Positions 1 through 49,296 of a DNA stretch of 49,296 nt are shown here, one piece after another. The stretch's first letter is position 1; every line of letters begins with the position of its first letter. This DNA is from Folioceros fuciformis (taxonomy: Eukaryota), in contig JBNGIO010005968.1 in assembly GCA_049999805.1 (NCBI GenBank), forward strand, positions 1-49,296, given 5' to 3'. Under the pieces are notes generated by a model, which searched no databases, was not told the origin of the DNA, and saw nothing but the letters and a program-made list of their open reading frames with translations. A program made the translations under genes and the position numbers.

Positions 1-609
1 GAATAGGGCAATGCTAGGAGTAGATCTGTTTTAGGTAGGTAGAGATCTATTCCTACTACCTTTAGGAGATTTTTATTATTATTTTACTCTTTGGGGTAGA
101 CTCTTATGCATAAGTCATAAGAGGTAACATGGATTTAATAATAACACATAATTTGAATTCTCTTAACAAGAGATAAGACTTGATATTTCATCTTGTTATT
201 GAGCATAGAATTAATGAAAACTAACTAAGTATGTTTGAACATTAACTCATGCACCATACAAATTTTAGGAGATAAAGAGTATTAAGTGAATTTAAATAAT
301 TCTTGAGAAGTGACTTGGATACACGATTGGAGCAGCCATCTAGATAATTTTTTGAAGATCTCTAAGATATCTCTCAAAATCCACTCAAACGTTCTATTAA
401 GTATGGAGTAGACCTCTTTTTGTTGGCATTGCAAAGACTAACTTTCGAAGATGATATTGCGTTGGAGTCTGAAAAACAACCAAATACAAGTTGCCTTAAA
501 TAAGTTTAAGGACTTGATACTTATGAGTTATCTCCTTTGCCTCCTATGAGAGTTATAGATTATAAGACATATATTGCCTTCAAGAGCGTCATATATAGAT
601 TGTCGCCTG

Positions 610-641
610 GATGAGCTTTAAGAGCTAGATGAGCTTTAAGA
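610..641. repeat. 14-bp direct repeat GATGAGCTTTAAGA x2 at the edge of an AT-rich block
   Basis: Identical copies at 610-623 and 628-641, separated by GCTA. Confidence 0.8.
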
Positions 642-715
642 ATTGAGAAAACAGAAATGTAACTTGTTGAGCTGGATTCGTCATCCTGTCTTTTTGAAGA
701 ATTCCGCGACAGATT

Positions 716-1345
716 CTAACCACGGTCCTGGAGTGTCGGATGAACAGAGTCTTCACGACACCGTTCGCAACTCAACACAACACCAAAGCCGTGGGGATCA
801 CTTTCGTAGTCCTGACGAACGGCGCCGCGGTCCCCAACAAAGTACCGGTGGAGCACTTCAAAATAGCGTGAAACAGACTTGTTCTCATCAGGATCGCAGT
901 TGGCAGCTTGAATGTGACGCAATGCGTATTGCATCCCGGCACTGAAGCGCATCTCGGCCTGCCTGTATGCGGCTATGCCTGTTGCTGCAGACTGGCAGGC
1001 TTGAGAAGCCCGCCTGCACCCTGGTCCTGCGAATCAGCGATTCATAGCTCACATCATGGCGTAAGCAACTCTGCTGGCTTCAAAGCTGAGATTAAAGTTG
1101 CCAATAGCGTCGTCAAACCGACTTGGCACCATTGGTCAGGATCCACCAACTCCATTGATCATACCTTATCAACCTAATGGCAGTAATCATCAACATCCAC
1201 AGCCCGGGGGTTAACAGGGTTGCGGGTATCGTTCCCATCATGTCACCGTTCGCTGGAGGGACATTGCATACAGGAGGCGAACTCCGGAAGTACTCCGACT
1301 GCGCCCTGAGCACATGCGAGTGCACATACGTCAAGCTCAAGCTCA
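716..1345 (-). pseudogene. Probable degenerate BTB/POZ-domain gene fragment (plant At3g50780-like family)
   Basis: Minus-strand peptides lie in different frames: YVHSHVLRAQSEYFR, then ...SSER* (TGA where family members read SERW), then AEMRFSAGMQYALRHIQAANCDPDENKSVSRYF. These resemble the BTB core and the downstream 'F..G...CL.YLEA.PW..EE..I' segment. Frameshifts and stops separate them. The resemblance is recalled from memory. Confidence 0.35.
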
Positions 1346-1714
1346 ATCTCGCCAAGCCCAGTGCTCCTAGCCCAGTGCAGCGAAGAGCAGGAGTTGCAAG
1401 GCGTGCGTGGAGACGATCGACGGGACGGGTGTTGGACGTTTCGTTTCATGGCTAAGGCAAACGACGAAGAGAAAAGGGAAGTAAACATGTGTGTACTGGT
1501 GGTACTGGCAAAATGGAAATGGTGCGGCAGTCTTGGACGTTTCCTTCCTGCCGTTGTGACATACACAGTGGAGTGGCCGCGTCGGGTTTCTTGGCTTGTG
1601 GTCTTGGAGTGAGCGGGGTGGCATGTGTGCAGATGTGCAGGTAGCAGCCCCGCACCCGACGCAGGGTGCCGGAAGCAGGAGGCTGGCAAGGAGGAGGCAG
1701 AGCGAGCGGGGAGA

Positions 1715-3218
1715 ATGGGAGGCGCCACCGCCCAGTGGCACATGGAGGCGTCCTTGAAAGCGGTGAACGGCAGTCTGATGAAGAGCGTCAAGAGGATGCC
1801 TCACAAGCTAGTGGTGCTGGTGGCCGTGGTGGGCACCAACGTCCTGGCGCTCTACACCATCCTGGGCTACTCCCGCGGCTTCCCGGACGCCGCCAGATCC
1901 GGATCCGGGTCCGGATACATCACCTCGTCCTCCTCCGCATCCGGCCTACCCTTCCTCTCCCTGCCCGCCGGCCACGCGTGCGCCATCACCAACGCGGCGC
2001 TCCTGGCGCAGCTGAACGCCACCAGGGCGGAGCTGCAGCGCGCGCAGCAGGAGCTGGGGCGGGTGCGGGAGCAGGTGGAGCGGCAGGCCGAGCAAGCGCT
2101 CCCGCTGGAGGGCGAGGCGGAGGAGTTCATTACAGCGCGGAAGCTGCCCTTGGGATGGAACCCGTCCCTGGCCACGGACATGTGGAGCGCGACGCTGGGC
2201 CACGGGTGCGTGGCGGGCAGCAAGCAGGCACGACAGGACCTGCTCCAATTCATGACCTACAGCGTGGGCGAGCAGTGCCCCGACGACGAGGAGCTCGCCC
2301 AGCGCCTCCTCCTGGCCGGTTGCGAGCCGCTCCCCCGCCGGCGATGCTTCGCCCGCTCTCCACCCGGCGATGCCTTCCTGGAGCCCCTCCCTCTCCCGGC
2401 TTCGCTTTGGCATGAGGGCCGCCAGCCGGAGGAGGAGGACGGCAGCTACGTCTGGAGCGCATACCAGTGCAAATCCTTCCAGTGTCTCAACGGCCGCGCC
2501 AAGCTCAAGGTCCTTGGCACACTTTTCCCTCCCCTCTCCGTGTCCATGCAAGGCGAAGCAAATGCTAATGCACTCACCCGGATTTGGCGTTGGCGGCATT
2601 GCATTGCAGGTGTTCGCCGACTGCCTGGATTGCTTCGACCTGGGCGGGCGGGAGAGCAAGCGGTGGGTACCGCAGGCCGGCCCCGGGCCCGCCTCGCCGC
2701 TGGACTTCGCGGTGGAGGAGGTGGTGGCGCTCAAGAAGGGGAGCCTACGCATCGGGTTGGACATCGGCGGCGGAACGGGCTCCTTCGCAGTTCGCATGGC
2801 GGAGCAGCGGGTGACCGTGGTCACGTCCACACTCAACCTCGGGGGCCCCTTCAACAACTTCGTGGCGCGGCGGGGGGTGGTGCCGCTCTATATGACGCTG
2901 TCGCAGCGGCTGCCCTTCTGGGACAACACCCTGGACCTGGTGCACTCCATGCACGTGCTCAGCAACTGGATCCCCGACCGCGCATTGCACTTCATCCTCT
3001 TCGACATCGACCGTGTGCTGCGGCCCGGGGGCCTGCTCTGGCTCGACCACTTCTTCTGCCTGCTTCCGCAGCTCAACTCCACCTACCTGCCCATGATCGA
3101 GGGGCTCGGCTACACCAAGCTAAGGTGGGTGGTCGGAGCCAAGCTGGACCGCGGTGCCGACCTTCACGAGATGTACATCTCCGCCTTGTTGGAGAAGCCT
3201 CTGCAAAGACACTTTTAA
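1715..3218 (+). CDS. SAM-dependent methyltransferase, type II membrane (At1g29790-like / Methyltransf_29 related); 2 exons, 1715-2509 and 2610-3218
   Basis: N-terminal TM segment (LVVLVAVVGTNVLALYTIL), CPDD..LAQRLLLAGCEPLPRRRC, SAM motif IGLDIGGGTGSFA, LPFWDNTLDLVHS and DIDRVLRPGGLLWLDHF. A GT..AG intron at 2510-2609 joins the two ORF frames (AKLK|VFADCLDCFDL). Confidence 0.93.
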
Positions 3219-3416
3219 CAAGACAATCCTATCCAACCGCAAACATACATTGCTGTGCTTGGAAAAAAGAATCTTCACCTACATCCACCATAGCAATACA
3301 CGGGATATTCATATACCACCGCGTATGCTATGGTCAGGAATCTACCCACCAGCCTACAGCCGCCACTTTTTTTTTTTTTAACTAAACTATGCATGCCTAT
3401 CTAAATCTACGGATGG

Positions 3417-6400
3417 TTACAACTTTTTCTGGAACCCCCCGTCTTCTCCGTCGCTCTGCTGCGACTCAATGGTTCGCAGCTCCCATCCACCTTCACCGTC
3501 AATCAATCGAAGTTCTGTTGAATGGAATGGTATAAGCGCTGGCCGCTGCACACAGACACACACAGCTTACAGCATCTGTCAACCTCGCCTCAGCATTTCC
3601 ATGGGCATGGGCATCACGAAAGCAAGAGACCAAAAGGAACTCGTCCATCAAACCTGCGAGATCGTAACAACTGTGATCCCAAGGGACTGCGCCACCCTGT
3701 ACAGCGACTCCTCCACATCTACGCTGGTAGCACTGCATAAGGAATACGAGAGAGAATCATGAGCCACCTGCTACACAAGCTGCAATCTGGTCAGACTACA
3801 GCAGACCCACATTGACTTCTTACTTGGTGCACTCGTCCAGGATTCCAAACTTGGGCTGATGGAAGAAAAGCCGGGCCTGCAATCACGACAAATTAGTCAG
3901 CTCCATCACATTTTACCAGACCTTGCTTAATGGGCCAAGCTTGTGAGCATGTGGTTACCATCCCAAGTCGCTGCTGTTCTCCCAGCGACAACATGTCCTC
4001 CCAGTTCGCAACGGTATCCCATCCTCCTTCCCGATCAAGGAGATACACCAGTCTCACGTCTTCCAGAATCCTTCTCAGTTTGTCATCAAGCACGCTCAGA
4101 GCTTCCTTACTGGGCTCTCCTCTTGACGGCCTCATCCCATCATACCTTGCCTCCTCTGAGTATACACATTATAACAAGAGTAACAAATCACGCCAGTGGC
4201 TTGGGTCGTGTTGTGCACCACTTCCAAGGGGTATATGTACCACACCGGACCACTTCAGCAGACGTACACATACCTGATGAAAATTTCTCTGTCTCTGCCT
4301 TGGTAGCAGCATCCGCAAGAGTCAAAGGGTATATGATCTGGTCCCGAAGAGTCCCCAGTGCGGTGTATGGGCGTTGTGGCACATAGAATATCTCCCTGCT
4401 CAGTCCCCTTCTACTGGAATCATCGGCTCCACCGGGTTTCAATATCTGTCCACTTGCGACAGGCCACAGTCCACCGAGCACCCTGAAAAGAGAGCTTTTC
4501 CCACTGCCGTTCGGACCTAATACACAACCACAAACATCAAATTTCAGACACACAAGCCCCATAACCTTCCGACACGAAGAATAATTGGAGCTGGCCTCGG
4601 CAAAGGTGACCAACCTGTGACTAGCATGCTTTCACCTTCGCTAACATCGAATGACAGCTTCCTGGCCAGCAGCTTTTGAGCTGGAGTGACAACATCCACT
4701 CCTTTGAACACGATCTCATCACTTCTGTCAACAAATGAGGACTCTCCACTTGCCACAGCCCCACCAACTTCATGAGGGGGCATAAGTTCTGCCACAATCA
4801 GATCATCAGTTAAGTACTCAACTGCTTTTTCACCGAGAGCATACAGACCACTACCGCTTCCAGCTCACCATGCTGTGCAGCACCCAACAATTCACCAAGT
4901 TCAGACACTCTGCCAATGTGACCAGACAGCTCCAGGAGTTTCCGCTGCATCTCCAAAACGTCACCAAATGCAAGAAAGCTCTGAGACACCACAGACGCAA
5001 GGAACCGAAGATCGTGGGCAAGGTCCCCTGTCAAAAAGCCAGGACGAACCTCATTAGAACGAGGTCTAATCGCTAACCCCTGTACGACAGAGCAGTTAGA
5101 CTATTTTAATCCAACCAATAACAACTTGTTACCTTGCACAGAAGTTAAAGAACGATCTCCATCATGCTCAAGCGCATAAATCAGACTTAGGCCCCATGTC
5201 ACGTTGTGAGGTAGTTGCTTGTTAATAAATTCGTCAGCGATCCCAAACAGCCAGCGTTTCTTCATCAACTTCAAAGAGTGATCTATCAAGGCTTTATAAT
5301 GCTCCTCTATGACCTGCATGTCGTTTTCAACCTTTCAGCATCTCACTACTCTGCAGTATTGTACAACGTGAACAAGTCCTTGCAGACTCTCTCACGAAGC
5401 AATCAATCAGCGGAACTGTACGTCATCAGAAGCAAGGATGGCTCGTTCTTACAGATTGTTCTCGCAAGCCACCACCAAAGAAGGCAATTGATTCGGCGTG
5501 AGTGCGGAGCCTTGAATGCATGTACCTGCAAAGATTTGAAGGACACCAGGTCAATTGAAATCCAATACAGTGCCTCAACAAATTCATGTCAGGTCTATGA
5601 TTGTGATGCAGGTTCACGTTAGACAGCAGAAGAAAAGGTGAAAAGTTCCTAGAAGGCACCTGTACGCCCCTTCCAACTGTTGCTCTTTGCTTGTTAAGGC
5701 TGAAAAATCTGGGGTAATTGTCCGAAGAAATCCCAAGCCCAGCAGCATGTACAGATATAAGATGCCCACACCTCGTGCACCAGTAAGGGCTTTCATGCGC
5801 ATCGTGAACCTACCACAGTTGAGGGCACTGTCAGCTGAGATAGACTAGGAAATGGTCTAACTACAATAAAAAGGGCATCAACAATGCCTGATACATACGA
5901 TCAACCACCAGACAAATGCAGCAATGGAATCAGGATAGACCGGTCCTGACGTACCACAAGATGTCCACCAAAGGTTTCACCATTCCGGTTACAAGTCCAG
6001 AAAGATCACCGCAGAGCCTCTCCACATCTTGCGTGATCCGCTGATCAACATCCATGCCACTGTCGGACAAGTGCACAGCCTGAAAAGACAAAGCAGTTAT
6101 GTAACATACCATACCACAAATGATGCAATGACGATAACACAGTTCAGTACTGAACGGAGTGACAACCTTATAGAAAGCATTGTTTCGGAAATACAGATTA
6201 GAAAGATGGGCTGTGAGAGCGCTTCTCCAGTTAAGTGCAAGCTTTGCTGTCAAGTTCCTGAAACAAACAATGACCGCCACCATCAGACCCAGAATATTCA
6301 ATAAGTTAACTTGCATTTGCAATCATACAACACTCTTAGCACAGAAGCCTTTTCACTTGTCTCGATAACAGTGTCAATGCGTTCCAGCTCAACCTGAGAG

Positions 6401-9400
6401 ACGGAGCCACAATAGCTGAAGCTGCACTTTGAAAGACACTGACACCCGTGGAATGAACAAAAGCTTCCTTGTCTTGGCTCATAACGTGCTTTACAAGTGT
6501 ACCTGTGCCACAGAAGAGAATCAGGGAACATCACACTTTGACGACCAGAAGACAGGTAGGCAGTGCTTTGAGAGCAAACATACCATTCAGATCAGCAATG
6601 CGGTCAGAGATGTATGTTCGGGACCCAACCAACAATGCAACAGCTAGAAGAGTTACACCCTGTTTGCTTGCAAGGCTTGGTACCTGAATCCAGTTATTAG
6701 CCTATGAGATCATGCAAGGGAATGTTAGCCAAAATAAGCCAAAAGAAGTGTAGTTGATACCAGAATTTTGCGCAAGTTAGCCACTCTAACGCTTGTGCTT
6801 TGGGGTACAGTCTGCAGTCGAGGTACTTGAGGTACAGGTGCATTAACATCTACTGGGGGCGATCTAGCCAATATTGAACGGACGTAAGACTCTAGTCCCT
6901 TGGAGCTTTGACCATCAACGTCCTGAAAACAACCCACATTGTCATGTCCGCATAGATGACAAAATGCAGCACTCGACATATGCTTTGTCAATGCCATAAT
7001 CCCAAACCTCCACATACCTTTTCCTGCACTGCCGAAAAATGCCTCTTTACAGTGAGAGCATCCTGTGACCGCTCGCTATGAACCTCACCATCCCTCACAT
7101 CCACAGGGAGTGCATCAGAAGTACGATCCCTGCCATACGTTGAAAAAAAGTTACACCAACTGCTTCTCGGGCAAGACAAGCTATAATGTAACACTGCCAA
7201 ATGCCTCAGCAAACGTCACCTTTTGTAATGCACACTCCAGCCGCCCTCACCATCCAGAGAGAGCACTGTATCATGAAAAGCTACAAGGGCGGGTCGGTGA
7301 GAGATTGTAACACATGAAGTGCCCATAGCACGAACTTGAGCACAAAATCGTTCTTCCATGTCAGTGGTCACTGCACTTGTGCACTCGTCAAGAATAGCAA
7401 AAGCTGGCTTGTGATAGAACAGTCGAGCCATTCCTAATCGCTGTTGTTCTCCTAGAGACAAATTGTCTCCCCAGTTAACTATTTCGTCAGGAGGATACCT
7501 GTCGAGCAGGTATTCCAGATCCACCTGTGGGCATGGGAATGTGTCAAAACCCTCCAACTTGATTGCAATGAATGCTGATACCAAGCAGGCCCATGTCTGA
7601 TTACGGAATGCAAACAGGTGTATGTGACAGCGTGAACAGAGATTACATTTCTGAGTAAGGCACGCATGCCTTCTACTGAAAGCGGCTCCACTTCCTCGGC
7701 CGCAGTCAAGGGATAAATAAGTTGGTCCCTCAGAGTTCCAACAGCCATATACGGTCGTTGTGGCACATAGAATATCTCATGACATAGGTCTGACCCAACT
7801 CCAGGCTTGGTGATGCGACCAGCAACCAATGGCCAGAGGCCACCTAAAACCCGAAACAAGGAGCTCTTTCCGCTTCCATTTGGACCTGGATATCATGCTT
7901 TATCAGATAAAGCTACAATGAAAAACTATTGGGCAGACAAAGCAGCCCTGCACAGCTAGCATAATTACCAGTGATAAGAAGATTGGTGCCCGGTTCAACC
8001 CTCAGTGTCAAGTCTTCCACAAGAGTTGCACCTGTAGGAGTGACCACCTGCATCCCAAACAGGGGCACACATTCTAAACAAACCGTTCAAGAGACAGACT
8101 CCTGATTCCAGGATCTCAAAGTGTTTGCTGCACATCATACCTTCACCCCCTCAAACTCGATGACTTTTCCCTCCCTAATCTGCCCAATACCGCTACTTAC
8201 TGAACCATTGCTGTCACCAGCAATGCGGAGCTCATGTGCAACTGCCAAAAGCTCTTGGATACGATCGGCATATCCACTGCAGAGAAACAACAATCAGAAA
8301 ACTGTAACATTTGTAAACAATCATCATTATGTAGGCCGAAAGCAATGCAGTCATGGGAAGTTCTCGACCTGAGGCGTTGAAGCTTTCGAGTAGAGCTAGC
8401 TAGAGAACCTAAAGACTGGAACATGGATATGATGACACTCGTATGGTAGCGCATATTGCTGAGCATTTTAGCTCTGCCCAGAGTTGTGTTGTCAGGTTTT
8501 AGGTCTCCAGAGAAGAAAGGATGAATGATCAATACAGCTCCAAAAGTTGTCCCCAAATACTTCAAGAAAAAGTCCTGGATGATCCCAAACCACCACTGTG
8601 TGAACAGAACACGATCCAAGTGTCTCACAAGTTTCCTAAAGTGCTGGCGAATGATGGATCCTTCCCTGTCCTGCCCACCGTAGAACGCTATGCTTTCTGA
8701 CTGCGTTCTAACTCTTGAGTGCTTCTGCCTGTATTCCCCTTCCAGCTGCTGTTCCGTCGAGGTAAGCTTGCCAAATGGAGGTGATATAGAAGCGGTGAAG
8801 CTACCCACCCCAACAACATAGGCCTGAAAACAAGAGTCGTGGCAAATGAAATATGTCAGCAGTCACCAACGGTTGCCTGCAGTGTGTACTGAAAGAAAAT
8901 GTTCTTCATCTCAATAGAGGCGTACCAGAATTCCTAAGGCATACTTTGGGCTGGCATAAGTACAAAGGCGCCACGTATACAGAAGTCCTTCAAACGTTGC
9001 TGTCAAGTTTTCTTGCACAATTTCACATAGCTCGTGACAGAACTTCGGTATATCACTGACAATGATTTGCTCTGGGCTACCAATACGGCGGTCCACATGT
9101 GACATCTTGTAGTAAGTCATATTCTGCAACGACCATGAGCAAGGAGGAAACCGTTCAGCACCCGGAAACAAAAAGACACAGCCGATAGGCAGCCTCGAGC
9201 AAAACACTTGGACATGGGACAAAGAGTTCCTTCCTGAAGCACATCACCTGAAAATAATCATTATGTATCTTCTTTGTGAGTATCTGGCAGCATCTCAGAC
9301 TGAGCAAGCCGGACAGGTACTTGGCCGTAGATATGAAGGATGACTGAAGAAGACAAAGGATGAGATTTTCTACAATGAGCCGCATAAAAAGCGGTACTCG

Positions 9401-9836
9401 TCTGAGGAAAGCAGCTCTGAAGAGAAAGGCTTGCACTTTCGCCAACCTGTTGCTCAAACCAGTTCGCAGAATCTGTAACGACAACCGTTCAAAACTCACT
9501 CAGCAGCTGATTCCAGATCCCTGTTCTTCTCACAAACAAGAGGGAGGAGGACGCGAACTACTCACAGCAATGCCTGCTAATGCCACAAAATTTGCCATGC
9601 CTTTATTCCCCATCTCAACACGCAAGATGTCAGCCAGCACTTTCACGTTCTTCAATCCGGCTCTCTTTCGTTTGCCTTCCGCAGGTCCACGACTCGAGCC
9701 CGTCGCCCTTTCACTCGATTCGGCTTCATCCGTCCCAGAACCCCGAGGTCCACGTGACTTCTTACTAGCGCTCAAACGGCTATACGCTACCCCGCATCCC
9801 AGAACAAGCGCTGTTGTTGCATACACTACAGCTCGT
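3417..9836 (-). CDS. ABCD1: Full-size peroxisomal ABC transporter subfamily D (COMATOSE/PXA1/PED3 ortholog), multi-exon; first exon unresolved near the gap at 9931-10030
   Basis: Two TMD-NBD halves. EAA-like motifs [10 protein letters not shown] and [10 protein letters not shown]; two Walker [20 protein letters not shown]; signature [15 protein letters not shown]; Walker [15 protein letters not shown] and TISQRPAL. Last exon ends ...GGFQKKL* (TAA 3417-3419). The introns I checked are GT-AG. Confidence 0.96.
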
Positions 9837-9930
9837 CTGCGAAACCAGACACAACCGACAATAAGAAAAAACCCGAGAGCAACGGGACCGGACGAATTCC
9901 AACACAAACCCACACCTCCTCTTCCCTAAC

Positions 9931-10030
9931 NNNNNNNNNNNNNNNNNNNNNNNNNNNNNNNNNNNNNNNNNNNNNNNNNNNNNNNNNNNNNNNNNNNNNN
10001 NNNNNNNNNNNNNNNNNNNNNNNNNNNNNN
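9931..10030. other. Assembly gap (100 N)
   Basis: Run of N. Confidence 1.
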
Positions 10031-11190
10031 AGTCCTCAATTGCGACGTCGCCATTCCGCCAACTGCACAAGAAAGATGAAACAAAACAGACGAATTTCAT
10101 GAACAACATTCCTCCTCCCTTCCCACAAAGGGTACGCCCCGTCCCATTCTAGTCCATCACCAGGACCACTGCATCGAGAAACCTGCTAGAAGCCTAACTT
10201 GGACATATTGTTACAGCGAGAAACCGAAACATCTCCTGCACACGCAACCCCTGCTCTCTCCCGCACCCGCGGGCCAGCAATTCGGATCCAAGGCACGCAT
10301 TCCCGAAATGGAGAGCTCAATTCACAATCCAAATCACGGAGCTGAGCACTGGACACCACGGATGGAACAACCTACATGGCACCAGAGTGAGCTGAAGCCG
10401 AGCTGTGTTCTTCCGCAAATTCCAATCAACCCCGCAGCGAATTACAGATGCGCCGGCGGATCCAGCGCCACGGAATGAATGAGAATTCCCCGCCTCCCCG
10501 CCTGCTCCCGTGCATCTGCGGCAGCTGAGGCACACAGAGCCGCGGATCTGAGCGGGGAGGGAAGCAGGGATGCCGACGCCTTCAGGCAGGCCCGCTGTGC
10601 TGCGCGGGGATCTGAGCAGCACCGAGAGCGTAAACAACGGCGAGAGAGTCTAAGGTACTGCCGGCAGCAGCCCACGCTGGCGCGTGCCTCCAGTCACGGC
10701 ATCTTTTCGGCGAATCGCAGCGCCAAACAAAAGCTTCGCTCCGCTTCGCTCACGGCGAGTTATTGCCGAGGTGTGAGTCTCTGGTACCTTGCCAACTTTC
10801 ATTTCTCCCTGCCCGGACCGGATTCCTGTTGCTTTCCCACATGTCCCTACTAGTGGCTCAGTCCAAGCCTTTTCTGGGCCTCGTCCAGGAGCACTTGCAG
10901 CAGACGATAAGGATTGTTGTGGTGTTGGTGCAGGATTTGTTGAGCGTGGCCGTATAATTGTTGCAGTCAGGTTCAAGGAGGAGAAAAATGTCACGCAACG
11001 GACACCATCAGGACACAGGCTCCACACAGTACACACGAGTATCTAAAGGCAAGATCCCCGAACCACCCAGGGCCCTCACGAGGCCCTGAATACGACAGAG
11101 AAGGCTTAACGACCCCGCAGATGCTGCCTGATAGGGACGACCTGCGGGTTACGATGTGGGAGAGGAGGGGGGACGAGGGACGAGAGGAGT

Positions 11191-13468
11191 TCATTTCACA
11201 AGAGCGTGGATGTAGTCCTTGAAGTGGAACGCCTGCTGCGTGTAGGACGCCAGCGCCTTGGAGAGCACAAAGCTGGCCAGTGCAATCCCCGCCAGGACCA
11301 CACCGAAGCTTCTCCCTACCACCAGCCCCGGGCTCAGGGCGGAGGCTGCCAGGAACGCCACCAACGCATACGCCACGAACTGCAGTGCCGTCTGAGCGGC
11401 CTGGAAAAATCCCAGGGCGGCACGACAGTGCGGGCACTTCTCGACATGCAGAGCGTACCTGCGCAGAGCACGGGCATGACATGAGCGTGATGTGCATGAC
11501 AGCCCTAATCAACATCGACAGGCGAGGGACATGACGCGGTGAAAGGAGACCTGTCCAGCAGCTGCCTTCGGGAGGGCGGGTTGGCCTCCGGGCTTGCAGC
11601 CCTGGCATGGCCGGAAAAGTCCACTGCGCTGCCGCTGAACTTGTGGAACCACTTCCTGAAGGCTATCACGCATGCGTCTGCCGTAGTGGGGACGTAGCAG
11701 AGCTTGAACCAGCGCTCGTTCCCGCCAAGCCGCTCGAACTTGTGCTCCTGCATGACGTGGAGGTGGTTTTTACAGGCCGAGAAAGTGACTACCCCGCATG
11801 AATCGAGATGGGCAACCCAGCACAAACTTACCATGGAACGCAGAAGCCCGAGGTCCGACACCAGCACAAGCATGTTGGTCTGGTGGGCGATCCAGCGCGG
11901 AGTCAGCTGGTACACTATCTTTGCGAAGTTCCGAGGAAAGGCCCAGAAGAGCTTGCTCTTCCCTGGAGCCACAGGGACGCAGAAGAAGAAGAGAGTGACT
12001 CGCCTGACCTTGGCAGGCTTCATCTCGTCCCGTGGTAAGGGTAAGATTCTCTTCACCCATTCCGACCTACTCCAACCAAGCAAAACGCCCAGGTCAGTCA
12101 CAGGAAAGCACGCTGCTGTGGTGTGCACCACGAAATCTCAGAAATCCACACCACCGAGGCCTGGGGAACGACAAACCTTGCCCTTTCGGGCTGAGGTGGT
12201 AAAGTGAACCTCAGAGTGGCAAGCAGCGGAGCCTCAAAAGCCACTGGACCCCGATTCGTGGCTTCCCCAACAAACCCCGTCTTGCTGATTTCCTTCACTC
12301 GCAAGTCGTACGGCCGGGCTTGATTCCGGTTCCCCTGTCACCACTAACCCTCAGTGCCACCATACCCACAAACAAAACACACACAAAGATCTTCCAGACA
12401 CCACATCTGCCCACGTTACCTGTATCTTGTGATGCGCAAAGGGAACATGACACGGATCCAGGAAGTTCTCGATCAAGGTCTCGTACCTGCAAAAAAGGCA
12501 GGAGCGTCATGTCATGTCACTACCGAGCCGGGCGTCCCTTCCACCTGCCACCCACCTTGCTTACGAGTAAGGCAGCTCCGCCATGGCCAGGTCGGAGAAG
12601 AAATCCGGGTCAGTCAACTCCGGGTGCGAAGGAGGCGGGCTGGCGGTAGCCCGCTGGTGCGCGCCCTGGGAGCTGTCCGGCCATACCCAAATCATGCGCT
12701 GGTGCAGCGTGCTGGGGAACACGACGGCGCACGCCCGCTTCGACAGGTGACACTGCGGCCATCCGAACCCAACAAAACCCACCACTAGAATCAGCCCTTC
12801 GAGCCCATGCCATTGCAAGCCCGCAGGCTCCGGGTGCATTCCGGCGTGAACACGGCACGTACAGGGGGCCCGTCCGCGGGAGCCTGGGGAATGGAGGAGC
12901 AGGCGCCGGTGGCCGGCGCGAACGTCCACCCGTGGTACGAGCACTGCAGATGCCCCGTCTCCGCCACCCTGCCCTCCGAGAGGGGCGCCAGCCGGTGCGG
13001 GCACCGGTCCTCGAACACCTGCCATGCCGCCCCCTTGGGATCCCACCACACCACCATATCACGCCCCAGCACTGTGGCCGGGTGCGGCACCCTCTTGTCC
13101 AGGTGCTCCGCGATGAAAACCGGGTACCACTGCGACCTCCACTCGAACCTCTCCCCACCGGCTGCCCATTTCGATTCCGACTCCGGCTCCGACTCCGCCA
13201 CTTCCTGCACTGTCTCTGCAGGCGCAGCCACTGCCGCAACCCGCAAGGCCTTGCCTCCCCTCGACCTGCCCTTCCCGGGCCGAGAAGGCAGCGGCAACCT
13301 GATGTCACGTGACTCCCAAACCCGGCTCACGCGACCGCCTGCCACGCACGTGAGCGCAGGCCGGATGAAGCCGGCGCGGTTGCAGATGGTTGCAGCAGCA
13401 GGAGGATCGACGGCCAGGCGCTGCCCCGGGGGCGCGGAGATTCCACACGGGTGCAAGATATAAGCCAT
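11191..13468 (-). CDS. PTC52: Plastid Rieske-type oxygenase, PTC52/ACD1-like (PAO family), multi-exon
   Basis: Transit-peptide-like N-terminus; WYPV..LDKRVPH; Rieske [11 protein letters not shown]...[16 protein letters not shown]; mononuclear Fe motif [14 protein letters not shown]-terminal HVEKCPHC (CxxC) plus TM helices; ends [12 protein letters not shown]. Confidence 0.9.
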
Positions 13469-13504
13469 AGTGCAGTGTGCGGAAGTGGTGAGCGGAGAAG
13501 GAAT

Positions 13505-15159
13505 TTAGTAATGGGAGTGAAATTGGTTCAAGCTCAAGTTCACAACGCTGGATGGATTGAACTGCAACGGCGATCCCCAGCCGAGTGAAGCGTCTGGCGT
13601 CCAGGTGATGTCCATCTCGGAAAAGGTGGCGTCCTGTACGTATTCCATGAAGATACCAGCTGTACCGTCGAAATCCACGAGCCCTTGGCAGCCTGGGCGG
13701 TAGTCGTGCTTCCCACCCGGGTACGTTGTGCTGCGTTCCAGCCGCACGGACACGTTTTCGAAGTTGAGGCCGTTCAGGAGGCTGTCCGTGGCCCCCGCTA
13801 GGAAGATGCCGTTCTCGGACGTTGCACTGATGTTGACGAAGCGGACGCCCTGGACGGAGCCCACGCCCGGGGTGGCGGCCTCGCGAGCGCAGGCAGTCAC
13901 GTAGATGGGCTCCGCGCGCCCCCACCAGGAGGGGTCGTAGTAGCGGGTGCTCAGCTTGATGTTGGCGAAGGTCACGTTGCGGACGGAGCCTGGAACAGGG
14001 AGGTGAGGGCGTTGCTTGGTGACTTGCTTGAATTGCAGGTGCGGGATAGGCACGGCCGGGTAACGAGAGTTACCTGAGTCTCGGAGCTGGACTGCGAGGC
14101 CTCGGTGTGAATCCTCGATGAGCAGCTTCTCGAAGTGGAGGTTGGTGAAGTCGTACACGCTTCCACTGCCCAACTTCACTGCACTGGACTTGGTTCTGAT
14201 CCAGCAGTCGGTCACTGTGAGGTTGGTGAGCGGGCCTCTGCTGGTCTTGGGGCAGATGGCGTCGTCCCCCGTGTCAATGTGCACTCGCTGGATGGATGTG
14301 TTGTTGGAGCCCTCGATGTCGATGCCGTCGTTGTTGGGGCAGTTGAAGTCACCGTAAATATCCACGTCCTCTATCGTGACATGGTTGCATAGCACGACGT
14401 GGATGCTGCACTGAAGGGAGGATTAGAGCTGGTTGGGTAGGGCATGGAGGGTGAGAGGGAGGAGATGCGAGGGATTGAATTGAGTACCCACCACCAGTAA
14501 GCAGGCTCACGCAGGTGTATCTTCCCGATACGGACATTGGTGCAGTTGAGGAAGCCCACCAGCCGGGGCCTGCACTCGTCACCGGAGCATGCTCCTGTTT
14601 GGTTCCAGCTCACCATAATGTTCTTCTCCTCCTTGAATTCCGTCACAAACTTGAGGCCTTGTCCGTCGATCACTCCTCCTCCGCTGATGCCTACCTCGTC
14701 CGCGTCCTCGGCCAGGATGAGATACCACCTGGAGGCATCCTCGGGGTAGTCCTGCTGACTGGGGCTGCCCAGGATCGTAGCTCCCTCTGCCACCTGGAGA
14801 GTGACACCGGACTTCAGGAAGATGGTGCCTGTGAGATACGAGCCTGGTGGGAATACAACCAGTCCTCCTCCTGCGCGGGCACAGGAGTCTATGGTGCGCT
14901 GGATGGCAACGGTGTCGTACAGGATGCCATTCCCGGTTGCCCCGTAGTCAGATACAGAGTACACATCCTTCCCGTAGTCTGATACAGAGTGCACCTCTTT
15001 CTGTCTCTGATTGCTCTCAGCCCACCCCAGCCCCAGATCTTGTTTCGTATCACTGCTGTGAAGAGCGATGTGAGGAGAGCTGGGAATGTCAGCCACCGAC
15101 AGCTTGTGAAGCAGATGAAGAGCCACTAGTACAACACAGAACAATCGTTGAGGGCACAT
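13505..15159 (-). CDS. Glycoside hydrolase family 28 (polygalacturonase / pectin lyase-like), 3 coding exons; possible upstream in-frame exon starting near 15416
   Basis: Signal or anchor segment LFCVVLVALHLL; VSDYGATGNG..DT.AIQ.ID.C; FPPGSYLTGTIFLKSGVTL; NNDGIDI; TGDDAICPK; WWGRAEPIYVT. A candidate GT-AG intron at 15254-15355 would join an upstream ATG-containing exon in frame. Confidence 0.92.
14941..14994. repeat. In-frame 30-bp tandem duplication within GH28 (VHSVSDYGKD / VYSVSDYG)
   Basis: CCCGTAGTCnGATACAGAGTnCAC occurs twice with a 30-nt period. Confidence 0.85.
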
Positions 15160-15719
15160 GTTCGCAATTGTACTTTTCAGATCCACTGCTCGACTACCCG
15201 ATCTATTACCTCCCGGGCCGCCGCGGCCTGATATGATTATATAACAGGAGCTTCTGCAAAATGCAACAAGCAAGCACTCCTAACTTGATACAGCTGAACC
15301 TTCCAAGTCAAGAAACAATCAATACAAGGCGTAAGGACGGTGCAAAACTCCTCACCTGTGAGCTTTAGGCTGGCAATGCGGCGAACGCTGCAACATGTCA
15401 GGAATTGCATAGGTCATCTGCTCACATGCAGGCGCAACCAAGTTAGTCCACAAACAACCAACGGCTCCATGACATAGGGGCCAGAGAGCAAACGGAAAAA
15501 CTGTGATGTGAGCAAAGCACCTCGGATCGCCAGTGCGAAACATTTCGCACCTTCTGCTGAAACAGCTTAGAAACCCTCTCATTGACGCAAAGGCTGACAC
15601 AAACAGGCGTGCGGGATGGAGTGATCTCCGGCTGTACGGGATGTCCGATCGAAGAACTGGCCAACCACCACAAAGAACCTGCTCGGCGCGAAGAGAGTCG
15701 CAACAGGATAACGATACCA

Positions 15720-18326
15720 CTACCCCTTAGCGCACGCGTCTTTGCCCGGCTGTGGTTTCAGGTTCAGGAAATCAGATCGAGCCAGGTAAAATGCCACAAT
15801 GTCTGCATCCGCTTCAGCGTTACCGGTGACCATTATTTCCTTCCTGTCCACCTTCGTGGAGCCATTCAAGCATTGTGACGTGACTTTCTTCTGTCTCCTC
15901 CTTCTCCCGTCCTCCTCTGAGACTGAAAGGCCGTTCGCAGACCAAGCCCTGCCATCCCTCCTGTCAGCGCCATGCATGCTTGCAGGCCAAGCTGGTTCGT
16001 AGCCGTGGCACGTTGATCGAGAGCTCAAACTTGGAGTCCTCAATCCGTCTTGATTCTCCACAGGCATGATACTGCCTCCAGAGCCCTTGCTCGCTTCCAA
16101 AGGTGCGTGCAAAGAGACATCTGTGGAAACCGCGGAAGCGGTAGAGCATGCTGAAAGTGAGAGTGGATGATCCAGACTCCCGTCCCCTCCCGCCGTCAAG
16201 CTTCCATGCTTATTATGCGCATTCACAGGACCTTGCAAGAGCCCTAACCAAGTCTCAAAGTCGGTATGTAGCTTCACGCGACTTCGTTCTAACAGGGTAT
16301 GCAAATGCTCAACCTCCTTCTTCAAATCTCGTAGTTTCGTAAACCCGTCTCTGTAAACTCGTTTCTCAGCATCAATAGATCCGATCAATTCATCGTCCTC
16401 ACCATAGTGCTCTGTGTTTCCTTGGTCCTTCCCCTCTATCAGATTCTGCATTGCGCGATCCACTCGTTGCTTTTCTATCTTCGTCTTCAAAGAAGTGATG
16501 TTTTCCCTTGCTTTGTTCACCGCATCACCAAGAGCCTTGGCTTCCTGGTACTTCTGTTTGAGAATGGCCTTGTTCTCGTTTATGGAACTCATGCTTGGAT
16601 AATTAGAGCAAAAAATCTCGAAACATTGCTTTCTACCAAAAAGTAGTTTATTCCTTGGACTTGAGCCAGAGCTTTCAATACTAGGTCTAGGAGAGTTCAA
16701 TCCTTGTAACACATTATTCACTCTAGTATCCACATCTGATGACTCTCCATGTGCTGCAGGTTCATGAATTTGCAGTTTTGACATGAAGTCTAATTTTTCA
16801 GTATCATTACCTAATTCATTTTGACGCTTCCTTATGAAAGAGACAAGGATATTGATCTCATTGTCTCTTTGTTGAATTTCATACTTCAAATTTTGAATTT
16901 GTTTCCACAAATCAAAGGCATTGCTTTGAGCAATGTCATTACTTTCGAGGCAAGCTCCAGCAGGCTGATCCTTTACATCTCTTGAGTCCTTGATTAAGGA
17001 CTTGAAGATACGGAAAGCGTTTTTTATGTAGAACATGCTAGATCCACAATTCAACTGACCATCCTGTGAATCATCACTTATGAAAGTGAGAATTTCTTTC
17101 CTAATTTGCTCAACATCATCGGCTGTCTTGGAGCACTCTACCATTTTATCCTCACTAGTAGCCTTCAACAATGCAATCTCATCTTTGAGATCAAGTATTT
17201 CTTGCTTCAATCTTTTTATCAGTAATGTAGGATCTATTTCCTCATTGATCTCCACCTTATTAGACACCATAGCCACACGCTGTGCAAATCGGCAAGTCGA
17301 GATTGTTTCCTCTAATTGATCTTGTGCTACACTCACGGTGGCTATCATCACAGTTTTGCAATTCCCACCCAAGGAATCTCGGAGCATAGATGTCATCATG
17401 GAATTTCGATATGGAATATGGTTACGATGCTTGCCCTGACTTCTTTCTTGCAAGGCTATGATTACTTGTTCCAAGAAGTGTAGTGATAAATTGATGTACT
17501 TAGCTTCCTTCAAAATCTGACCATCAACTTTTGTCTTGCTTACTCTCTCTGACCCGGCAAGATCAACTAAGTGTAGCTTAGATCGTCTTACAATGTCCTC
17601 TCCCGCTTTACGAGCCTCAATAGTTGCTGTGAAGATACAGTGAGATCTGCTACTTGCCATGTTCATAGGTGTAGCGCTGATCATTCTGTTGGTGTCACCC
17701 ACAAACAACAAATTCAAAGCTTCTTCCTCGTTTGAGGCCAAATGCATTGATAGGTTCCGCAAGTGGATGCAGTTATCATCGTCTTCCATTAAAGTCACTT
17801 TGGGAAGATCTTCCAAGGACTTGGTTTCATGATCTGGGTCAAGGAGATCATACCCTGTTTCATTGTAGATTTCAAGATAGGAGAAATGCACAATGTAAGT
17901 ATATTCAGTTCTTTTTGCTAAGTCACTGAATATGAGAGAAATAGAGCGAGGTATCACACCCCTATCCACATATCTTTCTGCTCCTCCAGTAATTGTGTAG
18001 GTCTTTCCAGATCCTGTCTGACCATAAGCAAAGATGGTGCCATTGTATCCATCTAGTGCTCCTAGTACCACTTTGTGAGCCACTGTTTCAAAGATTGTGT
18101 CCTGCTTTGTGTCCATGTCGAAAATGCTTGTGAAACTAAAGTTGTAATGCTCTCTTTGATGATTTATCATCCCTAGTTGGGCTTGTCGAGGAATAGACCA
18201 TTGCACACAAGTTTTGTCTTCATCCAATTTGTAGGTAGATGCTCCTGCTGTGGCATGTGGGCGCATTCTGAGATATATTTCAATATTGCTGTTAAAACCA
18301 CCACCTTCTCCTTGAGGAGCTCCCAT
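15720..18326 (-). CDS. KIF6: Kinesin-9 family motor, KIF6-like, single exon, 868 aa
   Basis: P-loop GYNGTIFAYGQTGSGKT; TGGAERY.DRG.IPR; SYLEIYNE.GYDLLDP.HE..SLEDLPKVT; GDTNRMI..TPMN..SSRSH; LVDLAGSER; EAKYINLSLHFLEQVIIAL; HIPYRNSMMT. These closely match KIF6 as recalled. The C-terminus is coiled coil. Confidence 0.93.
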   Translation of the reverse strand: MGAPQGEGGGFNSNIEIYLRMRPHATAGASTYKLDEDKTCVQWSIPRQAQLGMINHQREHYNFSFTSIFDMDTKQDTIFETVAHKVVLGALDGYNGTIFAYGQTGSGKTYTITGGAERYVDRGVIPRSISLIFSDLAKRTEYTYIVHFSYLEIYNETGYDLLDPDHETKSLEDLPKVTLMEDDDNCIHLRNLSMHLASNEEEALNLLFVGDTNRMISATPMNMASSRSHCIFTATIEARKAGEDIVRRSKLHLVDLAGSERVSKTKVDGQILKEAKYINLSLHFLEQVIIALQERSQGKHRNHIPYRNSMMTSMLRDSLGGNCKTVMIATVSVAQDQLEETISTCRFAQRVAMVSNKVEINEEIDPTLLIKRLKQEILDLKDEIALLKATSEDKMVECSKTADDVEQIRKEILTFISDDSQDGQLNCGSSMFYIKNAFRIFKSLIKDSRDVKDQPAGACLESNDIAQSNAFDLWKQIQNLKYEIQQRDNEINILVSFIRKRQNELGNDTEKLDFMSKLQIHEPAAHGESSDVDTRVNNVLQGLNSPRPSIESSGSSPRNKLLFGRKQCFEIFCSNYPSMSSINENKAILKQKYQEAKALGDAVNKARENITSLKTKIEKQRVDRAMQNLIEGKDQGNTEHYGEDDELIGSIDAEKRVYRDGFTKLRDLKKEVEHLHTLLERSRVKLHTDFETWLGLLQGPVNAHNKHGSLTAGGDGSLDHPLSLSACSTASAVSTDVSLHAPLEASKGSGGSIMPVENQDGLRTPSLSSRSTCHGYEPAWPASMHGADRRDGRAWSANGLSVSEEDGRRRRQKKVTSQCLNGSTKVDRKEIMVTGNAEADADIVAFYLARSDFLNLKPQPGKDACAKG

Positions 18327-18849
18327 TGTAATAGAAGCAAAGAGGAAGATAATTCAACTAGCTCACTTCACACCATTGAATCTTGGAGACAACAACAGCA
18401 ACAAAATCGTAAGAACAAGATGTAACTACAATGTGGGCAAGAGAGGTATGAAAAAAAAGGGAAAGGAAAAGGAGAGGAGACTTTTTGGGCCACATTCGTG
18501 TGCCTTGTCAACTGAAGTGGTGAAAAGTCACCCAGAAGAGAGAGAGGGAAAGGGGAAAAAGAGTCTAAATACATACATACGTACATACGTTGATATGTAT
18601 ATCACGAAGGCTGTACCAATTCCACTTTCAGGCGACTGGGAAACGAGGGCAACGGCCAGCCAACTGCCCTTTTCCCGCTCTTCTTTGTGATGGTCGAAGT
18701 GTGTTTCCGGCTTCCTTGCATCAGGGTAGCCTGGAAACAACGGTTGCGTTCGACGCGTTGCATTTTGCTGAGACGGTGTCTTCGGGGCACGTGATTCGCA
18801 GATGCTGGACATCGCCGTGACGTAGAGCGTGGAACGGAAACCAATTTGC
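18327..18849. promoter_or_regulatory. Putative bidirectional promoter between KIF6 and the FAM184-like gene
   Basis: About 520 bp between divergent start codons. Contains AACGGTT at 18739-18745, a MYB-type site. Confidence 0.55.
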
Positions 18850-21800
18850 ATGATGGCGCAGCAAGAGCCGAAGTATGCTTGGAAAACTCTGGAGGAAAGA
18901 ATGGGGCAAAAGCTTCTTCAGCTCACAAATCTTGCGGATCATTTTGCGTCCTACCCGTCTGACGGCTCGGAGGCTGCCTACCAGGTCCTGTTCAAGGCTC
19001 GTCAAGGCATCTCTGCAATGTATGCACCTTTACCGAGACTCATTGCGTTCTGTAGCTGGAATCTACAGGGTTTAGCTGAGCAGAATGACTGTGAGATTGA
19101 AGAGATTTTGAAGGAGACGGCAAGTCGGATCAGGATGTTCAAGACCGATTTGCAGATCCAGATCCAGGAAAGAAAAACTCAAGAATTTGTTAAGGTACAG
19201 GCGTTTGAACTGGCGTTGAAATATCGTCTTTGGTGCCTCGTTGGTGACCTAGTATTCGGTTGCAGGAGGCTAAAGCAATGGAGGAATCACTGAAGAGGGT
19301 TGCTGAGGAGAAGTATCAGTCGTATGAAAGGTGCTACGGCTTCATGGTTTTAGTCTTGCGTTGATGTGCTTTTGGAAGACAAGGGCAGCTCTTCCATGGG
19401 CTCTCAATGTTCTCTGCAAAGGCACAGAAGGAGGTTAGGGTTAGTAAGCTGAGTGTGCGGTTTTTGGTTGTAGGGAAATAATGCAGCTCAAGAGTGAGCT
19501 TAGTGAGCAAGCTGAGAAGTCAAAGCAGTCTGAGCAACTGCTGACGGTACAGTTCTAGGTGCTTCATTCCGATGCTTGTGTATGGTAGTCTTGTGAGCAC
19601 TACACCTCAAGCAAGAAAACGTCACAAATTACAGGGGTAGCTGATAGCCTGTCTGCTTTCTGACCAGGGAATGCATGAAAAGAAGGAGCAGCGGGAGCAA
19701 GAGGCACGTAGTGTCAATCGGTATCCGTTGCTTGCAAGCCTTATTGTCCACTGCACGGTACATGACATTTGAAATTTTAACTTCACCAGATCGAAGAGGA
19801 ACAGAAGAGACACAAGGAAGAGATTGCAGTGATTTTGGACAGATGCCAAAGACAAGTCGAAGCCACAGAACAAATATTCGCAAATCGAGAAATGCAATCT
19901 CAAGACCAAGCGAAAAGGGAGATCGCTCAATCCGTGGAGGTCTCACACTGTTGTCCACAATCCTTCGTACTATCCACGTCCTTTGTAACCACTTCCTTCT
20001 TGCTGGTAAACTCTAAGCAGTCCAATCTTCTTGTGCGTCAGGTACTCAAGGCTGTGCATGCTGAGGAAATTGAGCATTTGAAGGTACTTTCATCAGCATT
20101 TTGGATTGAATAACTCGGCCTCCACTAGGGCTGGGCCCTCTTCATGTTGCTCAATTGAATCGTACAAGAGCGTTTCTGGCAGATGGAGAACAAGGAGTAT
20201 GTTGAGCAGCTGTGCAAAAAGCATTCCGCGTTAGAGTTGAGTCTCCGAGAGAAGGTGAGCTCCACTCCTGTACAACCTACTCACGAGTTGGCTTTTGTGG
20301 AAACATCTCAGTTGGTGTGGCACAGTACGCACAATCCTGGATGTTGCTTTTAAGTTCACAGCATCTCGAATCAACACGCAGGAGGCTTCCATCAAAAAAG
20401 AGTTGGAGATCAGCAGCCAAGAGAAGGACAACATACGCCAGGACGTGGATGCTTTACGCCTGCAGTTGAGGGAAGCTCATGACATGTTGCAGGACACTAG
20501 TTTAAGATTAGCTGAGGTAGGCAGCATGTCACCTACGGGCCATCTCTCACAATAATCCGGGCATAAGTATTGATAATTGATTAATGTGTCCACCTGCAGA
20601 ACAAAGATTTTAAGGATGCTCTAGAGATCTCGTATTCAACGTTGAAAAGAGAAAGCTCAGACACGGTGTATTACCGGGACCTTCATGATACTTGGTTTCT
20701 ATGGCCGTAACCGGAAATCAGTGTCCAATTTGTGCTGACAGGTTGATTGGTTGTACCTTTGTATTAGACAGATAGAGAAGTTACGAGTCTCTTTGAAGGA
20801 AGTGCAAACTGTTTCAACAACCCTTGAATCTGAGAAAAAGAAGGCAGTGTAAGCATCCTTCTCACTTATAGCTGCTGCCTTTGTGTGTCTCCGCTTTTTC
20901 GTCGCGTGATCCAGGCAAGCCACTCTGACTTTGCTGAATTTTCATCATTTTCAGTGAAATGAAAGCTGCATATACGTCAACTATTGGAGCATTGGTATTG
21001 TCTCGACATTGTCCTCTTTTCAGGCATTCGTACACAGACCTCAAGCGTCCTGACCAATTTGCGTTTCAGGAAAGTAAAACCCTTGCATTGCAAAAGGATG
21101 TAACAAACTTGACGACAGCCTGTGCATTGGCTGAGGAGGAGCTGCAACAATATAAGACAAGGGTGTGTGTGACATACGCCTGCGAAGAGTACAGGCTTGA
21201 TGCAGGCTTACCTTGCCAGCCTTGTTCCAAACTTCCTCATGGATTGCAATTTTACAAAGGACTTCTGTTTCTAATGGATTTACGATCCAGGTCGATGAGT
21301 TGCAATTCACTCTGGCTACCAGTCGAAAGGACCATAACAATGCATCGATGGAAGTGCGGCGACTTCGGGAGGAGGTAGACGGGTCCCTTCCAAGCATTCT
21401 TTTTGGAATCCATGTCATAGGATGATGTATCAATTACTTAGTACGCTGCAATGCCCACTGCTGAGCCTCCCTGACCACCGATGAGTGCAGGTCAGAACAG
21501 CAAACGATTCATTGGCCAAGGCAAAGGGAGACCTCACGAGAAAAGAGGCGGAGGCTATCACCAAGTGTAATGCTCTCTCAGCAGAAATATCTGCTCTTCA
21601 GCTTGAAAGGCTCGCGCAGGTAGTAGCGCTTCAGGACGCCTTTTGTCTTTAAACTTTCCACAGTCGGTAGACATACAACTTCCCGAAAGCCTGACGCCCT
21701 TGCATTTGGCTACTTCCAGAGCGAGCAAACAGCTAATCATGTTAAGGAGCTCATGGAGTTAAAACTAAAGCAGCAGATGTCGAATCACGAGTCCACCATG

Positions 21801-24800
21801 AACAGTGTACACAAGGCATATCTGCTGCAGGTGAGCCAACTTTGTACGTCTAACCGCTTGACCCAATTTTCCCCCGTTTGCAATTTAACTTTGGAGCCTT
21901 TTACAATCTGAGATATCCCTGTGTATGGACATTATAGCCGGTGCATTTCGTACCATGACTGCAGCTGGATGAGCAAAAGAAAGGTGCCAAAGTTCAGTGT
22001 GCATCGTTGGAGGAGTCCCTACGAAAGAAGTGGAGTAAGTTCGTGTCAGTTGTGTTGGTCTAGTGTTCTTCTGTTGTTGTACAGGAAACTAATATGCAGG
22101 CTTTATTGGTGGCTTAGAATTAAATGTACATTGCAGAGCAGTCGGAAGCAAAAGCCAAGGATCATTACGCCAAGTTTGCACAGGCATTTGAGATGAGGTT
22201 GGAGCAACAAAGGTCAAGGTCTGCAGACTTGATTGCACTATATGAGGGAAAGGCATGTCTTTCACCCATTAGCGAAACTATTGTTGAGAAAGGGTGGGTC
22301 ATCAATTAGATATGTTTACAGAAGACGACGTGCTTGTATTTGCGGCAGCTGACCTTTTGAAACACTCACAAAATACACTCCGTGATATCAGGTCAGTAAG
22401 CTTCAAGAAAATCTTGACGGTCTTGAGAGCGTAGGAAACCGTCTGGGAAATGATTTTCAAGCTCTACAGAAGCAGGCAATTAAGCAGACACAAGAATCTA
22501 AACAGGTAAGCGCAGCATGCTTTGCACATGATCTGACAACGGCTACTTGACATAGTCTGATTTGCCATTTGTCCATAGATGTGTTCAGCCCTTACACGAC
22601 AACTGAAGGACTCACAAAGAAAGTGTGAACAGCTGCAGCAAAGTCTTTGTGAATTACAAAATCAGGTAATTCTCTCAGTAGGATTATATTTTTCATGCAC
22701 ATTGATACCACGCCCTACTGAAGATTTGTGAACTGTGGTTTGTTAATGTCTTAAGTATGAATCTAAAACACTAGAGCAAGCAGCTGTCATTGAGAACCTC
22801 AGAGTAGAGGTTGAGAAACATGTCCAAGCTGCGGTGCTGTCTTCGAAGCAAGAAGAATCTTTCATCTCTGAGATCAAAGAGTAAATTCCATCAACTCCTA
22901 TCACTCATCGCGCGGCTAGAAAGATATAATCGAACAAAACTGGATAGTGTGTGCTATCAATGCCATTCTTTGGATAGTTCTGAGACCTAAATGTTGCAGA
23001 GGATGGGTTGGAGTGTTACAGACTGAAGGAGAAGTTACTCGGTATGCAGCTGGAGCATGAGAAAAAACTTGAGTTGACAATCCAATCGTACGAGGTGGAA
23101 TTCATGCTCTTGCAAAGCGTAGTTGATCCCTGCAGCAGTGTATAGCAGCAAGGATCATAATGCACTGTTCGCATTCTACTCTAATCACCGTACAGTGCGC
23201 TGTGCTGATACAAATGGTTCGCGCTTGTAGGCAGAACTGTCGGAGGTTCGCAAGAAGTCGAGGATGGAAGAGGTACGCTGGTGTAGCACACATGCTGGTA
23301 GTCTCACAGGAGACTGGGAGTATTGTCCTTGATGTGTAAAGCCGTCGTCTTTGATCGTAATGACAGTGCTTTTGTCATGCGACCCTTTTCTTCAACTACG
23401 CAGGAGGACAGGAACGCAAAGTTTCAAGATACCCTGCAGTGTCATTTCGACAGAGAAGCGGCGGAGCTTCACGCAGAGATGAAGCGTATGGCCAAACAGC
23501 ATGAAAGCATTATTCTTGAGCAAAAGGCCTCTCTTTGTGCTGCTGCGGAGGAACATAAAGCTCTGGTTTTGGCTCACCAACTTGAATTGGAGGTAGTTTT
23601 CTGGAAACTAGAGTAGAAAGCCGATCGTGCAGAAAGCTAGTGCACCTTTGAATTTGAGAAGAGGCTGGCTGGTGGTGACGTCTCAATCTGTTTCCAGACG
23701 GGAAGCCAACAAGATGTTGCATTCGGGTTTCATTAAGTCTTTCTGGCTTCAGTGCAGATGCTCTTAAAGAAATCAGAGGAGGAGAACAAAGCCCATGTTG
23801 ATGCGTTATCAGCAGCTGAAGCCATGTCAGCAGCTGTTACAGAAGTTTCGCAGAGAGCCTGGCGAGACTTAGAGCTTCAACGTCGCGAACACTCCTTGCA
23901 AATCCACGAGCTTTCTGAGAAGCACGAGCAGGAGANNNNNNNNNNNNNNNNNNNNNNNNNNNNNNNNNNNNNNNNNNNNNNNNNNNNNNNNNNNNNNNNN
24001 NNNNNNNNNNNNNNNNNNNNNNNNNNNNNNNNNNNAGAGAAAGATAAGGTAGAATCCTCAGGTGGTCACTAAGTGGGTGCCCCACGTATCCTTCAGAAAA
24101 CTGTGCTCTAATTCTGTGTATAATTTCGCCCTGGCGTGCTGCTGCTGTCAGATTGTAGCGGAGAACAAGCGAATTGTCAACCAGTTCCAAATTCAAATTG
24201 CTGACCTGGAGAAGACAGCAGCTCAGCAGGTGTGGTCTCATTAGCTGGCGACTTGCAACCCAATGGACACACAGTAGGCCTCGCACTGAAATCATGATGT
24301 GAAATGTGCCGCAGGACCGAAGAGTTTCTCTCATGGATGCTGAGAATAAATTGCTGATGGAGCAACTTGCTTCTGCTCAGCATATGAACCAAGAGCTAGC
24401 TGAGAAGTCGGTATCAGCAGAGCTACTTGTTTATTCATGAGCCCACGCTTTGTGTCGGACTTTCTGTCACGCAATACTTTATACACCTGAAATCAGTCCT
24501 CTAATGGCATGAGCACGCGTTTGCAGCTCGGAAGAGCAGATATCAACTCTGCAGAGAGACTTTACATTGAGGACTAATGAATTGCAATCACAACATGCAG
24601 CAGAGTTCGATGCGTGCCAAGATCGGCATAATGCACAGATTGCCAGCCTTCAGCAAGAGTTTGAGAGCAGCAAGGTGCCCAATTCCCCGATTTGGTTCCG
24701 AGGTCCATAATGTGGATGTTATCTTGTGGATATGATACCAGCCAATTGCTGGGTGCAGGCTTCTTTGAATGACAGCCTGCAGAAGGTCCAAGACGAACTC

Positions 24801-25503
24801 GAGAGGCTACAGGTCAGTTGACTGTCCTGCCATCCATCCGCTACCCTGACATTCCCGACTTTATCCTTCCTCCTCTGCCTTTCTCCAAGAGAATCACCTT
24901 AGTTACTGACGTTACCACTGGTCGGTTGTTCCAGGAAAGGTTTTACAGCAAGGAGTCAAACCCTGCTGATTTAAGGCGAATAGCCGATCTTCAGAAGACT
25001 TGCGCCAAGAAGGACACAGAGTATCAAAAGATTTATGGTAAATTTATTTCTCCATGATCTTGCGAGGCCCCGATGATCGTGCCATTTCTCTTCTAAGCGC
25101 AATGCGTGCGACATAAACAGACGAGGCCAGGACTCTAAAGCTTGAGATTGTCAACCGTGAGGAGAACTACAACAAGGTGTTTGGCAACTCTCCCGTTGTC
25201 CTGCAGGTGAGCGACTGCTCTTGTATAACTAGCCAGACTACTCCGCTCAATGTACAAACTCTGTCTTCAACAACTGCTCCCCCTTACTACCGTGGCTCAC
25301 AGGGCGCTCCTGGCTGGTTCAAGCCGAAGTGCACCAAGCAGAGTAGCGGACGAAGGATGCCCGATTCAGTACTGAAGCCACCCCCTCCTCCCCACCCGAT
25401 GATCAGAACTCCCGATAGAGCAGCTTCGCAGACACCCGATGGATCCAGCTCTAGATCTAGAACACCAGATAGTGTATCCCGGCGTTGCAATCGTGATCAG
25501 TGA
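18850..25503 (+). CDS. Long coiled-coil protein, FAM184-like, many short exons (contains gap 23936-24035)
   Basis: N-terminal RMGQKLLQLT...EIEEILKETASRIRMFK resembles FAM184 KMSKKIAQLT...EIQQILAET. C-terminal FYSKESNPADL...LKLEIVNREENYNKVFGNSP resembles FAM184 LELVNRETNFNKVFNSSP. The exons between are E/K/Q/L-rich heptads bounded by splice sites. The last exon, 25303-25503, is Pro/Ser-rich. Confidence 0.75.
23936..24035. other. Assembly gap (100 N)
   Basis: Run of N. Confidence 1.
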
Positions 25504-26001
25504 TCTAATCCGGAGCTACGCGCGGTTGTTTTTTGTGGAATGAGCCATGAAAGGCTTGGAAGCTCACATATTTTCCCCTGGGGAAGGACAACCTAGGCAG
25601 GTACAAGACAAAGGACATAAGATGATGAAAACCTCTGTTGAGTCCACGAAACGAAGGTGAGCTAAAAGGTAGTCTTGTTCCTGGCGAACGTGAACGGGCC
25701 TCAGCACTGGGTTTCCAGTTCGAGCGCTCCGGGCGCGTGCAAACCAATCGAACGTAGTGCCGGAGTACTATGTTCTTCATGGAGAATCTACACAATAAAA
25801 GTTTTTAGAAAGGGATCATAACTGCTATAAGCCCAGGAACCTTAACTGTCGTGTGGATGTCTCGGGCCTTTCCTTTCCGTGGGAAGGACGACACTGGCGG
25901 GTGACAAAGGTGGTGTAGTCACTCACTCCTCCGCGAGCGACAGGCATAAGGTGGAGACGAGTCTGGAGGTGAGCGTCGCAGTAGGGCGATCAGTCTAGAC
26001 C

Positions 26002-29000
26002 ATGCCTTCCAGGCGGAGCCGTGGTCGCGCTAAGCATGGCAGGCCGCCCACGGTGCTGTCCACAGTCTATGGTCATGAGCTCTGTACTCTCAAAACTCTT
26101 CTACTCCGGCTACTTGCCCCCCGTCCGGCTCTGCCTGCCATTCCAGCCGGGGATGTTCATCCAAACGGACCGGAGGATGCAAGCCCCAGTGAATGGTCCT
26201 TCTATTCGGACCTGCTCAAAGGCTTTAGGTCAGATACCTCAGGCCTCGCCCAGTCGGACTCGGAGCTAGTACAGGAGCCCCAGTTGTCTACAGCTCAGCA
26301 AGTTTCCCTTGCATTGCTGCTGGAAGGAGACTCCGCTGATTACGAGAATCTCCTGCACAACACTTACGGAATTCTTGGGGAAGGCGCGCCACGTCTGGGC
26401 AGGATTGACTTTCTTCAGAAATGGACACAACGAGAGGTGAATTCCGCATCACAGGTGAAATCTTCCGATTGTGGGTGGCTGTAGGGAGCAGGTCAGTTTC
26501 AGTCTGATGGGAGTCCGGCTCGTCGTGTCCACGTTCGCGAAAATTTGGGCAAAGAACACGTTTTCGTCAAGGAAGGATTCGGGATGGTCCATGCTCCTAA
26601 TTTGCAGTTGTTTGGCCTTTGGTGGATTGCAGGTCGTGGATAGAGTCATAGAGCTACAGTTTCGGCAGGGAGACAGACCAGATCATGTGCTTTGTGCTGG
26701 TTACCGCAGGGTTGTTACTTCGCCACTCCCACTCCCGTTTGATGTCTGTGACTTGTAGTAGTATGGCTTACTCACGGGTTCATTCTCTTCGGCAGCTTCG
26801 AGCTGGAGGGGCTCCCCACACGAACCTGGATGCTCCTCGAGGCCTGGAATGTGTGTTTAGAAACACAATTGTTGACATTCTGACGTCCGAGCCCTGGCTC
26901 GCACTCCAGTCTCGGGTACTTTCCCATTCTGCGTTCCTGTGTTCCTTCCAGTTTCCGAAAGAGAGGGATGCCTCGTTGGTGTATCGCCCTTAGACATAGA
27001 ATCGTACAGTTTAGAGTTGAATGTGGAGGAAGTTTCTGAGGTGCCTGACGCTTTCAATAACAGGTAGGGGATATGATCATGCTTTACCTCCTTTCAAATG
27101 CGTCCCTTTTCGTCTCCCTTCCTGATAACTGCTTCCTTCAAGTTTCGGGGCCTGCAATATACGCAGTTTCCTCGAAGGTGCCACCAAAGTTCAAACCTGG
27201 TCAGCCCTCTCTGTTGAGAAGTGAAAGGTCGAAAAGGCTCCCAAAAGATTCAACACGATGCAGCGTTGTTGGTAGGACCAAGCGAGGAGTGAAAAGAAAG
27301 AGGATGAGTGAAGATGCTGGTGATGTGTGTGCTGGGTACGTACGAAAGCGTGCGAGGGCCAGGGTAGAGGGAGAGTGTTTGAGGACACTGGACAAAACTG
27401 GCGAAGGGGAAGATCCAAAGCCTAATGAGGTCAAGTCTGGTTTAATTTATTGTACACATCAGGACCAAAGAATGACAGGAATTGTGCACGGGACAAATGT
27501 TTGGAAATGTGGCAGTGAAGTCATTGAATTGGAGTCTCTGTCCGTTTCAGGAAGTGCTGAAACTACAGCGCACAGTAAGATGAATTCCCTGCCTGGAAGG
27601 GTAGCAGGGCAGTGCGAGGGAAGCAGACCAGAACTTTACCACAAGAGGTATGTGCAAAGATCTGGCGCTTCCACAGGTGCAGTGGTATCTACTGGGACTG
27701 TGTTAACCAAATCAAAAAAGCGCACCCGACCTTCGAGCTGGCAGCGACGAAAAGCAGCAAAGTTGGAGCAACGTATATCTGACCCGGTATGTCCTCTCAG
27801 GTGCCTTCTGTTTTTCTTTTTTTTCTTTCCCTCACAACGGATTGATGGTTCCATTTTCAGCATGTGACAGCGTCAACAGGTCTATGCATTGTTGTCTGAG
27901 ATGGGGATAATTATGTCTGCTGTCACAGTTGTCAAAAGAAGGAACCACCCAGTCAAAAGCCAATCCAATTGCAGCTGATGAGGAAGCTGTTCAGCTGCTT
28001 TTGTCTGGGAGCATTCCATCTCTGGTCACAACAAGTAGTGACTGCAAATCGTTAAAGACCCTGGACCGGGTTGGCCACCAAATGGAAGGAACCGAGGGTG
28101 CAAACCCTAAGTACTTCAGTTGCTCTATTCCTCTTGATTGTTGTCCAGAAAGCTGGGGGGCCAAGCAAAGTGAGCCCGTGCACAACAGAAGGGACCACTC
28201 ATGTAACTTGTCCAGTCCTTCACGACGAACCATTAACCAGGCCAACCAATTTCGCAACAGAGTTGAGCGCTCCAGTATTTTCTACAGTTCTTCTTTTGCT
28301 CGCCATGCTGGTCTACCACTGAAGCGTATCCTAATCTTGAACTTTAATTTGATCATGCTTTATGAAGTCTTCCAGCCTTAGGTGCTTCCTGGGTATGCAA
28401 GCTTGACATTTAGCCAGACATTCTTAATGCCGTACGACCAAACATTGAAGGTGCTTCACAGCTCTTTCAGGCAATCTTTGGGGCAAAACAGGATGAACTA
28501 CCTTCATCAGTAGTAACAGACACTGGACAAAGTGAACAGAGTGGATCGTTGTAAATATCATGCTACTATGGTTGTCTTTCAATTTTGTCTCGAACGCAAA
28601 TTCATACGTACTTATTAGTATCTAAAAGGTTCACAGAAAGTGGCTGTACTGGTGTGGTTCAGGACTGCTTCTCGAATCCAAGGTCTCTTGAAAAGGATGC
28701 TGCAGAACTCACAGAAGTGTCGGTATGCTCTATTACTTGATAGACACTGCCCACTCCCAAGGCGACCCGTTCACAAGGTGGAAGCCCCTCCTGCTCCAAT
28801 CTCAAAGAACCAGGTACTTTCCTCTTAGGATGTGGCCCCCCTGAATCTGTCTTGCAATGGAGATAAACACTACAAGAACAGTGAGTACTTATATGGTTCA
28901 GGCTGGTTCAGGACACGTCAATGAAGAGGGAGGCGGGGCATAGAGATACTTGTGCGAATATTCACAGCAAGAAAGCTTGCAATCAATCACCTGATGTTGG

Positions 29001-32000
29001 AGGATGGTCTTTCATAGACTCAAGTAATTCTGATCAAATGGCCATGTTAGTCTCACATAATCCAACAACTGCCGCTGATGCGCTTGGGAGTGTCAGTACC
29101 GACCCTGTCAGCACAGACCTTGAAGACTCTGATTTAAGGGAGGACGAGGTGACAAGTGCCCAGCAATTTGTTTGTCACCCAAACACCTATCAATTATCAA
29201 AGCCGAGCTTACATAATTTAAACATTGCTGTAAGCAGAGACATGGAAGACTCTGATCCAAGAGAGGAAGAGGTGACAGGTGCCCAGCAAATGGCATTTGG
29301 CAAAGGAACAGGTGGAGTACATCAAGATAGCACATGTAGACCTGTCAGCACGCCAACCTGTGGCTTTCCCCTGCTGGAGAACATTGCCGGTGGGGAGGTT
29401 AACTCGAAGGATGAAGACCCTGGAGAGCGAAGGAACTGTGAACTTTCTATGGAGGAGCTCATTGTTAGCTTTTGCTCTCACACGCAGGTGGTGGCCTTCA
29501 TCTGGGCTGTGTCTCGAAGAGTGATTCCTCCACAACTGCTTGGCTGCAACAAGAGTAGGAGAGCCCTCCGGAGAAGCCTTGCCAGGTTCATCTCTCTTCG
29601 AAGACATGAAAAGTTCTCTTTGGCACACTTCTTCTACAGGCTTAGAATGCAAGGGTTTGGCTGGCATGAAGGTGTTCAACAAGCTACACAGAAGCCTTTC
29701 TTGAAGGCACCAACGAGGAGAATCCTTGAACTCTGGTGCTCTTGGTATTTCAGTCGCTTTGTGGGACCTCTTCTTCGTGCACACTTCTACGTCACAGAGA
29801 ATGAGAACCATAGAAGAGATGTATTCTACTATCGGAAGCCAGTTTGGGCCAGGATAAAGTCTATAGCTTTGAAGGACCTTGTTGACACCAGCTTCAAGGT
29901 GGTCAGTCCCAGCTGTCTGGCTTCCACACTGAAGAAAAAGATTCTCGGATTTTCAAAAATCAGGTTTGTACCCAAAAAGAACGGAGTGAGGCCAATATTG
30001 AACCTTGGAGCTCCGTCGCGCTGTACAGTCAGGTCTGATATTCCGAGAGAGCCCCTTACCTTCAAGGAGGTATTTGGCAAGGTAGTACAATCCATTCATG
30101 AGAGAGACGCCAATGGCTCCAGGGGTGGGCCGAATAATTCCCGGCATTGGGGGAGAAAATTCCAACTCGTTTTCAAGCCTGTCAATACAGTCCTTCGAGA
30201 TGTTCACAGCNNNNNNNNNNNNNNNNNNNNNNNNNNNNNNNNNNNNNNNNNNNNNNNNNNNNNNNNNNNNNNNNNNNNNNNNNNNNNNNNNNNNNNNNNN
30301 NNNNNNNNNNTGACACCTACATGAAGCTCGTCCCTTTTGTTATGGAACTGAAAAGCTCGGGAAATGGGCTGCCGCGTTTATTTTTTGGGATATGCGATGT
30401 TGCAAAAGCTTTTGATACAATCCAGCAGCCAAAGCTATGTGACATAGTGAGCAAGTTTTTACAACAAGAACGATATATTGTGCGCCGTTACGTTTCAGTT
30501 CTTCCAACAGTTGGTGGTGTGAGAGTCTCCCATGAAAGGGCTTGCACTTCCTGGGGAGAGCATCAGAACTTTATCGATTTCGCTTCATCTCTGACAAGAA
30601 ATTCTCAAAATCGTATTTATACAGACCAGGTAGGCTTGTTTCCTTCTTTGTTTTCTGACTTTTCCAGATTGAATCGAAGATGTTGAGGAAGTGCAAGTGT
30701 TTTGCGGCAGGTTTTCTTTGCTACATTATGCCGAGAAAGGATTCTTGCCATGCTGGATGATCACGTCAGAAAAAATATCTTGCAAGTTGGATCTAAATTC
30801 TATGTGCAGACAGTGGGAATCCCACAAGGGAGTGTGGTGTCGTCTCTACTTTGTTGCCTATTTTATGGCCATCTGGACCGACATTGTCTTCTACCATGTC
30901 TTCAGAAGTTTTTGGAGCCAAATGGCAATGGACATGTGACAGAGCCAATTCCCTCCGAGGGTGAAAGGAAAAGGTCCTTGATGGCGCCCTCTATAGACAA
31001 TCTGGTCAAGTGTTCTGTAGAAAAAGGTGCTGACTCTGTTTTGGAGGAGTCTGGGTGTTGTAGAAACGTTTGCAAGAGCAAGGTGATGTTGACCGATGTG
31101 ACAAATACTGCGCCAGACTTTGTGCCTGCTGTGGCTACAAATGCAGCCAAGTTTATGTTACTTCGGCTCATTGATGATTCTCTGTTCATCTCTACCTCTC
31201 AAGCACAGGTTTCCTTGTATGTGAATAAAATGCACAACGGATTTGAGGAGTATGGATGCCAGGCAAACAAGAAGAAAACTGCGGTGAGCTTTGACATGTA
31301 TTGCAATGAGCAGTTCATTCCCATGAATGTCTATCAGACTGAAGATGGAGCGCGGTTCATGCGATGGTGTGGACTACTTGTTAACTGTTACACACTTGAA
31401 ATCCAAGCTGATTATATCAGGTTTGCCTGAGGTGCCATGGGGTTGCTGTTTGCTGGTTGTCTGGTTGTGGATCTGTATTTCAGATTTCTACAGGGTTCTA
31501 TGTCGTCCTTTTCTAGTGATAATAAACCAGCGATGTTTTGACAGATATTGTGGAGAGCACATTGGCTCTTCATTGACAGTAGTGGTGGAGAACAATCAGG
31601 GAAACCATCTAGTGATCAAACTGTGTCAGTTTATGAGACCGAAATGTCACCCGCTGTTCTACGATTTGAACATCAACTCACCGGCTACAGTGAGGTTGAA
31701 TGCATATCAAGCGTTCCTGCTCTGTGCAATGAAGTTTCATGCCTATGTGCGTGCAATGCCTCGAGTTGGTGCTTACAATCCCACTTTCCTGTTCAAGGCT
31801 ATTTGGACAACAATCAGGTCATCTCCTCTCTTGCGTGTTGTCGGTTTAAAGATTTTCAAACAATATAGTATGAAACTTACATGAGGTTCAACTGTCATTT
31901 CTGTAGATATATGCATCGACTCGTGAAACAGCGCATGCGTACCATGGGCCACATTTCCAGTTTCCGGCCAAGTTTTTCATTCCCTCTGCAGGAGATGGAA

Positions 32001-32183
32001 TGGTTGGGCTGGACAGCCTTCCGAAAGGTTCTGTTAAGGAAGCAATGCGGCCACAAGCAGCTCCTTTCATTGATAGAAATAGAGCTCAGTGCAAGAAAAT
32101 ATTCTAAAATGCCTTCCTCCTTGCAACTAAGCTCTGCAGTAGATGACAGGCGATCTTGTATGTTCAAGTCAATCAAGTACTAA
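26002..32183 (+). CDS. TERT: Telomerase reverse transcriptase, multi-exon (contains gap 30211-30310)
   Basis: TEN/GQ (W.ALQSRVGDMIMLYLL...FLQVSG); CP (YALLLDRHCP); QFP (QVVAFIWA..RRVIP.QLLG); T motif (FYVTENENHRRDVFYYRKPVW); motifs 1/2 (KIRFVPKKNGVRPILNL); A (DVAKAFDTI); B' (GIPQGSVVSSLLC.LFYG); C (LRLIDD); E (WCGLLVN); CTE (MRPKCHP, LNAYQAFLLCAMKFH). Confidence 0.98.
30211..30310. other. Assembly gap (100 N) inside a TERT exon
   Basis: Run of N. The frame differs across it, consistent with an arbitrary gap length. Confidence 1.
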
Positions 32184-32549
32184 GCTTGCAGTAAATAGGC
32201 GAAGATTGATAACGAGATTGCAGACATCATTACGTCCTTGAATCTAAACCTTTGTTCCGGCTGTTGGCTTCTCCTCATACTTGCTTCCAAGTCCTAGGTG
32301 TGGCTTTGGAGGCTTTGCAGCTTGGTTGCGCAGTGTTGAGTGTTTTGCACAACCGATTTTCCTGTGTAAATATACCGTCACCGAGGATTGAAGGGGGTTG
32401 GCAGTTGCCAATATGGTTGCTCTATCAGTTTCGGTGGTGGCTTCCTTTGTGCTTGGTATCTTAAGCTGTGACTTTCATGTGCTTTTTCGAGGACTCGTCA
32501 TTCATGACCCATATTCAATGTACATCCTCCAACAAACCATCAGCAAGAA

Positions 32550-33485
32550 TCAGCTCAACGGCAAGCCATGTGCAGTACATGCGCGCAAACATGGAGCAAC
32601 AGGTATAGCCAAACCGTGATCGGCACAGGTGTTCATTGAATGGGCAGAGGTAGGCATTTGCATTTTACCCATTCCAAATCTGCCAGTTCGAGGAGACCGT
32701 GATGGGGATCGACCCCGAGGAAGCTCTGGGCCAGTTCTTCTGGCCAGGTGACTCGTCTTGGCCCCATAGCATGCTACCAGTCTGGCCATAGAATCCTGCA
32801 CTCCTCCATAACCTCCCGAGCCATCACGGTTGCCTCTTGATTTGCTTCCTCCCCTCTCCTGGCCACTCGGATCTCCACACATGTTGTACCGGCCCCTACT
32901 TTGGGGGGATCTATCAGCCACACGACCTCGGCTCCGTGATACTTCATACCCGTTGTCACGTCCACGGCTTCTGCCATTGCCCACCTCATACACATGGTCT
33001 CCACCCCAGGCATGCCCCTTGGGAGTGAAGTCATCAGCGGCATCGGCCTCCTGAGTGCGCTTGTTGCTGCATGACTCAAGAAACCTGGCATAGTCTTCCT
33101 CATTCCTGAAGCAGCCTCTGGTGCGGAGTCTGGGAGGGTCTGTAACGTAGTCATCGTCTGCAGGCAGGACGCCATAGCCATCATGTTGGCTACAAGCCAG
33201 GCAGAATCGCCCGGACGACGACAGCACGTACTGACTGCACTCCTTGCAGAAGAGAGGAACATCCGTCGTCGTCTGAGGCTCCCTCACAATCCTGGGGCCA
33301 TCGTTGTTCCGTATGATTCCATACTGACTGCACACATTGCAGAACTTGGCAGTAGTGCTCAGCCCGAAGTGACTGCACACTGTACACTGCGTCAGCTTCT
33401 TGGGCAACGCGTAGTTGGAGTCCGACGAGAAGTAACGCCCACTCTCCTGACATGCCTTCTGCCGGCTGTCTCCTACCGCATACAT
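32550..33485 (-). CDS. Hypothetical 311-aa protein with two CxxC-x11-CxxC zinc-ribbon repeats and an R/S/G-rich tail, single exon
   Basis: ATG-initiated ORF with CTVCSHFGLSTTAKFCNVCSQ and CKECSQYVLSSSGRFCLACSQ, plus repeated RSRGR motifs. Confidence 0.6.
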   Translation of the reverse strand: MYAVGDSRQKACQESGRYFSSDSNYALPKKLTQCTVCSHFGLSTTAKFCNVCSQYGIIRNNDGPRIVREPQTTTDVPLFCKECSQYVLSSSGRFCLACSQHDGYGVLPADDDYVTDPPRLRTRGCFRNEEDYARFLESCSNKRTQEADAADDFTPKGHAWGGDHVYEVGNGRSRGRDNGYEVSRSRGRVADRSPQSRGRYNMCGDPSGQERGGSKSRGNRDGSGGYGGVQDSMARLVACYGAKTSHLARRTGPELPRGRSPSRSPRTGRFGMGKMQMPTSAHSMNTCADHGLAIPVAPCLRACTAHGLPLS

Positions 33486-33845
33486 CTTGCTTGCTTGCTT
33501 GGGTCAGCTACAAGTCGTGCTCAACTGCAGATGTAGAGAAAGCTCTGTATCTCTCGCAACGAACACAAAGGAAAGTTGAAAGTCGATTGGTCTAGGGGGA
33601 TTGGGTCGTGGAGGATCTGGGGGTGAGGGCAATTGCGAGAAAGCACGATACAGGAAATGGCACCATTACAAAGGTCAGGATAGTCAGCAAGGTGATGAGA
33701 TTGTGCGCAGCTCTAGCATGTTCCAGATGTGGTCACAAGTTCTCTGCAAAGCCTGTGACAATTCCCCAGCCCTACCATGTACCCAAGAGATAAGGACACT
33801 CCAGAAATGTCTGTCCTTGCTGCGACCCTGCTCCACATCACCCTC

Positions 33846-34232
33846 TCATGCTAGAGAAGCAGCAGGGGCTGGCTGGGTAGTGTTCACGACCGGAGCCCGG
33901 CTCCTGGATCGCCCCCTCCTCTGCGGCGACTCGGACCCCTCTGCTCTTTTCCTCTTGTTGCTGGTCACCGTGGGCAAGCTCCGGCGATGCCTGTCTTCCT
34001 TGCTACTGCCCACGTCGAAAACTTCAGCACCAGCTCGCTCGATTTCCTTCCTAGACGGCCTGGGATCTCTGCTGCGGCTCCTGCACCTCCGGCGCTTCTC
34101 CTTCTGACTACTGCCTGCGCCTCTGCGACGCCCGCCCTGTGTTGCGTACCGCTGCGCCGTTTCCTGCTCTCTGTCCCCCCGCCTTCGAGACTTCCATGGG
34201 CCCTCGCCTGCTCTAGCATGCCTCTCCCCCAT
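33846..34232 (-). CDS. Possible small Arg/Ser-rich basic protein (128 aa)
   Basis: ATG-initiated ORF with RRRRCRSRSRD and RRGRSRSRAP. No recognisable domain. Confidence 0.3.
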   Translation of the reverse strand: MGERHARAGEGPWKSRRRGDREQETAQRYATQGGRRRGAGSSQKEKRRRCRSRSRDPRPSRKEIERAGAEVFDVGSSKEDRHRRSLPTVTSNKRKRAEGSESPQRRGRSRSRAPVVNTTQPAPAASLA

Positions 34233-34986
34233 GCTTGGGCAGTTCTGACTGCCAATGCGTCCAGTATCCGTCAGGCAAGTTCTGCACCTCTAGTGAATGC
34301 ATGGTGCTGCAGGAAAGACGCATGGGGCGGATTCACGCAGGCAGATGCGGAGGGATAGGATGTCTGCCCTGGTTGGGTCAGCTGATGGAGATTCTGTGCC
34401 AGGATTATGCCTGCAGTGCGGTCCAGTGCGAGGATTCTTGCTATCGTTGAACCTGGCTGATTCTGGGTCTGATGGTGCTGGAAAAACAAGTTGCAGGCTG
34501 CGTGAGCCTGCGCGGGAATGTGATGTGCGATGTTGCTGTACCTGCCTGCGCTCCGGAAGCAAGAACAGACTGCTAAGACGGGAGACAGTGGGAGAAATTG
34601 CGCGCCTAACGTGAGCCTTCCTGCGCTCTCGCGATCTCCAGCTTCAAGGAGAGCGGTGGCAGCCTCCGCCGCCAGCAGTCGCGTCCCTTGGGCTTGGGCC
34701 AATCGTTGCGGCCCCTTCTTTCTCCGTCCGTCCCAACGGGTCCCGTTTACGGAGAACCCTACGGCTCTTCACCTCCATTTCTCGCACGCCCGCTCTGTGC
34801 TGTGGGAAGGAGAGTCCTGGCGGCCAGGCCATCCTGCTACCCTCCCGGTCTGCACAGGTACGATCCGAGCGTATGACTCTTCTCGACCTGCACGTAGCTG
34901 TCTGTGGTCAGGTCCTGCTGACTCTTCTTGTCATGCGATCTGCAGAGTTGTTGATCGTCTCGGAGCGGCAATTCTTTTAGGTTAAG

Positions 34987-35703
34987 ATGATCAACTGCGA
35001 GGCCATTTCCTCCCTGGCTCCCACAACCCCCTCCACAACTCGCAAACTTGACTCGGATGAACCGGCGCCTCCATTTCTGACGGCTATACTGGACCATGAC
35101 ACAGCGCTGTCCTGTTCACTGTACCAGAAGGGCCTGACATGGAATCGGTACTACCTTCAGCTTCTGGAGTACTCTGGAGATGGCAGATTCTGGATCCCGG
35201 TCACTATAGCCATCTGGCTGGCTCCCTTTGCCGGGCATCTTAGCCTCAAGATCTTCAGTCGCAATCTTTTCCTAGGGTTGCTCCTCGATCTTGCGGTGGT
35301 TGGCTCACTGAAGCTCTTGGTTCGAAGGCCACGTCCAGTGTACAACCCAAAGGGAATGTTCGTTGTGGCCTCAGCAGACCATTGGTCATTTCCCAGTGGC
35401 CACTCCACCAGAGTTTTCCTGATTGCCACCTACTGCTGGCTGCACCTTCCTTTCTGGAAACACGTATTTTTGACATCTCTCACCCCTTCTCCCTCCAGTC
35501 TGGCCCCTCAACCCATCTGGCAGACCTCGCTTGCTGCAGTCCTTGCTTTGGTCTTCACTGGGACACTGTCGGCTTGGGCTCTGCTGACCGCTACTTCAAG
35601 AGTTCTGCTCGGTAGACATTACGTGCTGGATGTAGTGACTGGCTGCATTCTGGGTGTTTGCCAAGCTAGTTTCGTGCACTATTGTGTGCCATTGCAGCTA
35701 TGA
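34987..35703 (+). CDS. PAP2-family lipid phosphate phosphatase (LPP-beta-like), single exon
   Basis: PAP2 motifs KLLVRRPRP, SFPSGH and SRVLLGRHYVLDV; LEYSGDGRFW; several TM helices. Confidence 0.93.
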   Translation: MINCEAISSLAPTTPSTTRKLDSDEPAPPFLTAILDHDTALSCSLYQKGLTWNRYYLQLLEYSGDGRFWIPVTIAIWLAPFAGHLSLKIFSRNLFLGLLLDLAVVGSLKLLVRRPRPVYNPKGMFVVASADHWSFPSGHSTRVFLIATYCWLHLPFWKHVFLTSLTPSPSSLAPQPIWQTSLAAVLALVFTGTLSAWALLTATSRVLLGRHYVLDVVTGCILGVCQASFVHYCVPLQL

Positions 35704-35977
35704 AGAAAAAGAGTCTTCTGGAGTACGTGGAGTAAGACAGTAATCTATTCTCTCACTGCCACTCCAAACTCGCTCCACCGTGCGAATCAACGCAAATACA
35801 AAATGCATCTCTCTCCACGCAGTAGAATCTTCATGGTAGGTGACAATAGCACACAGAACGTATGAAGACCCGCTTTTTCTCAGTATCGGAATTTTAGGAC
35901 GAGTTCCAGAGGTGCATTATTTGCGTGTGCTCCCAACGCAACTTGTACCAGCTCTCGGAGTGGCCTGACATACCGAA

Positions 35978-38318
<2,341 letters not shown>

Positions 38319-38851
38319 TGTCATTGATAGGGTAGCTCCTGGACCTTCTTCACACAAGCTTTTGCGTATTCATGTGCTTGATAATGTGACGAGTAGTTGG
38401 GTAGTTGGAGCATGGTCTGGATGACCAAAATGTCATCCTGGGAACACCACCTCGATAGGAAGCCCGAAAGTGAACAATGAGCCTCAGATTGGGATTACTG
38501 TACGCGCGCACAAACAATTCTTGAGGTATTTTTGGGTATGTACACCGTGCTTATTTTGGGGCTCGAATCCGGCGGAGGAAGTGAGAGAAGTTCGTCTGAA
38601 GGCAATGGCCGTCAACCGACTCAACTGTTCACGCTTTACCGTACACCTTGCACGCTTCCAGCCAGCTTCAGGATCCGAAGATATAGGCCAATGGCGATCT
38701 TTAACTAGGCAAGTCGCGGATTCGATGCTGCCGGCTTGCCGCATTGTACCGGTCATAATCATGAACGTATGAGTATAGGACAAGATTCGAGCATATCAGT
38801 GAGCCTGTCGGACAGCCAGCTTGCTTCAATCGAGGTGCTGATACCACCACA

Positions 38852-40602
38852 TCAAGAGTTTCCCAGGCCATCGGCACCCTTCACTGGCCGTCGATTGAGG
38901 TAGCGAATGACAGCATCTTCCACCCTGCAACGCCAACGGGAAAACTTGTAAGTGGTCCCTCTCCAAGCAGAGAGTTAAATATGGCAAGGCAGGCGTGAAA
39001 ATCCGGAGGTCATACATACCAGGGCTGATTGTAGAAGTCCGACCGACGCTCCTTTTCGGCATTTCGGTTTGGTTGACCACTGACCATTTTCAGATCTCTA
39101 CTTTGGGATGCAATTAAGCCGTTGATGAAATCAACAGGTGAGTGGCTGAAACCAAGAAAGAAAGCTCTCCGCTTCCTGTGCTCATTGATTTTCCTTATAG
39201 AGGCACAGATGATCTCGTCGTAGTTGTCAATATCCCTGTGCTTTTCAATGTTTGCGAGAAAGTTGTTCATCTCCTTTTGCAGAGGAGCCGGAACATCCAC
39301 TGAAACATCGTAGCAAGATTGCCCTAGAGAAGAAAAACGAGGTGTCAGCAAGAGCGTCACACACAGGCGATCACCTATAGCTAGCTAGGCCCAGCCTCTA
39401 GCTCCCCCCTAAGGATACAAAGGTCAGGACAAACGTGTTACCTGCAGGGTTCCTGCCACTGACTTTGATGCGATGCTCAAGCTGAATGGGTTGAGGTGTT
39501 GAAAGATGCGGATGCAGTTTCTGGGCAACATAAGCAAACTTGATGGAATCGTCCTCAAGAATCTTGCGCAATGGTGGATCACAGTTGATGACCGTTGGGT
39601 CAGAGGGATTCTGGAGTTTCTTGCCCTTGATGTACTGCCATAGTGCAGCTATGATCCTGGGCCTGGTGTCCACCTCCACCCCGAGAAGCTCAGCAAGACT
39701 CTGAGACAATTTGAACCTCTCAGGACTGTAACTGAGCTCTAGCTTGATCTTGACGTTGAACTCCTTGTCCCCCTTCCTCTTGATCTCAAAACCCTCCACG
39801 GAGTTGTTGGTCCGTGCTCCATCCCAGACAATGGTGTTATTGTCCGGGTACAAGAGTGGATCCAAGTTAACTGATATCTTCTTAAAAAAGGAAGAGAACT
39901 TTGGCAGGTTGGCAGCCGCCTGAGAATCCAACCCAGCTTCGTCGAGAAGCCGTCCCATAATTCTAAGATTCCAAGACGGTCCATCCTGCGGTCTACCCCC
40001 TGGCAAATTCTGTGCGTGATCATTCACTTGGTTGTGGTAGGTATTGAAAATATACATCCTAAGAGTGCGTTGCATTCGAGGCGGGTTCCTATGTAGACTC
40101 CACGCACAAACAACCCACCACCAACACATCAATCATGCAGAACATCCCAGTTGGAACTGCCAAGTGAAAAGACGCTTCACAGCACATAGCACAAGGGCAG
40201 CTCCAACCAGAAAAGCCTTTACCTAACAGCCTCCTGAATGTCCAGCTTCTTGCGGGTGAGAGCGGCATCCACCCGAGCCTCGAACTCCAGCAGCTGCGTG
40301 TAGATAGCGGACTCCGGCAGCAGCGCTGCTATGCGTTCCGGCAGCTGCTTTTCTTGCACCTTGCGCTTCTTCCTGCGGGCAGCTGGAGCTAGCTCCTGAG
40401 CCTTGTAGGCGTTGTTAGTCACTGCTGCAGTGGACGCCACAGCCGACGACGGTGCTGGCCGCCCCCTCTTCTTGCTGGGAGCTGCCATGCCTTGGCCTCC
40501 ACCTCCAGTTGGTGGCGTTGCCACTCTGTTGTACACCGGGGACGGCGCCTGGCCGTAGGGTTGCATCTGCGCGCCTGACCCTGCTCCCTGCATCGCTGCC
40601 AT
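38852..40602 (-). CDS. SWP73: SWI/SNF complex subunit BAF60/SWP73 (SWIB/MDM2 domain), 4 exons
   Basis: LPESAIYTQLLEFEARVDAAL.RKK.DIQEA; TLR.YIFNT; SWIB domain DTRPRIIAALWQYIK.KKLQ; IHEH-like INEHRKRRAFFLGFS.SPVDFIN; last exon WVEDAVIRYLNR...GNS* (TGA 38852-38854). Confidence 0.95.
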
Positions 40603-42046
40603 CCCTGCTGCCGCAACTCACATGCTTGCCATCCTTCACAGCAGTGCCTGCAGGTCCTCCCTCCGTCTTCCGCCTCTCTATACGGCTGTTCACCACAGCA
40701 GAGGCCAATCGGAAAACCACAAGCACGTTTCCTCAGACCTGCCTCCTGATGCGTAGACGAGCTCAAGCACTTCTTTCCACTGCTCTTCGAGATCCCGACG
40801 CAAACAGCTGAGCCTTACGTATGGGTGCAGAAGGCATTCATTCCTGAGCTCCACCAAACTACCGAGGTAGTGCATCGTCCATACGCGAGCTAACAAATCG
40901 GTTCCCGCATGCCCACTAAACCAGGCACGATTCATACCTGTGAACGGGGTAGTTAATATTATTAGTCCTCCCTTAAGCACTAACATGTAGGTAAACACTG
41001 ATATTATTCAAATCATATTATATTATATAAAGTAACGTTCTACAAACTTTGCAACTTTGCAGAGAACGTCTCACATCAGGCTCTAGTGGAAGATTGCCTT
41101 GAAACAAATCTGGGCTCGGAGACTTCGGAGCCAAGATTATGGCGTTTACAACAGTTGGTAGTTTAGGGCTTCGAATTTGGGAAGCAGATCAACGCATATG
41201 GGGATGCTGCACTCTAACGAGCAGGGAATGGAGTCGAAGGGAGCACTCCCGACTTTCCTGGCACGCACCCGTAGCCGACTACTCAGCTCTCCACTTGCAA
41301 ATGCATTCCGTTGATCATCTTACTGCCGGTTGATGAGCAACCTTCCCGTCTCCTACCTCACTTACAGCCTCAATCCCTAGCCATGCATCTGCCACGCCCG
41401 AGACAGCTGTTGCACAAGGCTGCTGCACCGGCTCGACGCTACCAAAGCTCAGCCACAGTTCAACCTCAGGAGCCAAACCTAAGCGAATCGATTTGCCAGA
41501 CAGTTGTGCAATGACAGATCCTTAGCAATCTTCAGCAACTCTGCGATACGACGGCAAGGCATAACACAGGCTCCACACCCGCAACCACTGTCACCGCAGC
41601 CCCGACCCCGCCGTGCCACCTCTCCTCCTGGAGAGCTTTTGTGCTTAAAGACGAGACAAGTGTTGCACAACTTTGCCGAACCGACTAGCAGACGCTCGCG
41701 AAGCTCATCAGTCACCGACTACATGAGCGGAACTTACCCGATTCACTTCGCCACACAGCTACGCGATTCCAAATCGTTACAAATTCTGTGCACCGACTTC
41801 AGGTCAGGGCGCCACGTACGCTCCTCACCTCCGACCAACACAACACATCCCCGTCGCATTTGCAAGTAGCTGCAGAGCACGACCGGAGCCGCAGCTCCGG
41901 TCGGGCCATGCCACCGATCTACCGGGATACCTTTTGCTCTTCGAGGCAAGGCTTGTGCAACGTTGGTCCAGAGGCAAGCACGGTTGTACATTTTACACTC
42001 CAAAATTGTTCAAATTAAATCTAAATCTTACGCCATCGTATCAGAA

Positions 42047-42409
42047 TTACTCCACTCCCGAAACATTAAATGTATGAAATATTCGCACAAAACACTTAAC
42101 GTTATTCCATACTCTTACGAACGTATGAAGTGCAAAGTCATGTGCCACCTGACCTCGATCTAACATACTTCTACAAAGAGGACATGTATTGCGGCCTTGG
42201 GCAACCCAACGATAGACACAATGGGAGTGAAATCTATGTCCACATGATCTCAATTGAGTCACACTAGACATTTCAGCTAGTTCTTCCATGGGATGATAAC
42301 ATATAGAGCAATCTTCTTGATTTGCTTCACCATCTCGATTTCCTTCACCATTTCGATTTGCTTCACCATCTCGATTTGCTTCACTATCTTGATTTGTAGG
42401 CTCAGACAT
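42047..42409 (-). CDS. Small RING-H2 zinc finger protein (putative E3 ligase), single exon
   Basis: CSIC...CGHRFHSHCVYRW....CPLCR is a complete C3H2C3 pattern, preceded by acidic hexapeptide repeats. Confidence 0.8.
   Translation of the reverse strand: MSEPTNQDSEANRDGEANRNGEGNRDGEANQEDCSICYHPMEELAEMSSVTQLRSCGHRFHSHCVYRWVAQGRNTCPLCRSMLDRGQVAHDFALHTFVRVWNNVKCFVRIFHTFNVSGVE
42319..42396. repeat. 18-bp tandem repeat (about 4 copies) encoding EANRDG-like units
   Basis: Unit GATTTGCTTCACCATCTC repeated with few substitutions. Confidence 0.9.
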
Positions 42410-44068
42410 CCTCTCAAGTAGCTAGGCAATCTTGTGTAGTCTGGAAGATGATTATCTCAAATCAAGCTCGCTACAATGTTGTACCCACAAAGAAGAGGTT
42501 GCTCATGGTCCACTTGGATATGAATGCTTCATTTCCCACATAGAGATCAGATAAGTACGTCATATATTTGTTGGATTGGTTGAGATAAGTAAACCAAGGA
42601 GAGGCATCGAAATGGGCCAATGTACATAAACTCATAGACTCAACCCAGTCCTTAAACTTAGAACAATGCAGTTATTGCCTACAAGGCTCCAATTCGAGGT
42701 AGTAAGTGAGTCGTAGATGTGAGCATGTATCTTCTCAGTAGGCTAAGAATTGTCCACAAGTTAATTGAGACAAGTGCTGCCACACCACATTGTCCATGCA
42801 TCACACCATTAGAACATGCCCACAACATTCCTCACTCTCGTACCCAATAGGCACACTGCATACCAAATAGAGCCACTCATATTAGGTCAGAGAGGCGACA
42901 TAGTGAGCACCACACTTCTCTACGTGCAAACAGCCTTGCAGGCATCCAAGGTGAGTGGACAGTCACGAACCTATGAGCACTCATATGGCCACAAAGTTTG
43001 CAATGCTCCTCACTAGTTGCCACGAAGATGCCTTCTACCCACCATTGTTGTGTGTGTGTAGGCTTATGTTTGTGTTGTTCTACATTTTTCCACCATGGAA
43101 GTTTAAGATACCATATCAATCGATTTGCATTCCAGGTTGTCCAACAGTTTTTAGAGTTGAAATATAAGAGGGTTGTAACCCTAAGATGGCCCTAAAAAAA
43201 AATTAGGGTTTACGGTTTCTATGCTCATCCAATTGTCATCACTTTTTCACTCAATATTTACATAAGTATTAGTATTAGTTACACATCAAACTTAAAATCC
43301 CTTAAAGCCCCTAGCACTTACACAAGCATTGAATAAATATAAATATCTCGTAAGTAGAAAAGTTTACTTACAATAATATCAAATTAGACTAAAGTAAAGG
43401 GTTGAAAATTTTTACTTATACTAAACAAAAATAAAAAAAGTAAAATTTCATTAACAAATAACCCCTTCTATTTCTAAGCTTAGCTACATGCTTTAAAGCA
43501 AGCCATTCCCTTCAAGCATACATACAGATTTTAGTGCAAAACCATAGTATACTAAATATAAACATTCTTTTTCACAATATTTATTTCCATATCTATTTTA
43601 AGTATTATTTTATAATTTATAAAATAATATATTTATAGTTTAGAAAGACTAGAAACAAAATTCTTACATCTAAGAACTAGAGGTTTTCAATCATAATATC
43701 AAATTTTATTCCAAAGGGGTATGAGTAGATTTTTTCATAATCTAGTATTTATTTCAAAATATATATATATAAGAATAAATAAATCAGAGTTATATCCCAT
43801 AATAGAGATGAGGTTATCCCTAGCCTTGATTTACCAAGATTATGTTTGTGTCCTTTAGTCTGCATTGAAATTTATTTAACAATAATTTAATGTAATCAAT
43901 TACATATTTGAATGCTTTATGTTTAAGTGCAAAACATCTTTAGCAATGTGGTAGCTATTATGTGTTAGGTTAATGATTCACATTACATGCAAATGCACCT
44001 CAAGTATTCGGAAGGTTCCCATAACAGCATATGAAACCTAACCTAGAGAACAGTTTGAATTTGGCCTA

Positions 44069-44704
44069 ATGGGTGGCTGTGAGTCCTCAACAGGCACAGG
44101 GCCACCACCCACAATATATGACTACTCTGTAGTTGATAGTGAAGGAAACAATGTCGATCTTAGTATATACAAGGGCAAATTACTGCTTGTGGTCAATGTG
44201 GCTGCCCAATGTGCATTAGCCAATTCTAATTACCAAGGATTAGCTGCGATATATGATAAGTTTAAGATTTTAGGGTTTGAAATTCTTGCTTTCCCAACTA
44301 ATCAATTTGCTAGTGGGTCTCCGTCGTCTAATCAAGAGACAGCAAGTTTGATTTGCACAAAGTTCAAGGCCCAATATCCTGTCTTTGGTAAGATAGAAGT
44401 GAATGGACCCAATACCCATCCCCTTTATCAATTTTTGAAATCAGGGAATGGATCTTCTTGGCTTGGGAACTATATTAAGTGGAACTTTACCAAGTTCTTG
44501 GTGGACACAAATGGGCATGTGGTTGCACGCTATGCTCCTACAACAAACCCAACTTGTCTTGAGAATTCTATTAAACAACAACTAGGAATGGTAGGGTTTC
44601 TTGCCCATATGATCATAATCTTACATTTTATGATTTTATTATTTTATGATGCTGGTTGTTTTAATTCTAACCCTAGCAATGCTCGTGCATGTATAGGGCA
44701 ATAA
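44069..44704 (+). CDS. GPX: Glutathione peroxidase-like (thioredoxin-dependent plant GPXL), intronless core; C-terminus uncertain (possible splice donor at 44591)
   Basis: TIYDYSVVD..G..VDLS.YKGK.LLVVNVAAQC, GFEILAFPTNQF, CTKFKAQYPVF.KIEVNG, HPLYQFLKS, IKWNFTKFLVD.NG.VV.RYAPTT.P. Confidence 0.88.
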   Translation: MGGCESSTGTGPPPTIYDYSVVDSEGNNVDLSIYKGKLLLVVNVAAQCALANSNYQGLAAIYDKFKILGFEILAFPTNQFASGSPSSNQETASLICTKFKAQYPVFGKIEVNGPNTHPLYQFLKSGNGSSWLGNYIKWNFTKFLVDTNGHVVARYAPTTNPTCLENSIKQQLGMVGFLAHMIIILHFMILLFYDAGCFNSNPSNARACIGQ

Positions 44705-45425
44705 TTTTTATCTGGGACAACTTCTTCAAAGCTGGAATACAGATGGTACTTGTTGTTAATTAAACAAAATTGTACACTATGATGTGAAGATAGGAGTATT
44801 CTTTATTATGTTAGCAGTGTATATGACAACCTAAGATAAATGCTATGATGAGACAAGTTTTAGCAACACCAGGAGATAAGAGGTTAGTTAAAAAAACTAT
44901 ATGTTCTTATTTTGAGTCAGCAATAATTAGTCTTTATTTTCCTGACCACAAAGTTCTCACATCCAGGTGGGTTTCCAAATGATAAAGAGTAAAATTATTA
45001 CAACTAAAGTAGTAAATTAATAAATGAATAAAATTTAAGGAGGCAGTGGAGATGCGGGCCCTAAATCATGAGCCAAGTAGTTATTAATCATAAATAATTG
45101 ACATGGATATTAGTCATAAATAATTCTTTTATTTTAATTAGGTTTCTTTAAGGTTTTAATTTTACGATTTATCCTTAAAATGTTTGTTGTTAGACTGCTG
45201 CTGTGAGATTGTTTTCTTTTTAACAAAAATATCATGTTCTAAAACGGAGAGGTTGTATATATAACATCAAGTGGATAGAGACGTCTCCAAAAGCGTCGTG
45301 AATCGCATCTACACCAAGGTAAGGTGCGGCATTGTCCCTTTCAAGCGTAGAGATGTTTGATACCGAGTACGAAGTGCGAATTGGATGTGAGGGCTTGCTG
45401 CCAGTGGTGCAGCGCTTGCACTCGA

Positions 45426-45884
45426 TCAAGCCTCACATTTGCAAATGGAGTTGCAATCGTACGTGGGGACTGCCTGAGCCAACTCCACCTGTGACTCCCG
45501 CAATTCGGCTCCCAGACTCAGCGACATCCCTGAGGCCGGTGCAGATGCGAACGGATCAGGAAGGTCTGGAGTGAAACCCGTGCCTTCCTCAGGCGGGGAG
45601 GGAGGCGGGATGATGTAGAGATCTGGAGGCGGAGGAGTGCTGCCGTCCGGGCCAGGAGGATAGTTGCAGGCACAGTTCCCGATCTCGCAGTAGTATTTGT
45701 CGCCGCAAGGCCCGTCGCAGACCGCCCCCCACGCCAGCCGAGTGTCCGACTCGCTTGCCAGTAGTCCCAGACGCGGAACAGTTCTCGGAAAGGGAGGCGA
45801 GGTGCCTGCGGCGCTATGCACCAAAGCCACCGTAAGGAGCGGCAAGACAAGAGAAAAGGCATGAGCATGACCGTATCTCGCCAT
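45426..45884 (-). CDS. Putative secreted cysteine/proline-rich protein (alternative ATG at 45926)
   Basis: Hydrophobic signal-like segment FSLVLPLLTVALVHSAAG; Cys cluster CDGPCGDKYYCEIGNCAC; Pro-rich linker; C-terminal DCNSICKCEA. It is a GC-rich island within AT-richer flanks. Confidence 0.65.
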   Translation of the reverse strand: MARYGHAHAFSLVLPLLTVALVHSAAGTSPPFPRTVPRLGLLASESDTRLAWGAVCDGPCGDKYYCEIGNCACNYPPGPDGSTPPPPDLYIIPPPSPPEEGTGFTPDLPDPFASAPASGMSLSLGAELRESQVELAQAVPTYDCNSICKCEA

Positions 45885-46796
45885 CTCGTTCGTTTCCTGC
45901 TCACGACTTACGTTTCTGTTTGCCATATGTACTCGCGGTTGAGGGGAATCTGTAGCTATGGAAAGCCGTGCTGGTTGTTGAACAACTGCTGATGGAATAG
46001 ATGCTGCTTGGCTTGACTTGCCCTTCGGATCCAGAACAAGATGTTATAGCTTTCCTGTTATCCCTTCTCGGAGAACAAGGAATTCCATGAGGTACTGTTC
46101 ATGTTGGTTCTTCGTAACCTGAATTGAAAGGACAAGCATGGCGTTTAAGAGCAAACAATACGTCACGGGACGACCTCAAGACGACGAATTCAAGAGAAAA
46201 GAATTGACTACGTTGACTACCGATTACACGGAAACAGACAAAACTGACACCCTCGGGCCAACGGAGATACTGTACTCTTCTGCCCTGCGGCTAGCTTGAA
46301 ACATTCCCGTCTCATCTTCCCACAGTTCCTCCTCCAATTGCAGAAAAGATGAGCTGCTAACTTTGCAGCCGATGTGAACATGGATCAGAACTTAGGCATT
46401 AAAGAGATCCAAACGCTAGAGCAGCTCCCATCCGAAGAGAACAAAGAGATGGCGGTGAATAAGGATGACGCTGGATGCCTTGACATCTCCAGAGTTCAAG
46501 TGTTGGCAATATGAAATTCAGACTACCACATAAACATGTGGGAGAGATCAGAGCCCTGCTTGCGAGCCAGGAAGAGCATGACCCTGCCTCTCGCCCTCGG
46601 AAGCCTTGAATGTCCGCAACCGCGACAAGGACATCTGCATTATTAGGGTTTTCATAAACACAGACCAGACAAATTGTCTCGTAGCTGAGAAGTCCTGAAG
46701 CGAAGTTTAGAGGAAAGCTGGAGCTGGGGGACTGTTTGTCAGAGACCATTTGCTCGTTTGAGGTGAAAACTTAGACTGGTGGAATTACGGATGCTA

Positions 46797-48011
46797 TCAT
46801 ACAGCTTTGTTGGCATTCCACATGGAGTAAAGCCATGGCAACTGAGTGAGATGCATGGCCAAGTAGAGAGTCCAAACCGCTGCCAGAAGCCGCAAAGTCA
46901 CTGCCAAGATCGCTCCGCCAAACAATACGTAGACCATCTCAGCACCTCTCAGTAATTGCACAAACCTGTATCCCGTGAACAGAATCGGGACAAGTGGGAA
47001 GACTGGCACACGGTCATTGTACAGGAGCCTTTCGTAGGCAACCTGAACGAAGATGAGGGCCAGATATGGGACCAGAATACAAACAGCCATACCAAAGGTC
47101 CTGGAAAATACTGAGAACAACAAAACAGCGATAGCAACTGCAACTCCGAGATAGCTCAAACAGTTCTGCACATGCGGTAGCCCCTTGGGGTAGCCTGTAT
47201 ACTCCCACGGTCCAATCCAAGATGCAGGTCCCCCGGGCACCGTCTGATGGTGGCCCGCCTTGTTGGCAAGGACCAGGAACAGGTCCGCCGACAAGACAAA
47301 CAGGAGGTCCATGGCCAGGGACGCAACCAGGCCCTTGACATGTGAATTCGCAAACAGGTCCGTCACTGGAAGAACAGCAGGTGCAACGAACAAGGTAGTC
47401 GTTGCCAACAGCGGCCCGGCCAACCATGCGTATCCTGCTCGCTTTGTGACAAAATATGCTACCTTGGTTCTCACCGAGCTTTGCCTCTGAGGTCTAGGTC
47501 TGCGCTCAGTTCCCCTGTCAGTAGAAGCAGGGGCTTCCTCCCTTCTGTCACGCCTTGTGCTCGATGCCGCATGGCTATGGTTTGCAGAGTTCCGCTCAAA
47601 GACGACCGACTCGCGGCCGGCGATATCCGTCTGCCCTTCCCTACACGAAGGGGACCCGTCCTCAGAGGCTTCAGCCGCTCTAACGGCCACTTGCAAAGTC
47701 CTTCCACGGGAAGAGAGCACATATTCGCCGGCTCTGTTCCCGACGACGGCGCTTACACCTCCGAGGCACGCTGCCGCTCCACGATCTAGGCATACACAGC
47801 CAGCACGAAGAACAGGTCTCCTCTTCTCCAACACCGGTGAGAAATTCAATGTTGCCGGCGCAGAAAGCCTTCGTTCAATTTCGCAACTTGATTGCAAATT
47901 TGAAGACGAATGCCTGCCGAACGGGAAGCTGGCAACAAGCTGTGCCGACATAGCAGACGCCAACAGAGATCTAGACGCTACCCGTGCATTACCGGCACGG
48001 ACTACATCCAT
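46797..48011 (-). CDS. Putative plastid multi-pass membrane protein of unknown function (resembles the At1g48460/At5g63040 family), single exon
   Basis: About 400-aa ORF with a Ser/Arg/Ala-rich transit-like N-terminus and about 6 TM segments. WLAGP and YERLL....PVFPLVPILF.GYR..QL.RGA resemble that family as recalled. Confidence 0.75.
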   Translation of the reverse strand: MDVVRAGNARVASRSLLASAMSAQLVASFPFGRHSSSNLQSSCEIERRLSAPATLNFSPVLEKRRPVLRAGCVCLDRGAAACLGGVSAVVGNRAGEYVLSSRGRTLQVAVRAAEASEDGSPSCREGQTDIAGRESVVFERNSANHSHAASSTRRDRREEAPASTDRGTERRPRPQRQSSVRTKVAYFVTKRAGYAWLAGPLLATTTLFVAPAVLPVTDLFANSHVKGLVASLAMDLLFVLSADLFLVLANKAGHHQTVPGGPASWIGPWEYTGYPKGLPHVQNCLSYLGVAVAIAVLLFSVFSRTFGMAVCILVPYLALIFVQVAYERLLYNDRVPVFPLVPILFTGYRFVQLLRGAEMVYVLFGGAILAVTLRLLAAVWTLYLAMHLTQLPWLYSMWNANKAV

Positions 48012-48948
48012 GATTTCAGCCAAGCTTCAGCAATCACGTCGGTGCAAAACCATCCTCCCCCTGCAACATTGGAAGACGGGAAAGAAGCAGCTACGCGAGG
48101 GCGGGCCTGACTAACATGCAATGCCAAGTGGACACCATGCGGCTGCTCTCCATGTGGCAGCACTACCTGTTTTCGGCCATGGAATATCCAGCTTTGCAAC
48201 CTCCAGACCAGGAGAAATGCCTATTGCAGTGCAAGCGCAAGAATCTGTGTTTCCCCATCCTACGTGTAGCTTCTCTACTGGAGGGAGCGAGCTGTCCTCT
48301 TCCCGTTTGTCACCGTCACATGGCTATCACAGGTGTATGGTTTTCACGTCTATCCGATCTCACTTTCACTAGCATGTGAGCCTCGCAGATCTCCACCTCA
48401 ATCAGACACTTACGTTGTACACATGTTGGAGCTTTGATTCGACTCGGGAGCTGCAGATGCCTGTTCAACTCTAGGCACTTTGACCGCGTAAGCGCTATGA
48501 ATGGTGAAAGCTCCATGGAGCGGATGCTTATTACAATATCAGGGGTTCCGTGTGGCGAGCGCACGACTGGGCCTAAAGTGGTGGCACCGCGCCACAAAAG
48601 TCCCAAACAACGGCACACTCTGCCGGGCAACGGCACTGGATGTGTACTGTAGGCAAATGGCTTGGACGAATGCAGATGGCGCCGCACATGCTCCGGTGGG
48701 TGAGTTCGCACAGCACACGTATGGCCTCGATTCAGCATAATGTGGCCCCGCCGGACGCTTACTGGCCCGGATGCTTACACGGCCGGGCCGGATTAAACGA
48801 CCCCGGGCAGGGCCGGCCCGGCCCCGCCCGGCGGTAGGGGCAAGAGCGGGTACGGTCGCATTTAAGCGGGTATTAGATTCGCCAAATTAGGCTACATGCA
48901 GACGTAAGGTTAGCCGTGCGGCGGGCCCCCAACGCGCTTGGTGTCCCG

Positions 48949-48978
48949 GCAACGGCGCAACGGCGCAACGGCAACGGC
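48949..48978. repeat. Short tandem array of GCAACGG(C), 4 copies
   Basis: GCAACGGCGCAACGGCGCAACGGCAACGGC. Confidence 0.8.
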
Positions 48979-49296
48979 AGCATCAGCATGGAACGTTGGC
49001 GACGCGACAACAACTGGTGACTGGTTCAGTCACAGAGCCATTTGTCAGAGCAGAGACGACCCCTTCGCTGCTCCCCGCACGCCCGAACCGGTCTTGGGCC
49101 CGGGCCCAGGCCCGCGTCCAGATGCGCCCACACAACGCCCTGCGCAGGGATCAGGTCTTCCTGGAGATAGGAGAAGATCCCCTGGCTCAGCTCTCTCATC
49201 AGCTCGCCTCCTGCCGCTGATCGTGCCAGCGTCGATCTGCTCGCGCCCCGAAAAGCTCCTGGGTCTCTGGCCCCTGGAGACTGGATGGATGGCCCC

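Follow-up and report, generated by a model that had tools for sequence, protein, structure and literature searches.

Two complete protein-coding genes of Folioceros fuciformis lie tail to head on the same strand, with only 36 nt separating their coding sequences (CDSs). The upstream gene is predicted to encode a GH28 protein and the downstream gene a member of the PAO/PTC52 family, for which 'PTC52' serves here as a label; the matches listed carry both names, pheophorbide a oxygenase and PTC52. The geometry of the junction, the completeness of both genes, their splice joints and the unbroken RNA-derived sequence across the junction are all observed. We consider it probable, though not strongly so, that these are two separately translated nuclear genes whose transcription units overlap tail to head, with some read-through RNA produced in addition. 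The most likely form of this overlap is one in which the PTC52 transcript starts within the last GH28 exon or directly downstream of it.

The window analysed is the whole 49,296 nt stretch of contig JBNGIO010005968.1, and all coordinates refer to it. Contigs from several sequencing runs were compared with this sequence: X1, a public run from the same organism that was guessed to be RNA and whose RNA origin rests on its spliced contigs; X2, a low-depth DNA run; and X4 and X9, from related organisms (B and C, respectively). All four consist of contigs, and a contig over two genes shows neither a single molecule nor the starts and ends of transcripts. The features of the locus are as follows.

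15720..18353, minus strand: KIF9-like kinesin, single 877-aa open reading frame (ORF), first gene in the chain (Pfam Kinesin 8.3e-99, KIF9 7.9e-40)
15254..15551, minus strand: GH28 5′ UTR region (X1 record 3; splice sites read in the sequence)
14492..15159, minus strand: GH28 coding exon 1, ATG at 15159-15157 (X1 joint 14405/14492; Pfam Pect-lyase_RHGA_epim 5.9e-09)
14074..14405, minus strand: GH28 coding exon 2 (X1 joints on both sides; Pfam Glyco_hydro_28 3.4e-09)
13505..13989, minus strand: GH28 coding exon 3, including the stop codon TAA at 13507-13505 (joint over an 84-nt intron in X1, X4 and X9)
13458..13531, minus strand: A+T-rich island with a CCAAT-containing 12-mer, ATTACTAAAT over the stop codon and TATGGCTTATAT over the ATG (12-mer scan)
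13469..13504, minus strand: 36-nt spacer (sequence; covered by X1 record 1 with 0 mismatches)
12863..13468, minus strand: PTC52 coding exon 1, ATG at 13468-13466 (Rieske 3e-21; joint 12752/12863 in X1, X4 and X9)
12752-12565, 12486-12420, 12334-12177, 12066-11832, 11747-11551 and 11458-11191, minus strand: PTC52 coding exons 2-7, stop codon TGA (contig joints with CT..AC ends; Pfam PaO 8.5e-17)
10376..11190, minus strand: PTC52 3′ UTR and first (5′ UTR) exon of the next gene (one unbroken X1 contig; exon end at 10376)
4191..10062, minus strand: ABCD-type transporter (ABC_membrane_2 and ABC_tran, twice), fourth gene in the chain (Pfam matches on ORFs 4191-9499)

The minus strand reads TAC TAA at 13510-13505, and the base that follows the GH28 stop codon is A. 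The spacer (13504-13469) consists of 12 sense codons, ATTCCTTCTCCGCTCACCACTTCCGCACACTGCACT, is 75% pyrimidine, and is followed directly by the PTC52 ATG. The two stop-to-stop ORFs (13505..14422 and 12791..13504, both minus strand) abut in one shared frame. An earlier note on this DNA had given these positions, counted 12 sense codons and pointed to the common frame and to the A that follows TAA, and every one of these agrees with the sequence on re-reading. Given the local base composition, such a spacer would be both in frame and free of stop codons by chance with P ~0.24. The open, in-frame spacer is thus not beyond chance, and only the 36-nt distance is unusual; the remaining two CDS-to-CDS gaps in this co-directional chain of genes measure ~560 nt and ~1.1 kb. 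The earlier note had also reasoned that 36 nt are too few to hold a 3′ UTR and poly(A) site together with a promoter and 5′ UTR. Its gene assignments and this logic hold and, because the RNA contigs run unbroken across the spacer, the transcription units must either overlap or be one.

The GH28 CDS (15159-14492, 14405-14074 and 13989-13505) comprises 1485 nt and encodes 494 residues without an internal stop codon; its first coding intron (14491-14406) is defined by an RNA joint. The product matches PF00295 (Glyco_hydro_28) with 36.7 bits (cut-off 22.9) and PF12708 (Pect-lyase_RHGA_epim) with 36.5 bits (cut-off 27), and in most of the matches listed for exon 3, 96-100% of the exon is aligned to a GH28 protein. 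The protein ends 2 residues past the last conserved F-x-S, and nine homologs end between 2 and ~25 residues past it. These profile matches, and the homology to plant polygalacturonase-like proteins, place the upstream gene in the GH28 family, with its activity predicted. The N-terminus is hydrophobic and resembles a signal peptide, and the product is predicted to be a secreted pectin hydrolase-like protein. The best GH28 and Rieske matches, with 54-66% identity, come from lycophytes, ferns and liverworts, which, along with the presence of a KIF9-type kinesin, suits a seed-free land plant.

The 5′ end of the GH28 gene was read from X1 record 3, in which record positions 1-762 correspond to 14492-15253 and positions 825-1274 to 15551-16000. 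The 62 letters left between these segments face 297 bases of the window. This pattern suggests that the 5′ UTR contains two GT..AG introns (15550-15418 and 15355-15254) flanking a putative 62-nt internal exon (15417-15356). The first 5′ UTR exon appears to reach beyond 15551 in the upstream direction and to overlap the kinesin gene at its 3′ end. The 15254-16000 joint reflects either UTRs that overlap or readthrough from kinesin into GH28, with splicing between the two genes.

The PTC52 CDS comprises 1719 nt in seven exons (13468-11191) and likewise translates without an internal stop codon. Its product matches PF00355 (Rieske) with 75.6 bits and PF08417 (PaO) with 61.5 bits, and the CPH...C-x-x-H columns are invariant in an alignment with 10 homologs. 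The Rieske [2Fe-2S] and PaO domains thus assign the downstream gene, at the level of sequence, to the PAO/PTC52/TIC55 type. A presequence of ~107 residues precedes the first invariant column, and an unconserved N-terminal extension is also present in all 10 aligned homologs; the product is predicted to be a chloroplast Rieske oxygenase. The ATG at 13468 had been proposed to supply the sole in-frame Met ahead of the Rieske domain, and it does: the Pfam domain occupies residues 125-209 of the 237-aa ORF, and the Met that follows, at residue 138 of the protein, already falls inside the domain. This position of the next Met, along with the agreement of the protein ends with those of homologs, indicates that both genes are complete and that the ATG at 13468 is a credible start.

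All eight coding introns (six in PTC52, two in GH28) are confirmed by spliced X1 contigs, with CT..AC ends on the plus strand corresponding to GT..AG on the minus strand. X1 record 1 (8365 nt) matches 10376-13992 with 0 mismatches. It contains PTC52 with its six introns spliced out, the spacer and GH28 exon 3, and the contig ends at the 5′ edge of this exon. Unbroken 31-mer paths over the stop codon, spacer and ATG show that RNA molecules cover the junction. In X4 and X9, the PTC52 and GH28 contigs are separate, and alignment at ≥85% is absent over ~13253-13622 (X4) and 13388-13658 (X9), where the uncovered part is no evidence in either direction. Contig depths differ between the GH28 and PTC52 pieces, and such depths cannot rank the genes.

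The earlier note had named a collapsed or misjoined assembly as the finding that would undo the observation, and this is not borne out. The study and year of X1 differ from those of the DNA runs made for this organism, and its contig spans 12863-13992 with 0 mismatches, so a misjoin at the junction is very unlikely. A broader version of this concern, in which the assembly is misjoined or a gene end is mis-modelled (an extra GH28 exon, or a 5′ coding exon upstream of PTC52), could draw on two observations: the assembly contains a gap 3.4 kb away, and X2 has contigs on both sides of 13449-13464, with no loose ends there, and none listed across it. Against this, the listed X1 joints include none that leads into PTC52 exon 1 from upstream sequence and none that departs from GH28 exon 3 ahead of the stop codon, and both protein ends agree with those of homologs. 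We regard such an artefact as very improbable. A separate X2 contig (6650 nt, depth 182) matches the window only at 12587-12618 (32 bases) and has long unlike ends on both sides, which probably reflects chance or low-complexity similarity to some abundant sequence from elsewhere.

The two genes belong to a chain of four co-directional minus-strand genes, specifically those for the KIF9-like kinesin, GH28, PTC52 and the ABCD-type transporter, all of which are merged by X1 contigs. In addition to the junction studied here, X1 bridges kinesin and GH28 (record 3) and PTC52 and the transporter (record 1). Because every junction in the chain is bridged, merging is not specific evidence for a GH28-PTC52 bicistron. 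At the transporter end, the loose end of X1 record 1 at 10376 matches 10062-10033, which defines a 313-nt GT..AG intron (10375-10063) followed by an exon beginning at 10062 that likely holds the transporter ATG. A run of N (assembly gap) occupies ~9930-10030, within the 5′ coding part of this gene. At the other end of the chain, the kinesin ORF has a GC content of 0.44 and a GC3 of 0.44, versus 0.58-0.64 and 0.74-0.78 in the next two genes, which have short introns. This sharp compositional and structural contrast with its neighbours could mark the kinesin as a retrogene or as a member of a different expression class.

For the junction itself, the earlier note had left three choices, namely one mRNA carrying both ORFs, overlapping transcription units, or a readthrough fusion protein. 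The contigs cannot choose among these; we rank overlap as most likely, a single mRNA for both proteins as unlikely and a readthrough fusion as very unlikely. In the overlap that we favour, the PTC52 mRNA would start from its own promoter, located either in the spacer or in the final ~150 nt of the last GH28 coding exon. Cleavage and polyadenylation of the GH28 mRNA would take place within the spacer or in the first part of PTC52 exon 1, with the A+T-rich island as a guide. Some polymerases would read through this region and yield minor two-ORF RNAs, of which only the GH28 part would be translated. The positions of the transcription start site (TSS) and poly(A) sites in this model, as well as the dominant RNA species, are its inferred part. 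A GH28 terminator near the spacer is a candidate only, and a promoter embedded in the coding exon is an assumption.

Two sequence features bear on where such signals might reside. Only three A+T-rich 12-mers are present on the minus strand between 13700 and 12381, and all three fall at 13531-13458, where they cover the final GH28 codons, the stop codon and the beginning of PTC52. This A+T-rich island is a candidate site for GH28 3′-end signals, for the PTC52 core promoter, or for both. Furthermore, the last ATG before that of PTC52 is 147 nt upstream. The PTC52 ATG would thus be the first on an mRNA that starts within this ATG-free stretch. The stretch is compatible with a start site in the last GH28 exon, yet its length carries no significance, as GH28 has other ATG-free gaps of 192, 193 and 650 nt.

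An alternative that we consider possible, but rather doubtful, is that GH28 lacks a terminator of its own. Its mRNA would then run through spliced PTC52 to the poly(A) site of that gene with only GH28 translated, and PTC52 would be made from a shorter mRNA with an internal promoter. The X1 contig joins GH28 exon 3 to fully spliced PTC52 as this model would require, although a contig across two genes does not prove one molecule, and readthrough RNAs are described alongside monocistronic ones in Arabidopsis (PMC9768141). None of 17 poly(A)-type motifs, including AATAAA, has a match at 13507-12400 on the minus strand, 1.1 kb past the GH28 stop codon. This says little, because the PTC52 3′ UTR likewise lacks AATAAA and the canonical hexamers. 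The A+T-rich island, moreover, is located exactly at the GH28 stop codon, which counts against this model. Six exon junctions would also lie downstream of this stop codon, and the RNA would be an expected NMD target, as described for Arabidopsis (PMC9768141). A run-on RNA would therefore be a poor main mRNA for a functional GH28 gene.

A further alternative, which we judge unlikely, is an obligate bicistronic nuclear mRNA of the green-algal type, with one promoter, one poly(A) tail and translation of both ORFs. The unbroken RNA-derived sequence over both ORFs agrees with it, as does the 36-nt inter-ORF distance, to be compared with algal medians of 40-260 nt given in PMC7896298 and PMC11291117. 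The same sources give medians of 291-600 nt for the algal ORF1, against 1485 nt here, and the algal bicistron literature that they represent describes reinitiation past a long ORF as inefficient (PMC7896298, PMC11291117). ATGs are not depleted upstream of ORF2: the GH28 CDS and spacer contain 11, 10 of them internal, compared with a mean of 12.5 in 2000 codon shuffles, 34% of which have ≤11. With 10 internal ATGs and no depletion, leaky scanning cannot reach the PTC52 ATG. The start contexts are A at -3 for GH28 and C at -3 with G at +4 for PTC52. Second ORFs are seldom translated in Arabidopsis, as described in PMC9768141. In Diphasiastrum, Ginkgo and Mesotaenium, the best-matching homologs of GH28 and PTC52 have locus tags from separate chromosomes or scaffolds; because these homologs may be paralogs, this is a weak sign against ancient linkage. 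The PTC52 protein most likely comes from its own mRNA. One constitutive bicistronic mRNA might instead be translated by efficient reinitiation or another non-scanning route, with the pyrimidine-rich spacer as a reinitiation platform; we rate this as improbable, if anything slightly more so than the algal-type mechanism. If true, it would differ from the leaky scanning of green algae.

We give almost no credence to readthrough of the TAA codon to form a GH28-PTC52 fusion protein. The two ORFs share a frame and no stop codon interrupts the 12 spacer codons, although this is the arrangement for which the chance expectation given above is ~0.24. TAA followed by A is not known to be a leaky context. 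The earlier note had graded readthrough as the less likely of its options, and the additional searches agree. The RNA fold around the stop codon (13560-13420) is unremarkable (z -1.36; 22 of 200 shuffles are as stable), and a search of Rfam over 10050-16000 with E up to 0.1 returned 0 matches. No fused homolog is present among the matches listed, as a GH28 domain occurs in 0 of 120 longer PTC52-type matches to the Rieske exon and a Rieske or PaO domain in 0 of 120 GH28-type matches to GH28 exon 3. Furthermore, a secretory signal peptide ahead of a chloroplast presequence would presumably be topologically senseless.

Among known systems, the locus fits the readthrough loci of Arabidopsis, by analogy, as an example that is extreme in its spacing. 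The earlier note held polycistronic mRNAs to be little documented in land plants, which is true only in part, because 271 readthrough or polycistronic loci are described in Arabidopsis, with independent TSSs for 202 of the second genes (Kurihara et al., 2022, PMC9768141). According to the same account, the second ORF was rarely translated in seven of eight tested bicistronic readthrough RNAs, and readthrough RNAs are NMD substrates (PMC9768141). As in those loci, the genes studied here are co-directional protein-coding neighbours in a land plant, and RNA-derived sequence is continuous over their joint (PMC9768141). In contrast to them, the 36-nt CDS gap makes overlap obligatory rather than occasional (PMC9768141). 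A further difference is that intergenic GH28-PTC52 splicing is absent among the listed joints, and the locus is known here from contigs.

Exclusively bicistronic mRNAs of green algae are described as having a short ORF1 with a weak start context, ATG depletion upstream of ORF2 and translation by leaky scanning (Gallaher et al., 2021, PMC7896298; Duenas et al., 2024/2025, PMC11291117). The GH28-PTC52 pair shares with them a very short spacer, co-directional ORFs and no reliance on a common frame, and departs from them in the two features tested, ORF1 length and ATG depletion (PMC7896298, PMC11291117). Among the papers listed on polycistronic RNA in hornworts, most deal with organelles or methods and none reports a nuclear hornwort polycistron. 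In CDC26-TTM3 of Arabidopsis, the upstream ORF encodes a very small protein, unlike the 494 residues encoded here. CDC26-TTM3 is a land-plant nuclear bicistronic transcript that is said to give two proteins (cited in PMC9768141).

If the overlap that we favour is correct, the locus would be a clean extreme of gene packing in a compact land-plant genome, in which promoter and terminator signals would need to lie within the coding sequence of a neighbour. Such pairs would be useful for the improvement of annotation pipelines, which are prone to fuse or truncate them, and for work on how the end of one transcript and the start of the next are separated within a few tens of bases. An obligate bicistron, if true, would matter much more, since translation downstream of a 1.5-kb ORF would be unexplained by the algal mechanism.

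High gene density is reported for Anthoceros genomes (PMC8075897). Over the window studied here, genes occur at about one per 4 kb. ORFs at 30687-31881 on the plus strand match RVT_1 and TERT_C and represent a telomerase reverse transcriptase gene. Further genes were recognized by their Pfam matches.

34981-35700: PAP2 phosphatase
36890-37588: class I/II aminotransferase
39401-40132: SWIB/MDM2-domain protein
44042-44701: glutathione peroxidase
2256-3215: methyltransferase
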